Below are positions 1 to 37,605 of a stretch of DNA of 37,605 nt, one piece after another. The notes beneath the pieces were generated by a model. It did not search any database. It was not told where the DNA came from and worked only from the letters and a program-made list of their open reading frames with translations. This stretch comes from a virus. Position numbers and translations under genes: made by a program. How positions within the stretch are numbered: position 1 is the stretch's first letter; every line of letters begins with the position of its first letter. Where the stretch lies: the UHGV virus genome UHGV-0180039. One strand, written 5' to 3'.

Positions 1-2400
1 TTATTTTAATATCCATCCGGTATTTCCTGTTCCTGTTTTTTTTTGATACCAATCACCATTATAATCAATGTACATTGACCCCTGAGGTGCGGTCACAACA
101 CCCTCAGGTGAACCGGAGCCTCTATAAATTCCAAAGAGAGTTGTACCTCTTACTTTCTCGTATGCAAACAACAAACCATCTGAAGCCCTTCTGATACGCA
201 ACGGTTCGTGCTCTGAGTCCGATGCAAATGTAGTGGTGCCGTTTGAATCTGTTTCCCTGGAAAAACTTCCATTTGTTCTTGTTCCTTCAATGATCGAATT
301 TGGGTAGTTTGGATCATCAGATGAATGTAACCTAATATATGAACTATTTGATGCTGATACCCCCCTACCCCTTAAAATCAATCCCTTAAATGATGACGTA
401 AATAGTGCCTGGATTGAGCCATAAACAGTGTTATCACTACCGTTTTGCTGATCATATATTCTTAGTCTTGAGCTATTATCATACATAATAGCGTTGAAGT
501 ACTCACCAAGACGTTCGCTAAATGCAACAATATTAAAAGCATTGCGCCATCTAAATGATATATTTCGCCCGCTTTCTCCGGCATCTACACCTGCATTACT
601 TGAAGCATTGGTTATGCCAGAATTAAGGTTCTGCTCATCGTTGTTACCAGTCGCTGGTCGTATAGAGTAAATTGTCTTTTTCTCAAGAGAATAGCTACTT
701 CCCCATCCATAATCTGTATCAGGACTCCAGTCTCCAGAATTTGCATCCTTGGTTGTTTCCACCCAATAAGAGCCATTTGATGGAGGGACACCAATTATTC
801 CAGAAGTCTCAATAGATGATGCAGCCCATCTCCTTCCACGCCAGTTTACAATATTAGCTCCTTCCCTCCATGTTTCTATGCAGCTTATAATTATTTCTTC
901 ACCACGAATAGTTAGACCTTCCGGCTCAAATCTAGCTGGATTCCCAAGAGTTGGATGGTTAAGCAACCCATCGCGCCCATATTGCGACCTTGCATCATCG
1001 ATATCTAATTTTCTTAGTAAATTACCTGTTAAATCATATGTAAAGATATGATGCTTTCCAAAAGCATTAGTGCCTCCCTTAAGTATATGTATATATCTTC
1101 CATCAGACGCAATACCTTGTACAGAGTAAGCACCTTCAGAAGGGGAGTCGCTCATTTCCCATACAAACATTGGGGTTGCTAATGTTTTATCTTCAAGTTT
1201 ATCAATTGAGATTTTATCGTATATAAATACAATTCGTTTGGCGGCATCACTCTTTGGTGTATTAACCATTATTAAAAGACGACCGTCAGAAGAAATGGCA
1301 ATTCCTGCACGATTATAATCTTGAAATGGGTGGCCGCTACCAGTAGCCCCCCATACATTATAACTTTTTACGTCAGACTGAGTAGTTCCTGCTCCTCGCC
1401 AAGTTATTTTACTAAACCCTTTGCCTGCAGACTCCCCATCTTCACCTGAATTGGTTACACTTGATGTATATAAATATACTTGACCATTCTCCACCATTGC
1501 AGAAAGATCAAATCCGTGCCCAAGGTTTAATTCTGGAGAATACGCAACATGGTTTACTACCCTTCCATCATCATAAAGATTAAACTCAACAATACGAACT
1601 CTTTCTTTATCCGACCAGGTTGGCCCAACAGGCCGTTGTGTGACAAATAGTTTTTCAATGCCATTAACACGGCAATATGCGATCCCCTGTAACGCATTTC
1701 TGGCATTAGGATAAATTTCTGTGTTTGTTTCTCCCTGAAAACCAAAAAAAGGTTCCATCATTTTTCTCTGCGCAAGTTTGTCAGTTTCAAGTAGACGAGA
1801 AACGGAAATAAGAGAGCCATTATCTGCAACAATCCTCCCAATACCTCGAGCAGAAGATACATCAACTTCGAGAGTATTTACTGCAAAATCGCCATCAGGA
1901 ACAAACATTCTATAGCCTGCGTTAGAGAATGCCTCAGTAGCGTCAGTTATTCCATCACTGATAGCCCCCCAACCGCGAACATCTTTGTCATCACGCCATC
2001 GTGCAATCTGCAATTCGGGATATTTTTTAGCACCATCCGGGTCTTCTAACTGCTGCCGTAGCTGATCCGGGTCATACTTCAGCACATTATGGAAATAGAA
2101 CTGCTGAGTGCCATATGCATCATATACAGCCATAGAATGGCCTTGAACAGTTACGAATTTGGCAATCTGCCCGTTATATACCGGATATCCAGCAGCGTTA
2201 ATGATGATTGGTTGCGAAACAGGAACATGAGAGCCGTCTTCGTTCTCTACATAAACCTGAATCTGGTTTTCTGGACTTACCGGGTCAGTGTCAATTTTTC
2301 CGATATAAATTTTGCCGTTGGCTACTGCTTTAAAAGAACGCGCCATAGTGAAGAGTTGCGAAGGCATACTCACTACAACATTGGCTGTAATGTCTGTCAT
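1..2400 (-). CDS. Tailspike protein, 799 aa: P22 gp9-like N-terminal head-binding domain joined to a different receptor-binding domain
   Basis: First ~110 aa ([40 protein letters not shown]...[12 protein letters not shown]...VLKYDPDQ) match the P22 tailspike N-terminus from memory; the rest does not resemble the P22 beta-helix. Last gene of the late operon; stop codon is at window position 1-3. Confidence 0.85.
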
Positions 2401-2564
2401 TTAATTTTCTCCAGACGTAGCAATGCGGAACAAGATGCAACTTGCCCGGCATTGCATTAATGTAAGTTATGATTTGTTAACTATGAGATGAGTCTATGCA
2501 AAAAGATCTGTTGAATATTGCGTTCTATATATTTGGTTTTTGCACATTTCTGGTGTTTGCAAAG

Positions 2565-4562
2565 CTATTCTGACAACGAATCAGACTTCGCACCCTGCGT
2601 CATGGCGTTAATTGCCTTTTGTGCCTGCTGCATGGTTTTCTCAAACGCTGTTGATCCGCGTGGGGTGTTTGCCATTCGGAGCATTGCATTTCTGAATGGC
2701 TCGCTCTCATAGGCGCGAGTAAGAAGTCCGTAGCTTACTACTGCGCCAGTTGTCGCCGGGTTCATTGCCGTCCCATACCCAATTATGAACGGGATAGTTT
2801 GCTGCCCTGTGGGTGTTGTTACTGCCGCTTTTACAGCCTGCTGCGTGGATTGCAGGTAGTTTTTTAATCCTTTTAGATAAGCAGCGTCCTGCCCCTTAAA
2901 TGTGATGCCAGTCTGGTTTTGCAGGATGTTAAGCTGCCGAAGGAACTGGTCAGGGGATCCGCCAGATTTCTCCATCGCCTTTCCAATGATGCCATTGCGC
3001 ATTTGCGCCCTGCCAACACGACCAACTGAGTTATACAGAGTCTTAATTTCCGATTTGTTCTTGCTGAATAGCATGTTGTTGACAACTTCCGGCGTCAGGT
3101 CGCCTTTCATGAGAACATTCTTCAGCCTGGTATTCTTTAGTTTCTCCGCTTCGTCAGCGTAGACGGCATTGGCCTGCTGATATTTACGGAGAGTATCGTT
3201 GCCAAGATTCTGACCAATGGCACCATTGATATCGTCAGTCATTGCCTTGTAAACGCGCTGAATGGCGGCATCGGAACGGTTTGGTAACACTGGTCGCTCA
3301 CCCTTCACGTCCATTCTGAACTGGCTGCGCAGATCGCTTAATTGCTTCAAATCCAGATTGACCGGACCATCAGGACCAGCATTGCGAACAAGCTCATCAC
3401 GATATGACTGAAGTTTTGAAATCGTCTCGTTATCAGCGACCTTACCAAGCTTCTGCAGGTTAGATATCTCAGTATCAATCTGCTGAATTGCTCGCACAGG
3501 CTGAATGTTGACTCCCGCCATTGCATTCTGAACCTGTTCAAGTCGATTACCTGCAGCACGACGAATTCCTGATGTTTTCGCTTTAAGGCTTTCAATAACA
3601 ACAGCTGGATCATACTCACCGAATTTATCAGCAAATCTCTGCACCAACTGGCTTCTCGCTTCCTGTTGCGTTGCTCTCATTCCGCTTGTGCCAGCCAGAG
3701 GGATATTTTCTGCTGTAGTCTGCGCCATTTTTCCGACGCGGGAAGTAGGTTGTAACAGGTCTGTGGTGTGCAGAGGCACTCCTTCACGCTCTGCAAACCT
3801 GATAGCCTGTTGCGCTTCTGGCGCTATCGCACCACGAACTCCACGATAAGCAGCACCTAATCCACGTCCGGCAGCGTTAATAGCTCCGCCAGCCAGAACG
3901 CCAACGCCTAAGTCGGTGGCTAGTGCTTCCGCATCATCTTTCACACTGTTTGCAGCAAGTGATCCAACTGCGTTTTCAGCGAGAAGGCGAGTTGCACCCT
4001 GAGCAATTCGACCAGCAAGTGTTGGTGCCTGTGTTGCCGCTCTCTCAACGCCGGCAGGAGTGAGGTAAGGCAATGCTTCAGCAAATACCCTGCCCTCTGT
4101 CGTTTGTGGAGTCAGCGCACCTTGCTGAAGGCCAAAGTCCTGCTCTAATCCATGCGTTGTTACTCGTGGCGCTGGTTGATATGTTCCATCGCCAATGCCG
4201 AGTTTACCGCCAGCCCATGCAGCCGCGCTTGTTACAGCATCGGCAACCGATGCAGGTATGTTTGCCACGTTCACGCCAGCCTGCACCAGTCCGCGACCAG
4301 TCTCTTTTACTGCTTCGCCAAGATCAGACATAAATCCACTTTGCTGTGGTTGTTGCTGTGCTACTGGTTGCTGTGTCTCCACTGGCTGCACAGATGGCAA
4401 TGGATAGGCAGCATAGAAAGCTTGCTTAGCCTGCTCTGCATTTTCTCCGGCTTGCGGGGCAACGACTTCATTGAAGTATTGCTCCTGAGCCTGCGCTTTT
4501 TGTTCTGGTGCTAACGCCTGATACTGTGGAGAGGCGATAACATCTTTCCATGCTTTAGCCAT
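2565..4562 (-). CDS. Ejection (internal virion) protein, P22 gp16-like
   Basis: 665-aa ORF in the conserved P22 order 14-7-20-16 before the tailspike; Ala/Gln-rich composition typical of ejection proteins. Confidence 0.75.
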   Translation of the reverse strand: MAKAWKDVIASPQYQALAPEQKAQAQEQYFNEVVAPQAGENAEQAKQAFYAAYPLPSVQPVETQQPVAQQQPQQSGFMSDLGEAVKETGRGLVQAGVNVANIPASVADAVTSAAAWAGGKLGIGDGTYQPAPRVTTHGLEQDFGLQQGALTPQTTEGRVFAEALPYLTPAGVERAATQAPTLAGRIAQGATRLLAENAVGSLAANSVKDDAEALATDLGVGVLAGGAINAAGRGLGAAYRGVRGAIAPEAQQAIRFAEREGVPLHTTDLLQPTSRVGKMAQTTAENIPLAGTSGMRATQQEARSQLVQRFADKFGEYDPAVVIESLKAKTSGIRRAAGNRLEQVQNAMAGVNIQPVRAIQQIDTEISNLQKLGKVADNETISKLQSYRDELVRNAGPDGPVNLDLKQLSDLRSQFRMDVKGERPVLPNRSDAAIQRVYKAMTDDINGAIGQNLGNDTLRKYQQANAVYADEAEKLKNTRLKNVLMKGDLTPEVVNNMLFSKNKSEIKTLYNSVGRVGRAQMRNGIIGKAMEKSGGSPDQFLRQLNILQNQTGITFKGQDAAYLKGLKNYLQSTQQAVKAAVTTPTGQQTIPFIIGYGTAMNPATTGAVVSYGLLTRAYESEPFRNAMLRMANTPRGSTAFEKTMQQAQKAINAMTQGAKSDSLSE

Positions 4563-5863
4563 TAATCACCCCATAGTGAAGAAAAATTACTGCCAGCAGG
4601 AGATTGTTGCCCTGGCGTATTCTGCACCGGCTCCTGGTAATCAAACTGTTTTTTAACAGTGCTCAACTTGCTTTCAAGCTGATTTCGAATCTTTCCGATA
4701 GAGTCACGAAAAGCCTTTTCACTCATTTTGGGACTTAGAGCACCAACCGCATCGGATAATTTTTTACCCTCAGCATCTGAAAGAGCCCCCATCCCCTTCA
4801 GGGACTGCACCATAGGGAGGAAAGTTTGAGCTTTAAAGGTGTCGAGTCTTGCTTCAAAGTTAGCCGCATCAGATCCAGGAACTGTCGGAAACGCTGAGCG
4901 AATACCAACTGCTTTTGAAAGTCCAGGGCTTTGCTCTATCTCGTTGAGAGAATCAAGCGCAGTGCTGAACGTATCAACAGCGCCCTGAGCGGCGGCCTGT
5001 CTGTCAGCACGAGCTATTTCAGCCTTTTGCCGAACATCTGCCTGTTTCTGCTTTAGCTCTTCAAGCTTTAACTGATTGCTTTCTCTGGCTATCTGTCTGT
5101 CCAGAGCCTTTTCTTGTAATTCTGCTCTTTGTATTTCGCGGGAAAGAGCAGCATTCTGTGCGCTGATGTTCTGGCCACGTATCTGGATGTCCTGACCTCG
5201 TGCTGTTAGTGCCTCGCCAGCCTGATTGCTGCGGATTGTCTCTGCCAGCCTACCTCGGTCAATCTCACGACCAGCCATCTTGTCCTGAACATTGAAGTAA
5301 TCAATCGGACCAAGAGCAGCCATCCCAAGGTGATCAACAAACTCACCAAATCCTGAAGGGTTCTGCTGATACATCTGAGCAACGCTGTTAGGGTCAACAC
5401 CGACGCGAGTCAGTTCCTTGGCGTTGTTTTGCAGCCATGATTGCATTGCTTCTGGAGACGAGGCCGCAAGGCGGGCACCAGCTGCTAAGGTGCCGATAGA
5501 ATTGCGCTGGTCTTCGTCTGCCCACTTCATACCAGACTGAATCTTCTCTAATTGACCAGGATATTTGGTCATCAGATCTCGAACCTGCTGCCGATCACCT
5601 GACTGGATGGCTGCCGCATATTCTTTTTGGAATGCAGCATCCGCTTCCTGTTGCTTTGCGGCTTGATATGTTTGAGCGACACTACCCAGTCCCTGCAACG
5701 CCTGAAGGCCGATGTTATTGCGACCTGAACGCTCCATTTCGTTGTTCTGGCGAATATAGGCCAACGCCTCACTTACATCACTTGCCTTTGGCGCATTTGA
5801 GTTTTGCCCACCGATACCAGCAAGAAAACCGCCTGAGTTGATTCCTTGTTTCCAAGTAGCCAT
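4562..5863 (-). CDS. Ejection protein, P22 gp20-like
   Basis: 433-aa ORF in the gp20 position, coiled-coil rich, overlaps the gp16 start. Confidence 0.75.
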   Translation of the reverse strand: MATWKQGINSGGFLAGIGGQNSNAPKASDVSEALAYIRQNNEMERSGRNNIGLQALQGLGSVAQTYQAAKQQEADAAFQKEYAAAIQSGDRQQVRDLMTKYPGQLEKIQSGMKWADEDQRNSIGTLAAGARLAASSPEAMQSWLQNNAKELTRVGVDPNSVAQMYQQNPSGFGEFVDHLGMAALGPIDYFNVQDKMAGREIDRGRLAETIRSNQAGEALTARGQDIQIRGQNISAQNAALSREIQRAELQEKALDRQIARESNQLKLEELKQKQADVRQKAEIARADRQAAAQGAVDTFSTALDSLNEIEQSPGLSKAVGIRSAFPTVPGSDAANFEARLDTFKAQTFLPMVQSLKGMGALSDAEGKKLSDAVGALSPKMSEKAFRDSIGKIRNQLESKLSTVKKQFDYQEPVQNTPGQQSPAGSNFSSLWGD

Positions 5864-5872
5864 ATTCCCACC

Positions 5873-6547
5873 TTAAAACAATGATCCAAGACCACCGATA
5901 ATGCCGCCACCAATAGCGCCAACAGCCGTACCTATTCCTGGCACCACAGAGCCAATCATCGCCCCTGATGCAGCACCGCTCATGGCACCACCCAAGGCTG
6001 ATTGCAGTCCTGATGGTCGGTTAGCATTAGCCGCAGATGCTGCCGCCTGCTGTTGATACAATTGGCTGACGTTGTTAGCGTAGTTCTGTCCGGCATTTGC
6101 CTGACCTGTAAGAGCACCAAGGCCGATATTTGCCAGATTGTTGTAGTTGTTCATCTGACCTGACAGCCAGTTTTGACCGAGTGTAGGTGCGATTGCTGCC
6201 AACTGGTTTCCTGTTGCTGTAGAGCCTAATCCACCAGTTGCCTCTGCTGCTGCCAGACTCTGGTAACGCGCCTGCCCTGCAAGGTCTTTGTACTGCTGGG
6301 AGTTGTAATACTGGTTAAGAGCCTGACCTTGCCCCTGAAGAGAGGAAAGATTCTGCAACTCTGATACGTACTGTTGAGCGAGTGGCGTGAACGGTGCAAG
6401 GTTTTGCATGTTCGTTTGCCACATTTCACGCTGCAGTTCGATACCCTTTTCAGTTGCGCGTGCCTGGGCTTTTGAACCGCCATCACTGCCACCTTTGCAG
6501 TAAACAGCTTTGCTGAGGTGCTTATTGGCAATCTGGAAAATTAACAT
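5873..6547 (-). CDS. Ejection protein, P22 gp7-like
   Basis: 224-aa ORF with Gly/Ala/Gln-rich body and a hydrophobic Gly-rich C-terminus (GAIGGGIIGGLGSLF); gp7 position. Confidence 0.75.
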   Translation of the reverse strand: MLIFQIANKHLSKAVYCKGGSDGGSKAQARATEKGIELQREMWQTNMQNLAPFTPLAQQYVSELQNLSSLQGQGQALNQYYNSQQYKDLAGQARYQSLAAAEATGGLGSTATGNQLAAIAPTLGQNWLSGQMNNYNNLANIGLGALTGQANAGQNYANNVSQLYQQQAAASAANANRPSGLQSALGGAMSGAASGAMIGSVVPGIGTAVGAIGGGIIGGLGSLF

Positions 6548-7004
6548 TCTTTAGCTCCTCGTATTTTGAGCGCGGTAACTGATAAATCGTGATGCCTACA
6601 GGCTTTCCATTGCTGGTATAAGCATCATCAAGGTGACCAACACGGGTAGCGCCAAGCAAACGGATAATTGACCGTCCGTATTTCGTGGTGTCAGGAACCA
6701 TGGTAATGCTGTTAAGGAATGGTGAGTTTTCGAGAAGCCATTTGCAGAATAATCGATGCCCTTGCAGTGCATATTCGCCACGGAATCCGGGGTCATACAC
6801 CGCATGGCATTCAACAACGCTATGCCAGAAGTTACGCACTTCATGAACGCCAGCCAGCACTAATCCTTCGTAGATGCCGAGATATACCGCATCAGGCTTG
6901 ATGTAGTATTTATCTCCACTGTCTACGATATTTCCCGTGTTTGCCGGGTTATTGAGGAATTCTGCAAGCTTCACCGGATTATCGATGAGCTTTATTTCCA
7001 TCAC
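6522..7004 (-). CDS. Ejection protein, P22 gp14-like
   Basis: 160-aa ORF between the tail needle and gp7 genes; similarity to P22 gp14 recalled. Confidence 0.75.
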
Positions 7005-7954
7005 TGCTCCGCAATGATTTTGATGGTTGTGGCAGTAAACGACGCACCATTCGACTGAACGGTTAACGTACTGCCATTTGTGGCAAGAAAGCCGTCTTTA
7101 TCCACACTGAAGAACGTAGCTAACAAGATGTTATCGGTTGTTGTCGCTGAGTTGCGACTGCTTACCAGTGTGTCAGGAACAGAACCTGAAAATGTTAGTT
7201 GCATTGACCTGTTGGCGGTTCCGCTGGGCCACGTCCCGACGATCGACAGCTTGAAGAACAAGGTTTTGTTCTCGTTGAACACAACCATCTTGTTGTTAAC
7301 GGTGTCGAAGAATGGTGCCAACGTGCCGGATGACGGCGTGAGCGTTTTCAGCAGGCTAACAAGGTTGGTCGGCGCTGTCGGGATGGTTACCGATACTCCT
7401 GAGTAAACAACCTCTGATTTCTTGCGCGTGGTGGCATACTCAAGCGCAGATATTCTTGTTGAGTGATCACCAACTGTGCTTTGTAGCGTCGAAATACTTC
7501 CCTCTGCCGCTGTGAGCCTGGTATCAAGTGCGTCGATATCGGTTGTATTCTGAGTTATTCGCGCATCATGGTTTGCTAACTCAGATTCATTGGCAGCAAT
7601 TCGCGTCTCGTGATCAGCCAGCTCTGTTTCGGCAGCCGTAATCCTTGTTTCATGATCTGCAAGAGTGCTTTCCGCTGCTGCAATTCTATGTTCATGATTG
7701 ATGAGAGTTGCTTCAGCAGCTTCAATTCTGGATTCATGGTCTGCAAGGGTGACATCCTGCTCATCATTCTTCACCTGTGCATCATAAGCCCCCTTCCCTG
7801 CTTCGTTGGCCTTGTTAGCCACGTTACCAACATCAGTGCCCTGTGCGATAACGTAAAGCAGATACGACTGCGAGAAGATATTGCGTGGAAGAACTGATGT
7901 ATCGAGCCGCGTAGCCTGGATGATTACTGGCTCATTGAGATTCGAATCAGCCAT
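7001..7954 (-). CDS. Tail needle protein (P22 gp26-like N-terminus, repeat-containing coiled-coil shaft, extended C-terminal domain)
   Basis: N-terminus [43 protein letters not shown]...[13 protein letters not shown] matches P22 gp26; 317 aa versus 233 aa in P22, so a C-terminal knob-type extension as in Sf6-like needles is likely. Confidence 0.85.
7560..7770 (-). repeat. In-frame ~42-bp tandem repeats encoding 14-residue units (xDHExRIxAAExxL) in the tail needle shaft
   Basis: Protein reads [14 protein letters not shown] / [14 protein letters not shown] / [14 protein letters not shown] / [14 protein letters not shown] / [14 protein letters not shown]; DNA periodicity is visible in 7560-7770. 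Confidence 0.7.
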
Positions 7955-9372
7955 TACTCAATCCTTATCTGGCAGCCAGACAGAGTGACAGGTGACTTCG
8001 TGATAACGCGCAATTTGAATCCGACATTTTTCCTGATGCGCCCGACTCGCTTCCACAAAACGCGTTTGTCGTAAACGAACGGTTCATTCTGCTCAATCAT
8101 CTGCTCACGTCCGTAATTGATGCCGTCAGTGGTTGCAGAGAGAAAAAGGCGGTCGGCGTACTGCGCAACGCCAGTTGACGATTCAACCTCAAAGTCAAAC
8201 ACCCTGGCGTTATCCGCTTTGAACAACGGAGTAAACAGCAGGTGTTCCTGTTGCTTGTCGTACTGACTGCTGATATCGAATTGCAATTTCCCGGTCACCG
8301 ATTCCAGCTTATCGCCGCACGTTATCTGATTTCCTTCGTAAATGAAGTCGATAGCGCGGTACACATCGTCATACAGTCCTGTTTTCAACACACACCATTG
8401 CGGACCATTGGCGCTTGAAGATGCGTCGTAAACAAGAACATGGCGCGGAAGATGGATAATCAGCAGCTCATGCGCATCAAATCGCAGAGACTCCATCACA
8501 CCATCAGCCAGTTCATCAGCAGTGTAGGAGCGTAGTATTTTCTCAATGCTCGCGCTGGCGATTGGTGATACCTGACCAGAGCCGATGATGTACACAGACG
8601 GCGCACCTGTTGCCGGATTGCTGATGAACGCATATGAATCAGAGAATGGCGTTTTGCAGTAAGTCCCGGCAATGCCTTTCTGCACCATCAGCGATGGCTG
8701 AGCGACATACAAAGCAGCACCAACTGTGGTTGCACCAGTCAGGGAGAAATATTCAATCGTCGATGAACCAAAGCAGACGATGAAGTCTCGCCATGTGCCG
8801 ATACCGATGATGCCGTCCGGCTGCGATTCTGCGCGATATTGTGCGCTGTAACGGTCAGGATGCGATTCGTCTTCAAGGTCAGTGATAAACCATGAATCAG
8901 TTCCGTCTTTTGACCACGCATAACGCCCGCGTAAGCGCGTAATGTCACGAACAGAACCTAACTCATACTGCGTGAATCCGCTATCTGTAGGCCAGTTTGA
9001 GACGGTTTTAACCGTGCCATCATAGCGGTATTCGACCAGTTGCCCGTTAACACCTACCGCCTGTGATGTCCGACCATGAGCCATTGATACACGACCACTT
9101 CCGGCAACGTCACCGACTTCACTTTCGCCTTTGTACAGCTTGCCACCACACACGCGATAAACAGCATTCTGCGCCATGTTGTACTCGACGCCGCGCGATA
9201 CACCGTTTACATCAGAGCGTTTGGCAATGCCAGGGAATGAGCGAAGATATCCGCTGCTGTTCAGGATTTCTTTGGGTGTAGCCAGCATATTCACTGGCAG
9301 ATAGTCGATATAGTCGGCGTTTCGAAAGTCTTTTCCGACACCTTTCATAAGCGGAAGTTGCTGAATCGGCAT
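7954..9372 (-). CDS. Tail accessory protein, P22 gp10-like
   Basis: 472 aa; N-terminus [49 protein letters not shown] and C-terminus [17 protein letters not shown] match P22 gp10 from memory. Confidence 0.9.
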
Positions 9373-9381
9373 TTATTCACC

Positions 9382-9843
9382 TCACGTACTCGGATCATCT
9401 TTCTCGATGTAAAACCGATTCCACGTAAACGCGCTTTTGTTACCACTACCGCGAGGCATGTCATTTCGCCGCTCAAGTGGTGGTATTTTGGTTAAAGCGA
9501 TGCAGATTGTCTGATATGCACTGTCAGCAGCGGTAAGGAGAGCGTCTGACGGCTGAATGACGTTATCCATGCACACTTGCACAGCGAGTTTCAAAGCGAC
9601 GCCATCATTTGCCCATGCAGGGATACCTGAATCATCGTCAGGTAACGGCATGATGCCGTTTTCTGTATCAGCAAACTGATACCCAAGCTCGATACCTTTT
9701 GCCTGCCATGCTGCCATCATGTCTTCGAGGTCATTAATGGCATCTTCAATTGCCTGAGGGTCAGCATCTGTCAACGTGGCATTGGAATACAGCCCAGCTT
9801 TTCGTAAAGCCTTTAGAACGAGATCACCCTTCGTTTTCGCCAT
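9382..9843 (-). CDS. Head-to-tail adaptor, P22 gp4-like
   Basis: 153-aa ORF immediately upstream of the gp10 gene in the conserved P22 order. Confidence 0.75.
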   Translation of the reverse strand: MAKTKGDLVLKALRKAGLYSNATLTDADPQAIEDAINDLEDMMAAWQAKGIELGYQFADTENGIMPLPDDDSGIPAWANDGVALKLAVQVCMDNVIQPSDALLTAADSAYQTICIALTKIPPLERRNDMPRGSGNKSAFTWNRFYIEKDDPST

Positions 9844-10012
9844 CTTCTTCCGCCTTAGCCACTTTTTGCTTCGTTGCGGTTTCTTCAGGGGTTTTTACCC
9901 AGCCTTTTTTCAGGTGAGATTTAACTTCTTCGTCATCAACAATGATGTAATCGACAGCAAACTGACCACAGGTGATCATGTTTCCAGGCTTATAGAGCAT
10001 TGTTCGTGCCAT
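9824..10012 (-). CDS. Small hypothetical protein between coat and adaptor genes
   Basis: Track ORF 9824..10051 begins with TTG; an internal ATG at 10012 has a strong SD (GGGAGAAG) and lies just past the coat terminator. 62 aa from that ATG. Confidence 0.4.
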   Translation of the reverse strand: MARTMLYKPGNMITCGQFAVDYIIVDDEEVKSHLKKGWVKTPEETATKQKVAKAEEDGENEG

Positions 10013-10023
10013 TGTCTTCTCCC

Positions 10024-10047
10024 AATAAAAATGGGGCCGAAGCCCCA
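10024..10047 (-). terminator. Intrinsic terminator after the coat gene
   Basis: Minus-strand transcript reads UGGGGC-UUCG-GCCCCA followed by UUUUUAUU, 7 nt after the coat stop codon. Confidence 0.6.
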
Positions 10048-10053
10048 CCAAAA

Positions 10054-11307
10054 TTACTGCCCAGCAATAACGATGCCCGTATATTCAGGAACAAGTACAG
10101 AGCAACCGTACAGAGTGGTGAAACGAGCAGTGGTTGCGCCTTTGATGTGGTCGAAGGCGTAAGACATGATCAGCGTAGCGCCCTGCTCGGTGGTTGCTGT
10201 CATTACCTGTGGACCCTGACCAGTCGGGAACGCCAGTTTGCCGTACATCAGCTCAACAGAACCATCAGCCCAGAACAGGTTAGCAGGTGCTGCGTTCTTG
10301 TTGAGAATGGTGATTGCTGCTGATGCTGCCGGTTTGGCATCGACGTTTGCATATGGACGACTCGCAACATCGGTATTTTCAACAGGGAGAATCTTTGGAG
10401 AGATTGTTACGGTAGTTCCGCTAACAGCCAGAACACGGAATACCTGCGGTTGCCCGGTGGTATCTTTTGTGATCTGGTGTACGGAATTCACACCGGCAAT
10501 GGTGAACGCATCACCAACCTGCAAGCCAGATGCAGATACCGTAATAGTCCCCTGTCGGTTATCAACTGGCATACCATTTGAATCTTTCGCTTCAACCTTG
10601 TGTTCAGGTTGGTCTGATACTGTCAAGGATTCAGCGCTTCCTTTCGGTAATCGACCAGAAATATCGGTCTTGTAGCTATCAAAGGAAGCAACCGGAGGGA
10701 TCTGCGCTTTTTCGTATGCTGTCAGGGTTGCGCCCTGAGCGTAGGCACGGTGACCAAGCTCGCCAGCAAGGTCTTTGTAGTTGAAGGGGTTCCAGAAAGA
10801 GCGACGGTTGATACCCTGAGGTACACCAATCGCCGTCATGGTGGCATCAATATCTGCCGCACCATTCCACAAGGCAAGGCCCCGTGAGCCATTTTCTGAG
10901 GCAGGAATTGCGACCACGTTAGTAGCACGCTGCGTGACCATGGAAATCAGGTCAGAGTCAATCTGTGCAGCAAGGCGCATACCTGCGGCGCGACCAGCTT
11001 CAGTTTTATGTTCCGGGTCACGCATTTCACGCGCATCCAGAGTGTACAGAATGTTTTTCGGCTCCTTGAACACAGAAGGAACAAGGCGCTGAACCAGTGC
11101 TGTAGGCGTTTTGCTGCTGAGATCGAGGCCTTCCTCAATGTTCATGTGGTAATGCTGCGGACGATACAGAACATCACCTGCTCGCTGCATTGCTGTATCA
11201 CCGGGACGGAATTTTTTAGCGTTACGGGAAACTACGCAGGCGGACTCAAAGCCTTCAACGTAGTTTTCGAACATGATTTCAAGGTCTTTTGCTAATTGGT
11301 TACCCAT
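10054..11307 (-). CDS. Major capsid (coat) protein, P22/Sf6 gp5-like
   Basis: 417-aa ORF after the scaffold gene and followed by a strong terminator; order and size fit the P22-like coat protein. Confidence 0.8.
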   Translation of the reverse strand: MGNQLAKDLEIMFENYVEGFESACVVSRNAKKFRPGDTAMQRAGDVLYRPQHYHMNIEEGLDLSSKTPTALVQRLVPSVFKEPKNILYTLDAREMRDPEHKTEAGRAAGMRLAAQIDSDLISMVTQRATNVVAIPASENGSRGLALWNGAADIDATMTAIGVPQGINRRSFWNPFNYKDLAGELGHRAYAQGATLTAYEKAQIPPVASFDSYKTDISGRLPKGSAESLTVSDQPEHKVEAKDSNGMPVDNRQGTITVSASGLQVGDAFTIAGVNSVHQITKDTTGQPQVFRVLAVSGTTVTISPKILPVENTDVASRPYANVDAKPAASAAITILNKNAAPANLFWADGSVELMYGKLAFPTGQGPQVMTATTEQGATLIMSYAFDHIKGATTARFTTLYGCSVLVPEYTGIVIAGQ

Positions 11308-11325
11308 GCTTAATGCTCCGATAGG

Positions 11326-12219
11326 TTATTTTTTTGCCTTTTTAGCGGCGAAATACGGCGTCCAGTCACCAGTTTCCAGCGCCTTGGCTTTCAATTTGTC
11401 GAGGTTGTTGATTACTGCGCCGTTGCTCCCCTTAACTGTCGGGGTTGTGGCTGCCGTGGTTTTTGCTTTTGGCATGATTCTGGCCTTCGATTCGATACGT
11501 TCCAGCAGACGACCAATTGCTACGGGGTTGGTAGCTTCTGCCAGTTGCTTGCGCAGTTCAGCGTTGCGACCGAGTGCCAGAACAACGATTTCCGGCTTCT
11601 CTGACTCAAACAGGATCGCGTTTTGTGTCTCGATGGGGATTTCCTCGAGTACGGCCTGCTCAGCTTCCTGATAGCCAGGAACTTTGAGAGCCTTAACACG
11701 TTGCTGATATTTGGATAATCGCTCTTGATAGGCAGCCTGAAGCTCCTGCTCCTTCTGCTTGCGAGCCATCTCCTGTTGCTGGTACTTGCCGTTATCCTCT
11801 GCCCACTTAGCCATGCGTTGCTGGTAGATTTCTTCATCGAAACCGATGTCCTCATCATCCAGTTTTGGCATTCGCGGTGGTTGAGTGATTACCGGCTGCT
11901 GCTCGACGGGTTTCTGAGACTGACGCATCAGCTCTTTCAGCTCGCGGTCTTTCTCTTTAATCGTCTTGCGCAGGTGTTTTACCAGTCCATGCTCTGCGCT
12001 ATCTTCGCTGGTTGGCGAATCCAGCTTTTCGTCACCAAAGTAGAATTCCTGTTCTGATTCGTCGTCATCAGTTTCAGTAGCTTCCTCTGCATCATTGCCG
12101 GAGGACTCACTGCCATCTTCTGTTTCGACTTCTTCAGCCAGCTCGACATCATCAGGAATCTGCTCTGACGCGTCGGTTTCGATTTCAACTTCTGGTGTGT
12201 TTTCTGCCATCTGGTCCAT
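11326..12219 (-). CDS. Scaffolding protein
   Basis: 297 aa, extremely acidic N-terminus (EVEIETDASEQIPDDVELAEEVETEDGSESSGNDAEEATETDDDESEQE), helical K/E/Q-rich middle, basic C-terminus; between portal and coat genes. Confidence 0.8.
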   Translation of the reverse strand: MDQMAENTPEVEIETDASEQIPDDVELAEEVETEDGSESSGNDAEEATETDDDESEQEFYFGDEKLDSPTSEDSAEHGLVKHLRKTIKEKDRELKELMRQSQKPVEQQPVITQPPRMPKLDDEDIGFDEEIYQQRMAKWAEDNGKYQQQEMARKQKEQELQAAYQERLSKYQQRVKALKVPGYQEAEQAVLEEIPIETQNAILFESEKPEIVVLALGRNAELRKQLAEATNPVAIGRLLERIESKARIMPKAKTTAATTPTVKGSNGAVINNLDKLKAKALETGDWTPYFAAKKAKK

Positions 12220-12309
12220 TTGTTACCCCTGTTTACTCGATGTTCAGCCCATCGGAAGGCAATAGGGTGCCAGGCCTCATAAAGACAGCCATTGCACGTT
12301 ATGGGTTAA

Positions 12310-14508
12310 TTACTGCTGTGGTTGTTGCTGAGTTGATTTTTGCAGGATGCTGCTGATGTCCATGCGCTGCGCATGGCCCTGAGCCTGACTTTTCAGGACA
12401 AGCTCTGCATCAGCACGGGCATTATCTCCTTGCTGTTGCTGGAACTGTCCGAGCAGTTTCAGAGCCTCGCGTATATCAGATTTCTGCTGGCTATCGGCAG
12501 ATGCGAGGATTTTCACAACATTTGCCGCTGCAACCTGAGCATCAGTCTGTGCCTGGAATGCTTTAACCTGAATGGCTGCTTGTTCGTTCTGCGCTTTCTG
12601 CAATTCAGCCTGACCAGCAAGAAGCTGACCTTGCGCAGCAACCATAGCCGGATCTGGCTGACTGGCCTGTTGTTGTTTCGCCTGCTCAACCATTTGCTGT
12701 TCTTCAGGCGTTCTCGGCTTGATAACGCCAGACAGAAGCAACTGATTGCGGTTGTATTCTTTCAGGTCTTCCATCCCTTCGCCGTCCATATTGTCGAGAA
12801 TCATCGACGATACAAGGTCATGCTTCGGCGTTCCTGGCGGGATAAGTGCCAGCATGGAAAGTAACGACTTAACCGTTGCATCACGGCGAGTAGCGAACGA
12901 CTGACCGACATCGACAGTCACTTCATAGTTACCCTGCGAAAGGTCGTTAAGCGCGATAACCTGCCCTGTCTGACGGTCAACCACTTCACCAGTCATCAGC
13001 GCCACGTCATCGCTGCCGTCCTCATTAACGATACGCATCGGCGTATCACTGCCATAGACCTCACGCGCCATAGAAAGCCACACGACGCCAGCGCGGCGCA
13101 TGGATTTAGCCATGTTGTCCATGTAGATATAGGACTGCGTGTCCATCCGGTTAAAGATGCTATCAACGGTATCGGTGGCGACGTTGCTCGGCATGTTCTC
13201 AAGCTGCGACGCACCTGTAATTTGCTGAATAGCAGTTCCGGTGTACTGCAATAGCCCGGCAAGAGCAGGAGGCATTTGTGTTGTAGGCGTATAACTGCTG
13301 ACCTGAGCCTGCGCAGTAATATCGCCGTTTTTGTTTTTCAGACTGACCATCGGCAGGAACGCCGGGCGCTTTTTGTTGCGCTCAGCCCAATGAGTAGCGA
13401 GAGGACCAGGAATCATGTCAACATCAACTACAGGAATGCCATCACCGCCAGCCTGAGTAGCGTTATCTGCAATCATGGAAACCATCAGGTTCTCAAGACG
13501 CTGTGCATCCATCGCTTTTGCTGCGTGGCCTTCGATTCGCTCCTGATTATCAACAAATGAGCGACGCCCATATACCGGGATGAGAGGAATATGTTCGCCC
13601 GGAATGCGCTTCGGTTCTTCCAGCCATTCAGCGCCAGACAGAAGACCGCAATAAACGCGGCGCTTCTTCACCGTTCGCTCGCCAATCAGTTCGAATGCAC
13701 CATCGGTCAGCTCGTCGACAATATCTTTGATTTGCTCTTCATCATAGATTGCCGTTTCTCCGCTAACAGGGTTACGCCATGCTGTGAGCTTCACCTTCTC
13801 TATGCGAACTTCGTAGTAGCGACCAACATAGATAGCATCAGGAGTTGACCAGTCATATTGAGTGCCAGTGTCATCACGAGAAAGGCTTGCCGCGATGGAA
13901 TCAGGGTATTCAGCCTCGAACGCTTTAGGCGTCATGGAGAACATTTCCATAGCCCACATAGCATCAGAGCGGTCATATTGCTTGCTGTCCTGATCGAAGA
14001 AGACGCATGTCGCTGGGTCGTAAACAGGAAGAAGGCTTATACGGCGTTGCTCGTTACTCGGATCCATTTCATCTTCGTAATCGGCACACATGCGGAAACA
14101 ACCGAATCCGCCCGTTACAGCATCATCAAATGCGTTATCACACGCTTCGCCACCGGATGTTTCCTGATAGTCAGCGCGGAATTTGCCGTTCATCTTTTCG
14201 GCCAACGCTTCCGATGCCTTATCGTCCTTCGGCCTGAATTTAACGCTGATGCGATTCTGTCGATACTCGCCAATGATGCGATCACATTCACGGGCAATCT
14301 TATTCAGTTCAAAGCGCGGGTAATGCTCAAACCTGCCCTCATCAAATGAGTAACCAGCGTTTGTGCTGCCTTCCCACTGTGCGCCGGACACCCGTACGAA
14401 ACGTTGAGCCTCAATAATCTGCTCACGCATATCCTGCGTTGCTGACCAGGCATTATCAAAGTTGCACAGCACCTTGCGATGCCAGTCAGTCATCTTTTTT
14501 TCTGCCAT
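12310..14508 (-). CDS. Portal protein, P22 gp1-like
   Basis: 732 aa; Gln/Ala-rich C-terminal barrel region (AQGQLLAGQAELQKAQNEQ...ILQKSTQQQPQQ) and overall pattern match the P22 portal from memory. Confidence 0.9.
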   Translation of the reverse strand: MAEKKMTDWHRKVLCNFDNAWSATQDMREQIIEAQRFVRVSGAQWEGSTNAGYSFDEGRFEHYPRFELNKIARECDRIIGEYRQNRISVKFRPKDDKASEALAEKMNGKFRADYQETSGGEACDNAFDDAVTGGFGCFRMCADYEDEMDPSNEQRRISLLPVYDPATCVFFDQDSKQYDRSDAMWAMEMFSMTPKAFEAEYPDSIAASLSRDDTGTQYDWSTPDAIYVGRYYEVRIEKVKLTAWRNPVSGETAIYDEEQIKDIVDELTDGAFELIGERTVKKRRVYCGLLSGAEWLEEPKRIPGEHIPLIPVYGRRSFVDNQERIEGHAAKAMDAQRLENLMVSMIADNATQAGGDGIPVVDVDMIPGPLATHWAERNKKRPAFLPMVSLKNKNGDITAQAQVSSYTPTTQMPPALAGLLQYTGTAIQQITGASQLENMPSNVATDTVDSIFNRMDTQSYIYMDNMAKSMRRAGVVWLSMAREVYGSDTPMRIVNEDGSDDVALMTGEVVDRQTGQVIALNDLSQGNYEVTVDVGQSFATRRDATVKSLLSMLALIPPGTPKHDLVSSMILDNMDGEGMEDLKEYNRNQLLLSGVIKPRTPEEQQMVEQAKQQQASQPDPAMVAAQGQLLAGQAELQKAQNEQAAIQVKAFQAQTDAQVAAANVVKILASADSQQKSDIREALKLLGQFQQQQGDNARADAELVLKSQAQGHAQRMDISSILQKSTQQQPQQ

Positions 14509-14509
14509 A

Positions 14510-15925
14510 TCAACCTACACCACAAGGAATTGAGTAACTGGAATAGTCTGGTTGCGCAACCGACTCCGGGCAATGCATACACATCATCAACGCATCAGCC
14601 AGGTTAGGAGATGGAATACCGAGCTTCTGCTTCATTTCGACCTTAGTCATTAGCTCCAGCTTCCCGTTGTTATTGAATTTGCGCTGAATCTGCGTCAGTT
14701 CTGCAAACAGTTTCTCCAGCATCTTCTCGCCTATCGCTTCTTTGTCGAAGCTCAGCATGTCGTCGGGGTCTGCATACTCACCGTGGACAACCGCCCGATA
14801 TGTCAGATACAGCCTGTCAGCCAGCGCGTAATAGAATTGCGCTCGCTTATTGCGGAATACATCGCCAATAGTGCGAACGTTGTCACCCTGTACGACTTCA
14901 TCAGCCCATGCTCCGGCCTGATACGGAGCATCTTCATCGAATGGCGATTCGCTGCCCTTGAACATCGTGGCGGTGATTTTCTTACCGGAGAACGCTTCCG
15001 TTGTCTGTCTGCGTAGCCCTGCACCGACACCATCGCCATCCCACAGGTAATGGTCAGCGCCGTCTTCAATCGCCAGCGAAGTAGCCCAGTCAGCACCCTC
15101 GTTGATGTCCATCAGCAGACCTTCGGCAATGCGCTTAACTACCGAACCGTGACGCGATGCATAACCTTTAGCATCTGGCCCTGTATCTGATGGGTCATGC
15201 GCAGAGACAACAGCGCCTTTCGCTTTCCATCCGAGTTTCTTGTGCGCATCGGTTGCGGCTTCAAGCCATTCACGTTTGATGATTGCCATATCACTTGCGC
15301 TTACTGGCTCACCAAGCCAGATGTGACGATACAGTGTCGGGTTTCTGCGTTTACACTCTTCCATCTCCAGACGGAGAACTTCAGGAAAGTGCGGGTTGTC
15401 GGTGTAGTTCACCGTCAGCAGACAAATATCATCGGGAGGGTTTACTACGAATCGCTGATAGGTATCGTCGAGGATGTTTTTCGGGTTGAAGCTCACCCAT
15501 ATTTCGGAAAATGGCTTGCGGATGGTTGGTATCAGGATATCCCATGATTCCTTCGTTACCGCTTCCGCTTCCTCCACCCAGCAGATATCAATGCCTTCGA
15601 GCGATTTAATCTTCGTCGGGTTGTTTTTGATGCCGTAGAACATGAACTCAGCATTCGTCCCGAGATGACGAATCATGGAACGCTGAATTTCAAACTCAGC
15701 CGTATACCCTTCACGCTCTATGGTGTCTTCAAGCAGCCGGATTACCGAATCGCTGATACTGTTTTGCAGTTCACGAGCGCAGAGAATACGCACTGGCTGC
15801 CGACGCGCCGCTTCAACAAGCAGTCTCGCAATTGCCCATGATTTACCGCTACCTCGACCGCCTTTGGCGACTTTGTAGCGATGCGCCTCAATGAACGGTT
15901 CAAAGATAGGATTAATCGAGGTCAT
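14510..15925 (-). CDS. Terminase large subunit
   Basis: 471 aa; Walker A-like GGRGSGKS near the N-terminus and a nuclease-type C-terminal half; sits between the small terminase and portal genes. Confidence 0.9.
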   Translation of the reverse strand: MTSINPIFEPFIEAHRYKVAKGGRGSGKSWAIARLLVEAARRQPVRILCARELQNSISDSVIRLLEDTIEREGYTAEFEIQRSMIRHLGTNAEFMFYGIKNNPTKIKSLEGIDICWVEEAEAVTKESWDILIPTIRKPFSEIWVSFNPKNILDDTYQRFVVNPPDDICLLTVNYTDNPHFPEVLRLEMEECKRRNPTLYRHIWLGEPVSASDMAIIKREWLEAATDAHKKLGWKAKGAVVSAHDPSDTGPDAKGYASRHGSVVKRIAEGLLMDINEGADWATSLAIEDGADHYLWDGDGVGAGLRRQTTEAFSGKKITATMFKGSESPFDEDAPYQAGAWADEVVQGDNVRTIGDVFRNKRAQFYYALADRLYLTYRAVVHGEYADPDDMLSFDKEAIGEKMLEKLFAELTQIQRKFNNNGKLELMTKVEMKQKLGIPSPNLADALMMCMHCPESVAQPDYSSYSIPCGVG

Positions 15926-16362
15926 TTTCCGAATAGAGTACTCATCGGTGATGTTTCAATCTGGATTGCGCCGCCGTCTTTGCCTGTTAGCTCGTGATCA
16001 ACCTTGTCGCGCCATTTATCCTTCTGTCGGTTCTTAAGCCAGAAGATGGCAGCTGTTGTATCAGGCGGGTAATACTTCTCAAGAGGAGTTTCGACAATTC
16101 TGTTTTCAATAACACGAATATCGATGTCTGGAGCCACGAAGCCCATAGCGCGTTGATAAAGACGGTCACTAACTTCTGCATCAGCGACGGCCTTACCCTT
16201 TTTTATGGACTCCGAAAACTCAGGATAATCAAGCTTCCACTTGTTAATAGTTGACTCACTGACTTCGAAGAAATCAGCAAGCTCTGCATCGGTGTAGCCC
16301 AGCAAGCACAGTTTGCGTGCCTGTTCGGCATACGCCTCTTGATACTTTGTTGGGCGCGCCAT
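15922..16362 (-). CDS. Terminase small subunit, Sf6 gp1-like
   Basis: 146 aa with an N-terminal HTH-like segment; C-terminus ...ELTGKDGGAIQIETSPMSTLFGK resembles Sf6 gp1 from memory; start overlaps the upstream gene. Confidence 0.75.
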   Translation of the reverse strand: MARPTKYQEAYAEQARKLCLLGYTDAELADFFEVSESTINKWKLDYPEFSESIKKGKAVADAEVSDRLYQRAMGFVAPDIDIRVIENRIVETPLEKYYPPDTTAAIFWLKNRQKDKWRDKVDHELTGKDGGAIQIETSPMSTLFGK

Positions 16363-16364
16363 GT

Positions 16365-16607
16365 TTATGCTCCGGTGGTGAACAGGTCTAACGCTTCCTT
16401 CGATTTACGCACCGCTTCGATAGTGCGGGTCGTGATATCTGAATTAGCGCCGCCTGACTGGAAGTGAATTTTGAATAGCTCAAGCTTCAGTTCGTCAGTG
16501 CCAATGAACTGAAATGCTTCCTCTGCGGCTGCGTTCTGGTTCATGACCAGCTTGTAAATCTCTAACTGGAATTTCTGTTCTTCAGTCATGGGAATAATCT
16601 CTGCCAT
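16365..16607 (-). CDS. Hypothetical 80-aa protein upstream of the terminase genes
   Basis: ATG with SD (ACGGAGCC) 8 nt upstream; stop lies 2 nt before the small terminase start. Confidence 0.5.
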   Translation of the reverse strand: MAEIIPMTEEQKFQLEIYKLVMNQNAAAEEAFQFIGTDELKLELFKIHFQSGGANSDITTRTIEAVRKSKEALDLFTTGA

Positions 16608-16934
16608 TGTTGGCTCCGTTTATCCGTTAAAAGGGATATCAGTTAAGTTATCCCGTGTAGGGTATAAGCCATTGTCGAGACCACTCATTGAATGGTCTCT
16701 GCAATAACCGATGTCTTTCCATCAGTCCGCCACCACAAAGAATCTTTTTTGCCATAAGGCAGGAGGTTCATCTTTCAGTGGCTGCCAGTGTTATTCCCCC
16801 ACTTACTGGCTTGGGTTGTATCGCTGTACTGCCGTTAATTAGTGACCAGAAATTAACTCCGGTTTCATTATCAAGCCCACCAGTAGATGGGCTTTGTAAT
16901 GAAGAGTTGTTATGAAAATTGCTCTAAACAAGCA

Positions 16935-17423
16935 TTAATAGCCATCAGAAGTAATCGCTACAGATTTCAATCCCTCAATGTCATCCTTGGACAGGGCGAA
17001 CCATTCACCGTGCTTTCTCTTTGCGGCAAATTTGCGATGAAGCATGTTTTCAGTTTCTCTTCCACCAGGGATCAGGCACTCAAGCTTCAAGCAGTCTGGT
17101 CCAGAGTTGCCAAGCGATTTGATGCGTTGTGGAATGTTGGATGAATACCCAATTTTGGTTAGCCCAGTTTTCTTCGATGACAAAACGTATACCTGAGGAG
17201 GTTCTTTTCTCTGGTCTTCCATTACACGTCTCATTGTTGCCATAAGTCCGCCGTGCATCAGCATTTCAACAAAGAACGCTGACCGAACACCTGACGACTT
17301 AAGCATGCCAGAAAATTCACTTGCCAATTCCATTAACTCTGCGATGTTTTCAGGAACTTTTTGGCAGTTATCTTCCTTGTATAAGGAAATCATTCTTTGA
17401 AGCTTTTCTTCTAATTGGTTCAT
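16935..17423 (-). CDS. T5orf172-domain (GIY-YIG-like) protein; moron between lysis and packaging genes
   Basis: C-terminal motifs VYVLSSKKTGLTKIGYSSNIPQRIKSL...HRKFAAKRKHGEWFAL fit the T5orf172 pattern. Track ORF begins with GTG at 17459; the ATG at 17423 with an upstream AAAGG is the more likely start. Confidence 0.65.
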   Translation of the reverse strand: MNQLEEKLQRMISLYKEDNCQKVPENIAELMELASEFSGMLKSSGVRSAFFVEMLMHGGLMATMRRVMEDQRKEPPQVYVLSSKKTGLTKIGYSSNIPQRIKSLGNSGPDCLKLECLIPGGRETENMLHRKFAAKRKHGEWFALSKDDIEGLKSVAITSDGY

Positions 17424-17572
17424 AGCGTCTTTACCTTTTAGAAAGTGAGCCTGTCTCACAGAAAAGCCGCCCCGAGATGGTCGCCACCATATACGGCAGT
17501 TCTCAGGCTCAACTTTCTGAAAGGCTCGGGTGATGTAATATGCGCGTGAGATGCGCTGTGAAATTCAGATGT

Positions 17573-17598
17573 AAAAAAAGCCCCGCATCGCGAGGCTC
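17573..17598 (-). terminator. Intrinsic terminator downstream of Rz/Rz1
   Basis: Minus-strand transcript reads GCCUCGC-GAU-GCGGGGC followed by UUUUUUU. Confidence 0.5.
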
Positions 17599-17628
17599 AT
17601 TAAATGGACTTTGTGATTTGCAAAAAAA

Positions 17629-18066
17629 TTATTTCAGGCACTGAGTCCTGATGTACTCCTGCAGGTAGTTAACCTGCGCGGTTATCTTGTCGATTCCACT
17701 TCGGAGACGGTAATAATTGAGTTCAGCATCTGCTGTAAGTCTTGGGCTTTCTCCATCGCCCATGCTGCTGGCTCCGGTCGTTGACTTTGCACAGGTGGCG
17801 GCGACTTGCAGGCGCTTACGCCCAGCAGAAACATCAGCACGAAGGCTTTCGATAGTAGCGTTAGCATCAGCAAGCTCCTTTGTGTATCTGGCGTCGAGTT
17901 CTGCTACATCACGTTGACGCTTCTGCATATCAGCGATGATGGATGTGGCTTTGTCGCGCTGGTCTTTATAGGCGATGGCGTTATCACGGTAATGATTAAC
18001 AGCTCATGACAGGCAGACGATGATGCAGATAACCAGAGCGGAAATAATCGCGGTTAACCTGCTCAT
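17629..18066 (-). pseudogene. Rz: Rz (i-spanin) interrupted by an in-frame TGA at codon 21
   Basis: ATG at 18066 overlaps the R stop (ATGA). Translation gives [20 protein letters not shown] then TGA at 18006..18004, where lambda has TGG (Trp); the frame then continues [13 protein letters not shown]... to a stop at 17629. Confidence 0.7.
17682..17873 (-). CDS. Rz1: Rz1 (o-spanin lipoprotein), embedded in the +1 frame of Rz
   Basis: 63 aa: signal peptide, lipobox-like VSAC, proline-rich mature part ([17 protein letters not shown]); lies entirely within the Rz reading frame. Confidence 0.7.
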
Positions 18067-18539
18067 ACCTCAATCTCTCTGACCGTTCCGCCTGCTTCTT
18101 TGAATTTTGCAATCAGGTTGTCAGCCTTATGCTCGAACTGCCCATAACCAGCCCCCGGCAGTGAAGCCCAGATGTTGCTGCAACGGTCGATAGCCTGACG
18201 GATATCACCGCGATCAATCATCGGCAAAGCGCCACGTTCCTTAATCTGCTGCAATGCCACAGCGTCCTGGCTTTTCGGAGAGAAATCTTTCAGGCCAAGC
18301 TGCTTACGATAGGCATCCCACCAACGGGAAAGAAGCTGATAGCGACCGGCTGCTGTTGATTTGAGTTTTGGGTTTAGCGTGACAAGTTTGCGAGGGTGAT
18401 CGGAGTAATCAGTGAATAGCTCTCCGCCAACAATGACGTCATAACCATGATTTCTGGTTTTCTGACGTCCGTTATCAGTTCCCTCTGACCACGCCAGCAT
18501 ATCGAGGAACGCCTTACGTTGATTATTGATTTCCACCAT
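18063..18539 (-). CDS. R: Endolysin R (lytic transglycosylase)
   Basis: 158 aa, essentially identical to lambda R from memory ([51 protein letters not shown]...). Confidence 0.95.
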
Positions 18540-18846
18540 CTTCTACTCCGGCTTTTTTAGCAGCGAAGCGTTTGATAAGCGAACCAATCGAGTCAGTACC
18601 GATGTAGCCGATAAACACGCTCGTTATATAAGCGAGGTTGCTACTTAGTCCGGCGAAGTCGAGAAGGTCACGAATGAACCAGGCGATAATGGCGCACATC
18701 GTTGCGTCGATTACTGTTTTTGTAAACGCACCGCCATTATATCTGCCGCGAAGGTACGCCATTGCAAACGCAAGTATTGCCCCGATGCCTTGTTCCTTTG
18801 CCGCGAGAATGGCGGCTAACAGGTCATGTTTTTCTGGCATCTTCAT
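18523..18846 (-). CDS. S: Holin/antiholin S (S107/S105 dual start)
   Basis: 107 aa, essentially identical to lambda S ([43 protein letters not shown]...); Met1-Lys2-Met3 dual-start motif present. Confidence 0.95.
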
Positions 18847-19242
18847 GTCTTACCCCCAATAAGGGGATTTGCTCTATTTAATTAGGAATAAGGTCGATTA
18901 CTGATAGAACAAATCCAGGCTACTGTGTTTAGTAATCAGATTTGTTCGTGACCGATATGCACGGGCAAAACGGCAGGAGGTTGTTAGCGCAGCCTCTTGC
19001 CACCCGCTTTCACGAAGGTCATGTGTAGAAGGCCGCAGCGTAACTATCACTGATGAATTCAGGATAGCCAGTGGCTACGGCTCAGTTTGGGTTGTGCTGT
19101 TGCTGGGCGGCGATGACGCCTGTACGCATTTGATGATCCGGTTCTGCTTCCGGTATTCGCTTAATTCAGCACAACGGAAAGAGCACTCAATGCATTTAAA
19201 CCAAGCCCCATAAAGGAGAATGCTCTTACCTGTTGCACAGAT

Positions 19243-19302
19243 ATAAAAAATCCCGAAACAGTTATGCAGGCTCTAACTATTACCTGCGAACTGTTTCGGG
19301 AT
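19243..19302 (-). terminator. tR'-like intrinsic terminator ending the 6S transcript
   Basis: Minus-strand AUCCCGAAACAGUU ... AACUGUUUCGGGAU stem followed by UUUUUUA; matches the lambda tR' region from memory. Confidence 0.7.
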
Positions 19303-19436
19303 TGCATTTTGCAGACCTCTCAGCCTGCGATGGTTGGAGTTCCAGACGATACGTCGAAGTGACCAACTAGGCGGAATCGGTAGTAAGCGCCGCCTCTTTT
19401 TATCTCACTACCACAACGAGCGAATTGACCCATTGT
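19245..19436 (-). ncRNA. 6S-like short late leader transcript (PR' to tR'), including the qut region
   Basis: About 190 nt between the predicted PR' start and tR'; sequence is close to the lambda 6S RNA region as recalled. Confidence 0.5.
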
Positions 19437-19442
19437 TTGGTC

Positions 19443-19471
19443 AAATTTACCCAACTTTATTCAAAAAGTCA
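19443..19471 (-). promoter_or_regulatory. Late promoter PR'
   Basis: Minus-strand TTGACT (19471..19466), 17-nt spacer, TAAATT (19448..19443); lambda-like context ATATTGACTTTTTGAATAAAGTTGGGTAAATTTGAC. Confidence 0.65.
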
Positions 19472-19514
19472 ATATTATGCCGTTAATATGTTGCCATCCG
19501 TGGCAATCATGCTG

Positions 19515-20138
19515 CTAACGTGTGACCGCATTCAAAATGTTGTCTGCGATTGACTCTTCTTTGTGGCATTGCACCACCAGAGCGTCATACAGCGGCTTAA
19601 CAGTGCGTGACCAGGTGGGTTGGGTAAGATTTGGGATTAGCATCGTCACAGCGCGATATGCGGCGCTTGCTGGCATCCTTGAATAGCCGACACCTTTGCA
19701 TCTTCCGCATTCTTTCTCAACAACTCTCCCCCACTGCTCTGTTTTTGCTATATCAACCGCACGGCCTGTACCGTGACAATCTCTGCATCTTGCGCCCGGC
19801 GTCGCGGCACTACGGCAATAATCCGCATAAGCGAATGTTGCGAGCACTTGCAGTACCTTTGCCTTAGTATTTCCTTCGAGCTTTGCCACACCACGGTATT
19901 TCCCCGATACCTTGTGTGCAAATTGCATCAGATAGTTGATAGCCTTTTGTTTGTCGTTCTGGCTGAGTTCATGCTTACCGCAGAATGCAGCCATTCCGAA
20001 TCCGGCTTGTGATTGCGCCATCCCCATAGCAGCCATCACATCAGTACCGGAAAGAGAGTCAGAAGCCGTAGCCCGTGGTGAGTCGCTCATCATCGGGCTT
20101 TTTGGCGAATGAAATTTAGCTACGCTTTCGAGTCTCAT
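19515..20138 (-). CDS. Q: Late antiterminator Q (lambda type)
   Basis: 207 aa, essentially identical to lambda Q from memory (MRLESVAKFHSPKSPMMSDSPRATASDSLSGTDVMAAMGMAQSQAGFGMAAF...ESIADNILNAVTR). Confidence 0.95.
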   Translation of the reverse strand: MRLESVAKFHSPKSPMMSDSPRATASDSLSGTDVMAAMGMAQSQAGFGMAAFCGKHELSQNDKQKAINYLMQFAHKVSGKYRGVAKLEGNTKAKVLQVLATFAYADYCRSAATPGARCRDCHGTGRAVDIAKTEQWGRVVEKECGRCKGVGYSRMPASAAYRAVTMLIPNLTQPTWSRTVKPLYDALVVQCHKEESIADNILNAVTR

Positions 20139-20323
20139 GGCCTTCCCCTTTTGCCCTGTTTGACCATCAGGACGCCGTTAACTATTACGTGACGCTCGCC
20201 TTTGCTGTCTCGGTTGTACTTGAGCACTGTTCCTCTTGCGCAGGAAAGCATCCTTGCCACTTCGGTCTGATTGCCTCGTGTCTGGATAAGAAGCTCTGGT
20301 ATCGTTTGAATTGTGGCGTTCAT
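20135..20323 (-). CDS. ninH: NinH-like protein
   Basis: 62 aa; ...TIPELLIQTRGNQTEVARMLSCARGTVLKYNRD...IVNGVLMV resembles lambda NinH; immediately upstream of Q. Confidence 0.75.
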   Translation of the reverse strand: MNATIQTIPELLIQTRGNQTEVARMLSCARGTVLKYNRDSKGERHVIVNGVLMVKQGKRGRP

Positions 20324-20682
20324 GCGTTCTCCAGTTCGGTGATTTTTATTCCAAGCCTTCCACCTGGTACTTTCACACCACGAATTACGCGAATGTCATC
20401 GAATTGCTCGTCGTCTTCCGCAAATCCGGCGTGGATAAGGGAGTCGAGTAAACCTTTCAGGATGTTGTCGAGGTCGCGGCGGCGGGAGTCCGGAACGTCT
20501 GCGATTACTTTGATGCGGAGTCGTGATTTGGTGAAAATGTCTAACTTAAGTTGGCGGATGATTTGCTGAACGTCTTTTCGGTATTTCTGGCCTTTATCGC
20601 TGATGTAGTATTGGCTTCCCCGTCTTCGCCAGTAGGTATTCACCGACGGCGGGTATGGAAGCACAAACTGATATTCGTTCAT
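20320..20682 (-). CDS. rusA: RusA Holliday-junction resolvase
   Basis: 120 aa; PPSVNTYWRRRG...DVPDSRRRDLDNILKGLLDSL...GGRLGIKITELENA follows the RusA family pattern. Confidence 0.9.
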   Translation of the reverse strand: MNEYQFVLPYPPSVNTYWRRRGSQYYISDKGQKYRKDVQQIIRQLKLDIFTKSRLRIKVIADVPDSRRRDLDNILKGLLDSLIHAGFAEDDEQFDDIRVIRGVKVPGGRLGIKITELENA

Positions 20683-20969
20683 GGCTTAATCTTCCCCTCC
20701 TTCAGTAGTATCGCCTGCGTCCTGATCACGCCTTCGAGGTGGTAAAGTCTGGCGTCTTTGTTGTCGAGATTATGGGTGCGTCGGTCGATTTCATCGTGAC
20801 ACGCGCTACAAGCCCATGCGCCGATCAGGTCGTCAGGCTTCATTCCCGTTCCGCAAATTCCAGCCATCCGGTAATGTGCCAGAACTGTAGTTTCAGGATT
20901 ACCATTGCATACGCCGTAAATACGTACCTGGCATTCTCTGCCGCGTGCTTCTTTGCGTAGATTAGCCAT
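20679..20969 (-). CDS. YbcO-like (DUF1364) putative nuclease
   Basis: 96 aa; RKEARGRECQVRIYGVCNGNPETTVLAH...CSACHDEIDRR matches DLP12 YbcO from memory; lies next to rusA as in DLP12. Confidence 0.75.
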   Translation of the reverse strand: MANLRKEARGRECQVRIYGVCNGNPETTVLAHYRMAGICGTGMKPDDLIGAWACSACHDEIDRRTHNLDNKDARLYHLEGVIRTQAILLKEGKIKP

Positions 20970-21691
20970 TAAGCAGCCTCCCCTGTTACTTTCAGCATTC
21001 CGTTATCGAGCAGCTTTCTGGTCAGCCACTGTTGACCACGCCCGGTGATTTTTGTGGTGAACGATATCTGTATTCCGTGATTTGTGTTGACCGCTGTTTC
21101 TTTCACTGTGAAATAGCCGCGATCCATATATTCCTGCATTGGCACATTGCGCCGGGAACCTGAAGCAATAAGGATTTTGTGATCGCGCATCCACGCAAAC
21201 AGTTTGTTTGGACCAATTCCAACAACCTTTGCAAAGTTTCCAATCAAAATTCCGCTGGCCTCGCCAACGCGATCGGCAAACTCAACTTTAGGTGCGGCAA
21301 TTGCGAGCTGGTTTTCCAGTTGCATTTTCTGCTCAGCAAGATCAGCAGCAAGGCGCAACGCTTCCGGTAACGTTTTGGGGATATTAACCGCAGTTTCTTC
21401 AAGCTCTCGCCAACGGTCAACAAGACGAGCGGTGAATTCCGGAGACAACTGGGCTACAACGACAATACTGTCTCGCTTTCCTTGTTCGCCTTCGAATACA
21501 TACACACAAAAACTTTGATTTAAGCCTAACCCATTGATTCTTCCACAATCCTCAATTTGAGGAAGCCGGATAACACCATTTTTAGCCAGCGTTTCGATGG
21601 TACGTTTCACATTGTCATGACGCTTACCAACCAACTCAGCGATTTCAATGCTTGTCATTTTGATGGCATTGCCATTTATTAACTCATTCAT
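20969..21691 (-). CDS. Rha-family regulatory protein with C-terminal antirepressor (ANT/KilAC-like) domain
   Basis: 240 aa; N-terminus SIEIAELVGKRHDNVKRTIETL is Rha-like, C-terminal half (LFAWMRDHKILIASGSRRNVPMQEYMDRGYF) is antirepressor-like. Confidence 0.75.
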   Translation of the reverse strand: MNELINGNAIKMTSIEIAELVGKRHDNVKRTIETLAKNGVIRLPQIEDCGRINGLGLNQSFCVYVFEGEQGKRDSIVVVAQLSPEFTARLVDRWRELEETAVNIPKTLPEALRLAADLAEQKMQLENQLAIAAPKVEFADRVGEASGILIGNFAKVVGIGPNKLFAWMRDHKILIASGSRRNVPMQEYMDRGYFTVKETAVNTNHGIQISFTTKITGRGQQWLTRKLLDNGMLKVTGEAA

Positions 21692-21878
21692 CGTCTTCTT
21701 CCTCGTACATTGAGCTATTCGGATCGCTCATCAGTTCTGCGCAGCAATCGGAGCACACGTGAACTTCCAGCACATGCAGCTTCTGACCGCAGTTAGCGCA
21801 CGTTAAAGCCCGCTCGACGCTTTCTTGTTCGTAACTTCGATTTGGGTCAATCACCTTGTTTTCCTCATGCGGTTCCAT
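21684..21878 (-). CDS. ninF: NinF-like small Cys-rich protein
   Basis: Internal ATG of track ORF 21684..22148; 64 aa ...QESVERALTCANCGQKLHVLEVHVCSDCCAELMSDPNSSMYEEEDDE resembles lambda NinF from memory. Confidence 0.65.
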   Translation of the reverse strand: MEPHEENKVIDPNRSYEQESVERALTCANCGQKLHVLEVHVCSDCCAELMSDPNSSMYEEEDDE

Positions 21879-21993
21879 TTGGCCTGTAACAGCCCGTAGA
21901 CATAATCGAATGTCTTTACCTGGCTTTCTGTGGGGATTGGTTTCTTGCGGGATTTGGTGCGTTTGGTAGGAGTAAAAATCAGGTTGTCTAACG

Positions 21994-22167
21994 CTATTTG
22001 AGTAATGCTTCGTCGCTGTCTCGCCACACGTCCTCCTTTTCCTGCGGTAGTGGCAAAACTCCTGTTGGTGTTCTTTCACACCGGAGACACCATCGATTCC
22101 AGTAAGGTTGCCCGGGTCGAAAGCGATCGCCTTCCTTTCGCTCTCCACATCGATAACAGTGCTTCAT
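21994..22167 (-). CDS. Small zinc-ribbon-like protein (two CxxC pairs)
   Basis: [11 protein letters not shown]...WCLRCERTP; its ATG overlaps the methylase stop (ATGA). The overlapping alternative frame (upstream part of 21684..22148) looks less protein-like. Confidence 0.35.
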
Positions 22168-22754
22168 GCGATCACCATTTTGCATGGTTTAATCGCCATG
22201 CCGGGAGCCAGTTCAAAATCGGAGTCGCACTGATTTCCCCACATATCCCACCCGGTCACTTTGTCGCGGCTAAATAACTCACAGCGCGGCACGTCGCCAA
22301 GCAACTTAGCTAACATGTCTCTTACGATCGGTGGTTTTGCACTGTGCTCCATTCTCGGTGCGGTAAAGTGCTGGCATATTGAAGCGTCCATTCTCTCAGG
22401 TAACCGCCCTCGAACGGCAAACAAGCAATCCTCGCTATTTGCCCGGGTCATATGCCCCATTCCGATCGCACTGTTGCCTTTGTGCTTATTGGTTTTGTGC
22501 CAAGTAAAGCCTTTCATAGTCATCAACCTGAATCCCCACGCCTCAATTACCTTTAGCGCTTCGGCTGGCTGTGTCGGCACCCACCACATCGCTAACAAGC
22601 AAGATTCTGGATCCGCTAAATCCCATACTGGCAGTCGGCAAATGTCCTGAACATTCATAACATCGTATTTATGTCCAGCACCGCGATTGCCATCGTTGGC
22701 TTTGTCGCGATATTGCCAAGGCGGATCTGCGTAAATAAGTTGGTATTTGTTCAT
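22164..22754 (-). CDS. DNA N6-adenine methyltransferase, MT-A70 family; no adjacent restriction enzyme
   Basis: 196 aa with the catalytic DPPW motif (YADPPWQY) near the N-terminus. Confidence 0.85.
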
Positions 22755-23191
22755 TCAGTTTTATCTCCCCATCTCGCTTTCCACTCCAGAGCCAGTCGCG
22801 CTTCGTCTGACCACTTAACGCCATGTTCTGTACCGAATGCCTGTATAAGCTCTAATAGCTCCGCAAATTCGCTTACACGCATCCTGCTGGTTGACTGACC
22901 TATTACCACAAAGCCATTCCCGGCAAGGTTAGGAACAACGTCTTGCTGCTTTAATGCTGCGGTAAACACACACTTCCAGCTTTCTGCATCCAGCCAGCGA
23001 CCATGCCATTCAACCTGACGAGAGACGTCACCAAGGCAAGCCCAAAGCTTTCGATTCTGGTCTAAGCTGCGGTTGCGTTCCTGAATGGTTACTACGATTG
23101 GTTTGGTTGGGTCTGGAAGGATTTTCTGGATAGCTTGAATGGCGTTCTGCTGATGGATGGGGCTTCTTAGTTCAAACGTTAGTTTCCTCAT
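22751..23191 (-). CDS. ninB: NinB recombination protein
   Basis: 146 aa, near-identical to lambda NinB from memory (...LPDPTKPIVVTIQERNRSLDQNRKLWACLGDVSRQVEWHGRWLDAESWKCVFTAALKQQDVVPNLAGNGFVVIGQSTSRM...). Confidence 0.9.
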   Translation of the reverse strand: MRKLTFELRSPIHQQNAIQAIQKILPDPTKPIVVTIQERNRSLDQNRKLWACLGDVSRQVEWHGRWLDAESWKCVFTAALKQQDVVPNLAGNGFVVIGQSTSRMRVSEFAELLELIQAFGTEHGVKWSDEARLALEWKARWGDKTE

Positions 23192-23408
23192 GGGATGAAC
23201 TCCAGTTTGTGATGTTAAATTCCCATTTAATTACCTTTGCATACCCAATTTTGAACCCATCAATACCTATCCACCGCTTGCCACTCCAATAAGCTGTGCC
23301 ACTTTGCTTGAAATGATGTGGATGCCTAGATTGAGTGGTCACAGTTACAGGTAAATATGGCTTCGGGTATTCCCCATTCCCTGGATAACCAGATTTAATT
23401 TTGCTCAT
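23172..23408 (-). CDS. Hypothetical 78-aa protein (nin region)
   Basis: ORF linked by overlaps to its neighbours; no family recognised. Confidence 0.4.
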   Translation of the reverse strand: MSKIKSGYPGNGEYPKPYLPVTVTTQSRHPHHFKQSGTAYWSGKRWIGIDGFKIGYAKVIKWEFNITNWSSSHEETNV

Positions 23409-23731
23409 TGATACCCTCTCTCACTTAATCGCCTCCACGCTTCGTTAAACTCTTCTCGAGTTGCGCCGGATTTTCTTTCTTCAAACATCATGCATTCGCT
23501 GATGTCTCCCCATGACTTTGGTCGCTTTTCAGCGAACAGATCATCCCATTCGAATACCCAGCGGCCTGATTTTCGGTAGTGGTAAATGGTCAGCCATGTT
23601 GTGCTGTTCGCTGGATACCCATAGAGAACTTCGACTTTTTGATCACGGTCTTTATGCTTTTTCAGCAGGATAAAGCCAGCAACCAGCGAAGCTCCGGCAA
23701 GAATGATGATTGGAATTTGCCAGTCAGCCAC
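23405..23731 (-). CDS. Hypothetical 108-aa protein with an N-terminal transmembrane helix (nin region)
   Basis: Hydrophobic IPIIILAGASLVAGFILL near the N-terminus; start codon is GTG; first gene after the tR2-like terminator. Confidence 0.45.
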   Translation of the reverse strand: MADWQIPIIILAGASLVAGFILLKKHKDRDQKVEVLYGYPANSTTWLTIYHYRKSGRWVFEWDDLFAEKRPKSWGDISECMMFEERKSGATREEFNEAWRRLSERGYQ

Positions 23732-23746
23732 ACTTCCCTCTCACCC

Positions 23747-23777
23747 AAATAAAAAGGCCTGCGATTACCAGCAGGCC
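23747..23777 (-). terminator. tR2-like intrinsic terminator at the replication/nin boundary
   Basis: Minus-strand GGCCUGC-UGGUAAUC-GCAGGCC followed by UUUUUAUUU; same as the lambda tR2 hairpin as recalled. Confidence 0.65.
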
Positions 23778-23807
23778 TGTTATTAGCTCAGTGATGTAGA
23801 TGGTCAT

Positions 23808-25688
23808 TTAATACTCCGTCACGTTTTCCTGTCGCCACGCCTCGTCATATTCCGATTTCGGCATATTGGCGATGTAGCTATATGGCGATCCTGATTCAAG
23901 TTGCAGGAACTGGTGCGATTGCTCGTCAAGGAACAACGGGACACCACCTTCCCAACCTTCGCCGTTACGTTGTTTTTCAAGCATCAAAACAGATGCCGGA
24001 GATGCAAGTAGCTGTTCGTCCTTCTCTGACATCTTTTCACCACTCTGAACTCTCTGTAACGCTCTCTCGCGAGCCTTGTTACGCCAGATGATGAAAAGGT
24101 TGTCTGTCAGGTCTGTTATCGCTCCAGAGCCTTTTACGTCCATTTTCCCGGTTGGTTTTTCTTCGCTGTCTCCTTTTCGCGAGTGAGTAACGAGAATGAC
24201 GTGGGAGTTTGTTTTGTTTTTGAAGTCGCAAATCGAGTCAACAAACGCCTTCTGCCCGTTATAGTCATCGTCGCCTATGCCACATTTCATCAGGCTGTCG
24301 ATGATGAATAACTGGATCCCGTATCGGCGGCGAGCGTAGTCGAATATTTCGATCAGCCTGTCGGCTTTCGCCGTTCCGGTCAGGCCAAACACCCAAAGTC
24401 TTTCGTCATAAAATTTAAATGCAGAGTCAATTTCCAGCACTGGCGGCATCTTGCAGCACGTCGCCTGACGGGTAAGGCGCTTAAGGAGAATACCAGGCTT
24501 CAGCTCAAGTGACGCGATGCACGTCTTCACCCCCTGACGCATTGCCTCAAGTGCCATATGCCCGACAACCTCCGTTTTTCCGTGACCGTTCACACCATTG
24601 ACCAGCGTCAACTCGGCCTCACGGAACTGGAATTTATCTGCCAGAGATTCCCACGGTGGATTAAACAGATACTGCTGCTTGCCGTAGAAAGCGTTGATAG
24701 TGTCCTGGTAAAACTCTCGCGCGCTGTAGAGTTCTTCAGGATCGAAGTAGGATGCCGTGCCGATGTACTGCCAGATTTCATCCTCGGTAACACCGTTCAT
24801 CAGGCATTCGTTGATGTCTTTGTACGGCAGAGTAACAAGACGGCAACGATGTTCACCGAGTCGGCTTGCGATTTCCCTTGCGGCTTCACGACCAACATCA
24901 TCAACGTCCATCGAGATGAATATTTCCTCAAACCTGTCGAGGTTGTGATACTCAAACTCAATCCACTGTTGCTTAGCGCCTTTCCCGCCACCAAACGGCA
25001 CGGATAACGCCGAGATGCCGTATTGCGCATAGCTAATACAATCAATTTCGCCTTCGCAAAGTACAACCGCCCTCACGCCAGCGTCCAGAGCCTGCCATCC
25101 GAACAGACAAGGTTCGCAATCACCTTCTGCCATAATGACTTTCTTCCCGTCCGGGCGCTCAGTGCTGATTCGCTTGACCTGCAACAACTCACCATCGCGT
25201 TTGTACGGAATCACCAGAGCATCCAGTTCTCGCTCTCCATTCCACACCTTGCCGCTGACAACCTCGTAGCGCTTTACGATTTCTGGAGATATGCCACGCG
25301 ATTGCAGGTACTCAAGATGGGATTCTGTTCTGGTAACGTAGCGGGCGATTTTCTTGCGGTCAGGTCTGGAGAATTTCTTCTCACGTCTGGCATCGAAATG
25401 GTGATCGTCATCCTTGATACCGAGAAATGCTTTCGCTTCCTGCATAGCCTGATGCAGGTTAATTCCACGACATGCCATCCATAAATCAAGCATGTCACCG
25501 CCGTCTCCCTCAGCGAAATCAGCCCATTTTTTCTTGCCGCTAAGGTTGACCTTAAGGCTGTTTCCCTTGTCGCCGTTGACGTTACCGGCAACCCACTCAT
25601 GCCCCTCTTTCTTGCCGTTTGGCAACAGGTGCGGAGCCACCCTGTCAACCTGCGCCCAAAGCAGGTCGCTGAGTTCACTTGGCGTCAT
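23808..25688 (-). CDS. Bifunctional primase-helicase (Toprim-type primase domain plus DnaB/RecA-like helicase domain)
   Basis: 626 aa; Toprim-like VVLCEGEIDCISYAQ...FISMDVDDVG in the N-terminal half; Walker A GVNGHGKT and Walker B LFIIDSL in the C-terminal half. Confidence 0.8.
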   Translation of the reverse strand: MTPSELSDLLWAQVDRVAPHLLPNGKKEGHEWVAGNVNGDKGNSLKVNLSGKKKWADFAEGDGGDMLDLWMACRGINLHQAMQEAKAFLGIKDDDHHFDARREKKFSRPDRKKIARYVTRTESHLEYLQSRGISPEIVKRYEVVSGKVWNGERELDALVIPYKRDGELLQVKRISTERPDGKKVIMAEGDCEPCLFGWQALDAGVRAVVLCEGEIDCISYAQYGISALSVPFGGGKGAKQQWIEFEYHNLDRFEEIFISMDVDDVGREAAREIASRLGEHRCRLVTLPYKDINECLMNGVTEDEIWQYIGTASYFDPEELYSAREFYQDTINAFYGKQQYLFNPPWESLADKFQFREAELTLVNGVNGHGKTEVVGHMALEAMRQGVKTCIASLELKPGILLKRLTRQATCCKMPPVLEIDSAFKFYDERLWVFGLTGTAKADRLIEIFDYARRRYGIQLFIIDSLMKCGIGDDDYNGQKAFVDSICDFKNKTNSHVILVTHSRKGDSEEKPTGKMDVKGSGAITDLTDNLFIIWRNKARERALQRVQSGEKMSEKDEQLLASPASVLMLEKQRNGEGWEGGVPLFLDEQSHQFLQLESGSPYSYIANMPKSEYDEAWRQENVTEY

Positions 25689-25795
25689 GATTCCCTCAGA
25701 TTGAGATTTTTAAACCAGAAATCGACAAACGAAATACTTAACCAACCGTGGTTATAACCAGCGACCAGTAGCGATTTGATTTTTGATTTCATGGT

Positions 25796-26656
25796 TCACC
25801 TGTCGAAAAACACGTAGCCAGTTTTCGATACGGTGATTGCGGATGATGGTTTGGATTGTGGTTGAATAGTTTCTGGCTTCTCGTCGTTCCAGCGTTGACC
25901 GTTCAGGTAGCTCGATGGTAACAACCTGTCGAATCCGAACTGCTTACCATTCCTGCATGCGATGTCTTCTGCCAGCATCGTGGCAAACTCTCTTGCCGTA
26001 CCCCTGGTAGTTTTACGCCATTCCCTGAACTGTGTTCTGAATGCCGAAGCTGCGTTTTTCTTCCCGGCTTTCCGCATGCCTGCACACCAGAATATTTCCT
26101 CGAATGCCTTGTCGGTTTCTTCGTGACGGTCATGTGATTTTTCACACTCCGTCCGAACACTTTCGGACATAGTGTTTTTATTATTTCTTTTTTCTTTTGT
26201 AATAGTTTCTTTTGTGTGTCCCTGTTTTGGTGACAGCGCTGTCACCGTTTTGGTGACACTTTTTGTCACCAATGCAGTGACATTATCACCAGAGTAGTGA
26301 CACCCTTCTATTTGCCATTCCTCGATGTTCTTGTTAGGCCCGATTTGCTGGCCTTCGCGAAGGATAACCTTCATCGCGATAAGCTCATTCTTGGCCTTAT
26401 TTACCTTCTGTCTTGGCAGCCTGGTAATTTGAGCTAACTGACTATCAGAGATGCGATCCATCTTTTTACCGTAGCCGTATGTTTTACGGCATATGGCGTG
26501 GGCAACCTTGCTCTGATTTTTCGTTAAATCTGCGCCGATAAGCTCTTCATACAGGGCATTTGCAAGACGGGTATAACCATCTTCAACTTCTGCCACACGA
26601 CGCTCCACAGGCCGTTGTGAAGGCCTTAAATGTGTTACGGTTGCAAGATTACTCAT
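25796..26656 (-). CDS. O: Replication initiator, lambda O-like
   Basis: 286 aa; N-terminal region ([22 protein letters not shown]...[25 protein letters not shown]...GPNKNIEEW) resembles the lambda O DNA-binding domain; the origin repeats lie inside the gene. C-terminal domain not confidently assigned. Confidence 0.8.
26170..26305. repeat. Replication origin inside the O gene: four dyad-symmetric iterons plus an adjacent AT-rich region
   Basis: GGTGACAGCGCTGTCACC (perfect palindrome), GGTGACACTTTTTGTCACC, AGTGACATTATCACC, AGTGACACCC at about 26228-26303; AT-rich TTTTTATTATTTCTTTTTTCTTTTGTAATAGTTTCTTTTGTG at about 26174-26216. Confidence 0.65.
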
Positions 26657-26827
26657 GACCTTTCTCCTTCTGCATCAGCTTCACTTTTTCCAACTCAGCC
26701 CGGAATCGACCAGGCTGCTTGAAGCTGGACAGGAAGCGATCACGTAGTATGTGTTTGTGAATTTTGTCCTGGTAAGGACTGAGTTGTTTTGTCATAATGA
26801 CTCCTGTTGATAGATCCAGTAATGACC

Positions 26828-27121
26828 TCAGAACTCCATCTGGATTTGTTCAGAACGCTCGGTTGCCGCCGGGCGTTTTTTATTGGTGAGAATCGAAGCA
26901 ACTTGTCGTGCCAATCGAGCCATATCGTCGTCAACGACGCCCCATTCAAGAACAGCAAGCAGCATTGAGAACTTTGGAATCCAATCCCTCTTCCACCTGC
27001 TGATCTGCGACTTATCAACTCCCACAGCTTCCGCTGTCTTCTCAGTTCCAAGCATTGCGATTTTGTTAAGCAACGCACTCTCGATTCTTAGAGCCTCGTT
27101 GCGTTTGTTTGCACGAACCAT
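26828..27121 (-). CDS. cII: Transcriptional activator cII (lambda type)
   Basis: From the internal [100 protein letters not shown], near-identical to lambda cII. The 126-aa track ORF is an upstream extension across nutR. Confidence 0.9.
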
Positions 27122-27139
27122 ATGTAAGTATTTCCTTAA

Positions 27140-27173
27140 CAAATAAGAAGTTATGCGCATCAACTTATGCGCG
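27140..27173 (-). terminator. Possible tR1-like hairpin between nutR and cII
   Basis: Palindromic ATGCGCAT arms around a 6-nt loop, followed on the transcript by a U-rich stretch; weak. Confidence 0.3.
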
Positions 27174-27179
27174 TTGTAT

Positions 27180-27223
27180 TCCCGCATTTCTGCGGGAATG
27201 AGGACCATGACTGTTAAAGAGCA
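27180..27223 (-). promoter_or_regulatory. nutR: boxA (UGCUCUUUAACA) plus boxB hairpin (UCCCGCAGAAAUGCGGGA)
   Basis: boxA at 27223..27212 starts 6 nt after the cro stop; 14-nt spacer; 18-nt boxB at 27197..27180 with a 7-bp stem and GAAA loop. Confidence 0.6.
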
Positions 27224-27229
27224 ATTTGC

Positions 27230-27415
27230 TTATGCCGCTTTGCGGTAAGCGCTTTCTTGATACTTCAGGGCGCCAGCTGTAACGACTTCCAGTCGATAGG
27301 CGTCTTTCTCTGGGATGACTTCCTTCCACTGAGAGACTGCTGCGTCGCTAATGCCTAACGCTTTAGCTACAGCACGCTGGGTTCCGAAGTGGTCGATAAC
27401 ATCTTTCTTGTACAT
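27230..27415 (-). CDS. cro: Cro repressor (P22 type)
   Basis: 61 aa MYKKDVIDHFGTQRAVAKALGISDAAVSQWKEVIPEKDAYRLE.VTAGALKYQE.AYR.AA, near-identical to P22 Cro from memory. Confidence 0.95.
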   Translation of the reverse strand: MYKKDVIDHFGTQRAVAKALGISDAAVSQWKEVIPEKDAYRLEVVTAGALKYQESAYRKAA

Positions 27416-27429
27416 AGACTCGCTCCGAA

Positions 27430-27495
27430 ATTAAAGAACACTTAAATTACCCACTAAAGGAATCTTAAGTCAAGTTTATTTAAGATGTCTTAACT
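27430..27495. promoter_or_regulatory. OR1-OR2-OR3 operators (P22 c2/cro type), overlapping PR and PRM
   Basis: Three 18-bp dyad sites: ATTAAAGAACACTTAAAT (27430-27447), ACTAAAGGAATCTTAAGT (27453-27470), ATTTAAGATGTCTTAACT (27478-27495). Confidence 0.7.
27445..27473 (-). promoter_or_regulatory. PR promoter for cro
   Basis: Minus-strand TTGACT (27473..27468), 17-nt spacer, GTAATT (27450..27445). Confidence 0.55.
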
Positions 27496-28146
27496 ATGAA
27501 AACTCAATTGATGGGAGAGCGCATTCGCGCTCGGAGAAAAGAACTCAAGATCAGGCAGGCCGCACTTGGAAAGATGGTCGGCGTGTCTAATGTTGCCATA
27601 TCTCAGTGGGAACGCTCTGAGACAGAGCCAAATGGAGAGAATCTTCTCGCCCTGGCTAATGCGTTGAAGTGTTCCCCTGACTATCTGATGAAAGGAGAGG
27701 AAAGTCTTTCAAACATTGCCTATCACAGTAGGCATGATCCAAGAGGGTCATACCCTCTGATTAGCTGGGTGAGCGCAGGATGCTGGATGGAAGCTGTAGA
27801 ACCATATCATAAGCGTGCAATAGATAACTGGTACGATACAACCGTAGACTGTTCAGAAGATTCGTTTTGGTTGGACGTGAAGGGAGACTCAATGACGGCT
27901 CCGGCCGGTCTCAGTATCCCTGAAGGAATGATAATACTCGTCGATCCTGAAGTAGAGCCGCGTAACGGGAAACTGGTAGTTGCAAAGCTCGAAGGAGAAA
28001 ACGAGGCAACTTTCAAGAAGTTAGTTATTGATGCAGGCAGGAAGTTTCTAAAACCACTTAACCCACAATATCCGATGATCGAGATCAACGGAAACTGCAA
28101 AATCATCGGCGTAGTTGTCGATGCAAAACTAGCAAACCTTCCATAA
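27496..28146 (+). CDS. c2: Immunity repressor C2 (P22 type; LexA/S24-like C-terminal domain)
   Basis: 216 aa MKTQLMGERIRARRKELKIRQAALGKMVGVSNVAISQWERSETEPNGENLLAL..., near-identical to P22 c2 from memory; C-terminal Ser/Lys autocleavage-type domain (DVKGDSM ... VAKL). Confidence 0.95.
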   Translation: MKTQLMGERIRARRKELKIRQAALGKMVGVSNVAISQWERSETEPNGENLLALANALKCSPDYLMKGEESLSNIAYHSRHDPRGSYPLISWVSAGCWMEAVEPYHKRAIDNWYDTTVDCSEDSFWLDVKGDSMTAPAGLSIPEGMIILVDPEVEPRNGKLVVAKLEGENEATFKKLVIDAGRKFLKPLNPQYPMIEINGNCKIIGVVVDAKLANLP

Positions 28147-28170
28147 GGGGGCATTCGCCCCCTTTTTTTT
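28147..28170 (+). terminator. Intrinsic terminator directly after c2
   Basis: GGGGGC-ATTC-GCCCCC followed by eight T residues. Confidence 0.75.
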
Positions 28171-28194
28171 ATTTCCTTTAAAAATCAAAGCCAA

Positions 28195-28267
28195 ACTTAA
28201 GTTACGAAAGAAAATTTAAGTTTTCTTCAAAAATACTCTTGACCATTAATTAAAGAGATCTTAAATT
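28195..28267 (+). promoter_or_regulatory. OL operators and PL promoter
   Basis: Operator ATTAAAGAGATCTTAAAT (28249-28266) plus weaker upstream half-site matches (ATTTAAG); -35 TTGACC (28239-28244), 17-nt spacer, -10 TAAATT (28262-28267). Confidence 0.55.
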
Positions 28268-28312
28268 TAAGCCATCAGCAGGACGCTGGAAGCCAAACGG
28301 AACAGATTGGCA

Positions 28313-28354
28313 GGCTCTTTAACATTGATGGGATTGTCCCGCCGAAATGCGGGA
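28313..28354 (+). promoter_or_regulatory. nutL: boxA (GGCUCUUUAACA) plus boxB hairpin (UCCCGCCGAAAUGCGGGA)
   Basis: boxA 28313-28324, 12-nt spacer, boxB 28337-28354; boxB differs from the nutR boxB at one position. Confidence 0.6.
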
Positions 28355-28755
28355 ACCAAAGAGTAGTTGGCTTTGGGATTGGATGAATGAGCAGGCTGAT
28401 GCTCGACCAATGTATAAACAGCGCTCATGGCAAGCAGTAACCAATCTGCGCCTCAAGACAGCGTCACTGGTAGTGCGGGCGCTCTAACCAGTAAGCCGGA
28501 GTTCAGCACCGGCCATCCAATCGCCAAAGTCAATTCCATAGGCGTTATGCAGCCGCCACCATATTCAAGAAAGCTGCACAAGAGGTAGGAGGATTTATGT
28601 GAATACTTACATTCAATTGAGAGGTTAATTAAATAGAACTGATCGAGCAGAGTCCATAAAGGCTCATAAATGCTCTTCCATCCCCGTCTAATTGGCGGGG
28701 AAGGAAACCACTTTGTAATAAAAAAAATTCCAAAGTTGTTTCATCGGAGGTCAAC

Positions 28756-29055
28756 ATGACAGTAGTCATTACATATCTGGCTGACGATAACGCCAGAAAT
28801 CGCCGCAGAGCACGCAGACAGGCTCAACGTGAACAGGCAATGCAAGAGCAGCGACTGGCGCGAAAAATTGCGCTAAAGCTCTCTGGTTGCGTCAGAGCAG
28901 ATAAAGCAGCATCACTCGGAAGCCTTTGCTGCAAGAAGGCAGATGAAGTCGAGCGTAAACAGAACCGTATTTACTACCGCAAGCCACGCAGTGAAATGGG
29001 TGTGACTTGTGTTGGTCGCCAGAAAATGAAATTAGGCAGCAAACCACTTATTTGA
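28756..29055 (+). CDS. N: Antiterminator N (phage 21/lambda-like C-terminus, distinct arginine-rich N-terminus)
   Basis: 99 aa; arginine-rich motif DDNARNRRRARRQAQREQ at the N-terminus; C-terminal ...RKIALKLSGCVRADKAASLGSL.CKKADEVERKQNRIYY.KPRSEMGVTCVGRQKMKLGSKPLI resembles phage 21 N from memory; SD GGAGG upstream. Confidence 0.85.
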   Translation: MTVVITYLADDNARNRRRARRQAQREQAMQEQRLARKIALKLSGCVRADKAASLGSLCCKKADEVERKQNRIYYRKPRSEMGVTCVGRQKMKLGSKPLI

Positions 29056-29063
29056 GGTGAGAT

Positions 29064-29534
29064 ATGACAAAATCATGGAGCGTACCTTTTCCTGAATCAG
29101 AAACTGAACATGATGGAATGCCTGTTTTCTGGAGATTCCAAGCGACAGTTGAAGAAGATGGAATCAAAATATTCGCACTTCAATATATAGCTTTTCATCA
29201 GACAGAGCATTATGCATGGTTGGTTCCTGCGCATTGGATTGTTAATTTTAAACCAGCACCAAATCAGTGGTTACAGGAATGGAAACAAAGGAGAAATAGA
29301 TATGCAATTAAGAAAGTAGCAAAAAATGCAGAAAGATCTTTTGCATTCCCAACGAAGAAACTTGCCATTGAGAGTTTATTGCGCCGGAAGAAATACCATT
29401 TAATGAGAATCAAACAAGATTTGGCTGTTGTATCAACTCTTGTTGATGGGATGAAGAATATTGATACATCAACACCAGATATTGAATATAACTTTGGGCA
29501 CAACCAAGAAACAGAAAATTGGGTATTTTATTAG
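29064..29534 (+). CDS. Hypothetical 156-aa protein; first gene of an AT-rich moron downstream of N
   Basis: ATG with SD GAGGTGA; visibly AT-rich codon usage; no family recognised. Confidence 0.5.
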   Translation: MTKSWSVPFPESETEHDGMPVFWRFQATVEEDGIKIFALQYIAFHQTEHYAWLVPAHWIVNFKPAPNQWLQEWKQRRNRYAIKKVAKNAERSFAFPTKKLAIESLLRRKKYHLMRIKQDLAVVSTLVDGMKNIDTSTPDIEYNFGHNQETENWVFY

Positions 29535-29638
29535 TACGAGTAAGCACTGTGTATTCATTCCAACGAGTGAATACACGGAGCAATGTCGCTCGTAACTAAA
29601 CAGGAGCCGACTTGTTCTGATTATTGGAAATCTTCTTT

Positions 29639-29664
29639 GCCCTCCAGTGTGAGGGCGATTTTTT
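29639..29664 (+). terminator. Intrinsic terminator between the two moron genes
   Basis: GCCCTC-CAGTGT-GAGGGC followed by GATTTTTTAT. Confidence 0.65.
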
Positions 29665-29684
29665 ATCTATGAGGATATGAACAG

Positions 29685-30053
29685 ATGTCAAACATCAAAA
29701 AATATATCATTGATTACGACTGGAAAGCATCAATAGAAATTGAAATCGACCATGACGTAATGACAGAGGAAAAACTTCACCAGATTAATAATTTCTGGTC
29801 AGACTCTGAATGCCGACTCAATAAACACGGCTCTGTATTAAATGCTGTATTAATCATGCTGTCGCAACATGCTCTGCTTATAGCAATTTCAAAAGACCTA
29901 AATGCATATGGTGTTGTTTGTGAGTTCGACTGGAATGATGGAAATGGTCAGGAAGGATGGCCTCCAATGGATGGTAGCGAAGGAATAAGAATTACCGATA
30001 TCGATACATCAGGAATATTTGATCCAGATGATATGACTATCAAAGCCGCCTGA
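29685..30053 (+). CDS. Hypothetical acidic 122-aa protein; second moron gene
   Basis: ATG with SD GAGGA; Asp/Glu-rich; no family recognised. Confidence 0.5.
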   Translation: MSNIKKYIIDYDWKASIEIEIDHDVMTEEKLHQINNFWSDSECRLNKHGSVLNAVLIMLSQHALLIAISKDLNAYGVVCEFDWNDGNGQEGWPPMDGSEGIRITDIDTSGIFDPDDMTIKAA

Positions 30054-30146
30054 GCGCGGCTTTACCGCATACCAATAATGCTTCACGAGAGGTGTTTATT
30101 CATGAGCGTAAACGCTGATTAATGAACGCAGTTGATAGGATATAAA

Positions 30147-30659
30147 ATGGCATTTATAAAGATTCTTGAATTAATTTCCCTAAGTGAGATTAATAATGTT
30201 GTCAAATATAACCCTATTTCTGGTGAGTTCACATGGCTAAAATCTTATGGAGCAAGGAAGATAGGTGGAACTGCCGGAACAATAACAACAAGCGGCTACT
30301 TAAGGATTTTCATTAACGGAAGACACTATGCTGCACATAGACTTGCATGGATTATCACTTTCGGTGTTGAGCCTGAAGGTATTATCGACCATATAAATGG
30401 CATAAAGACAGATAACAGAATTTGCAATCTGAGGCTTGCAACTTACTCACAGAATTCAATGAATAGTAAAATAAACACCCTCAACAAATCAGGTTGCAAA
30501 GGAGTCACATGGAAGAAGGAAAGTAGAAAGTGGGCTGCCTATGGGAAATTAAACGGGAAGAAAAAACATCTAGGGTACTTTAATGAATTAGAAGATGCCA
30601 AAAAAGCTTACTGCGACTTTGCCAGAAAGCATCACGGCGAATTCTACAGGAGCAAATAA
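30147..30659 (+). CDS. HNH homing endonuclease (HNH_3-type motif plus AP2-like DNA-binding domain)
   Basis: Motifs HRLAWIITFG...IDHINGIKTDNRICNLRL and AP2-like GVTWKKESRKWAAYGKLNGKKKHLGYFNELEDAKKAY. Track start 30132 is TTG; ATG at 30147 with an AGGA SD is more likely. Confidence 0.8.
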   Translation: MAFIKILELISLSEINNVVKYNPISGEFTWLKSYGARKIGGTAGTITTSGYLRIFINGRHYAAHRLAWIITFGVEPEGIIDHINGIKTDNRICNLRLATYSQNSMNSKINTLNKSGCKGVTWKKESRKWAAYGKLNGKKKHLGYFNELEDAKKAYCDFARKHHGEFYRSK

Positions 30660-30793
30660 TGAATGAATATATTTTAGCTGGTAGCGGCGTCATGTCCGCT
30701 TTCTACCCGCACGAATCTGAATTATCACGCCGAGTTAAACAATTAATCAGAGCAGCAAAGAAACAACTGGAGGCGTTATGCGCAATGAAATAG
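30659..30793 (+). CDS. Possible 44-aa micro-protein
   Basis: ATG overlaps the HNH stop (TAATG); low confidence. Confidence 0.25.
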   Translation: MNEYILAGSGVMSAFYPHESELSRRVKQLIRAAKKQLEALCAMK

Positions 30794-30930
30794 CCATCAA
30801 TCACCAGATGCTTCGTGCGGCACAAAACAAAGCAGTAATAGCCAGATTTATTGGTGATTCCAAAATGTGGCTTGAAGCAAATAAAGCGATGAAATCAGCT
30901 ATCAACCTTCCGTGGTATCGCAGGAAATGA
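30778..30930 (+). CDS. Possible 50-aa micro-protein
   Basis: ATG preceded by GGAGG; MRNEIAINHQMLRAAQNKAVIARFIGDSKMWLEANKAMKSAINLPWYRRK. Confidence 0.3.
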   Translation: MRNEIAINHQMLRAAQNKAVIARFIGDSKMWLEANKAMKSAINLPWYRRK

Positions 30931-31011
30931 GTTTTACAGATAACTGGTCAGACGAAGAATTCATTCGTCAGATGAACAAAATGCTCAATCAGCACAAAGA
31001 ACAGGAGAAAG

Positions 31012-31323
31012 ATGATGATTCTGACTCTGAATGATAAGCGTGAAATATCGCAAATAATCGCAAGTTTTACCGATGATGATTACGAACGAATCAACAGTGA
31101 AGTTGATCGTCTCTGCAAACGTTGCGACCCAATAAGCGAAATGCTTCGCTCATATAAACCAGATGAACACACTAAGGACGCTATCGACTGGCTGGAAGAT
31201 GATGACTGTAACTATCAGGAAAAAGCCGCTGAATGGTTCTGGGATGCAATAACCGAAAGAGTTAAGGCTGAATATGCCTTCGCAATATTCAAACGCAGAC
31301 ACATTTATGGAGAAGCAGCATGA
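31012..31323 (+). CDS. Hypothetical 103-aa protein
   Basis: ATG with AGGAG SD; its stop overlaps the recT start. Confidence 0.45.
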   Translation: MMILTLNDKREISQIIASFTDDDYERINSEVDRLCKRCDPISEMLRSYKPDEHTKDAIDWLEDDDCNYQEKAAEWFWDAITERVKAEYAFAIFKRRHIYGEAA

Positions 31324-32231
31324 GCAATATCGTTGAATTCGTTAAACAGCAAGAGCAGTTATTCTGCGGAGCATTGACTGAACAGACGGTGACATGGGCT
31401 AAGGAAAGCCAGTTTGCAATTCAGTATTTCCAGAAAAACGATTACCTGGCTAAAACAGCACTGGCAAATCCAACCAGCGCACAGAACGCCATCATCAACG
31501 TTGCGGCGATCGGCATCACCTTAAACCCTGCAAGCAAACTGGCTTATCTAGTTCCGCGCGATGGCATGGTTTGCCTTGATATCAGCTATATGGGATTGCT
31601 TCATATTGCAATGGAGTCTGGTGTTATCTCATGGGGTCAGGCAAAACTTGTTCATGCTAACGATACCTATGAGTCAAACGGGCTTGATAAAGCACCAACC
31701 CATAAATACAACGCCTTCGGTGATCGTGGTGATATCGTTGGCGTTTACTGCACAGTTAAGACGCCGGCAGGTGATTATCTAACGGAAGAGATGAGTCTGG
31801 CTGAAATTGAGGCTGTAAGGAAAACAAGCAAGGCGGCATTCAGCGATAAAGGACCATGGGTAAATCACTGGAATGAGATGGCGCGAAAGACGGTCGTAAA
31901 GCGTGCAAGCAAGTATTGGCCTAAGGCATCACGTCTTGATAGTGCTATTCACGTACTAAACGAAGAAGAAGGTGTGTGGACTGAACCAGTTATGCCGCAC
32001 AAATCAGAGGAAGATATCCGCGAAGATGAACGGAAACGCCAGCAGGAAATAATGGATAAAGCACAACTTCTTTGCGATGAAATGGCTCAGGCAGAAAACA
32101 TGGACGATTTGAAGCGATATTTTGCAGAAGCATATCGCCTGACATCTGGAATGAAATTGCAGCAGAACGTACAAGCCATTTACGCAGAATGCAAAGCGAA
32201 ACTGGAGGTTGCCAGTGAGCAAACTATATGA
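31320..32231 (+). CDS. recT: RecT-family single-strand annealing recombinase
   Basis: 303 aa; conserved GPWVNHWNEMARKTVVKR block matches the RecT signature (GPWVTHWEEMAKKT in Rac RecT, recalled). Confidence 0.85.
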   Translation: MSNIVEFVKQQEQLFCGALTEQTVTWAKESQFAIQYFQKNDYLAKTALANPTSAQNAIINVAAIGITLNPASKLAYLVPRDGMVCLDISYMGLLHIAMESGVISWGQAKLVHANDTYESNGLDKAPTHKYNAFGDRGDIVGVYCTVKTPAGDYLTEEMSLAEIEAVRKTSKAAFSDKGPWVNHWNEMARKTVVKRASKYWPKASRLDSAIHVLNEEEGVWTEPVMPHKSEEDIREDERKRQQEIMDKAQLLCDEMAQAENMDDLKRYFAEAYRLTSGMKLQQNVQAIYAECKAKLEVASEQTI

Positions 32232-32697
32232 AATTGCCAATGAATACGCAAAATTGATGGATTCAGATTTAGAACCAGAGATGATTGCTGACACAATAGA
32301 AGGCATGGAAGGAGAATTTACCGATAAAATAGAGCAACTTCTTTCCATTATTAAAAATGAATCTGGTTATGCCGAACGCCTCAAGGAAGAGGCAAAGTCA
32401 CTGAATGAGCGAGCCGCAGTAATTCAAAATAAGATTGACAGCATCAAATCATATATAGCGTCATCGCTTGAAATGGTTGGCAAGAAAAATATTCGAGCAG
32501 GTATTCACCAGGTAACAATCCGCAAACCGTCAGAAACTGTAGAAATCATCGACTCAAGCGCCCTTCCTCCTGAATACGTTGAGTTTGAAACGACAATTAA
32601 AGCCGACAAACTGGCAATCAAACACCAACTAAAAGCAGGAATAAATATCCCCGGCGCTCAACTCAAAGTTGGGAAACCTTCACTTCTTATCAAATAA
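32215..32697 (+). CDS. Gp157-family protein (recombinase-associated)
   Basis: Track start 32209 is TTG; GTG at 32215 has GGAGG 6 nt upstream; KLYEIANEYAKL N-terminus fits Gp157-type proteins usually found beside RecT/Erf genes. Confidence 0.55.
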   Translation: MSKLYEIANEYAKLMDSDLEPEMIADTIEGMEGEFTDKIEQLLSIIKNESGYAERLKEEAKSLNERAAVIQNKIDSIKSYIASSLEMVGKKNIRAGIHQVTIRKPSETVEIIDSSALPPEYVEFETTIKADKLAIKHQLKAGINIPGAQLKVGKPSLLIK

Positions 32698-32708
32698 CGG
32701 TATCGCCT

Positions 32709-33023
32709 ATGAAAAAGACTCCATGGGAGAAATGGGAAGTCGATTTCTTGCGCGAAGTAGCGGCGACAATGCCAGTTGAAGTTATCGCTGAAAAACTGGA
32801 AAGGACTGAAAAAGCAGTAATGGCGAAAGCAACAAGGATTGGCGCTGACATTGTTAGCCGACTTCGTGGAAGACGCTGGACAAGAGCCGAAGTATCACTT
32901 TTCGGTAAGTTCTCCGCAGAAGAAATAGCAATTGCAACCTGCCGCTCAATTTATTCAGTAAGAGCTATGCGATACAAGCTAAAAAAACTCGATGAAGAAA
33001 GAGAAGGCATACGAATAAATTAA
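32709..33023 (+). CDS. Hypothetical 104-aa protein
   Basis: ORF with ATG start in the ea region; no family recognised. Confidence 0.45.
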
Positions 33024-33039
33024 CAAAGAGGAATTAATC

Positions 33040-33207
33040 ATGAGAGGTCTTGCATACAATCCCGGCATTCTTCCGGCAGAAATGATTATTCGCCAACGCG
33101 TAAAGACAATGCCATCGAGAGAAGAATTGCTTAAGAGAAAGAGTTTCGGTTCTGTTAATGACAACAAATATCTGAATGCGATGTGGCGCAAAGGAGGCAA
33201 CCAGTGA
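33040..33207 (+). CDS. Possible 55-aa protein
   Basis: ATG with SD AAAGAGGAA; overlaps the start of the next ORF. Confidence 0.3.
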
Positions 33208-33977
33208 GCAAGATTGATTATCAGGCACTGCGTGCTAAGGCAGAAAAAGCAACGTGTGGTGTATGGTCGCTCGAATATGGAGAGAGCCGATTTGATGGTG
33301 ATGATGCGCTAATTCATCGTGAAGTTGCTGGATATATTCCCATTTGCAGAATTGAAGGAGCGCATCCAGAAAGCGGTTTCGATGAAGATTTCCAAATGGA
33401 ACAGCAGGCCAATGCTGAATTCATCGCAGCAGCCAGTCCAACTACCGTACTGGCACTGCTGGATGAACGGGAAAGAAACCAGCAATACATAAAACGCCGC
33501 GACCAGGAGAACGAGGAGATTGCGCTAACGGTAGGGAAGCTGCGTGTTGAGCTGGAAGCAACAGAGAACAACCTTATTGATAGTGAATGCCATGTTGCTG
33601 AACTGGAAGAAGCGCTACGCGATAAGCAGGTGTTACTTGAAGCCTCAGAAAAGCGCAACGCAAAATTACAAAGCGAGAATGCATACATCCGCAACCGGTT
33701 CAAAGAACTGGACCTGTTAATCGGGAAAAACATTCTGGTCATGCAGGCTGCCATTATCGAATGGCAGGCAACTGGCGACGCTAAGAGCGGACTGGCATGG
33801 ATTTATAACACACTGTTTGGCCCAGGCGAATTGCCGGACGAATCTGAGCAAGATGCTCAGGCCTACTTTAATCGCAAATATGCACCGATTGACGAAAAGC
33901 TTATGGCGCTTCACAAGTGGTTTTGGGAACAAAGTGAAGCCGAGCGCGCCGCTGGCATCAAGGAGGAGTCTGAGTGA
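33183..33977 (+). CDS. Ead/Ea22-like protein
   Basis: GTG start; N-terminus [25 protein letters not shown] is characteristic of Ead/Ea22-like prophage proteins; coiled-coil middle. Confidence 0.6.
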
Positions 33978-34468
33978 TGGTCATTTCACCTATAACGCTG
34001 AAAGCGGCGCAGGAATTTATCGCACAGCACCACCGACACAATAAACCACCAGTGGGGCATAAATTCAGCATTGGTCTGAGAAATAATGCCGGAGAATTGA
34101 TAGGTGTGGCGACAGCTGGTCGACCTGTTGCACGACATTTCGACGATGGATTAACGCTTGAAGTAAATCGCACATGTACCACAGGAGAACGCAACGCTAA
34201 CAGCGCGCTTTATGGTGCTATCTGGCGGGCAGCAAAAGCTATGGGTTATCAACGTTGTATTACGTACACCCAGGCAGATGAATCAGGAGCATCTCTTCGC
34301 GCAGCTGGTTTTGTTCGTGTGAAAGAGCTTCCTCCAAGAAAAAGCTGGGCGGAATCAAGCGTCGCCCTGCGGAGTAAACGCGATCCGGTCGGAAACGGTG
34401 GTATTCCTCGTGTGCTCTGGGAAATCAGGAGAATGAGTACCACTGGCATTCGCATCAAAGGAGAGTGA
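33974..34468 (+). CDS. Hypothetical 164-aa protein
   Basis: ORF overlapping the Ea22-like stop; no family confidently recognised. Confidence 0.45.
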   Translation: MMVISPITLKAAQEFIAQHHRHNKPPVGHKFSIGLRNNAGELIGVATAGRPVARHFDDGLTLEVNRTCTTGERNANSALYGAIWRAAKAMGYQRCITYTQADESGASLRAAGFVRVKELPPRKSWAESSVALRSKRDPVGNGGIPRVLWEIRRMSTTGIRIKGE

Positions 34469-34469
34469 T

Positions 34470-34757
34470 ATGGCAACTTTGCAGGAATTAATCGACCTGA
34501 CGCCAGAACAGGAAAAAGCGTGGAATCGCCTTGTGAAGGCTGTAAAGGATTTCAGGGCAGCCGGAGGAAAGTTTTATAGCGTCCTGGACACGCTGAGCGC
34601 ATACAACGGCGAGCACGTTGCCAGCATTGATAACGATAAGGGCTACCACACTGCAAGCGTCTATATGCCTAGCATTGATGCGCCAGGGCTAACCAGTTGG
34701 GCTGATGATTGGCACGGCATCACGCTGAAAGATGGCGTTGAAGTGGATGAGGACTAA
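34470..34757 (+). CDS. Hypothetical 95-aa protein
   Basis: Tightly packed ORF in the ea operon. Confidence 0.45.
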   Translation: MATLQELIDLTPEQEKAWNRLVKAVKDFRAAGGKFYSVLDTLSAYNGEHVASIDNDKGYHTASVYMPSIDAPGLTSWADDWHGITLKDGVEVDED

Positions 34758-34760
34758 CAC

Positions 34761-35600
34761 ATGACAACTTTCACCGACAAAAAACTGATTAAAGAAATCA
34801 AAGAACGAATCAGCAGCCTAGAGGTTCGAGACGATATTGAGCGCCGTGCTTATGAAATTGCTCTGGCATCGCTGGAAGCAGAGCCTGTTCTGTATCAGTC
34901 CTGCACTCGCCCCACCTGGAATAGCGGTGTTCCGTGGACGGAATGGAAAGAACGAAGTCGTGAGTGCTACGAAGACGATTTGCGCTTTACAGACACGCCT
35001 GACCATGCCGGTTGGATATACAAATGTCGAAAACTATATACCAATCCGCCAGCGCCGATAGCGTTGGAGGCTATTGAAAATGCAATTGAATACATTCGCA
35101 GTATCGCTTTTCACATAGATGAAGACGATTACCACGGCAAACATATTGCGTATTTCATGCGACAAGCATTGGCCTGGCTGGAAGGGTATTCATGCAGCGA
35201 CGACAGACTGGGTAAAGCCGAGAATCAAACAGTACACGGCAACCAGGCAGCCGAATCCAATCGCGGTAATGAGTGGACCGGCAATCCTGATATTGATAAC
35301 GCCATCATCATGCTCGGCATAGATACGGCGGAAAGTTACGATGATGACCGTATTGAGGCTGTTAAGGCTGTTTTGCGTAGACTGGCTGGCAACTCTCCGG
35401 TAACTCCGGATAGTTGGATAAGCTGTAGTGAGCGAATGCCGAACGACGCGCAGTGGTGCGTAGTTGACGCCGCAGACGCGTATTACGTGCAATGCTGGTC
35501 TGAAGGTCAAGGATGGCTTGGAGATGACATCAGCCTACGTAATTGCGATGTAATCAGATGGATGGCGATTCCTGAACCACCGCAGCAGGATGGTGAATGA
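34761..35600 (+). CDS. DUF551-like C-terminal domain protein
   Basis: 279 aa; C-terminal segment WISCSERMPNDAQWCVVDAADAYYVQCW...WMAIPEPP fits the DUF551 pattern (W..C.E.LP) from memory. Confidence 0.5.
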   Translation: MTTFTDKKLIKEIKERISSLEVRDDIERRAYEIALASLEAEPVLYQSCTRPTWNSGVPWTEWKERSRECYEDDLRFTDTPDHAGWIYKCRKLYTNPPAPIALEAIENAIEYIRSIAFHIDEDDYHGKHIAYFMRQALAWLEGYSCSDDRLGKAENQTVHGNQAAESNRGNEWTGNPDIDNAIIMLGIDTAESYDDDRIEAVKAVLRRLAGNSPVTPDSWISCSERMPNDAQWCVVDAADAYYVQCWSEGQGWLGDDISLRNCDVIRWMAIPEPPQQDGE

Positions 35601-35757
35601 TGCCGCCAGTTAAAGTTGTGATTATCACTTTGGTGATGATAGTGATTGCGAGAATCATGTCTGGTGAAATTGGGTGGATATGGTAATGGCTAAGGTAGCA
35701 GCAGAGCTCAACTAACAATCCTCGCACTCGCGGGGATTTATTTTATATGGGGATAAT

Positions 35758-36558
35758 ATGACCATCCACTTTCACGGCAGCCCAATATGGGGGGATGAGC
35801 ATGCCCCTACAGATATGCTGATTAAAGCCCTTTACCGTGATGGTGGGGCTTTTGTTTCATTTGCCAGACCAGAGCAGATGAAAAAGATTGCCATGTTCCC
35901 TTGTGATATACGCCTTGATAACGGCGCTTTTAGCGACTGGATGAAAGCATTAAAGAAAGGCACTCCGGTAGACTGGAGTAAGAGACGAGCAAAATTCTAC
36001 GACTTTGTTGGGAAGTGGTTCAGCAGAATTGAATGGTTTCTTATACCTGACGTTATCGAAGGGACAGAGGCAGAAAACGACGAGCAGATTGAGTTGGTTC
36101 CTGATTGGCTAAAATCAAAAGCGGTTCCGGTCTGGCATACCGACGAATCAATTGAACGTCTTTTACGCCTTTCTGGAAAATTTGAATGGGTGGCGATTGG
36201 ATGCTGCGGCCCACACAGGCACATACGCTCTAAATGGTGGGAACAGAGAATGGATGAAGTTTTTACTGAGATTTATATCAATCGTAATTTGAAAGTGAAA
36301 ATTCATGGTCTTCGAATGCTCGACGTGAGAGTTCTTGGTATGTATCCGTTCGCCAGTGCGGATTCTACTAATGTTGCTGTTAACGTACCGAAGACAGAGA
36401 AGCGATTTCCTGAGATTACCGACAAACTGGCACGTACAGCTGTACTTCGCGCTGCTATTGAAAAGGTGCATCCGCCATCGATATCAGCATGGGTAGACAG
36501 AAAGATGAGAGAGCCGGCGCAAGCCGGTTTTTTATTTGAATTCACCGACGCCGCTTAA
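35758..36558 (+). CDS. Hypothetical 266-aa protein (unassigned, enzyme-sized)
   Basis: ATG start; followed by a weak hairpin plus T-rich tract; no family confidently recognised. Confidence 0.5.
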   Translation: MTIHFHGSPIWGDEHAPTDMLIKALYRDGGAFVSFARPEQMKKIAMFPCDIRLDNGAFSDWMKALKKGTPVDWSKRRAKFYDFVGKWFSRIEWFLIPDVIEGTEAENDEQIELVPDWLKSKAVPVWHTDESIERLLRLSGKFEWVAIGCCGPHRHIRSKWWEQRMDEVFTEIYINRNLKVKIHGLRMLDVRVLGMYPFASADSTNVAVNVPKTEKRFPEITDKLARTAVLRAAIEKVHPPSISAWVDRKMREPAQAGFLFEFTDAA

Positions 36559-36602
36559 TGCGGATTTCTTTTATCTGAACTCGCTACGGCGGGTTTTGTT
36601 TT

Positions 36603-36914
36603 ATGGAGATGATTATGGCCTGTTCAACATTCAACCATCTAACGTTACAGAAATACCAGCCAGACCCTGAAGATTTATGCTCACTGTGTGGCGGAAATCA
36701 TGGTAAAGCCGCCATGATCGAATGTAAGGACAAAATCCACATTTGCCTTAATTGCGTTGATGTCCTCGTTGATATCAAAAATGAGAGAGAAGATAAAAAG
36801 CGTAGCGAGGCTATTCGCGCATTAGATTCATGGATGCGAGATGGGTATAGTGCTGCGCAAATTTATGACTTCGCAATATCAAAAGGCGAAATACCAGGAG
36901 TGCGCATCGAATAA
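36603..36914 (+). CDS. Small Cys-rich (zinc-ribbon-like) protein
   Basis: CSLCGG...HICLNCVD; ATG at 36615 (GGAG upstream) may be the true start. Confidence 0.45.
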   Translation: MEMIMACSTFNHLTLQKYQPDPEDLCSLCGGNHGKAAMIECKDKIHICLNCVDVLVDIKNEREDKKRSEAIRALDSWMRDGYSAAQIYDFAISKGEIPGVRIE

Positions 36915-36956
36915 GACGTAACCAATATTCGAATTGAAGAACTGAAAGAACACCAA

Positions 36957-36978
36957 GCCGCCTGATGGCGGTTTTTTA
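36957..36978 (+). terminator. Intrinsic terminator
   Basis: GCCGCC-TGAT-GGCGG followed by TTTTTTATT. Confidence 0.55.
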
Positions 36979-36991
36979 TTGGAGACAAGAA

Positions 36992-37336
36992 ATGTCAGAT
37001 TTGGCTATGAAGGTTTTGAAATGGCAATCGACTGGCGATGTCGGCATCAGTAGCGCAACTCTTGCCTCAATCGCATGTGGCCTGAAAAAGAATATCTATG
37101 GTCATCACTTCGGCGCTCCACATGACGCAGCAGATTTCCGACGATGCGTTGCACTTGTTGAGCAGATTCCAGAAATCAGAGATTCATTCGACAAGGTTGC
37201 AAAGCGCGTTCCGGCATTCAAAGGAATCCTCAACGAATGGGATTCACTCGTTGCTCTGTTGAAGTCTGAAATGAAGATACACGGAAACAAAGCACCAGAG
37301 ACTTACAGAAGAATCAGCGAGCTACGCAAGGACTAA
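36992..37336 (+). CDS. Hypothetical 114-aa protein
   Basis: Track ORF starts at 36965 inside the terminator hairpin; in-frame ATG at 36992 with GGAGA SD is more plausible. Confidence 0.45.
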   Translation: MSDLAMKVLKWQSTGDVGISSATLASIACGLKKNIYGHHFGAPHDAADFRRCVALVEQIPEIRDSFDKVAKRVPAFKGILNEWDSLVALLKSEMKIHGNKAPETYRRISELRKD

Positions 37337-37373
37337 CGCCTCACACTCGATGAGGCCTGTACATATCTGATAG

Positions 37374-37398
37374 AGCCGCTATATGGCGGTTTCTTTTT
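37374..37398 (+). terminator. Intrinsic terminator
   Basis: AGCCGC-TATATG-GCGGT followed by TTCTTTTT; an extra hairpin (GCCTCA/TGAGGC) lies just upstream. Confidence 0.5.
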
Positions 37399-37413
37399 GC
37401 CTGGAGAATTAAG

Positions 37414-37605
37414 ATGACCGATACCAGCCTGATTCCTGAGAAAGAAGTGATGAACAAGCTCGGTGTTTCATCACGTCAGACAATCTGGAACTATACCAAA
37501 CGGCACGGATTTCCGAAGCCAGTCAGAACCCACCCCAAATCATACCTTCGTGAAGCTGTTGAAGGGTGGATTCTTAACGGTGGCGTTAATCAGAAATGCT
37601 CCTGA
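37414..37605 (+). CDS. AlpA-family DNA-binding protein, probable excisionase
   Basis: 63 aa; LGVSSRQTIWNYTKRHGFPKPVRT is an AlpA/Xis-type HTH; last gene before the expected integrase, which lies outside the window. Confidence 0.7.
   Translation: MTDTSLIPEKEVMNKLGVSSRQTIWNYTKRHGFPKPVRTHPKSYLREAVEGWILNGGVNQKCS

Follow-up and report, generated by a model that had tools for sequence, protein, structure and literature searches.

We identified a recent, spontaneous G-to-A opal nonsense mutation in the i-spanin gene Rz of an otherwise intact, excision-competent P22-like phage. We consider it about three-quarters probable that this lesion arose and persists as a null or severely hypomorphic allele carried by lysogeny. 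The window (the whole stretch of DNA that was analysed, 37,605 nt) belongs to a P22-like, lambdoid temperate phage of E. coli, with genes for portal, coat, tail needle, ejection proteins and tailspike, and an early and nin region like that of lambda. Rz belongs to the type II inner-membrane proteins; its periplasmic coiled coils bind the outer-membrane lipoprotein Rz1, and loss of either spanin subunit blocks the final step of lysis. The features of the lysis region, in window coordinates, are as follows.

17570..17598, minus strand: intrinsic-terminator-like hairpin and T run, directly after Rz
17629..18066, minus strand: Rz i-spanin gene, 145 codons with an opal stop at codon 21; PF03245 match for the intact or read-through version
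17629..17928, minus strand: residual ORF from Met47, 99 aa, periplasmic domain without anchor; called by some gene callers
17682..17867, minus strand: o-spanin lipoprotein Rz1 (61 aa), encoded within Rz in its +1 frame (offset 199); PF06085, 72.6 bits
17875..17880, minus strand: Shine-Dalgarno AAGGAG, 7 nt 5' of the Rz1 ATG, read from the sequence
18004..18006, minus strand: opal TGA in place of Trp21 (TGG), context UCA UGA G; sole base of the lysis cassette differing from E. coli 22KM0354
18007..18066, minus strand: Rz codons 1-20, almost the entire transmembrane anchor (20-aa ORF listed as 18004..18066)
18063..18539, minus strand: intact endolysin R (158 aa), a transglycosylase of lambda type; protein 100% identical to that of 22KM0354
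18523..18846, minus strand: holin S, lambda family, 107 aa, intact; PF05106, 105.3 bits; 100% identical to the 22KM0354 protein
19515..20138, minus strand: Q, the 207-aa late antiterminator, 5' of the lysis cassette; PF03589 (Antiterm)

The Rz ATG lies at 18066 and overlaps the stop codon of endolysin R (ATGA). Reading of the minus strand and alignment to lambda (NC_001416) bore out the first-pass annotation, which had reported a TGA at codon 21 (18006..18004) where lambda has TGG, followed by a normal frame; 124 further codons remain open in the Rz frame, up to a TAA at 17631..17629. The translation of the intact allele, which differs only at residue 21, scored 125.6 bits (cut-off 25.4) with the Pfam family PF03245 (Phage_lysis). 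The stop splits the N-terminal anchor (residues 1-20) from the periplasmic coiled-coil domain, as had been proposed, and the 20-residue peptide is the sole product of the normal Rz ATG when termination occurs. The single unbroken polypeptide of anchor and periplasmic domain that characterises this type II inner-membrane protein family is not encoded. We found no functional Rz start downstream of the stop, a possibility that had also been raised: the earliest in-frame start past the TGA in the ORF listing, and the sole candidate, is Met47 (17928), which was rejected for want of an anchor. A product begun there would remain in the cytoplasm, as it has neither anchor nor signal. Rz in this phage is a disrupted member of the lambda-type two-component spanin family.

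The remainder of the lysis cassette is complete. Its minus-strand order is Q, S, R, Rz/Rz1 and terminator, which places the spanin genes after holin and endolysin in a Q-dependent late operon, as in lambda-type spanins. Other family traits identified were the PF03245 homology, an Rz1 embedded in the +1 frame with a lipobox cysteine, and periplasmic cysteines for intermolecular disulfides (the equivalents of lambda Rz Cys99 and Cys152). The embedded Rz1 had been described as intact, and we agree: its 61-aa ORF matches PF06085, has a lipobox (VSAC) whose cysteine aligns to lambda Cys20, and is identical in DNA sequence to that of 22KM0354. It is preceded by its own Shine-Dalgarno sequence, so that its translation should be independent of that of Rz. 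The RefSeq name for endolysin R is glycoside hydrolase family 104, and a terminator is annotated at the homologous place in several HK97-like phage records. Directly after the Rz terminator we noted a GIY-YIG / T5orf172 gene (PF10544, PF13455; window 16935-17459, minus strand). The exact 174-aa GIY-YIG protein is recorded in 2650 blocks of the collection, always just downstream of Rz, in phages as unlike as lambda-like siphovirus and P22-like podovirus prophages, whose types of holin and endolysin vary. The gene looks like a mobile, homing-endonuclease-like cassette targeting the Rz junction.

We considered whether the TGA might have come from faulty sequencing or assembly of the source record, with G as the correct base, as the first-pass annotation had allowed. 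In favour of this, the change is a single-base difference from the closest complete genome, and the TGA allele is absent from IMG/VR, GTDB representative genomes and JGI metagenomes. However, the identical TGA was reproduced in at least 12 fetched loci, from MEGAHIT (k141), SPAdes and Logan assemblies, in integrated and circular contexts alike. All fetched contigs carrying the 99-aa ORF were 100% identical to the window and had TGA, and these derive from several samples and runs. An integrated prophage in a 544-kb chromosomal contig (ERZ989652), found via the lineage-specific coat protein, matches the window at 100% identity across 17.2 kb and carries the TGA, as does a sub-haplotype with two extra SNPs, one of them synonymous in Rz and lying 2 nt ahead of the Rz1 ATG. 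Several of the assemblies may have been made from the data of a single project, making the independent sources fewer than the contigs, yet more than one sample, run and submission is represented. The same change is also found, apparently independently, in the finished genome of E. coli strain PK5. The recurrence of the TGA across assemblers, samples and two haplotypes makes an error extremely improbable, and we exclude it.

The TGA is a recent, derived G-to-A transition, as judged from single-base differences between the window and its TGG relatives. Over the lysis cassette (S, R, Rz and terminator; 1341 bp), exactly one base separates the window from E. coli 22KM0354, at the third position of codon 21. 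The closest TGG sequence among public assemblies, L148, has 4 mismatches in 12,083 bases, one of which is the codon 21 base. The comparison with related prophages that had been suggested thus showed TGG in the nearest relatives. Searching complete E. coli genomes with a 33-mer around codon 21, we found the TGG version at 4783 places in 3181 genomes and the TGA version at one; a TAG control at the same codon gave no matches in these genomes. The TGA allele was likewise found in none of the IMG/VR sequences, against at least 120 copies of TGG, in none of the GTDB representative genomes (one genome per species), and in none of the JGI metagenomes.

The lone other TGA is that of strain PK5 (NZ_CP074024.1, KFU66_RS07105), which is labelled by PGAP as a lysis protein with an internal stop. 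This pseudogene shares the TGG-to-TGA change at codon 21, a lambda-type S-R-Rz cassette and a P22-like prophage setting with the window, but its Rz allele is distinct, differing at 17 further positions in 438 nt, and is followed by a KilA-N gene where the window has GIY-YIG. The closest differences flanking the mutated base lie 12 nt upstream and 36 nt downstream. From these alignments, independent recurrence of the TGA in PK5 appears likelier than shared descent; the latter was rejected on the 17 other differences and on the conversion tract of less than 48 nt that it would need. Recurrence is unsurprising, because among the 53 single-base changes that could create a stop in Rz just 10 are transitions, and two of these fall at codon 21. 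The allele is of a known kind, a lysis gene with an internal stop such as annotation pipelines already flag, and involves no new mechanism.

The 99-aa ORF is on record on 24 contigs, compared to 316 for the otherwise identical, intact 145-aa protein. We noted that the broken Rz is annotated inconsistently, either as a 99-aa 'Phage_lysis' fragment from Met47 (L006 3001-3300) or by Rz1 alone (L154 1441-1626), and counts by either protein consequently understate the frequency of the TGA allele. Gene-caller fragments of this kind at a broken Rz can inflate apparent protein diversity.

Apart from Rz, the phage is intact. The closest complete genome is the prophage of E. coli 22KM0354, with approximately 99.1-99.5% identity over most of the window; among the 22KM0354 proteins that align over their full length (about 50 genes compared), all are stop-free in the window except Rz. 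The two phages differ in some modules. The window's tailspike (799 aa; window 1-2400, minus strand, and 2060-2417) matches that of the relative only in the N-terminal head-binding domain (approximately 83% over 137 aa), a receptor-binding module swap of the kind usual in P22-like phages. The window lacks an Arc-like gene that the relative has, and a small early-left gene without stops in the window (36992-37333, plus strand) is a RefSeq pseudogene with an internal stop in 22KM0354 (L004 40744-41094). The window's phage occupies a site adjacent to dacC (L141 17372-18134) and has a 392-aa integrase, encoded outside the window, whereas the 99%-identical relative lies between ybhB and ybhC (L004 1042-1518, 42607-43890) with a different integrase. 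The integration module looks to have been exchanged.

The phage was observed both integrated and with its ends joined. In one locus (L141) the right prophage end is joined to host DNA beside dacC, and in another (L142) that phage end continues into the integrase side of the phage. The sequences of the two loci agree as far as a single point and part there, and so represent the attR and attP junctions, respectively. The segment between the two ends of the window that is missing from it measures 3,399 bp, giving a genome of 41,004 bp (37,605 + 3,399). Subtracting k from the lengths of two kinds of contig (41,145 bp, k = 141; 41,059 bp, presumably k = 55) leaves this value each time (41,145 - 141 = 41,059 - 55 = 41,004), and contigs of equal length are opened at various points, the breaks falling within the portal gene, within NinB or ahead of the small terminase gene. 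Taken together, the agreement in length, the varied rotation and the attP junction indicate that these contigs are closed circular assemblies, and hence that excised, replicating or packaged DNA of the TGA phage is present. Excision of the TGA phage thus still occurs, and probably replication also, as judged from the attP junction and the circles. The contig that holds the attP junction (ERZ17931387 NODE_68, 117,408 bp; locus 15864-19262) has it internally and is approximately 2.9 genome lengths long; this implies more than one phage copy in a row, which could be a tandem lysogen, a replication concatemer or an assembly artefact.

These observations bear on whether the stop marks the first visible step of domestication or decay, in a defective, vertically inherited prophage whose lysis function faces relaxed or negative selection. 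E. coli genomes do contain Rz pseudogenes broken by an internal stop, as in PK5, and the integrated TGA copy in the 544-kb chromosomal contig would fit such a history. However, we found no other lesion in the approximately 50 genes compared to the closest relative, where a decayed prophage has multiple lesions or deletions in essential genes, and the attP junction and closed circles show that excision, and probably replication, persist. An advantage to the host is not obvious either, because holin and endolysin are intact and loss of the spanin spares no induced cell. Prophage decay, which the first-pass annotation had offered as a possibility, is accordingly unsupported, and we regard it as quite improbable.

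We investigated whether the UGA might be decoded. The earlier suggestion that reading of UGA as Trp would restore the wild-type residue holds, in that the lambda alignment has Trp at this position. Programmed recoding, by selenocysteine insertion or a phage-encoded opal suppressor, has the in-frame UGA in its favour and nothing more. ARAGORN identified no tRNA genes in the window or in L141 or L142, both of which pass the tailspike end of the window and one of which covers the rest of the genome; no Rfam family, SECIS included, reached threshold; and the downstream RNA fold is no stabler than shuffled sequence (z -0.21). Conservation among relatives is lacking, near-identical ones encoding TGG, and the stop is accompanied by no stimulatory structure, SECIS or suppressor tRNA. 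The tRNA, Rfam and hairpin results lead us to reject programmed recoding, which retains a vanishingly small probability.

Incidental read-through by tRNA-Trp is a different matter. Of the stop codons, UGA is the leakiest in E. coli; the residue chiefly inserted at it is Trp, and a G after the stop, as is present here, lowers termination accuracy (PMC11126739). Read-through of UGA in K-12 averages approximately 0.5% at 37 C and approximately 7% at 18 C (PMC11126739), although these figures probably overestimate read-through in wild strains, because the K-12 RF2 is unusually weak (PMC11126739). Such leakage could be sufficient for outer-membrane disruption, perhaps delayed or stronger when cold, and the allele would then entail no practical lysis defect. 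The UGA-G context and the temperature dependence noted above are compatible with this, as is the exact wild-type sequence that Trp insertion yields. Moreover, position 21 lies in a replaceable anchor (PMC5295617), and natural full-length Rz alleles with Leu (TTG) at this position were identified in two E. coli genomes (L146 and L150; AP027500.1 and AP027748.1), indicating that residue 21 is not essential and the position is permissive. The allele is also present in an apparently active phage, in circular assemblies and in two haplotypes. Against this, typical read-through at 37 C is well below 1%, a value that itself comes from K-12 with its weak RF2; the stop is unconserved, occupying one of 4784 places in complete genomes and absent from IMG/VR in the face of the TGG copies there; and there is no stimulatory structure. 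We therefore judge a tolerated, practically lysis-proficient allele to be unlikely, though by no means negligible. A stronger form of the idea, in which the opal codon is a tolerated or even favoured attenuator that makes outer-membrane rupture conditional or delayed, is very improbable. If true, the attenuator would show stronger read-through at low temperature, under nutrient limitation and with G after the stop, and a natural P22-like lineage would be circulating with a leaky spanin and with virion release that differs inside and outside the gut.

A null or severely hypomorphic allele therefore remains our preferred reading. We propose that the G-to-A change, in turning Trp21 (TGG) into an opal stop in a 41,004-bp temperate phage that integrates next to dacC, would cause most translation from the Rz ATG to stop after 20 residues, giving a short membrane peptide unable to reach Rz1. 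The periplasmic coiled-coil domain, needed to bridge to Rz1, would not be made in exportable form, while holin, endolysin and Rz1 would still be produced. Given Q antitermination of late transcription, little polarity is to be expected on Rz1 or on the head genes downstream. Induced cells would have their inner membrane and cell wall breached, but disruption of the outer membrane would fail or be much weakened. The expected outcome is fragile spherical cells, from which phage would be released only by mechanical stress or where the outer membrane is weak. Spanin knockouts do yield spherical cells with the outer membrane still intact (PMC6139136; PMC10865782), and in shaken flasks they are lysis-defective only in the presence of added divalent cations at millimolar concentration (PMC6139136; PMC10865782).

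Data from lambda point the same way. Nonsense mutations at 34 positions across the periplasmic domain of lambda Rz are lysis-defective (PMC5295617), and engineered stops at codons 151 and 152 are likewise lysis-defective (PMC5295617). By analogy with these data, a stop at codon 21 should abolish the i-spanin. Some considerations argue against a complete null. The closed circles in several samples, and the survival of the allele long enough to give two haplotypes, would be easier to explain if function were not fully lost, and the UGA-G context with Trp insertion, for which the K-12 levels are cited above (PMC11126739), should provide some product. In our reading, decoding of the UGA by tRNA-Trp on a small fraction of ribosomes would leave a trace of genuine wild-type Rz, with the allele persisting mainly by vertical inheritance of the prophage with its host.

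Co-resident prophages commonly have Rz/Rz1 copies of their own, and these could also complement in trans. Among E. coli genomes that have any Rz-like place, the median number is 2 and the maximum 9, and many of these sequences are more than 95% identical to the window allele. Co-resident lambdoid prophages, induced by the same SOS signal, might on this basis supply a compatible Rz and mask the defect. Such masking would require simultaneous late-gene expression and a matching Rz-Rz1 C-terminal interface (PMC5295617), however, and would be of no help after infection of a host without such prophages. We consider it unlikely that the defect is masked in this way.

As a sporadic nonsense mutation in a well-understood lysis gene, the allele is mostly of little import. 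It does provide a natural i-spanin nonsense allele in an otherwise intact phage, found in integrated and circular form, and comparison with an isogenic TGG revertant could probe the need for spanins outside shaken flasks.

Finally, we compared the allele with known systems. It resembles the Rz/Rz1 pair of lambda, and the HK97- and P22-like alleles including gene 15 of P22, in lying directly after holin and endolysin in the late operon and in having an embedded Rz1. The Rz protein is 60-61% identical to lambda Rz, with a length of 145 aa compared to 153 aa, and its first 31 residues equal those of lambda Rz apart from V4L and position 21, where lambda has Trp and the window an opal stop. The alignment shows that the equivalents of lambda Rz Cys99 and Cys152 are conserved, and that Rz1 is without an equivalent of lambda Rz1 Cys29; a single such cysteine is enough in lambda (PMC6139136). 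Unlike in lambda, anchor and periplasmic domain are not encoded as a single polypeptide. The lambda transmembrane domain (residues 1-24) has only an anchoring role, for which an artificial transmembrane domain can substitute (PMC5295617).

Laboratory nonsense alleles of Rz (lambda900 Rzam and those of the screen of Cahill et al. 2017, PMC5295617) likewise combine premature Rz stops with an intact Rz1, and they define the phenotype to be expected here, a block at the outer-membrane stage of lysis with spherical cells. These were made or selected in the laboratory, and the nonsense alleles reported from the lambda screen lie in the periplasmic domain only (PMC5295617), whereas the allele described here is natural and lies inside the anchor. 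The analogy with that screen is thus indirect for a stop within the anchor, which tempers the null reading. The present allele further differs from the laboratory ones in being an opal codon at a Trp position, such that read-through regenerates the wild type.

Read-through of UGA is reportedly used to make the A1 protein of Qbeta. In E. coli, tRNA-Trp reads UGA at low frequency, and more readily ahead of a G, as in the present context (PMC11126739). In contrast to programmed read-through, the stop is unconserved, has no downstream extension to express and no stimulatory element, and any read-through of the Rz opal codon is incidental.

Follow-up and report, generated by a model that had tools for sequence, protein, structure and literature searches.

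The window analysed here, the whole 37,605-nucleotide stretch of UHGV virus genome UHGV-0180039, carries on its minus strand two large open reading frames (ORFs), which encode a 286-residue replication initiator (25796-26656) and a predicted bifunctional primase-helicase of the T7 gp4/Twinkle type with 626 residues (23808-25688). A preliminary description of this DNA had placed the two genes in this span (23808-26656). It had overlooked that the 107 bp between them are not empty: they are occupied by a third, conserved ORF of 35 codons (25685-25792, minus strand), whose product could take part in the hand-off from initiator to helicase. The three genes follow cII in the order found in phage ES18: first an O-like initiator gene with the ori inside it, then a 35-codon gene, then the gene of a gp4-like primase-helicase. 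At the level of sequence the locus is confirmed as a prophage replication module in which the origin-binding protein is lambda O-like, the primase-helicase is of the T7 gene 4 type and a helicase loader is not encoded.

The assignment of the 626-residue protein is based on Pfam, phmmer, PHROG and Foldseek searches. Residues 209-296 match Toprim_2 (E 4e-12), matches to AAA_25 and DnaB_C on residues 355-594 are weak, and the first 200 residues matched no Pfam family. Searched against the PDB with phmmer, the protein finds T7 gp4 (E 2.8e-23, residues 192-539) and also Twinkle, and it belongs with PHROG 239, "DNA primase/helicase" (E 9e-171). These matches bear out the earlier view that the gene next to the initiator encodes a fusion of Toprim and a DnaB-like helicase. 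Foldseek matched an AlphaFold2 model of the protein (pLDDT 85.9) best to T7 gp4 (5ikn, E 1e-26, and 1q57), Twinkle and Aquifex DnaG; its alignments with Twinkle (7t8c, 621 columns) and with the ZBD and RPD of Aquifex DnaG (2au3, 391 columns) reach past the helicase and TOPRIM parts. The family is large, with 2355 homologues at E ≤ 1e-10 and a 90%-identity cluster of 5632 member sequences.

Three domains can be distinguished, all encoded on the minus strand. The N-terminal domain (residues 1-95; 25404-25688), a small β-sheet plus helices in the AlphaFold2 model, holds the position of the primase zinc ribbon but lacks its cysteines: T7 residues C17, C20, C36 and C39 align with A34, V37, G64 and L67, and cysteine is found at these columns in none of 47 homologues spanning 42-99% identity. 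The primase RNA-polymerase domain, which includes the TOPRIM fold (residues ∼110-310; 24759-25361), has E212, D261, D263 and D291 at the positions of T7 E157, D207, D209 and D237, and these residues are invariant in all 47 sequences. The same holds for the SF4 helicase domain, of the RecA fold and DnaB/gp4 type (residues ∼340-600; 23889-24671), where K371, E395, D464 and H502 correspond to T7 K318, E343, D424 and H465. Alignment identified this domain, and so did Foldseek, which matched it to the helicase domain of gp4 as well as to Twinkle and DnaB. Relatives carry an intein inserted in the P-loop (PMC3430580), a location that is in our judgement typical of essential active sites. T7 gp4 recognizes its template with the help of four zinc-ligand cysteines, and since these are missing here, the predicted primase activity is less certain than the predicted helicase activity. 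K519 had been considered as a replacement for the T7 arginine finger and was dropped after proper alignment placed it opposite T7 R487; the region of T7 R522 cannot be aligned owing to a family-specific insertion around residues 540-565. R574, in the invariant motif KQR, might act as the arginine finger, a guess made from the motif.

The initiator comprises an O-like winged-helix N-terminal domain, a middle domain that we call type A and a C-terminal tail. The predicted Phage_rep_O DNA-binding domain (PF04492; residues 20-114, 26315-26599, minus strand) is matched with E 1.3e-37 and 128.6 bits against a cut-off of 28.7, and PHROGs returns "replication initiation O-like". The whole protein is 98-99% identical to the initiators of Sf101 and mEp043, and its N-terminal 154 residues share 48% identity with lambda O and 46% with P22 gp18, so that the lambda O-like character attributed to this domain in the preliminary description is well founded. 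In the alignment with lambda O no similarity extends past residue ∼157, and the P-binding C-terminal domain of lambda O is absent; neither lambda nor P22 appeared among the matches to a query made from the initiator C-terminus. A domain search of this C-terminus, which had been suggested as a check, matched no Pfam family but did match PHROG 33384 and 270, which correspond to the type-A middle domain (residues 181-261, beginning FEEIFW; 25874-26116, minus strand; predicted helical). The AlphaFold2 model of the C-terminal fragment contains three helices at low confidence (pLDDT 56) and was left out of the fold search.

The type-A domain was considered as the partner-specific part of the initiator and rejected. 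It is not specific to the primase-helicase, since initiators of Vibrio and Pseudomonas phages also have it although the genes beside them encode other proteins, among them, in one Pseudomonas phage, a DnaC/IstB-like loader. A candidate P-like protein beside the initiator of Vibrio PVA1 reached only E 0.12 and was not counted. Primase-helicases at 66-77% identity are also found behind initiators with unrelated middle domains.

The presumed origin lies within the initiator coding sequence and appears to be laid out in the lambda style, as iterons, A-rich tract and palindrome. Four 19-bp iterons of the form TGTCACC-N5-GGTGACA (26217-26302) are the only matches to this pattern, all of them inside the initiator gene, against 0.32 expected, and none of 100 shuffles reached four. 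They adjoin an A-rich, A+T-rich tract (26168-26216), the presumed unwinding element, which is followed by a 14-bp inverted repeat (26144-26175) that we take to hold the position of the lambda ori palindrome. The ES18 record has a rep_origin at the corresponding site, labelled "similar to lambda ori". Natural initiator hybrids also have their crossover point in the A-rich tract (in the protein, ..TKExITKEKR|..), and the breakpoint with Stx2 phages falls near position 26180 of the window.

A Pfam search of 30 early-right and early-left ORFs of the window (E ≤ 0.001-0.01) found no Phage_lambda_P (PF06992), no IstB/DnaC (PF01695) and no second DnaB-type protein, in agreement with the earlier statement that a lambda P or DnaC-type loader is lacking. 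The sole ORF between initiator and primase-helicase is, at only 35 codons, too small to be a loader of the P or DnaC type.

The pairing of an O-like initiator with a primase-helicase is already known and common; annotations of it in phages, ES18 among them, go back to 2005, and it is described in PMC2629481, PMC3430580 and PMC10307801. It is textbook-adjacent and very abundant, with 414 phage records matching the module at the nucleotide level. ES18 genes 59-60-61 are the same three genes in the same order. In the record gp59, whose gene contains a lambda-like ori, is labelled "similar to lambda gpO", gp61 is labelled "putative primase/helicase; similar to phage T7 gene 4", and gp60 is given as unknown. 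The same module is found in Sf101, mEp043, epsilon34, SEN22, phi24B and Min27 (there "O2/P2") and the Anderson typing phages STMP5 and 17. Nucleotide identity of the window module is 98.8% to Sf101, 98.6% to mEp043 and about 88% to ES18, the last value spanning the primase-helicase and the initiator C-terminus. Nothing essential distinguishes ES18 from the window, although the N-terminal halves of their initiators are only 48% identical. The Stx2 phages also differ in the N-terminal half of the initiator, and phi24B and Min27 have an HTH_36-type initiator N-terminus and an intein in the helicase (PMC3430580).

The module can be compared with the replication systems of lambda, P22 and T7. The O-like N-terminal domain (48%), an origin within the initiator gene with four iterons and then an A+T-rich tract, and the location after cII are shared with lambda, whereas the C-terminal 130 residues of the initiator are unrelated to lambda O, P is absent and the downstream gene encodes a helicase with a primase. 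A lambdoid precedent without a loader exists in P22 genes 18 and 12 (Wickner 1984, as cited in PMC8022706), which encode an O-like initiator, 46% identical in its N-terminal part, and a replicative helicase of the phage's own (PMC8022706). According to the same citation, P22 gp12 is a DnaB-type helicase without primase that works with host DnaG; the window helicase differs in being of the gp4/Twinkle type with a fused TOPRIM primase, and the initiator C-termini are unrelated. The 626-residue protein agrees with T7 gene 4 and Twinkle in domain order and in fold, and like them it retains the acidic residues of TOPRIM together with Walker A, the catalytic Glu, Walker B and the His sensor of the helicase. 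Unlike T7 gp4 it has no Cys4 zinc ribbon and carries the insertion described above, and its partner is an iteron-binding initiator at a theta-type origin rather than a phage RNA polymerase and a phage DNA polymerase.

Natural hybrids cover all four combinations of initiator N- and C-terminus, and the C-terminus always predicts the partner gene while the N-terminus does not. In the window, a window-type N-terminus with the type-A C-terminus and tail precedes a primase-helicase. In PhiR12_2 an N-terminus 100% identical to that of the window over residues 1-157 is joined to the lambda O C-terminus, and the next gene encodes a P protein 97% identical to lambda P. Lambda itself combines its own N- and C-termini with P, and in P0013 a lambda-type N-terminus with the type-A C-terminus and tail is followed by a 626-residue Toprim/AAA_25 protein. 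The HTH_36-type N-termini of phi24B and Min27 are attached to the same C-terminus, again upstream of a primase-helicase. A lambda-type C-terminus beside a primase-helicase, or the tail beside P, was not seen among the loci compared. A scan with the initiator C-terminus recovered 80 viral contigs in which the primase-helicase is next in every contig long enough to tell, but these hold only near-identical modules (at least 97% identity) and are uninformative on diversity.

Within the C-terminus, the 13-residue tail (25799-25837, minus strand) stands out by conservation and tree congruence as a candidate docking peptide for the primase-helicase. The last ∼12 residues follow the primase-helicase phylogeny in 27 enterobacterial loci. 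The same tail ends initiators that carry any of three unrelated middle domains (types A, B or C) behind N-termini of several types; all of these initiators are encoded upstream of primase-helicases at 66% identity or more. In the tail, nucleotide diversity at the three codon positions is 0.30/0.27/0.60, compared with 0.63/0.46/0.66 for the linker before it, and by this measure the tail is under purifying selection. More distant clades have conserved tails of their own, xEVF(V/I)xxDA(L/M) at ∼60% helicase identity and (L/I)xxG(V/A)(I/L)-COOH at 40-46%. Spearman correlations with primase-helicase identity were positive for every part of the initiator (N-terminus 0.73, middle 0.59, tail 0.79) and did not discriminate between them; we therefore relied on the categorical swaps, tree congruence and codon-position diversity. 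This strong comparative evidence supports a coupling between initiator and helicase, with the tail as the best candidate for the docking motif. The suggestion in the preliminary description that the initiator recruits its own primase-helicase instead of loading host DnaB is thus partly supported, by the co-segregation of the C-terminus with the partner gene, by the agreement of the tail with the helicase phylogeny and by the invariant catalytic residues; the idea itself is not new.

Part of the co-inheritance of tail and helicase could reflect linkage, since the tail is only ∼110 bp from the primase-helicase gene. At its strongest this reading would have no specific contact between initiator and helicase, the helicase loading itself on any bubble made by the initiator and rightward transcription, and the C-terminus and tail travelling with the helicase gene through adjacency and through recombination favouring the conserved A-rich ori sequence. 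Besides the short distance, it would account for the location of every hybrid junction in the same conserved A-rich stretch and for the correlation of even N-terminal identity with helicase identity. To our knowledge T7 gp4 needs no specific recruiter, which also counts in its favour. However, selection on the tail acts at the amino-acid level, its synonymous sites being close to saturation like the adjoining linker, and the tail persists in initiators whose adjacent upstream middle domain has given way to the unrelated types B or C. As the mismatched pairings of C-terminus and partner were also not seen among the loci compared, we consider linkage by itself an unlikely explanation.

The micro-gene (MKSKIKSLLVAGYNHGWLSISFVDFWFKNLNLRES) begins 4 nt downstream of the stop codon of the initiator gene, and its own stop codon overlaps the primase-helicase start (ATGA); judging by the sequence it is translationally coupled to the primase-helicase. 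It is the counterpart of ES18 gp60 and of PHROG 21848, in both of which the function is annotated as unknown, and represents a small conserved unknown in a well-studied region. Its 27 unique homologues are all exactly 35 codons long, with codon-position diversity of 0.39/0.24/0.54. It is present in 28 of 33 enterobacterial-clade loci, and where an HNH endonuclease gene has been inserted before the helicase it stays beside the initiator. Conserved length and sequence with a coding signature, translational coupling, wide presence and attachment to the initiator could all be explained if its product were an adaptor or mini-loader joining initiator and primase-helicase, the tail then binding the microprotein and not the helicase. 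Against this, the gene is missing from the other five loci (L100, L102, L104, L106 and L115), which keep both tail and helicase, and from the whole clade at 40-46% helicase identity, where the initiator abuts the helicase; nor does it belong to a family of known function. We regard such an adaptor as improbable.

That the initiator still recruits host DnaB, directly or through DnaC like many plasmid initiators, with the 626-residue protein confined largely to priming or to unwinding in late or rolling-circle replication, is very improbable: the zinc-less N-terminal domain and unusual architecture do leave room for another role of that protein, and the type-A domain does occur in initiators working with a DnaC-like loader, but the helicase motifs are invariant, the inteins of relatives target the P-loop (PMC3430580), the initiator C-terminus swaps together with the partner gene and no loader was found in the 30 early ORFs.

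The reading that we prefer is direct recruitment of the phage primase-helicase by the initiator. By homology and layout, the O-like N-terminal domain would, like lambda O, bind the four iterons in its own gene and distort the adjacent A-rich tract. Recruitment of the primase-helicase would then fall to the initiator C-terminus, most likely to its last ∼12 residues, as the natural domain swaps and the congruence of tail and helicase suggest. Since the catalytic residues are conserved and no loader gene was found among the early ORFs, the primase-helicase may, like T7 gp4, load itself on the opened strand with no help from a P- or DnaC-type protein, and would both unwind and prime. On this model a host polymerase would be needed, DnaB and DnaC would not, and DnaG probably would not, so we infer independence from host DnaB and DnaG. 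The 35-residue product, coupled in translation to the primase-helicase, may assist but is not universal. This chain of events is, in our assessment, the best explanation of the locus and a likely one, and it would make the module one of the lambdoid "initiator plus own helicase" type, as in ES18 and Sf101.

A more specific version can be put forward only tentatively. Here the last ∼12 residues would be a portable, clade-specific docking peptide that alone specifies a gp4-like helicase regardless of the DNA-binding and middle domains, and the 35-residue microprotein of the ES18 gp60 family would be a hand-off cofactor, the two together forming a minimal loader-free route from origin to replisome. 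If true, this route would free very common enterobacterial prophages from host DnaB, DnaC and DnaG. The natural domain swaps and conserved tail lead to a simple and testable model in which an iteron-binding initiator hands the origin to a self-loading helicase. Shiga-toxin phages such as phi24B and Min27 carry modules of this kind, and if the model is true their replication would be independent of the host DnaB/DnaC route studied for lambda.

The large protein was located at 23808-25688 on the minus strand (626 aa), exactly where the preliminary description had placed it, and it is the fusion of Toprim and helicase domains claimed there: Pfam detected Toprim_2, with weak AAA_25 and DnaB_C matches, and both phmmer and Foldseek matched T7 gp4. 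Against PDB sequences, phmmer aligned T7 gp4 with residues 192-539 (E = 2.8e-23) and also matched Twinkle, and the match to PHROG 239 'DNA primase/helicase' had an E-value of 9e-171. For an AlphaFold2 model (47 homologues as input, pLDDT 85.9), the best Foldseek matches were the T7 gp4 structures 5ikn and 1q57 (E ~1e-26 over about 500 aligned columns); full-length Twinkle and Aquifex DnaG (zinc-binding and RNA-polymerase domains) came next. T7 gp4 was then added to the family alignment (47 sequences, 42-99% identity). The TOPRIM residues E212/D261/D263/D291 (T7 E157/D207/D209/D237) and the helicase residues K371/E395/D464/H502 (T7 K318/E343/D424/H465) are invariant in 47/47 sequences. Because none of the 47 has a cysteine at A34, V37, G64 or L67, the positions aligned to the four zinc cysteines of T7, the N-terminal domain is, as judged from this alignment, a zinc-less version, and for that reason primase activity would be less certain than helicase activity. 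The C-terminus (23808-23850, minus strand) forms a conserved acidic and aromatic tail, ...EYDEAWRQENVTEY, in which W618, N622 and T624 are nearly invariant. Similar tails, acidic and with an aromatic end, dock T7 gp4 and SSB onto polymerase components; the putative partner here is possibly a host Pol III subunit.

The initiator gene (25796-26656, minus strand, 286 aa) likewise lies precisely as first described, and the N-terminus of its product is indeed lambda O-like (Phage_rep_O, residues 20-114, E = 1.3e-37), residues 1-154 being 48% identical to lambda O and 46% to P22 gp18. Four palindromic 19-bp iterons (TGTCACC-N5-GGTGACA) are found inside the gene at 26217-26302. They are the only matches to this pattern in the whole window, with 0.32 expected by chance, and are followed in the direction of transcription by a ~49-bp A-rich tract and a 14-bp inverted repeat. 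The equivalent site in the ES18 record is a rep_origin 'similar to lambda ori'. A Pfam search of the middle domain (type A below) found no family. The predicted model of the C-terminal fragment, of low confidence (pLDDT 56), has three helices and then an irregular stretch that includes the extreme C-terminal tail, the last ~12 residues (25799-25837).

A Pfam search of 30 ORFs from both early operons bore out the reported lack of a P- or DnaC-type loader, with no lambda P, no DnaC/IstB and no further DnaB-type protein detected. The 107-bp spacer between initiator and primase-helicase is not empty, however: it holds a 35-codon ORF (25685-25792, minus strand) whose start lies 4 nt past the stop codon of the initiator gene. 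Its TGA overlaps the ATG of the primase-helicase gene (ATGA), so that the two are coupled in translation. All 27 distinct homologues have exactly 35 codons (consensus MKs.iK.lLiaGYNhGlls..FV..wF.k..LR..), and their nucleotide diversity at codon positions 1/2/3 (0.39/0.24/0.54) shows a coding signature. This micro-ORF is present in 28/33 enterobacterial-clade loci and belongs to the ES18 gp60 family, PHROG 21848, which has no assigned function.

The window belongs to a lambdoid phage or prophage that is P22-like (Lederbergvirus-type). Its minus strand carries the early-right operon, in the order cro (27230-27415), cII (26828-27208), a 48-aa DUF2740 ORF (26649-26795) that shares 8 nt with the start of the initiator gene, initiator, large Toprim protein, two small ORFs, NinB, MT-A70 methylase and other nin genes, and Q; the cI repressor gene (27496-28146) is divergent from it. 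The DUF2740 family is labelled 'tail protein' in RefSeq and PHROGs, a label that is implausible here because the gene lies between cII and the initiator. The two small ORFs (23172-23731, minus strand) encode proteins of 108 aa (hydrophobic N-terminal segment, PHROG 5903) and 78 aa (PHROG 29435), neither with a Pfam family; this slot differs among relatives, ES18 having gp62 and NinA there. In the early-left operon, an HNH_3 and AP2-domain homing-endonuclease-like gene (30132-30659, plus strand) lies upstream of a RecT-family recombinase gene (31320-32231) and a Gp157-like gene.

Natural hybrids link the initiator C-terminus to the protein encoded next to it. In Stx2 phages, whose initiators have an HTH_36-type N-terminus, the part held in common with the window is confined to the primase-helicase and initiator C-terminus and extends to about 26180, just past the A-rich tract. 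In the window itself a window-type N-terminus is joined to a type A/tail C-terminus and followed by the micro-ORF and primase-helicase, whereas in PhiR12_2 (locus L169, 3501-5104) the same N-terminus (100% identical, residues 1-157) is joined to a lambda O-type C-terminus and followed by a P protein 97% identical to lambda P. Lambda combines a lambda-type N-terminus and lambda O-type C-terminus with P, and the hybrids P0001, P0006 and P0013 combine a lambda-type N-terminus and type A/tail C-terminus with a 626-aa Toprim/AAA_25 protein. All hybrid junctions lie directly after TKExITKEKR, within the A-rich part of ori, and therefore the N-terminus follows the iterons while the C-terminus follows the partner. 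Locus L170 is also among these reciprocal hybrids. In 80 viral contigs found via the initiator C-terminus, the primase-helicase is next in all that are long enough to show it.

A survey from the helicase side used a primase-helicase alignment as query and one genome per species (78 loci, 99% to 22% identity). Nearly all have an ORF of 240-350 aa immediately upstream, and those checked (L096, L110, L121 and L132) match PHROG 'replication initiation' families. Enterobacterial-clade initiators are three-part mosaics: an N-terminus (Phage_rep_O, HTH_36/DnaD_N or neither), one of three unrelated middle domains (A, FEEIFW...RWNDE; B, KYAFEGNVIRLN...LSAKLKYQNDR; C, ...DWGRALNNWLRNAK), and a tail common to all three, (I/V)(T/Q)(V/I)S(K/E)(T/S)G(Y/L)VF(F/I/L)(D/N)(R). 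The tail variants fit the primase-helicase tree cleanly: L105 (type B) and L110 (type C), whose helicases are sisters, both have SGYVFIN in the tail, and a further sister pair, L094 with middle type A and L096 with type B, has near-identical tails. The helicase clade at about 60% identity has its own conserved initiator tail, xEVF(V/I)xxDA(L/M), and that at 40-46% has (L/I)xxG(V/A)(I/L)-COOH, with translational coupling. Primase-helicases of this last group are widespread outside Enterobacterales (L121-L142, Gamma- and Alphaproteobacteria, including Legionella-type); there, initiator-like proteins of other PHROG families, ending in ...G(V/A)(I/L), precede the primase-helicase, with stop and start overlapping or abutting.

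The type-A middle domain was rejected as the partner-specific part, since it also occurs in initiators without a primase-helicase neighbour, in Vibrio phages next to non-helicase ORFs and in Pseudomonas phage Skulduggery next to an IstB/DnaC-like loader. Linkage contributes to the match between tail and helicase, since the helicase gene lies only about 110 bp away from the tail; simple rank correlations did not separate the three initiator parts. Within the tail, codon positions 1 and 2 are constrained (nucleotide diversity 0.30 and 0.27) but position 3 (0.60) is nearly saturated, as is the linker just before the tail (0.63/0.46/0.66), which argues that the tail is under selection and not merely recently co-inherited.

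The module has been described before and is nothing unusual among lambdoid phages. Over 3.1 kb its nucleotide identity is 98.8% with Sf101, 98.6% with mEp043 and 91.6% with SEN22; ES18 is about 88% identical over the primase-helicase and initiator C-terminus, and the module, in whole or in part, is matched in 414 phage records. The ES18 GenBank record describes gp59 as 'similar to phage lambda gpO' and gp61 as 'putative primase/helicase; similar to phage T7 gene 4'. In epsilon34 the region was termed ES18-like, with an origin-binding protein and putative helicase (PMC2629481), and the phi24B 'P' was described as a TOPRIM primase and GP4d helicase with an intein, the pair being named O2/P2 (PMC3430580). 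Such a pairing has likewise been described for Anderson typing phages, STMP5/17 among them (PMC10307801). In the literature surveyed we found no biochemistry or host-dependence tests on the module. Close relatives (L008, L011, L002) carry inteins or other insertions within the primase-helicase. In L008 (5507-8413) the Walker A loop is interrupted (GHGK|C...HN|T) by an intein of 342 aa that has LAGLIDADG-like motifs, and in L011 an insertion at residue 263 adjoins the TOPRIM DxD motif; the Min27 (L002, 3666-6248) and phi24B 'P' proteins have 860-968 aa, the phi24B intein being already published (PMC3430580). Some otherwise near-identical modules have a 164-aa HNH/NUMOD4 homing-endonuclease gene between micro-ORF and primase-helicase (L019, 5507-6001; L170, 750-1247; also L022, L051, L054, L072 and L077), with the micro-ORF still adjoining the initiator.

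The preliminary description was correct in its observations. Its interpretation, that the initiator recruits its own primase-helicase instead of loading host DnaB, is a reasonable one, for which the comparative data now give better support. By homology and layout, the initiator, like lambda O, would bind the iterons and open the A-rich tract. Its tail, perhaps with assistance from the 35-aa product, would then bring in the phage primase-helicase, as the swaps, tree congruence and selection suggest. With its catalytic residues invariant and a loader gene absent, the latter would self-load like T7 gp4, then unwind and prime for the host polymerase, bypassing DnaB and DnaC and probably DnaG too. 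We consider this overall model, an initiator with its own self-loading primase-helicase, probable from the comparative sequence evidence; that the tail itself makes the contact we would put at about an even chance. New here, though modest, are the motif in the tail, the natural swap in all four combinations and the conserved micro-gene, details that make the hand-off open to experiment.

Follow-up and report, generated by a model that had tools for sequence, protein, structure and literature searches.

The 37,605-nucleotide viral stretch analyzed here (the window) raises the question of whether two hairpins on opposite strands around its repressor gene belong to a nutL/nutR pair of a lambdoid prophage and, if so, which N protein they would serve. 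The original prediction, made from the letters, had proposed matched nut sites with an rrn-like boxA, an 18-nt boxB unlike that of lambda or P22, and a distinct N-boxB pairing. Sequence, position, orientation and fold bear out a matched nutL/nutR pair in a lambdoid immunity region, and the two sites are very probably the nutR (27180–27222, minus strand) and the nutL (28314–28354, plus strand) of an E. coli prophage that is P22-like and related to CUS-3/HK620.

The boxA element GCTCTTTAACA occurs exactly at only two places in the 37.6-kb window, positions 27212–27222 on the minus strand and 28314–28324 on the plus strand. The nutR copy, GCUCUUUAACA, equals the boxA-R of phage 21; the nutL copy is also exact, and its leader and boxA are the same in HK620, CUS-3 and phage 21. 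At both sites this CGCUCUUUA-type consensus lies on the transcribed strand, 5′ of boxB. A third boxA-like match with one mismatch (34318–34328, minus strand) lies in the left operon in antisense orientation, with no hairpin following, and was therefore taken as a chance match. The window boxA is identical at 11 of 11 positions to the core of the E. coli rrn leader boxA, and the nutR boxA with its preceding U matches 12 of the 13 positions of rrn UGCUCUUUAACAA, a leader sequence confirmed in all 5,426 E. coli genomes examined. The rrn-like boxA proposed for both sites is thus confirmed, yet it is common to phage 21 exactly. P22 has CGCUCUUUA(A/C)C as its boxA, and lambda has CGCUCUUA, which is weaker for NusB; NusB binds the rrn boxA ∼17 times more tightly than the lambda nutL boxA (130 nM versus 2200 nM; PMC2800207). 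The boxB-like hairpin of rrn operons lies 5′ of boxA, with no phage N involved (PMC10250234).

The pattern of the hairpin, TCCCGCMGAAATGCGGGA, was found exactly twice, at 27180–27197 on the minus strand with A and at 28337–28354 on the plus strand with C, and none of 100 shuffled controls gave two matches. As RNA, the 18-nt boxBs read UCCCGC(C/A)GAAAUGCGGGA. The nutR boxB, UCCCGC-A-GAAA-U-GCGGGA, differs from the annotated nutR of HK620 only at loop-flank position 7, where HK620 has C, and is predicted to fold into 7 bp with a GAAA loop (−12.0 kcal/mol). The nutL boxB, UCCCGC-C-GAAA-U-GCGGGA, equals the annotated nutL of HK620 and is predicted to form 6 bp with a CGAAAU loop, in which the GAAA tetraloop is flanked by C·U (−9.7 kcal/mol). 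The loop is in each case a four-nucleotide GNRA, bracketed by C·U with six unpaired nucleotides or, in the window nutR, by A-U. Neither boxB has the Watson-Crick-closed pentaloop of the lambda/P22 type (GAAAA, GAAGA or GACAA), and the CGAAAU loop is not the CUAACC (UMAC) hexaloop of the phage 21 type. Because the GNRA consensus is kept, the window boxB plausibly works like lambda/P22-type boxBs without being a member of that type. An Rfam scan of the whole window returned no family at gathering score.

Each boxA-boxB pair is on the sense strand of its own divergent early transcript, PR or PL. nutR lies on the PR transcript just 3′ of cro and begins 7 nt past the stop codon of this gene, which is of the P22/21 type (27230–27415, minus strand; Pfam P22_Cro, E 9e-28). 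The tR1 region lies between nutR and the first gene past it, a lambda-type cII of 97 aa (26828–27121, minus strand; Pfam Phage_CII, E 2e-48); the HK620 record has tR1 directly after nutR. nutL lies on the PL transcript ∼40 nt past its start, with the N gene downstream; the PL promoter candidate, TTGACC-17-TAAATT (28239–28267, plus strand), matches in position the annotated pL of HK620 and phage 21. Between the nut sites is a prophage repressor of the P22 c2/imm21 type (27496–28146, plus strand; Pfam HTH_3 and Peptidase_S24). The distance from boxA to boxB is 14 nt in nutR and 12 nt in nutL, in keeping with the short stable hairpin about 8–15 nt past boxA, with no U-tract after it, that is typical of lambdoid nut sites. 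The placement of nutR between cro and tR1/cII and of nutL between PL and N is also that of a lambdoid nut site, and agrees with the annotated features of HK620, phage 21, P22 and lambda. Just past the nutL boxB begins a long hairpin of the N leader (28365–28535, plus strand), whose 5′ arm GGCUUUGGGAUUGGAUG is a boxC-like element; this stem has equivalents in lambda, HK620, CUS-3 and phage 21, and both arm sequences change together. An intrinsic-terminator-like hairpin with a U-tract past N and orf156 (29637–29658, plus strand) is a candidate tL that N would override.

GC-rich perfect inverted repeats that flank an immunity region might instead be intrinsic terminators or protein-bound DNA palindromes, rather than RNA elements for N. 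To this reading we assign next to no probability, and it was ruled out by the missing U-tract, the strand-specific linkage to boxA and the RNA-level covariation of the stem. Neither GC-rich hairpin is followed by a U-tract and the terminator scan calls neither of them; boxA lies 10–14 nt 5′ of the hairpin on the transcribed strand, in relatives too; and the repressor operators are located elsewhere. In relatives from Pantoea, Erwinia and IMG/VR, the loop stays (C/A)-GNRA-U (GAAA, GCAA, GAGA or GGAA) and the stem covaries. Among about 18 distinct distant sequences, all of which had passed a filter demanding partial pairing, stem pairing is kept in 88% of cells versus 37–60% in slid registers, and five of the eight pairs changed on both sides. 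These compensatory stem changes around a constant GNRA loop indicate a constraint at the RNA level. Since boxB is invariant within E. coli, the covariation evidence comes from distant sequences only.

As RNA elements, the two sites are already known: judged by sequence, they are the same as those annotated in HK620, with the GenBank feature tables as source of the prior description (NC_002730/AF335538; ‘nutL/nutR; putative N-utilization’). The boxA, spacer and boxB of the HK620 nutL all equal those of the window, as do the boxA and spacer of its nutR, which has C where the window nutR has A, 5′ of GAAA. The sites also match boxA features annotated in HK630, HK140 and mEpX2, and the nutL 54-mer is found exactly in 26 phage records and, among 5,426 complete E. 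coli genomes, in 487. The finding holds up, but it is an ordinary one, with the same sites annotated in HK620 and present in ∼9% of complete E. coli genomes. HK620 differs from the window in its immunity genes, which are HK620-type and not P22/21-type, and a further difference is an ∼300 nt longer leader between nutL and N. The best overall match is CUS-3 (CP000711), a P22-like prophage of E. coli K1 that is 98.7% identical over cII-cro-cI-nutL-N. Its N is 97% identical, it has in common with the window a ∼207-nt insertion 5′ of N, and both of its boxBs have C. The CUS-3 record is without nut annotation; a ‘bsq5 boundary sequence’ encloses nutL, and cII is annotated with a start inside nutR.

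The boxBs of nutL and nutR differ by one base, a difference that had been likened to the one in lambda. It is real in the window, but it results from a private SNP at 27191 (minus strand; the plus strand has T and the RNA A, against C in the RNA of relatives) and does not characterize the family. The lambda difference between GAAGA and GAAAA is often described as functional, and the window variant could likewise be read as a selected asymmetry that tunes leftward versus rightward antitermination. The A does give an A-U closing pair and a hairpin more stable by ∼2.3 kcal/mol, and A is found at the same position in natural relatives with GAGA or GGAA loops. Selection is nevertheless very unlikely. 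C is present at every other E. coli-type site examined, left and right alike (224 nutL and about 195 nutR occurrences), and the nutR 54-mer is found in 455 E. coli genomes with one mismatch in all and an exact match in none. In the nearest genome, NZ_CP151071, with just 10 differences over 5,911 bp, the plus-strand base at 27191 is G, and a search of IMG/VR for the A-variant boxB gave nine matches, all of them unrelated hairpins without boxA. Such a pattern is that of a private mutation of recent origin, or of an error in sequencing, and the variant probably has a neutral effect.

The N protein that would recognize these sites is encoded in the same early-left operon (28756–29055, plus strand; 99 aa). 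Its match to PHROG 271, ‘anti-termination protein N-like’, has an E value of 5e-37, and it can be aligned with lambda N; the Pfam N_peptide family scored below its cut-off (19 bits versus 27.9). Residues 1–64 are HK620-type (95–97% identical; 95% to HK620 itself), and residues 37–99 are of the phage 21/lambda type, with ∼94% identity to the N of phage 21. Over the last 35 aa, identity to lambda N is 57%, and the C-terminus, a polymerase-binding segment common to both proteins, aligns with the lambda N of the antitermination complex structure (PDB 6GOV). The C-terminal third of the HK620 N is H-19B/P22-type (…YAAGYRKSKQLTAR), whereas that of the window N is lambda/21-type (…GVTCVGRQKMKLGSKPLI). 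The N-terminal ARM (residues 10–28, DDNARNRRRARRQAQREQA; codons at 28783–28839, plus strand) is a predicted boxB-binding helix of the HK620/CUS-3 type, identical to that of HK620.

The HK620 class is characterized by the boxB UCCCGCCGAAAUGCGGGA together with the ARM DDNARNRRRARRQAQREQ, and the window has both, its nutR being one base off, at 27191. In all likelihood the ARM-boxB pair of the window belongs to this specificity class, which joins those of lambda, P22 and 21 as a fourth. The boxB type co-varies with the ARM type, whether sampling starts from the protein or from the RNA. Loci found through the N protein have a boxB of the window type in 79 of 80 cases. In the other direction, this boxB occurs 207 times in 120 IMG/VR loci, with boxA or a one-mismatch boxA ahead of 206 of them. 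Downstream sequence is sufficient at 92 nutL sites, and at least 88 of these have an ARM of the window type. An HK620-type ARM follows 85, and among the remaining seven at least four show variants of it that differ by a single residue or have diverged. No lambda, P22 or 21 ARM follows any of these 92 sites. Module swaps are also seen, in which a common N C-terminal module carries a lambda, P22, 21 or HK620 ARM, each with the matching boxB. Across ∼330 loci, GACAA boxBs never went with an HK620-type ARM, nor (C/A)GNRAU boxBs with a P22-class ARM. Strict co-inheritance of this kind is as distinct specificities predict, and it lends support to the proposed distinct N-boxB pairing.

Comparison with the known systems places the hairpin more precisely. 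Lambda has the same operon layout, boxA-spacer-boxB order and boxC-like leader stem as the window; its boxB has a 5-bp stem with a GAAAA or GAAGA pentaloop, and its ARM, MDAQTRRRERRAEKQAQW, has a Trp without counterpart in the window ARM. Phage 21, which together with HK97 and HK022 had been suggested for comparison, shares the boxA exactly and is identical to the window over the ∼40 nt of PL leader up to boxA. HK97 falls outside the class of the window, its N being H-19B-type with P22-like GACAA boxBs. HK022 uses Nun and put RNA in place of N and nut. The phage 21 boxB has a six-nucleotide loop with a four-nucleotide GNRA-like turn in a C·C pair (PDB 1NYB, as described in PMC12550061). The two hairpins have in common this 1+4+1 architecture with a pyrimidine-pyrimidine flank, but the phage 21 loop is CUAACC (UMAC) and the window loop CGAAAU (GNRA), the stem sequences are unrelated, and the phage 21 ARM is GTAKSRYKARRAELIAERR.

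P22 is closer. Its nutR boxB has in common with the window the CCGC/GCGG stem, a non-Watson-Crick pyrimidine flank and a GNRA-type loop, and the P22-class sequence CCGC-C-GACAA-C-GCGG compares with CCGC-C-GAAA-U-GCGG in the window (with the outer pairs, (C)CCGC-C-GACAA-C-GCGG(G) and CCCGC-C-GAAA-U-GCGGG). The claim that boxB is unlike that of lambda or P22 is too strong for P22, since without its looped-out C the P22-class nutR boxB would be almost the window hairpin. On the protein side, P22 gp24 and the window N have in common the N-terminus MTV(V)ITY… and the core NA(K/R)xRRxxRR, with 10 of 22 residues identical over the ARM; the rest of gp24 is unrelated. This near-identity of the hairpins, with the core N-A-(K/R)-x-R-R-x-x-R-R kept, would also suit functional nut sites whose specificity is not distinct, the HK620-type N and boxB cross-reacting with a P22-type or lambda-type system, and a GNRA-like fold is indeed read by both lambda and P22 N (PMC12550061; PMC9074901). 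We regard cross-reaction as unlikely, though less so than a selected left/right asymmetry. The window boxB has a plain GAAA tetraloop and does not have the looped-out C of the P22 GACAA pentaloop, a base that touches a His and an Arg of the peptide (PMC12550061). The window ARM has Arg at the position of that P22 His, and swapped ARM and boxB types are absent from the ∼330 loci.

A distinct HK620-type pairing would operate as follows. RNA polymerase starting from PR (minus strand) or PL (plus strand) would transcribe boxA and then boxB. The rrn-consensus boxA would recruit host NusB-S10, and the N-terminal ARM (residues about 10–28) would bind the GNRA tetraloop of boxB within its C·U pair, or A-U in the window nutR. 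The phage 21/lambda-type middle and C-terminal parts of N, with NusA and NusG, would make the polymerase termination-resistant, enabling it to pass tR1 and the leftward terminators. No binding or antitermination experiments on the HK620/CUS-3 N-boxB class were found in the searchable open literature, and its function therefore rests on homology and co-inheritance; from these we infer N binding, Nus-factor dependence and antitermination activity at the window nut sites.

For genome annotation little is gained, as the HK620 record already annotates the exact sequence of this textbook nut pair. CUS-3-like records do present an annotation problem, in that nutL and nutR are left unannotated or are overlapped by mis-started ORFs. 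The value lies in RNA-protein recognition and synthetic biology. A sister class, with near-identical stems in Pantoea and Erwinia prophages, has the ARM NAKxRYRARR together with CUNRCA hexaloops and may represent a natural ‘specificity switch’. The chances seem about even that the HK620-class ARM and boxB form a fourth orthogonal pair, with a true GNRA tetraloop in a C·U/A-U bracket and no looped-out base, structurally between the pentaloop of P22 nutR and the hexaloop of phage 21. The comparative data amount to a natural mutagenesis series in which the GNRA loop varies, the flanks are C·U or A-U, and a sister ARM containing Tyr goes with another loop, and the class would add an orthogonal peptide-hairpin pair.

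The sites lie in a lambdoid immunity region whose 'leftward' direction is on the plus strand. A lambda-type cII (26828–27121, −) precedes nutR in coordinate order, and nutR adjoins a P22/21-type cro (27230–27415, −). These are followed by a repressor of the P22 c2/imm21 type (27496–28146, +) with its own terminator at 28145–28164, a PL-like promoter (28239–28267, +), nutL, a structured plus-strand leader of about 400 nt, and the N gene (28756–29055, +); a terminator-like hairpin with a U-tract (29637–29658, +) lies 3' of N. The N protein hits PHROG 271 ('anti-termination protein N-like') at E 5e-37, and over its C-terminal 35 residues it shares 57% identity with the part of lambda N seen in the antitermination complex 6GOV. 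The longest cII ORF (126 aa, 26828–27208, −) begins within nutR and crosses boxB, and this long form is annotated in CUS-3 (CP000711, 31969–32349); the 97-aa lambda-like cII starting at 27121 is supported by a Pfam CII match and by the RefSeq annotation of E. coli 22KM0354. An HNH endonuclease ORF (30132–30659, +), labeled from the near-identical prophage of the same strain, is located in the early-left operon 3' of N.

The boxA sequence GCTCTTTAACA and the boxB pattern TCCCGCMGAAATGCGGGA each occur as two exact copies in the 37.6-kb window: boxA at 27212–27222 (−) and 28314–28324 (+), and boxB at 27180–27197 (−), where M is A, and 28337–28354 (+), where M is C. Two boxB-pattern matches were obtained in 0 of 100 shuffles. 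The boxA–boxB spacer is 14 nt in nutR, which starts 7 nt past the cro stop, and 12 nt in nutL, about 40 nt past the PL start. The nutR boxB (A allele) folds into 7 bp and GAAA (−12.0 kcal/mol) and the nutL boxB (C allele) into 6 bp and CGAAAU (−9.7 kcal/mol); neither hairpin has a U-tract on its 3' side or is called by the terminator scan. The original prediction of a lambdoid nutL/nutR pair is borne out by these exact copies, both in sense orientation to their own transcripts, and the sites are correctly identified as ordinary, already-annotated nut sites. A third boxA-like site, GCTCTTTCACA at 34318–34328 (−), was rejected as a chance match, having one mismatch and no downstream hairpin and being antisense to the left operon.

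The rrn-like character claimed for boxA was also confirmed. Over the 11-nt core it is identical to the rrn leader boxA UGCUCUUUAACAA, a sequence present in 5,426 of 5,426 E. coli genomes (median seven copies), whereas lambda has CGCUCUUAA and CGCUCUUAC and P22 has CGCUCUUUAAC and CGCUCUUUACC. Such a boxA is not a new feature: phage 21 carries exactly the same one at both nut sites, together with about 40 nt of PL leader identical to the window, and it is likewise annotated in HK630, HK140, and mEpX2. NusB binds the rrn boxA with a Kd of 130 nM, compared with 2200 nM for the lambda nutL boxA (PMC2800207); by analogy, strong NusB–S10 recruitment may reasonably be expected at the window boxA.

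The nut-site type as a whole is already known and is annotated in the HK620 record as 'nutL; putative N-utilization leftward' and 'nutR'. HK620 nutL is identical to that of the window, its nutR differs solely in having C rather than A just 5' of GAAA, and its N shares 95% identity with the window N over residues 1–64, a stretch that includes the whole arginine-rich motif (ARM). The closest phage match is CUS-3 (98.7% identity). Exact copies of the nutL 54-mer occur in 26 phage records and, among 5,426 complete E. coli genomes, in 487; close relatives of the window N are encoded in at least 565 IMG/VR stretches. In the literature searched, this very common HK620-type N/boxB class seems to have had no biochemical test.

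The one-base difference between left and right boxB, likened in the original prediction to that of lambda, is real in the window but is a private SNP, the E. coli-type relatives examined having C in both sites. Across 240 loci of the HK620-type ARM class, C was found at 224 nutL and about 195 nutR sites of the E. coli type, and A-GAAA-U only in the window; IMG/VR loci with a window-type N have C in nutL and nutR wherever the sites fall inside the fetched DNA. The nutR 54-mer matches 455 E. coli genomes, each with one mismatch (0/455 exact), and C is also the base corresponding to window position 27191 in the nearest genome, E. coli 22KM0354, which shows only 10 differences in 5,911 bp. The lambda analogy therefore fails for the family. 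The A-variant 18-mer has nine matches in IMG/VR, all of them unrelated hairpins that lack a boxA. The A allele is probably tolerated, since A occurs naturally at the 5' loop flank with GAGA and GGAA loops in distant relatives.

The description of boxB as unlike lambda or P22 holds for loop length and not for the expected fold type. The P22-class nutR boxB, (C)CCGC-C-GACAA-C-GCGG(G), and the HK620-type CCCGC-C-GAAA-U-GCGGG share the stem and a pyrimidine flank; the latter loop has one C deleted and one C-to-U change. The P22 complex has that same C looped out of its GNRA-like fold and touching a peptide His and Arg; in the complex of phage 21, the hexaloop CUAACC makes a GNRA-like turn of four nt with a C.C pair on its flanks (PMC12550061). 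Set against these structures, the HK620-type boxB unites a 1+4+1 loop arrangement like that of phage 21 with a GNRA sequence like that of lambda and P22. Through the ARM, the N-terminus of the window N shows a weak alignment to P22 gp24 (10/22 identical).

The distinct N–boxB pairing that had been proposed is supported, short of proof, by co-inheritance. Among phages having one N C-terminal module (…GVTCVGRQKMKLGSKPLI), four N-termini each come with their own boxB: ARM MDAQTRRRERRAEKQAQW with GCCCUGAAGAAGGGC (Sf101, mEp043), GNAKTRRHERRR with GCGCUGACAAAGCGC (SH2026Stx1), GTAKSRYKARR with UCUCAACCUAACCGUUGAGA (21, phiv205-1, mEp235, PA28, mEpX1), and DDNARNRRRARRQAQREQ with UCCCGCCGAAAUGCGGGA (window, CUS-3). 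HK620 carries the last combination on a different, H-19B-type C-terminus. Reverse sampling from boxB gave 207 occurrences in 120 loci, 204 of them 3' of an exact boxA and 2 more 3' of a one-mismatch boxA. Of the 92 nutL sites whose downstream sequence was long enough, 85 have an HK620-type ARM on the 3' side; at least 4 of the remaining 7 carry a variant of that ARM, either diverged or changed at one residue (e.g., DTAKNRRRERRAALRDQA), and another ARM class was found at 0 of the 92. The leader aligns almost identically with that of phage 21 except in a small cassette around boxB, which has its counterpart in a cassette at the N 5' end. Franklin, in 1985, reportedly described the same cassette pattern for lambda, 21, and P22. 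Taken as sequence evidence, ARM–boxB co-inheritance supports a distinct specificity.

Other combinations were seen. Two further N-like pairings, of neither lambda, P22, 21, nor HK620 type, come from IMG/VR loci (L238, L243, and L337, and L249–L253 and L341–L356): ARM SKSRRMRERGEHY with boxB UCUACCGCCGCUUGCGGUAGA, and ARM SRRYLKRGELIAKRR with boxB UCUCCCGCCCUUGUGGGAGA and UCCCCGCCCGUGUGGGGA. HK97 (L226, NC_002167; 919–1409, −, and 3750–3895, +) has an H-19B-type N with ARM …GNSRSRRRERLKAK… and P22-like boxBs GCGCUGACAAAGCGC and UCGCUGACAAAGCGA; a boxA pattern search found no consensus boxA 5' of the left one. One IMG/VR locus (L057, IMGVR_UViG_2703718791_000008, about 2200–2500) couples the window-type nutL boxB and N to a lambda-type OL/PL (…TATCTCTGGCGGTGTTGACA…) lying ahead of them; its boxA, GCACTTTAACA, carries one mismatch. 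Together with nutL-to-nutR distances of about 1.15 to 3 kb among relatives, this locus indicates that the nut/N module is shuffled among several immunity types.

In a distant sample of Pantoea and Erwinia genomes and further IMG/VR contigs, N proteins with ARM [DS]NARNRRRA[RK]R always accompany a (C or A)-G-N-R-A-U loop, with GAAA, GCAA, GAGA, and GGAA tetraloops and varied stems (UCCCGC/GCGGGA, UCUCCGC/GCGGGGA, GCUCCCGC/GCAGGAGC, GCUCCCAC/GUCGGAGC). Over 18 distinct sequences, stem pairing was found in 88% of cells versus 37–60% in slid registers, a percentage inflated because the extraction filter admitted only sites complementary at the top two pairs and at four of the six below them; this bears less on the both-sided changes (5 of 8 stem pairs) and on the slid-register control. 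A sister N class with ARM NAK[SNTMA]RYRARR (NAK[SNTMA]RYRARRAAKREQ), at Pantoea-type loci L229, L232, L233, L246, L255, L258, L259, and L261, has very similar stems and phage 21-like CUNRCA hexaloops (CUAACA, CUUACA, CUAGCA, CUGACA). The nutR stems of L229 and L230 are identical and the loop alone differs (CUAAUC vs CGAAAU). The sister and GNRA classes thus appear, from these comparisons, to be a natural ARM/loop specificity switch.

Directly 3' of the nutL boxB, the N leader forms a long hairpin (28365–28535, +; −74 kcal/mol for 28355–28540), and the 501-nt leader as a whole has a z-score of −5.2. The 5' arm is a boxC-like GGCUUUGGG… element. Equivalent stems are present in lambda, HK620, CUS-3, and phage 21, their arms differing yet changing together (GGUGUGUG/CACACACC, GGUGACGUG/CGCGUCACC, GAUGGCGCG/CGCGUCAU, GAUUGGAUG/CAUCCAAUC); we take the window hairpin to be, probably, the counterpart of the lambda RNase III-sensitive N-leader stem. 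The interior of the window hairpin (28386–28510, +) is replaced and enlarged by about 86 nt relative to CUS-3 and HK620, and includes a degenerate boxA-like GCGCTCTAACC. About 207 nt are inserted between this hairpin and the N ribosome-binding site (28534–28740, +), including a small hairpin CCCCGUCUAAUUGGCGGGG (about 28682–28700) and an A-run; the insertion is shared with CUS-3 (L001 about 3110–3320), where the whole interval is labeled 'bsq5 boundary sequence', and is absent from HK620 and phage 21.

We propose that boxA of the nascent RNA would bind NusB–S10 and the N ARM helix the boxB GNRA hairpin, while N would engage NusA and RNA polymerase through its middle and C-terminal segments of phage 21/lambda type. 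The polymerase so modified would then read through tR1, placed between nutR and cII by the HK620 annotation, and through the leftward terminators.

Follow-up and report, generated by a model that had tools for sequence, protein, structure and literature searches.

A lambda-family N antiterminator gene that probably joins HK620-type nut specificity to a phage 21-type C-terminus

Where do the parts of the N gene at positions 28756 to 29055 of the viral genome UHGV-0180039 come from, and which boxB does its product recognise? The initial annotation of this gene had described N as chimeric, with a phage 21-like body and a novel arginine-rich motif (ARM) that had been exchanged together with its boxB. 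We analysed the locus within the whole stretch of 37,605 nucleotides (the window), the features of which are collected in Table 1; for the rest, the window resembles P22 (Lederbergvirus type) and comes from an E. coli phage or prophage. As far as sequence comparison can tell, the gene very probably encodes a lambda-family N antiterminator that was built by recombination from three modules and has the nut specificity of HK620.

Table 1. Features of the N locus and the adjoining immunity region, with positions in the window
Feature	Position	Strand	Basis or remark
Candidate tR1, hairpin and T-tract after nutR	27155-27172	-	tR1 annotated in HK620
nutR boxB TCCCGC-AGAAAT-GCGGGA, HK620 type	27180-27197	-	17/18 vs HK620
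Phage 21-like block, 87% identical	27210-28331		cro, cI, OL/pL, both boxA; blastn
nutR boxA GCTCTTTAA, just downstream of cro	27214-27222	-	matches HK620 nutR annotation
cI repressor	27496-28146	+	Pfam HTH_3 and Peptidase_S24
Terminator	28145-28164		after cI, before pL
pL-like promoter TTGACC-17-TAAATT	28239-28267	+	consensus scan; collinear with annotated pL of HK620 and phage 21
nutL boxA GCTCTTTAA	28314-28322	+	exact boxA match; same place as HK620 nutL and phage 21 boxA-L annotation
nutL boxB TCCCGCCGAAATGCGGGA (TCCCGC-CGAAAT-GCGGGA), HK620 type	28337-28354	+	identical to annotated HK620 nutL
Long N-leader hairpin	28366-28534 (arms 28366-28385 and 28514-28534)	+	MFE and centroid fold, z -5.2
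206-bp insert between leader hairpin and N ribosome-binding site	28535-28740	+	outside nut site
N antiterminator gene	28756-29055	+	ORF list; ATG start; 99 aa plus stop
HK620-type N-terminal module, codons 1-33	28756-28854	+	33/33 identical to HK620 N
Middle segment, codons 34-64 (ARKIALKLSGCVRADKAASLGS...)	28855-28947	+	common to HK620, phage 21 and mEp235 N
Phage 21/lambda-type C-terminal module, codons 65-99	28948-29052	+	33/35 identical to phage 21 N
Candidate tL1, intrinsic-terminator-like	29637-29658	+	terminator scan; downstream of N and next ORF; role as N target inferred

The ORF, whose 99 codons translate as MTVVITYLADDNARNRRRARRQAQREQAMQEQRLARKIALKLSGCVRADKAASLGSLCCKKADEVERKQNRIYYRKPRSEMGVTCVGRQKMKLGSKPLI, follows a GGAGG ribosome-binding site at 28746-28750. 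On the minus strand lie cII and cro, and on the plus strand there follow cI, a terminator, pL, nutL and N; around N this order is collinear with HK620, phage 21 and CUS-3, and the cII is lambda-like while the cro ORF matches Pfam P22_Cro. The locus has the characters of a lambda-family N, namely similarity to characterised N proteins (PHROG 271, phage 21 N and the lambda N of PDB 6GOV), the A-x-x-R-x-x-x-R-R signature in the N-terminal ARM, the place of first pL-operon gene adjoining the immunity region, and a boxA-boxB nut site in each of the two early transcripts. The match to PHROG 271 ('anti-termination protein N-like') had an E-value of 5e-37, and residues 63-99 aligned to the lambda N C-terminus in the antitermination complex of 6GOV (E 1.6e-4). 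The Pfam model PF25694 (N_peptide) gave 19 bits (E 0.002) against a gathering score of 27.9; this model was apparently built on lambda-like N, and its gathering score is a cut-off of the database rather than a biological test. No NCBIfam model matched N or its neighbouring ORFs, and the PDB sequence search returned the lambda N tail as its sole match, with no solved relative of the N-terminal module; N is short, and in the free state most of it is unstructured. The function of the protein in RNA binding and antitermination is a prediction from homology and gene context. Regarding the neighbours on the downstream side, a 156-aa ORF directly after N (29064-29534) has no Pfam or NCBIfam match and is common to phage vB_EcoP-611R6, a DUF2528 protein lies at 29685-30053 in the early left operon region, and a 175-aa ORF of the early left operon (30132-30659, plus strand) has HNH_3 and AP2 domains and is homing-endonuclease-like.

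We aligned N with the N proteins of phage 21 (OL657228 / lambda imm21), HK620 and vB_EcoP-611R6 and counted the identities by segment. Over residues 1-33 all positions are identical to HK620 N (AAK28866) and only 6 of the 33 to phage 21 N (UMO75464, likewise of 99 aa). Residues 34-64 are close to both, with 28/31 identities to HK620 and 29/31 to phage 21, and over residues 65-99 the identity to phage 21 N continues whereas HK620 is unrelated, as it has a P22/H-19B-type tail (CSGSICLPNVAIYAAGYRKSKQLTAR; ...CLPNVAIYAAGYRKSKQLTAR) where the window has a 21/lambda-type one. The first 64 residues are therefore shared with HK620 at 61 positions, and residues 34-99 with phage 21 at 62 of 66, so that the description of a phage 21-like body under a different N-terminal ARM was accurate. 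At the DNA level, the blastn blocks were 28741-28947, 98.6% identical to HK620, and 28854-29066, which begins at N codon 33 and is 97.7% identical to phage 21, while 28741-28853 had no similarity to phage 21 detectable by blastn. The two blocks overlap at 28854-28947 only, which is the shared middle segment, and this patch is the likely site of the crossover as judged from the alignments. Since the homology steps are abrupt, in blocks and not in gradients, chance resemblance and ordinary divergence are ruled out. By analogy with lambda N, the NusA-binding region would correspond to residues 34-64, and residues 65-99 would then form the region binding RNA polymerase; a three-region organisation of N, for RNA, NusA and RNA polymerase, is described in PMC3526286.

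The ARM peptide DDNARNRRRARRQAQREQ occupies residues 10-27 (28783-28836) and is the same motif that the initial annotation had quoted as novel. The novelty does not hold, because the HK620 record (AF335538), which carries these residues unchanged, annotated N, nutL and nutR already in 2001. When nine N proteins representing four ARM classes were aligned, A13, R16, R20 and R21 were invariant. As the A-x-x-R-x-x-x-R-R signature is shared by all four classes, the motif counts as an ordinary N ARM. The phage 21 ARM is GTAKSRYKARRAELIAERR, and neither the residues nor the DNA of the N-terminal module correspond to it.

Both nut sites agree with this assignment to the HK620 class of N specificity. 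The nutL of the window (28314-28354) is base-for-base that of HK620, with 18 of 18 boxB positions identical, and the nutR boxB has a single difference, C to A at the first loop base (27191); boxA and the spacer up to boxB are as in HK620. The initial annotation had itself named, as an outcome that would speak against its reading, an N-terminus matching a known N with the boxB of this locus, and HK620 is such a case, with an identical boxB in nutL and one base off in nutR. Two boxB copies were found in the window against 0.01 expected by chance. For the nutL boxB, which lies 400 nt upstream of the N start, the predicted fold has a G+C-rich stem of 6 bp and a loop of 6 nt (-10.5 kcal/mol); in nutR the C-to-A change allows the program to fold a stem of 9 bp around a GAAA tetraloop (-14.8 kcal/mol, z -5.9). 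Both boxB hairpins of phage 21 are different, being annotated as TCTCAAC-CTAACC-GTTGAGA in nutL and TCACC-TCTAACCG-GGTGA in nutR, and the phage 21 class of specificity therefore fails on its boxB as well as on its ARM. The claim that the ARM had been exchanged together with boxB is borne out in this sense, as both nut sites carry the boxB that fits the ARM and not that of phage 21. A search of 26500-30000 against Rfam, with E-values of up to 1 allowed, was negative, so that neither the nut sites nor the leader are represented by a curated RNA family.

The variant base in nutR deserves a separate comment. The first loop base reads C (CGAAAT) in HK620 and in all of the approximately 340 nut sites counted in the comparison loci. 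The A variant had 0 matches in IMG/VR, was absent from 5,426 complete E. coli genomes (best match 140/141), and had in GTDB a single match (L211), which lacks a boxA and has nothing but the 25-nt hairpin in common with the window. A mutation private to this sequence, or else a sequencing error, accounts for the A at 27191. The change would replace the C.U mismatch that closes the loop by an A-U pair; we considered it as support for an A-U/C.U closing pair and rejected it, since the variant is private and hence uninformative. Stem covariation was also sought in HK620-type boxBs, which are almost invariant, and the divergent nutR copies were too few for a statistical case. In three such diverged nutR boxBs, from HK620-class phages (L099, L137 and L175), the loop CGAAAT is kept, a mismatch C.A or C.C occurs at the same stem pair, and there is also one compensatory change from G-C to A-U. 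The mismatch may be a tolerated or even a functional bulge.

The linkage between ARM and boxB was examined in two independent samples of loci. The first one comprised the best 80 of 346 IMG/VR loci, chosen by N similarity, with boxB sought within 800 nt upstream. An HK620-type boxB was present in 78 of the 79 loci having upstream DNA, and in the exception (L057), a rearranged prophage, unrelated DNA abuts the N ribosome-binding site. The second sample comprised 120 loci chosen by the boxB pattern alone; an N with an HK620-class ARM lay downstream in 93 of them by pattern search, and additionally in L099 and L190 by tblastn. The other loci were truncated, contained only a nutR fragment followed by cII, or had a hairpin that lacked boxA. 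The C-termini in this sample were about half P22/H-19B-type and half 21-type, with an invariant ARM core. In L099 and L137, whose N has diverged to about 50% identity, the core A-R/K-N-R-R-R-A/E-R-R and the nut-site loop CGAAAU are both kept.

The annotated phages that we compared give the same pattern. Phage 21 has ARM, boxB and tail of its own type, and mEp235 and mEpX1 have a 21-type ARM and boxB with a tail of a third type. The 21-type tail is joined to a P22-type ARM with boxB GCGCTGACAAAGCGC in SH2026Stx1, to a lambda-type ARM with boxB GCCCTGAAGAAGGGC in HK544, and to the HK620-type ARM and boxB in the window and CUS-3, while HK620 itself carries this ARM and boxB with its P22/H-19B-type tail. 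In these phages boxB always goes with the ARM and never with the tail, and the 21-type tail is found with four ARM classes (21, HK620, P22 and lambda), each of them with its own boxB. Modular exchange in which the ARM is linked to boxB is therefore well supported at the sequence level. The N of SH2026Stx1, of the P22 gp24 type, is another natural ARM swap on a 21-type body; it shares with the window N the tail and an MTVxV-type N-terminal leader, and differs in its ARM (GNAKTRRHERRRKLAIERD) and its boxB.

The closest relatives of the locus are CUS-3, IME10, Gally, vB_EcoP-611R6 and N7, which have the same chimeric architecture and nut sites. Full-length protein matches of 93-97% identity were obtained in 611R6, IME10 and N7, with 97% in both 611R6 and IME10, and DNA matches to N in CUS-3, Gally and IME10. 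The CUS-3 N (ABQ88425) is identical at 96 of 99 residues, the substitutions being at C58, D63 and R67. Its immunity region is 99% identical over 26832-28377, and the 206-bp leader insert is also present in CUS-3. The interior of the leader hairpin in the window differs from that of CUS-3, and the nutR loop base is private to the window.

The comparison with lambda N (P03045) is more distant. The C-terminal 37 residues are homologous and the middle region is unrelated, and the ARM shares with lambda the core xRRRxRR in addition to the signature mentioned above. The lambda boxB loops, GAAAA and GAAGA, like that of the window contain GAAA, whereas lambda has a GNRA-like pentaloop on a U-A pair and the window has C-GAAA-U on a C-G closing pair. 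In lambda N the residues that contact the loop are K14, Q15 and W18, and these have no equivalents in the window N.

If the protein works as lambda and phage 21 N do, the pL and pR transcripts would carry boxA and the HK620-type boxB (nutL 28314-28354; nutR 27222-27180, minus strand), the ARM helix would bind the boxB loop and stem on the nascent RNA, and the host NusB/NusE would bind boxA. The middle region of N would dock on NusA and the C-terminal region on RNA polymerase, and the polymerase so modified would read through downstream terminators, for which the candidates are 27155-27172 (minus strand) and 29637-29658. Given that the ARM-boxB pair is the HK620 one, N should act on nut sites of HK620 type and not on those of phage 21. 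The HK620-type boxB, with its G+C-rich stem and the loop C-GAAA-U, differs from the boxBs that have been studied. In the literature searched, from which the genome papers of HK620 and CUS-3 were absent, no work on this ARM-boxB pair was found, and the pair appears to be biochemically unstudied. We tentatively propose, as a reading that has nearly as much for it as against it, that the HK620-type pair, with its core A-R/K-N-R-R-R-A/E-R-R and its loop C-GAAA-U, is a fourth N specificity class, orthogonal to lambda, P22 and phage 21 N, in which the peptide recognises, in place of a lambda/P22 pentaloop with an extruded base, a genuine GAAA tetraloop on a closing C.U pair (A-U in the window nutR). 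On this reading the half of the ARM that binds the stem (xRRRxRR) would resemble that of lambda and the half that reads the loop would differ.

From the nutL boxB to N the leader measures 400 nt, versus about 110 nt in HK620, and from boxA to the ATG 442 nt versus 148 nt. The long leader hairpin has conserved outer arms (GGCTTTGGG...CCAAAGTC), and its inner arms show compensatory differences among the window, HK620, phage 21 and HK544, the latter with a lambda-type leader. The lambda N leader has an RNase III stem, and by analogy this hairpin looks like its counterpart. The hairpin interior is itself mosaic, being 611R6-like in the window and different in CUS-3, and it is hypervariable among IMG/VR prophages with the same N (L181, L067, L016/L051), where one contig contains an extended tandem array of (GTCAC)n and other contigs contain poly-C runs adjoining a GGGAGTTAACCTCCC hairpin. 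In L025, L013, L038 and L156, also with the same N, there is an extra insertion directly after the nutL boxB (…GCGGGAAC/TGAGT…GAGTGTGAGT/CAAAGAG), which makes the segment from boxB to the leader hairpin another insertion hotspot.

Regarding the 206-bp insert, it is absent from HK620, phage 21 and 611R6, and among 50,697 phage records it was found only in CUS-3 (99%) and HK140 (73%). It contains a hairpin at 28676-28706 with a boxA-like GCTCTT immediately 5' of it, and in its place HK140-type leaders have a different, equally stable stem. The insert may alter the control of N translation, so that the control of N expression may differ from that of HK620. We also considered a 29-codon upstream ORF (28670-28759) that overlaps the N start by ATGA and might be translationally coupled to it, and rejected it because neither frame nor start is conserved in CUS-3/HK140.

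Several other readings of the locus have to be weighed against recombination from known modules. That the hairpin at 28676-28706 is the boxB recognised by this ARM is very improbable. It is stable (-20.8 kcal/mol, z -4.2), some stem is kept there in HK140-type leaders and the GCTCTT precedes it; nevertheless, HK620 and 611R6 have the same ARM without the insert, 53 contigs with the short HK620-type leader also have no such hairpin, the spacer between the boxA-like motif and the stem is zero, nutR has no counterpart, and canonical nut sites are already present at both expected positions. The initial annotation had mentioned an unusual boxB; if the hairpin in the insert was meant, it is not the nut site, the real nutL boxB being the one at 28337-28354. 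A new RNA-recognition motif paired with a new boxB is what one could expect from an ARM that differs from the textbook lambda, P22 and phage 21 ones, lacks a solved-structure match in the PDB and goes without discussion in the searched literature. However, the HK620 deposit of 2001 with its annotated nut sites, together with the occurrence of the identical motif in over 150 viral contigs and in E. coli genomes by the hundred, makes this the least credible of all the readings. We give hardly more credit to the idea that ordinary point mutation, and not recombination, turned the N-terminus of a phage 21-type N into the present one while boxB changed to compensate. All ARM classes share the signature and a hydrophobic MTVxV-like leader and so are ultimately homologous, but the similarity to phage 21 DNA jumps from undetectable to 97.7% at one point, the 5' segment is almost that of HK620, and the same ARM sits on an unrelated C-terminus in HK620.

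A different matter is the direction of the exchange. Instead of an ARM and boxB moving into a phage 21-like genome, a backbone with HK620-type nutR...nutL-N may have gained a 21-like immunity block (cro-cI-pL, between the two boxAs) and, separately, a 21-type N tail, in which case no unit of ARM plus boxB moved. We regard this history as a real possibility, although on balance we lean against it. The immunity region of the window is unlike that of HK620, whereas phage 21 shares with it the related cro-cI, the boxA and the pL-proximal leader. The 21-like block extends exactly from boxA-R to boxA-L, starting at the former, stopping about 9 nt past the latter and falling short of each boxB. Furthermore, its 87% identity to phage 21 against 97.7% in the N tail suggests separate events, at least two; the distance between nutR and nutL is 1.1 kb, so that a single pair of crossovers across the immunity region accounts for the retention of both boxBs; and the CUS-3 record annotates the interval from pL to N as 'boundary sequence'. 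However, either direction gives the same product and the same linkage of ARM and boxB, and the present-day sequences fit both. Whichever way modular recombination proceeded, the limits of the blocks suggest that the conserved boxA elements and the conserved N middle act as recombination joints. We infer that boxA is conserved by the binding of host NusB/NusE, which bind it according to PMC2800207 and PMC3177189.

The chimeric allele is already known, since it is the N of CUS-3-like P22-type prophages and is present in public phage genomes. Among the 5,426 complete E. coli genomes, 292 have the chimeric N, one of them with 100% identity, when a match over at least 80% of the N gene is required; neither parental type alone reaches this coverage, since the part of HK620 type spans 64% of the gene and that of phage 21 type 67%. 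In IMG/VR we confirmed 346 N relatives, and the best 80 of the 346 are all the same chimera, with 96-100% identity. The PGAP label of N was 'hypothetical protein' in all 20 E. coli RefSeq hits listed. With this label in RefSeq, no NCBIfam model and a Pfam score below the cut-off, a gene present in hundreds of genomes is systematically under-annotated.

In lambdoid phages a mosaic N gene is textbook knowledge, and as a discovery this one carries little weight. If the fourth specificity class is true, the HK620-type pair would offer a ready-made fourth orthogonal peptide-RNA tether, extending the lambda/P22/phage 21 toolbox, and also a natural case for testing how ARM helices acquire a new loop specificity and keep the half that binds the stem. 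Regarding the family as a whole, the locus belongs to a natural experiment in which one body is found on four heads, and the HK620 head on two unrelated tails with an unchanged boxB. This is comparative evidence that the specificity lies in the first ~30 residues of N, and that boxA and the conserved N middle are the joints at which these modules recombine.

Follow-up and report, generated by a model that had tools for sequence, protein, structure and literature searches.

PreS, also known as LPR1, is an Hfq-dependent small RNA of bacteriophage lambda, which occurs in forms of ~88 and ~68 nt and whose 3' end is the terminator tL2a (Silverman et al., bioRxiv 10.1101/2024.10.31.621285). It is made in lytic growth, pairs with the dnaN mRNA of the host, raises the translation of this mRNA, and aids the replication of the phage DNA (bioRxiv 10.1101/2024.10.31.621285). 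Ea10 of lambda is an abundant early product (PMC3961180), and is non-essential (PMC10695390). A further gene of this group of phages has been named gp45 in HK97, L0079 in 933W and vb_24B_11c in phi24B; our searches of the literature on L0079/933W, HK97 gp45, vb_24B_11c and WP_000167595 nowhere found a function reported.

In this paper, we have analysed the interval 29064-30053 of a stretch of 37,605 nucleotides from a virus (UHGV virus genome UHGV-0180039), the whole of which is called the window below. The interval is probably part of the N-antiterminated early-left (pL) operon of a lambdoid prophage, in which three mosaic modules assort independently. Judged by sequence comparison, it is composed of three pieces that have all been sequenced before, i.e. 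the HK97 gp45/933W L0079 gene (ORF156 hereafter), the sRNA PreS with tL2a, and lambda ea10. The sequence is already known in the sense that the same genes are present in lambda, HK97, 933W and hundreds of Stx phages, and elements of the interval reach up to 41% of the complete E. coli genomes. The features of the interval and its surroundings are as follows.

27496-28146: cI
28239-28267: pL-like promoter
28756-29055, + strand: N-like antiterminator, 99 aa (phrog_271, E=5.4e-37; Pfam N_peptide, E=0.002)
29064-29534, + strand: ORF156, 156 aa, basic, pI 9.07; HK97 gp45/933W L0079/phi24B vb_24B_11c (phrog_1636)
29549-29576, + strand: perfect 12-bp hairpin with a 4-nt loop (RNA fold; identical in the window, HK97 and lambda)
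29577-29664, + strand: PreS (LPR1) sRNA, 88-nt form (identity to lambda; ends estimated from the T-run and the sizes in the literature)
~29597-29664, + strand: 68-nt processed form of PreS (estimated ends)
29637-29664, + strand: intrinsic terminator tL2a, stem 29637-29658, T6 29659-29664 (terminator scan; lambda identity)
29685-30053, + strand: ea10 (ORF122), orthologue of lambda Ea10, 122 aa, pI 4.36, DUF2528; in the lambda-homologous module 29544-30097
30098-30676, + strand: inserted HNH_3 + AP2 endonuclease cassette, CDS 30147-30659 (Pfam, 1.7e-15; PHROG; PADLOC, HEase)
30659-30793, + strand: cIII (PF08134, E=6.8e-26)
30778-30930, + strand: kil (PF06301, E=1.7e-20)
31320-32231: RecT, in the recombination module downstream of ea10

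The N-like antiterminator is the first gene of the pL operon and lies directly 5' of the block. Past the HNH gene the operon goes on in the same strand with cIII and kil.

The first-pass annotation had described the interval as two genes, for proteins of 156 aa and of 122 aa (the latter acidic), directly downstream of N, each with its own Shine-Dalgarno sequence, separated by a strong terminator, more AT-rich than their flanks and followed by an HNH endonuclease. All of these features have been confirmed in place, while the interpretation given to them, a two-gene moron with exclusion, defence or anti-defence functions, is partly supported. ORF156 starts 8 nt past the stop codon of the N-like antiterminator, and the Shine-Dalgarno sequences are GAGGTGA, 5 nt before the ATG of ORF156, and GAGGA, 9 nt before that of ea10. 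The GC content of 29064-30053 is 37.8% (36.1% for the ORF156 gene) versus 47.5% for the whole window, which places the interval in the lowest 0.3 percentile among all 990-nt windows. This composition had spoken for a single acquired unit; however, the low-GC stretch runs on to ~30660, through the HNH gene, which was inserted independently.

Comparison with related phages places the module boundaries as follows. Identity between the window and the near-isogenic prophage L012 of E. coli strain SJC33 ends at 29066 and is back at 29544, and the gap between these positions holds an annotated antirestriction Ral gene, the mosaic limits of the ORF156 cassette being 29067-29543. The match to lambda covers 29544-30097, with 97.1% nucleotide identity, and the HNH segment 30098-30676 is missing in the otherwise collinear prophages L011 and L012. 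The first module (29067-29543) is thus a replaceable accessory cassette, here holding the HK97 gp45/933W L0079 gene; in sister prophages its slot is empty or is taken by ral, by an Nmad5 gene or by another small gene. The second (29544-30097) is a lambda module, in which the Hfq-dependent sRNA PreS/LPR1 ends at tL2a and is followed by ea10, and the third (30098-30676) an insertion of a homing-type HNH endonuclease. The HNH cassette takes the place of ~50 nt of the ea10-cIII spacer together with the first 6 codons of cIII, and in one IMG/VR locus (L085) the same HNH gene directly follows PreS. It had been suggested that both genes of the interval sit in a ral/sieB-type accessory slot. This holds for ORF156, which swaps with ral in L012, but not for ORF122, which is the ea10 of lambda itself, at its usual position, and not foreign cargo.

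PreS was identified from the literature and by direct alignment to lambda; a search of 27000-32000 against Rfam 15 at a permissive E-value found no sRNA family. The conserved module 29544-29669 is identical to the ral-ea10 spacer of lambda, is identical in HK97 too, and the lone mismatch of the shared spacer to lambda, at 29670, lies beyond the T-run. The fold of PreS has a z-score of -5.75, and the terminator hairpin is present in both the MFE and the centroid folds. The stem of tL2a consists of 8 bp with 5 GC pairs, and would also form the Hfq-type 3' end of PreS; it is the terminator that the first-pass annotation had noticed between the two genes, where its identity as tL2a and the 3' end of PreS went unrecognised. 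The 12-bp hairpin lies at the 5' border of this conserved stretch of non-coding sequence, and the estimated 5' end of the 88-nt form lies at the 3' base of this hairpin, which is possibly a processing site. Given the sequence identity and the same E. coli host, the PreS of the window would be expected to be expressed, to bind Hfq and to activate dnaN. PreS, the most conserved and most widespread element of the interval, is non-coding, and a protein-centred reading had missed it.

ORF156 and ea10 are both real genes. ORF156 matches the PHROG 1636 profile over its full length (positions 1-156/156, E=2.7e-112), and its product has 99.4% identity to HK97 gp45 and 100% to 933W L0079, with an amino-acid identity of at least 99% (99.4-100%) in 74-79 of 83 phage records. 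The length of its homologues is kept, pN is 0.22-0.28 against a saturated pS of 0.70-0.91, and dN/dS is ~0.14 where calculable. ORF122 is identical to lambda Ea10 at 118 of 122 residues (97%), with four substitutions, and matches PF10800 (DUF2528) with 153.1 bits against a cut-off of 22 (E=3.9e-45, profile positions 1-104/104) as well as phrog_646 (E=4.5e-69). The earlier statement that neither protein could be assigned to a family has to be given up, as ORF156 belongs to PHROG 1636 and ORF122 is the DUF2528 protein Ea10. It remains correct that both are functionally uncharacterised, Ea10 being described only as DUF2528.

Searches for a function by similarity gave little for either protein. 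Neither ORF156 nor Ea10 has a Ral or SieB match in Pfam, NCBIfam or PHROG, or any match in NCBIfam, and sequence and profile searches of the PDB returned noise only for both. Among the defence models of PADLOC-DB v2, ORF156 hit only Cas1_II (E=0.018, 12 bits), which is noise, and Ea10 had no match. Profile-profile comparison found no distant homology between the two proteins. The search of 1.84 billion proteins with the ORF156 profile gave 87 representatives at E<=1e-3, and the only family columns conserved at >=90% are G33, T47, K87 and A101; tblastn with a distant family member found one cultured phage only. Using an alignment built from this profile search, AF2 produced a model of ORF156 with a pLDDT of 95.7 and a pTM of 0.82 (a shallow alignment of 20 sequences gave a pLDDT of 60), which shows a predicted architecture of a three-stranded beta-sheet and a 33-residue helix. 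ORF156 has no transmembrane segment (maximum Kyte-Doolittle 19-residue value 0.56) and is soluble. The structure search that had been proposed for ORF156 thus yielded a confident fold, but no analogue in the PDB. In BFVD there are 14 fold matches to the model at E<=1e-3, all uncharacterised, several of which come from phages that we take to be virulent, i.e. phiEa2809, phiAxp-3 and RG-2014. An AP2-like beta-sheet/helix DNA-binding domain, prompted by the motif RFAF-TK..A...L..RK, was rejected by hhalign.

The two genes assort independently of each other. Among 5,426 complete E. coli genomes, PreS is present in 2,237, ea10 in 1,479 and ORF156 in 598. All three are contiguous in 282 genomes, so that fewer than half of the ORF156-bearing genomes (282/598) carry the whole block. 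Each gene also occurs without the other, gp45 in HK97 and ea10 in lambda. We have also sampled 120 PreS loci in IMG/VR, 107 of which were scorable on each side. Upstream of PreS, Ral was found in 24 of the 107 loci, ORF156, Nmad5 and a 99-aa protein in 14 each, and N directly in ~10; downstream, Ea10 was found in 37. Only 3 of the ORF156 loci in this sample that were scorable on both sides have Ea10 downstream. The co-occurrence of the pair in other prophages, which had been put forward as a check on a two-gene unit, was therefore tested and speaks against such a unit, even though the ORF156-ea10 pair is contiguous in most Stx phages.

The genes of the interval are expected to be transcribed from pL. 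A simple consensus scan of the + strand between pL (28239-28267) and 30933 found no sigma-70-like promoter, although a weak or non-sigma-70 promoter could escape such a scan; in lambda, sieB of this region is transcribed from a promoter of its own. Expression is therefore expected to start at pL, with antitermination by N, and to fall early in the lytic cycle, and ORF156 and Ea10 would be made only after derepression of pL and the action of N, i.e. upon infection or induction and not in the lysogen. This timing favours host takeover or counter-defence over defence of the lysogen. Since no promoter of its own was found, the block does not qualify as a strict moron and is probably silent in a lysogen, and the suggestion of exclusion or defence cargo is weakened further by the failure of PADLOC to match either protein.

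What ORF156 does can be suggested from its position and timing. It may act in host takeover or counter-defence, a reading that we hold tentatively and at somewhat less than even chance; it is based on the alternation with Ral, the lack of conserved catalytic-type residues, and the relatives in virulent phages. ORF156 would then be a non-enzymatic binder of a host component. A wider claim, that the gp45/L0079 family is a structurally unprecedented class of counter-defence or host-takeover proteins interchangeable with Ral, and that the slot between N and PreS is a rich, so far unmined anti-defence hotspot, seems unlikely to us. The contents of this slot include Ral, Nmad5, proteins of 99, 149 and 107 aa, and others. 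The homologues of ORF156 in Pectobacterium and Brenneria adjoin xis-int and not N, so the argument from the Ral slot fails for the family as a whole. AntiDefenseFinder, which others have applied to ORF156-bearing phages, reported nothing there beyond a methyltransferase, Ral and Gam (PMC12502783).

Being basic and having a 33-residue helix, ORF156 fits a nucleic-acid-binding regulatory role equally well as far as the model is concerned. In this alternative it would be a small DNA- or RNA-binding regulator of the early development of the phage, acting through the three-stranded sheet and the long basic helix and not aimed at the host. Besides the predicted fold, the pI of 9.07 and the conserved basic stretch K-x4-K-x3-K-x4-RFAF-TK..A...L..RK are consistent with it, as is the setting of the homologues of TanjaMuster_Bas81 and Vibrio phage PvVp04, which come first or nearly first in an early operon that also has ParB-like, RusA, RecE and replication genes. 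We regard it as unlikely, and keep host takeover or counter-defence as the preferred reading for ORF156.

Ea10 appears to be an abundant, acidic and dispensable early protein that would act independently of ORF156. It contains 22 D+E versus 9 K+R residues. A transmembrane helix at about residues 51-69 (Kyte-Doolittle 1.92) was considered and rejected, because homologues have K, R or E in that stretch. By analogy, Ea10 might be an acidic decoy, possibly a DNA mimic, which inhibits a host nuclease or defence protein. Its small size, acidity, early abundance and dispensability, its place among the host-directed genes of pL (ral, cIII, kil and gam), and an invariant surface-type motif, EGWPPMDGSEGI, would agree with this; however, it is missing from the AntiDefenseFinder results for Stx phages, which are inferred to carry ea10 like related Stx phages, and searches by peptide, DUF2528 and ea10 gave no hit in the supplements of the 200-gene accessory-gene screen of Silas et al., so we consider a decoy role decidedly unlikely. 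Less probable still, and in our view quite improbable, is that Ea10 is a single-stranded DNA-binding protein, as its historic "ssb" label has it, which helps the recombination functions next to it. In the records of 933W and phi24B, similarity to lambda Ea10/Ssb has led to its annotation as a putative single-stranded DNA binding protein, and it lies upstream of the recombination module with RecT. However, no SSB or OB-fold match was found in Pfam (PF00436 gave none at E<=1) or in the PDB (no sequence or profile hit at E<0.6), the protein is strongly acidic, Pfam and NCBI now say only DUF2528, and its role is called "not fully understood" in recent lambda literature; moreover, it accompanies different recombinases, i.e. 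Red in lambda and 933W and RecT in the window, and is absent from HK97.

Finally, that ORF156 and ORF122 were acquired together by horizontal transfer as one two-gene moron, which provides the lysogen with exclusion or defence or works as an anti-defence pair, is extremely improbable: the lowest GC of the window, the location in the ral/sieB region, the uncharacterised products and the contiguous pair in 282 E. coli genomes and most Stx phages are in its favour, but it is largely refuted by the gene distribution, with mosaic junctions falling between the two genes, no profile-profile relationship between the two families, and neither an internal promoter nor a PADLOC match found.

The candidate two-gene system thus splits into independent modules and is not to be pursued as a pair. 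ORF156 by itself is a well-defined target of study, being compact and confidently modelled, with a fold for which no analogue has been solved; it is carried by the medically important Stx phages, in exactly the slot where ral is found elsewhere. If it were indeed a counter-defence factor, this would bear on the spread of Stx phages among E. coli strains.

Compared with the known systems, the interval resembles lambdoid morons, a concept that came from comparisons of HK97 and HK022, in its GC content, which is off from that of the flanks, in its variable presence between genes that are neighbours in relatives, and in the terminator 3' of ORF156. It differs from them in that no promoter of its own was detected for ORF156 and that ea10 is no insertion relative to lambda. 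Adjacent flanks in relatives together with atypical composition are found for ORF156, where N and PreS abut in the IMG/VR loci counted above, and not for ea10 in comparison with lambda. The terminator tL2a lies 3' of ORF156 but is part of the separately conserved PreS module, and is present whatever is upstream.

Like lambda Ral, ORF156 is a small, dispensable gene with predicted expression from pL, and in near-isogenic prophages the two occupy exactly the same slot between N and PreS; unlike Ral, which has 66 aa and is Cys-rich, ORF156 has 156 aa, is basic, has another predicted fold and shares no sequence similarity with it. The closest counterparts, HK97 gp45, 933W L0079 and phi24B vb_24B_11c, also have 156 aa and lie right after N and before the PreS/tL2a element, as in the window. 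The N allele upstream is another one in 933W and HK97, however, where similarity to the window does not begin until 29002, within the final 18 codons of N, and in HK97 gp45 is followed directly by cIII, without ea10. The ea10 gene has the same place as in lambda, after tL2a and before cIII, with the same Shine-Dalgarno sequence and spacer, whereas the window has the inserted HNH gene after it and lambda has cIII directly; the cIII of the window is of the PF08134 type and not of the lambda type. PreS, lastly, has the same sequence as in lambda across 29544-29669, including the terminator hairpin and the U-tract, and the same location upstream of ea10, while its 5' neighbour is ral in lambda and ORF156 in the window.

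The block lies in the immunity and early-left region of a lambdoid phage, read on the plus strand; a prophage adjoining ybhC in E. coli strain 22KM0354 matches this whole region at 99.8%. The features are as follows.

Features of the immunity and early-left region
27230-27415, minus strand, cro
27496-28146, cI
28145-28164, terminator after cI
28239-28267, pL-like promoter
28756-29055, plus strand, N-like antiterminator (99 aa)
29064-29534, plus strand, ORF156
150-nt spacer between ORF156 and ORF122
29685-30053, plus strand, ORF122
30147-30659, plus strand, HNH_3 + AP2 endonuclease coding sequence
30659-30793, plus strand, cIII
30778-30930, plus strand, kil
acidic 103-aa ORF between kil and RecT
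31320-32231, RecT recombinase

The N allele (28756-29055) scores weakly against Pfam N_peptide (19 bits, below threshold) and shares DNA similarity with the N genes of 933W and HK97 in its last ~18 codons alone, which places a mosaic junction at ~29002, within the 3' end of the gene. The kil-RecT interval (30912-31323) holds two acidic ORFs of 40 aa (pI 4.2) and 103 aa (pI 4.6); the latter, phrog_3486, is retained in collinear prophages and has no match in Pfam or NCBIfam. By correspondence with the annotation of locus L010, an MT-A70 family methyltransferase and a toprim-domain primase-type replication protein appear in the nin/replication region, at about 22164-22754 and 23808-25688 on the minus strand; so annotated, the methyltransferase is a likely anti-restriction factor encoded in another part of the prophage.

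The first-pass annotation described 29064-30053 as an AT-rich two-gene moron following N, with candidate exclusion, defence or anti-defence cargo; the observation stands, and the interpretation is partly right. The GC content of the block is 37.8% versus a window mean of 47.5% (the lowest 0.3 percentile among 990-nt windows), its genes encode a 156-aa protein (pI 9.07) and an acidic 122-aa protein (pI 4.36), each with its own Shine-Dalgarno site, and an HNH gene lies downstream of the pair. All the sequences of the block are already known and widespread. A simple consensus scan found no σ70-like promoter on the plus strand from pL to 30933, and both genes lie downstream of N, ORF122 additionally downstream of the terminator tL2a; thus, as in lambda, neither should be expressed without pL derepression and N antitermination. 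Such timing argues against an exclusion or defence role protecting the lysogen, which is therefore unlikely, and is in keeping with the neighbouring pL genes (ral, cIII, kil and gam), whose functions are host-directed.

ORF122, which had been left unassigned, is lambda's own ea10: its product is identical to lambda Ea10 at 118 of 122 residues and matches Pfam DUF2528 with 153 bits. This family has an invariant EGWPPMDGSEGI-type motif, and its members are found only in prophages, nearly all of Enterobacterales. Lambda produces Ea10 early and in abundance; the protein was formerly mistaken for Kil (PMC3961180) and is non-essential (PMC10695390). A historic 'ssb' label for Ea10 persists in the 933W and phi24B records; it was unsupported by sequence and profile comparison with SSB or any PDB chain, and also fits poorly with a pI of 4.36. 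A reasonable guess is that Ea10 may serve as an acidic decoy or inhibitor.

The spacer differs from the lambda ral-ea10 intergenic region by one mismatch, downstream of the T-run, and in lambda that region harbours tL2a and a recently described Hfq-dependent sRNA, LPR1, renamed PreS. The terminator described between the two genes is indeed present (stem 29637-29658 plus T6), but it is the 3' end of this already known sRNA. According to the PreS paper (bioRxiv 10.1101/2024.10.31.621285) and a review (PMC12197685), PreS has forms of ~88 nt and ~68 nt with tL2a as their 3' end, is produced during the lytic cycle of lambda, pairs with the host dnaN mRNA to increase its translation, represses alaS, and favours replication of the phage DNA. 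Rfam 15 does not contain the element, and the fold of its RNA segment is much more stable than those of shuffled controls (z = -5.75). Setting the published sizes against the T-run would place the 88-nt form at about 29577-29664. The conserved PreS module opens with a hairpin (29549-29576) whose 12-bp stem is perfectly paired and whose loop is 4 nt long; lambda, HK97 and the window share it without a difference. As its 3' base coincides with the estimated 5' end of the 88-nt form, it may be a candidate processing or stability determinant. We found no discussion of this hairpin in the available part of the PreS paper (bioRxiv 10.1101/2024.10.31.621285).

We sampled 120 PreS-bearing IMG/VR contigs, of which 107 were scorable per side. 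Upstream of PreS we found Ral (24/107), ORF156, an Nmad5-domain protein (PF18757) and a 99-aa protein (MNYTPGPWKWW...) (14/107 each), a 149-aa hydrophobic protein (5/107) and many singletons, while N lay directly upstream, leaving the slot empty, in ~10/107; a 107-aa acidic protein, DUF7446 and others also occur there. Downstream, Ea10 was found in 37/107, and the same HNH gene immediately after PreS in one contig. Thus, the non-coding PreS is the fixed landmark, with variable flanks on both sides, and the N-PreS slot (equivalent to 29067-29543), hypervariable across these loci (L013-L132), resembles a hotspot for accessory or counter-defence genes, with a conserved sRNA as its anchor. The accessory-slot argument holds for ORF156: the near-isogenic E. 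coli SJC33 prophage shares with the window both its N allele and its cIII-kil-ORF103-RecT genes, and the match between the two ends at 29066 and restarts at 29544, an annotated antirestriction Ral gene filling the gap. In the E. coli S87 prophage (L011, 721-984), an additional 87-aa hypothetical gene sits between N and the ORF156 homologue, so the slot can carry more than one cassette.

At the protein level ORF156 has 100% identity with 933W L0079 and with many proteins of Stx1/Stx2 phages, and 99.4% with HK97 gp45 and its H-19B counterpart; it defines PHROG 1636 and has no match in Pfam, NCBIfam or PADLOC. Close homologues, at 55-85% identity, are confined to prophages of Enterobacterales, always in early-left operons with no constant partner: they adjoin xis-int in Pectobacterium and Brenneria, head a RecT/YqaJ/SSB operon in Rosenbergiella, and precede ParB-like and RusA genes in coliphage TanjaMuster_Bas81. 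The gene is under purifying selection (pN 0.22-0.28 with synonymous sites saturated; dN/dS ~0.14 where calculable). When 1.84 billion representative proteins were searched with a profile, a wider family of 87 members of 125-165 aa emerged. An alignment of 73 members has only G33, T47, K87 and A101 conserved at ≥90%, a basic consensus (K..RFAF.TK..A...L..RK), and no catalytic-type signature. The AlphaFold2 model from the family alignment is a confident single domain (pLDDT 95.7, pTM 0.82) built from three long antiparallel strands (19-55), two short helices, one further short strand and a helix of 33 residues (98-130); no transmembrane segment was found. A suspected AP2-like relationship was rejected on comparison. 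Foldseek returned nothing from the PDB with E <0.5, and 14 matches at E≤1e-3 among the viral predicted structures of BFVD, all uncharacterised and several of them from virulent phages (Erwinia phiEa2809, Achromobacter phiAxp-3 and Delftia RG-2014).

We conclude that ORF156 is soluble and probably a non-enzymatic binder active during infection. We tentatively favour a putative role in host takeover or counter-defence, because Ral (and Nmad5) occupy the slot of this gene in other loci; the main rival, a putative nucleic-acid-binding regulator, seems rather improbable. No literature on its function was found, and AntiDefenseFinder has reported only a methyltransferase, Ral and Gam on phages carrying it (PMC12502783). 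With its orphan fold, Ral-equivalent slot and presence in Stx phages, ORF156 is a better experimental target than Ea10.

Pairwise BLAST of the window against comparator prophages and phages gave sharp junctions, which resolve the block into three modules, not the single unit first proposed. A count over 5,426 complete E. coli genomes puts the 124-nt PreS element in 2,237 (3,199 places), ea10 in 1,479, ORF156 in 598, their contiguous block in 282, and the full arrangement including this HNH gene in one, frequencies that agree with independent assortment. The HNH gene, a free-standing endonuclease between ea10 and cIII, is an insertion, since 30098-30676 is missing from the S87 and SJC33 prophages; it displaced ~50 nt of spacer along with cIII codons 1-6. 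Together with IMG/VR locus L085, where the same gene lies directly 3' of PreS without ea10, this pattern suggests a homing-type element targeting this region. Lambda matches the window at 97.1% over 29544-30097, that is, PreS and ea10, whereas the HK97 match covers 29002-29666 and resumes at cIII (30677), so that HK97 carries gp45 and PreS/tL2a without ea10.

Follow-up and report, generated by a model that had tools for sequence, protein, structure and literature searches.

Between the ea genes and the excisionase gene of a P22-like Escherichia coli prophage lie three genes, A, B and C, the first of which is assigned by family, fold and conserved motifs as a predicted DpdA-family DNA guanine transglycosylase. 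All three are interchangeable, independently assorting cassettes that sit between hairpins of lambda type. The account that best explains these observations, and that is considered probable as a whole rather than secure, is that the region forms the distal end of an N-antiterminated early-left (pL) operon built on the lambda ea8.5-xis interval, that gene A is a DpdA cassette whose product would modify phage DNA during lytic growth with a base supplied by the host, and that the hairpins would play a part in both transcription and cassette exchange.

Region and phage context

The window, the whole stretch of 37,605 nucleotides that was analysed (UHGV-0180039), is a P22-like E. coli prophage and is 99.9% identical to annotated sequence of E. 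coli VG38-53E1. The relevant features are as follows.

27496–28143: cI-like repressor
28239–28267: pL-like promoter, TTGACC-17-TAAATT
28756–29052, + strand: antitermination protein of N type heading the early-left operon (PHROG 271, E 5e-37)
35717–35738, + strand: hairpin and T-run 5' of gene A (-13.1 kcal/mol, z -5.1), equivalent to predicted lambda t3
35734–35746, + strand: left copy of a 13-nt direct repeat, GGATTT[A/C]TTTTAT, bordering the dpdA cassette
35758–36558, + strand: gene A, predicted DpdA-family (TGT-like) guanine transglycosylase, 266 aa
36508–36533, + strand: hairpin within the 3' end of gene A (11 pairs and T6, -16.8 kcal/mol, z -5.0)
36562–36574, + strand: right-hand copy of the 13-nt repeat, GGATTTCTTTTAT, within the weak hairpin 36551–36575
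36577–36596, + strand: hairpin and T-run 3' of gene A (-11.0 kcal/mol, z -3.8), equivalent to predicted lambda t4
36615–36914, + strand: gene B, 99 aa, N-terminal C4 zinc ribbon (PHROG 3680, unknown function)
36915–36976, + strand: remnant of the lambda orf55 3' end with the t5 hairpin, 62 nt identical to lambda
36955–36974, + strand: hairpin 3' of gene B (-13.4 kcal/mol, z -3.7), equivalent to predicted lambda t5
36992–37336, + strand: gene C, 114 aa, all-helical, with a GGAG Shine-Dalgarno sequence
37373–37392, + strand: hairpin and T-run in the gap between gene C and xis (8 pairs, tail CTTTTTGC, -10.5 kcal/mol, z -2.0)
37414–37605, + strand: AlpA-type excisionase/HTH gene (PHROG 66, E 2e-8)

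The three genes adjoining xis, reported in an earlier note on this DNA as encoding a 266-aa, a zinc-ribbon-like and a 114-aa protein, are real, and the tight packing it described for the ea genes upstream of gene A is borne out by genes that overlap or abut (33977/33974, 34468/34470 and 34757/34761). An alternative start at 36603 would extend the gene B product to 103 aa, but the PGAP annotation and the PHROG alignment favour the start at 36615; a longer start for gene C, at 36965, falls within a hairpin. According to the VG38-53E1 annotation, the integrase gene lies beyond the window on the opposite strand, after the AlpA-type gene and adjoining sbcB.

Gene A and the DpdA family

Phage enzymes of the DpdA family exchange guanine in DNA for a 7-deazaguanine base. 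The gene A protein matches PHROG 887 with an E value of 1e-102, and the experimentally validated CAjan DpdA matches the same family at 8e-96. When the gene A family alignment is compared with CAjan DpdA by hhalign, the probability is 95% (E 3.5e-8, 193 columns) and the characteristic motifs are paired: LDNGAFS with LDSGAFS, VWH with CFH and SADST with SCDSS. The protein is 58% identical to the DpdA of phage 7-11 and 98.5% identical to HK106 gp29 (YP_007151699), and its predicted model displays the TGT-type TIM-barrel fold. Four residues, D54, D98, H127 and D202, show no variation among 34 homologs, the most distant at 44% identity, and the DxGxF motif (D54-N-G-A-F58) and the motif of the nucleophile Asp, D202 (SADST), show little or no change in the same set. 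By motif these four residues match the catalytic D95, D130, H181 and D256 of bacterial DpdA, where D95 is the acid/base Asp of the DxGxF motif (D95/F99), D256 the nucleophile and D130 and H181 the residues of base recognition (PMC10164549). H127 aligns with the His of CAjan CFH; D98 (IPDV) lies five hhalign columns from CAjan LD, in a stretch where the register is ambiguous.

No Pfam or NCBIfam model matches gene A at E <= 0.1, and validated CAjan DpdA is likewise devoid of a Pfam match. Searches of the PDB returned no sequence match, and neither a sequence nor a profile match to TGT. Gene A does not qualify as a tRNA-guanine transglycosylase (PF01702): no TGT model is matched and the Zn subdomain is missing. 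The protein contains three cysteines only (C49, C158 and C159) and no CxCxxC. The earlier note had left the 266-aa protein unassigned, a description superseded by the match to the DpdA family and by the presence of the HK106 ortholog in a published list. Gene A is already known in kind, its near-identical HK106 ortholog being counted among the published DpdA-only phages. The RefSeq name of that ortholog is queuine tRNA-ribosyltransferase, and the E. coli copy WP_024236193.1, like the other E. coli copies examined, is annotated as a hypothetical protein; the E. coli entries could become DpdA family.

Comparison with known DpdA systems

The closest counterparts belong to the singleton or DpdA-only group, which includes HK106 gp29, SfI and Salmonella phage 7-11 (Hutinet et al. 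2019, Nat Commun 10:5442). Gene A shares with this group its gamma-proteobacterial cluster and the lack of phage preQ0 or G+ synthesis genes. The phages themselves differ: HK106 is HK97-like, whereas the window is a P22-like podovirus prophage integrated at sbcB, in which the xis gene is of AlpA type and the downstream neighbours are different, and phage 7-11 is a large lytic phage, whereas the phage of the window is temperate.

The DpdA1 proteins of the Queuovirinae (CAjan, 9g) fall in the same PHROG and have in common with gene A the TIM-barrel core, the DxGAF and xDS motifs, the conserved His and the absence of a Zn-binding CxCxxC motif. The two are only ~18% identical, and no alignment is obtained over the C-terminal ~60 residues. 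In CAjan and 9g, which are lytic and carry modifications on 25–30% of G, dpdA resides by the replication genes in a preQ0/G+ cluster (folE, queD, queE, queC, yhhQ-like), whereas gene A stands alone, in the accessory region near int in a temperate phage. Bacterial DpdA, the enzyme of the Dpd restriction-modification system (PDB 7UI4), is 413 aa in length against 266 aa for gene A, contains four insertions and a structural Zn site (CxCx2Cx22H) and requires the DpdB ATPase (PMC10164549). Gene A has none of these insertions, no such Zn site and no DpdB partner, and PADLOC, with its Dpd models included, found no Dpd match.

Substrate, target and partner genes

The co-encoded synthesis genes that characterize a phage preQ0/G+ DNA-modification cluster were not found in the window: tblastn searches with CAjan FolE, QueD, QueE, QueC and YhhQ gave nothing below E 0.3. 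Nor do preQ0 synthesis genes occur within 6 kb on either side in 80 related viral loci. YhhQ/Vut_1 is a family of preQ0 transporters, and in 22 of these 80 loci a YhhQ/Vut_1 gene directly precedes or overlaps the dpdA-like gene; all but one of the 22 belong to homologs 54–87% identical. The partner has been lost in the E. coli clade. A 28-aa hydrophobic ORF 5' of gene A was considered as its remnant and rejected, as it bears no tblastn similarity to YhhQ and HK106 has a different small ORF in this place. One relative of gene A (76% identity) has a phage Dam DNA methyltransferase as its fusion partner (E 4e-58).

The E. coli host possesses the full Q pathway, and the DpdA of phage 9g, on its own in E. 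coli, inserts dPreQ0 derived from host preQ0 (PMC6884629). The modification status of DpdA-only phages has been described as hard to predict: the DNA of phage 7-11 contains dADG at 50 per 10^6 nt, corresponding to 0.02% of G, while no modified G was detected in phage Orion (Hutinet et al. 2019; PMC6884629). No experimental work on the DpdA of HK106 or of other lambdoid phages was found in the literature. For gene A, a DNA target and a preQ0 base are suggested by its relatives and its host.

Cassettes between lambda hairpins

The int/xis border is a known hotspot for accessory genes. In the region under study, three hairpins with their flanks, at 35717, 36577 and 36955, are t3, t4 and t5 of the lambda exo-xis region, and the position ahead of xis in the pL operon is likewise that of lambda ea8.5-orf55-xis (Bloch et al. 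2014, PLoS One 9:e108233). The first of them, 35717–35738, matches both t3_lambda (PMC4195576, Table 4) and lambda L012 1483–1512. In lambda, t3 and t4 stand in tandem, orf55 is the sole gene before xis, and t5 follows orf55. In the window, dpdA is placed between t3 and t4, B takes the place of most of orf55, and C and a fourth hairpin separate t5 from a different, AlpA-type xis.

The joints are sharp. The 35717 hairpin, situated at the stop codon of a variable upstream gene, is the exact start of homology between differing genomic contexts, and elsewhere too homology breaks exactly at linkers composed of hairpin, T-run and Shine-Dalgarno sequence. The dpdA cassette has the 13-nt direct repeat on either side, the lambda ea8.5-orf55 spacer being alignable to both flanks of gene A. 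On the right, a 52-bp linker (36562–36613) holding the t4 hairpin is 98% identical to lambda 29288–29339 and present in 2133 of 5426 E. coli genomes. Downstream of gene B, what is left of orf55 is the last ~48 nt of the gene.

Among 5426 complete E. coli genomes, gene A is present in 82, B in 317 and C in 963, and the A-B junction of the window in only 4. The gene 3' of A differs by genome, being B, C or a lambda-orf55-like gene, so that A, B and C assort independently. The separately acquired cargo proposed in the earlier note is upheld as far as independent cassettes are concerned; import of a terminator with each gene is not supported, three of the hairpins being those of lambda.

Hairpins as predicted terminators

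By sequence and folding, the hairpins are predicted terminators, and they have been kept across hundreds to thousands of genomes. Terminator-like sites number 16 in 30000–37605 against 7.8 +/- 2.9 expected, and 40 in 18000–37605 against 19 +/- 5.3. Within the leftward operon of ~9 kb, a single + strand site with at least 8 pairs is found at 29637; all others cluster in 35717–37392. A hairpin with a T-run after each gene had been noticed earlier, and this is correct, as are the positions 36957–36978 and 37374–37398; the structure at 36551–36575, in contrast, is a hairpin of 4 bp only (-6.8 kcal/mol, z -1.7) with a strong hairpin on either side.

The hairpin at 36508–36533 is embedded in coding sequence, 25 nt ahead of the gene A stop codon. 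Across homologs 76–87% identical the stem is conserved and the loop alone varies, synonymously. In the DpdA-Dam fusion homolog, divergence begins directly 3' of the T-run of this hairpin.

Genes B and C

The zinc-ribbon-like character attributed to gene B is confirmed by a CxxC-x18-CxxC motif whose cysteines (C22, C25, C44 and C47) are nearly invariant. An exhaustive profile search of 1.84 billion proteins yielded 23 family representatives, all small and none of them ClpX. Assignment to the ClpX zinc-binding domain (PF06689) is not supported, the Pfam score being 15.6 bits against a cut-off of 27; PDB profile matches to that domain (E 0.2–0.85) are below threshold and amount to a resemblance only. 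Kinship with lambda Ea8.5, a zinc protein in the equivalent lambda position, was discarded at an hhalign probability of 0.4%. Likewise abandoned was a role as partner or Zn-donating subunit of DpdA, in view of the 317 genomes with B against 82 with A and of the rarity of their junction. Gene C is the commonest of the three. Many truncated or chimeric variants of both B and C exist. B, with its zinc ribbon, and C, helical and of no known fold, are best explained as separate cassettes unlinked to DpdA.

Transcription and proposed mechanism

A simple consensus scan, which weak or activator-dependent sites could escape, detected no sigma-70-like + strand promoter in 35600–37605. The spacers before A, B and C measure 46–80 nt, a length taken up by hairpin, T-run and Shine-Dalgarno sequence. 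All three genes follow the N-like gene in the early-left operon and point the same way, and the corresponding exo-xis genes of lambda are transcribed from pL (PMC4195576). Given the lack of detected promoters and the N-like antiterminator upstream, expression of A, B and C in the lysogen, as the cargo proposal implied, is not supported.

In the favoured account, antiterminated pL transcription would read through the hairpins during lytic growth and DpdA would be made. By means of its Asp nucleophile and Asp acid/base pair, the enzyme would swap a fraction of the guanines in replicated phage DNA for preQ0 made by the host or for a closely related 7-deazaguanine derivative. In the next host, the DNA of the progeny would then be partly shielded against restriction. 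Only N-modified RNA polymerase would get past the hairpins to the distal genes and xis, which would otherwise stay silent, and the hairpins may double as short conserved sequences for the swapping of cassettes among lambdoid phages. Weighing against this account are the scarcity or absence of modified G in phages 7-11 and Orion, the loss of YhhQ in the E. coli clade, the frameshifts in some dpdA copies, the lack of Pfam, NCBIfam and PDB sequence matches, the ambiguous register around D98 and the other targets open to a TGT fold.

Alternative explanations

It is conceivable, if unlikely, that the gene A enzyme acts elsewhere: on host tRNA in queuosine formation, on a protein, by adding or removing a deazaguanine in the manner of Cap10 of type IV CBASS, or on foreign 7-deazaguanine-modified DNA entering the cell, where it would serve the prophage in defence or counter-defence. 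A TGT fold can act on tRNA or, in the case of Cap10, on a protein N-terminus. Evolution has turned the TGT scaffold to the deazaguanylation of proteins (bioRxiv 10.1101/2025.04.06.647259), the gene A clade forms a cluster of its own for which Hutinet et al. (2019) raise possible functional divergence, and accessory genes are typically found beside int/xis, as gene A is. Nevertheless, the closest sequence relatives of gene A are phage DpdAs rather than tRNA TGTs or Cap10, the Zn subdomain by which TGT holds tRNA is missing along with any Pfam TGT match, and neither Cap9 or CD-NTase neighbours nor a PADLOC match were found. A DNA target is indicated by the fusion to a DNA adenine methylase, and deazaguanine is present in the DNA of phage 7-11, whose enzyme is 58% identical. 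A more radical variant, regarded as highly improbable, is that the solitary DpdA of temperate enterobacterial phages does not simply modify the DNA of its own phage against restriction. It might run the other way or sideways, by stripping 7-deazaguanines from the DNA of superinfecting Queuovirinae, by marking the chromosome of the lysogen or by targeting defence proteins that carry deazaguanine, or its production might be gated. Gating would follow from the strong hairpin 25 nt before the gene's own stop, as only N-antiterminated transcripts would give a stop-containing dpdA mRNA, and would amount to a fail-safe, coupled to transcription, by which an enzyme able to modify the chromosome is kept off in lysogens.

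A moron is a promoter-gene-terminator unit in the concept of Hendrix and Juhala. That A, B and C are morons with their own promoters, expressed in the lysogen to the benefit of the host through phage defence or restriction alleviation, appears improbable. Like lambdoid morons, they are discrete, terminator-bounded, independently assorting single-gene units, located in an int-proximal region that is a known site of accessory genes; in one context a Lar gene for restriction alleviation is found close to A, and distant members of the gene A family also end in a terminator. Unlike morons, the three genes have no recognisable promoter and apparently depend on the antiterminated early operon, in which they lie downstream and co-oriented, and three of the hairpins are the resident t3, t4 and t5. 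None of the PADLOC defence models matched A, B, C, the Mom-like protein or the DUF551 protein. DpdA is known for modifying DNA in the lytic phase, and for gene A the cargo reading of the earlier note gives way to homologs with a phage-internal function, as DpdA modifies phage DNA. It is very unlikely that the genes are passengers, neutral or in decay and now devoid of function, and that the hairpins matter as recombination scars alone. Frameshifted dpdA copies, the numerous truncated or chimeric variants of B and C, the loss of the YhhQ partner and the orf55 remnant after B would all fit such decay; against it stand strong purifying selection on A (dN/dS 0.065–0.13, with 0.065 at dS 1.4) and on C (0.09–0.18), the invariant catalytic residues, the confident structural models (pLDDT 90 and 93) and the intact copies of A in 79 of 82 genomes.

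Significance

When Hutinet et al. (2019) surveyed phages for 7-deazaguanine genes, DpdA-only phages formed the largest group. The gene A clade sits in genetically tractable lambdoid and P22-like prophages of E. coli, among them one in the laboratory strain W, and in phage HK106. The recurrent two-gene yhhQ-dpdA unit and the DpdA-Dam fusion in relatives sharpen the hypothesis of a salvaged preQ0 base and a DNA target. The anatomy of the region illustrates with precision the way in which accessory cassettes of lambdoid phages fit in between terminator hairpins already in place, the joint being marked by a short direct repeat.

Identity of the 266-aa protein

Three open reading frames claimed in an earlier note adjoin xis at the end of the window, and all three are real.

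35758-36558, plus strand: gene A, dpdA-like, 266 aa
36615-36914, plus strand: gene B, zinc-ribbon gene, 99 aa by the start that PGAP and the PHROG alignment prefer (103 aa from 36603)
36992-37336, plus strand: gene C, 114 aa

Gene A very probably encodes an enzyme of the DpdA family, a family of guanine transglycosylases known for inserting 7-deazaguanine into DNA. Sequence searches of Pfam, NCBIfam and PDB with the protein gave no match. It does match PHROG 887, the phage DpdA family labelled 'queuine tRNA-ribosyltransferase', at E 1e-102. Phage CAjan, which loses dPreQ0 from its DNA when dpdA is deleted (PMC6884629), has a DpdA that belongs to the same PHROG (E 8e-96) and likewise has no Pfam match. 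A 34-homolog profile of the gene A family aligns with CAjan DpdA (hhalign probability 95%, E 3.5e-8), pairing the motifs LDNGAFS/LDSGAFS, VWH/CFH and SADST/SCDSS (gene A family/CAjan). The family motifs correspond to D95/F99, H181 and D256 of bacterial DpdA, which serve as general acid/base and gating residue, in base recognition and as nucleophile, respectively (PMC10164549); D54, D98, H127 and D202 are invariant throughout the gene A family. AlphaFold predicts a TIM barrel with confidence (pLDDT 89.8), and the structural zinc site of TGT and bacterial DpdA is absent from the protein, as it is from CAjan DpdA.

Both the family and this particular ortholog group have been published before, from in silico work: HK106 gp29 (YP_007151699), 98.5% identical to the gene A protein, appears in the list of phages with DpdA but without preQ0 genes given by Hutinet et al. 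2019 (Supplementary Data 1; PMC6884629). The same study describes a gamma-proteobacterial cluster of 'singleton' DpdAs whose modification status is unpredictable, and reports dADG at 50 per 10^6 nt in the DNA of Salmonella phage 7-11 (PMC6884629), whose DpdA is 58% identical to the gene A protein.

Purifying selection on gene A is strong (dN/dS 0.065 against an 87% identical homolog, 0.13 against HK106), and decay of A, B and C is very improbable. Among 5426 complete E. coli genomes, 82 carry gene A, including that of strain W, and a few E. coli copies have a frameshift. In E. coli ST3 (locus L011, 3001-3800) and the similar genomes H48-H50 the frameshift splits dpdA into two annotated ORFs; the upstream hairpin stem of this locus also has a G-to-T change. 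The frameshifted copies look like occasional pseudogenisation.

Source of the base and nature of the target

No homolog of FolE, QueD, QueE, QueC or YhhQ is found in the window, and no preQ0 synthesis gene (FolE, QueD, QueE, QueC) lies within 6 kb on either side of the dpdA-like gene in 80 related viral loci. In 22 of these 80 loci, 21 of them among homologs 54-87% identical, a small YhhQ/Vut_1 gene extends up to or into the dpdA-like start. Its product falls in the preQ0 transporter family (PF02592, 37.5 bits, above the Pfam threshold) and is 30% identical to the predicted preQ0 transporter of CAjan. Furthermore, in a homolog 76% identical (P0006, 460 aa, 42 member sequences) the DpdA-like domain continues in frame into a Dam DNA adenine methyltransferase of phage type (PF05869, E 4e-58). 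The two-gene unit, with YhhQ/Vut_1 upstream and overlapping, and the Dam fusion, seen in one lineage, come from IMG/VR loci L013 (3040-4883), L042-L065 and L083. Together, the missing synthesis genes, the transporter neighbour and the fusion point to a salvaged 7-deazaguanine base and a DNA target.

The transporter gene has been lost from the E. coli clade of dpdA. The E. coli host makes preQ0, and the DpdA of phage 9g alone puts dPreQ0 into DNA in E. coli (PMC6884629). It is slightly favoured that the gene A enzyme takes a 7-deazaguanine from the host and puts it into the DNA of its own phage. Another substrate for this TGT-like enzyme, whether tRNA, protein or foreign modified DNA, is unlikely; the Dam fusion speaks for DNA.

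Cassettes and terminators

The punctuation of the region by terminators, claimed earlier, is real and unusual for this operon. The following hairpins, with z-scores comparing folding energy with shuffles, carry T-runs.

35717-35738, plus strand: -13.1 kcal/mol, z -5.1
36508-36533, plus strand, within the last 50 nt of gene A: -16.8 kcal/mol, z -5.0
36577-36596, plus strand: -11.0 kcal/mol, z -3.8
36955-36974, plus strand: -13.4 kcal/mol, z -3.7
37373-37392, plus strand: -10.5 kcal/mol, z -2.0

The first terminator of the earlier note (36551-36575) proved to be a weak 4-bp hairpin (z -1.7) flanked by two strong ones. Shuffled sequence contains about half as many terminator-like sites; over the ~9-kb operon the strong plus-strand sites comprise one at 29637 and otherwise only the A-B-C cluster. 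The former (29637-29658) follows the first gene downstream of N. The ea genes upstream overlap or abut, as had been noted.

A reading in which each gene came with its own terminator is not supported, as three hairpins are the predicted lambda terminators t3 (35717), t4 (36577) and t5 (36955) of Bloch et al. 2014 (PMC4195576, Table 4). In lambda t3 and t4 stand back to back, whereas here the dpdA cassette lies between them. Alignment of lambda with both flanks of A places the insertion point within the t3 T-tail, and the cassette is bounded by a 13-nt direct repeat, GGATTT[A/C]TTTTAT (35734-35746 and 36562-36574), whose right-hand copy forms part of the weak hairpin.

The contexts of A were compared in HK106, E. 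coli W, 2012C-4431, ST3 and several draft contigs. Upstream homology starts exactly at the stop codon of the preceding gene, of which there are at least five different ones, and the common segment is 46 nt long and includes the 35717 hairpin. On the downstream side the contexts stay homologous across the 36577 hairpin and as far as a GGAGA Shine-Dalgarno sequence; what comes next is B, C or a lambda-orf55-like gene, depending on the genome. Of the 5426 E. coli genomes, 2133 contain the 52-bp linker 36562-36613, which lambda also has, between ea8.5 and orf55 (29288-29339). The 62 nt after B (36915-36976) are identical to the lambda orf55 end (last ~48 nt) plus t5, which indicates that the 5' part of orf55 has given way to B; lambda has its orf55 stop codon within the hairpin loop. 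Gene C and the 37373 hairpin lie between t5 and xis. Gene B is found in 317 and gene C in 963 of the complete E. coli genomes, neither linked to A. Separate acquisition, as proposed earlier, is supported in that the three genes are independently assorting cassettes; the terminator and cassette reading of the region is moderately probable.

The 36508-36533 hairpin (11 pairs, T6), the strongest terminator-like one of the region, lies in dpdA 25 nt before the stop codon. Homologs 76-87% identical, with dS at saturation, have the same stem and differ in the loop alone, by synonymous changes. The DpdA-Dam fusion sequence diverges right after its T-run.

Genes B and C

The gene B product carries a CxxC-x18-CxxC zinc ribbon that hardly varies, and its C-terminal half is variable. 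It weakly resembles the ClpX zinc-binding domain (Pfam 15.6 bits, cut-off 27; PDB profile E 0.2-0.85); an exhaustive profile search of 1.84 billion proteins returned 23 small relatives and no ClpX. Lambda Ea8.5, considered as a relative, is unrelated. The fold of the gene C protein is predicted with confidence and has no neighbour in the PDB, and PADLOC gave no match for either gene. Many database chimeras join part of C to Ea22, Kil, Erf or dATP/dGTP pyrophosphohydrolase (proteins P0171, P0173, P0184, P0192, P0205, P0207), which suggests that deletions or recombination events often end inside C.

Operon setting and expression

At 99.9% identity, the window matches a prophage that lies next to sbcB in E. 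coli VG38-53E1 (NZ_CP128578.1), and its genes are arranged as in a P22-like lambdoid phage.

Minus strand: structural and late genes
27496-28143: cI-like repressor
28756-29052, plus strand: N-like antitermination gene, first of the early-left operon (PHROG 271, E 5e-37)
30132-30656: HNH endonuclease gene (PHROG 99, E 1e-68), early-left operon, between the N-like and the RecT/Gam-like recombination genes
33974-34468: Mom-like DNA-modification candidate, 164 aa, same operon, 1.3 kb upstream of gene A (NCBIfam XF1762 family, E 2e-61; PHROG 1384 'Mom-like')

After the N-like gene come HNH, RecT, Gam-like, Ea22, Mom-like and DUF551 genes, and an AlpA-type xis closes the operon at the window end; integrase lies beyond xis on the opposite strand (VG38-53E1 annotation). 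By this layout the A-B-C region is the distal 1.9 kb of a pL-type operon. The integrase and xis genes converge and share the last 20 nt of xis (window 37586-37605; L002, the RefSeq locus, 8587-9765); unlike in lambda, int here cannot be co-transcribed with xis from pL. The Mom-like protein matches Pfam Mom below the cut-off (E 3.5e-5); with its gene in the dpdA operon, the phage may have two DNA-modification genes. The two occur together in few related loci only (L018, L020, L030).

The DUF551 ORF 34761-35600 is uninterrupted in the window (279 aa); in the 99.9% identical RefSeq genome PGAP calls the same stretch a partial pseudogene plus a shorter DUF551 gene (L002 5762-5887, 6158-6601). A 28-codon ORF (35600-35686) overlaps its stop codon (ATGA) directly before t3 and encodes a very hydrophobic peptide (MPPVKVVIITLVMIVIARIMSGEIGWIW) with no detected similarity to YhhQ; HK106 has a different, 29-aa ORF at this position.

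A simple consensus scan found no sigma-70-like promoter upstream of A, B or C, which speaks against cargo with its own promoters; a hairpin, a T-run and a Shine-Dalgarno sequence take up the spacers before them. In lambda, pL drives the exo-xis genes soon after infection or induction (PMC4195576). From these points we infer that A, B and C are delayed-early genes. Independent placement would also suit true morons expressed in the lysogen; given that the scan found no promoter in the spacers, this is improbable.

As delayed-early genes, A, B and C would be read by N-modified polymerase, while the hairpins would block unmodified transcription before them and xis and, being short and conserved, would double as joints at which cassettes are exchanged. 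Drawing on preQ0 from the host, DpdA would modify phage DNA that has been replicated, and low-level 7-deazaguanine in it would help progeny to evade restriction.

The hypothesis on DpdA is sharpened by the yhhQ-dpdA unit and the Dam fusion, as well as by the t3/t4 insertion with its direct repeat and by the terminator before the dpdA stop codon: if the 36508-36533 hairpin terminates, non-antiterminated transcripts would be without a stop codon.
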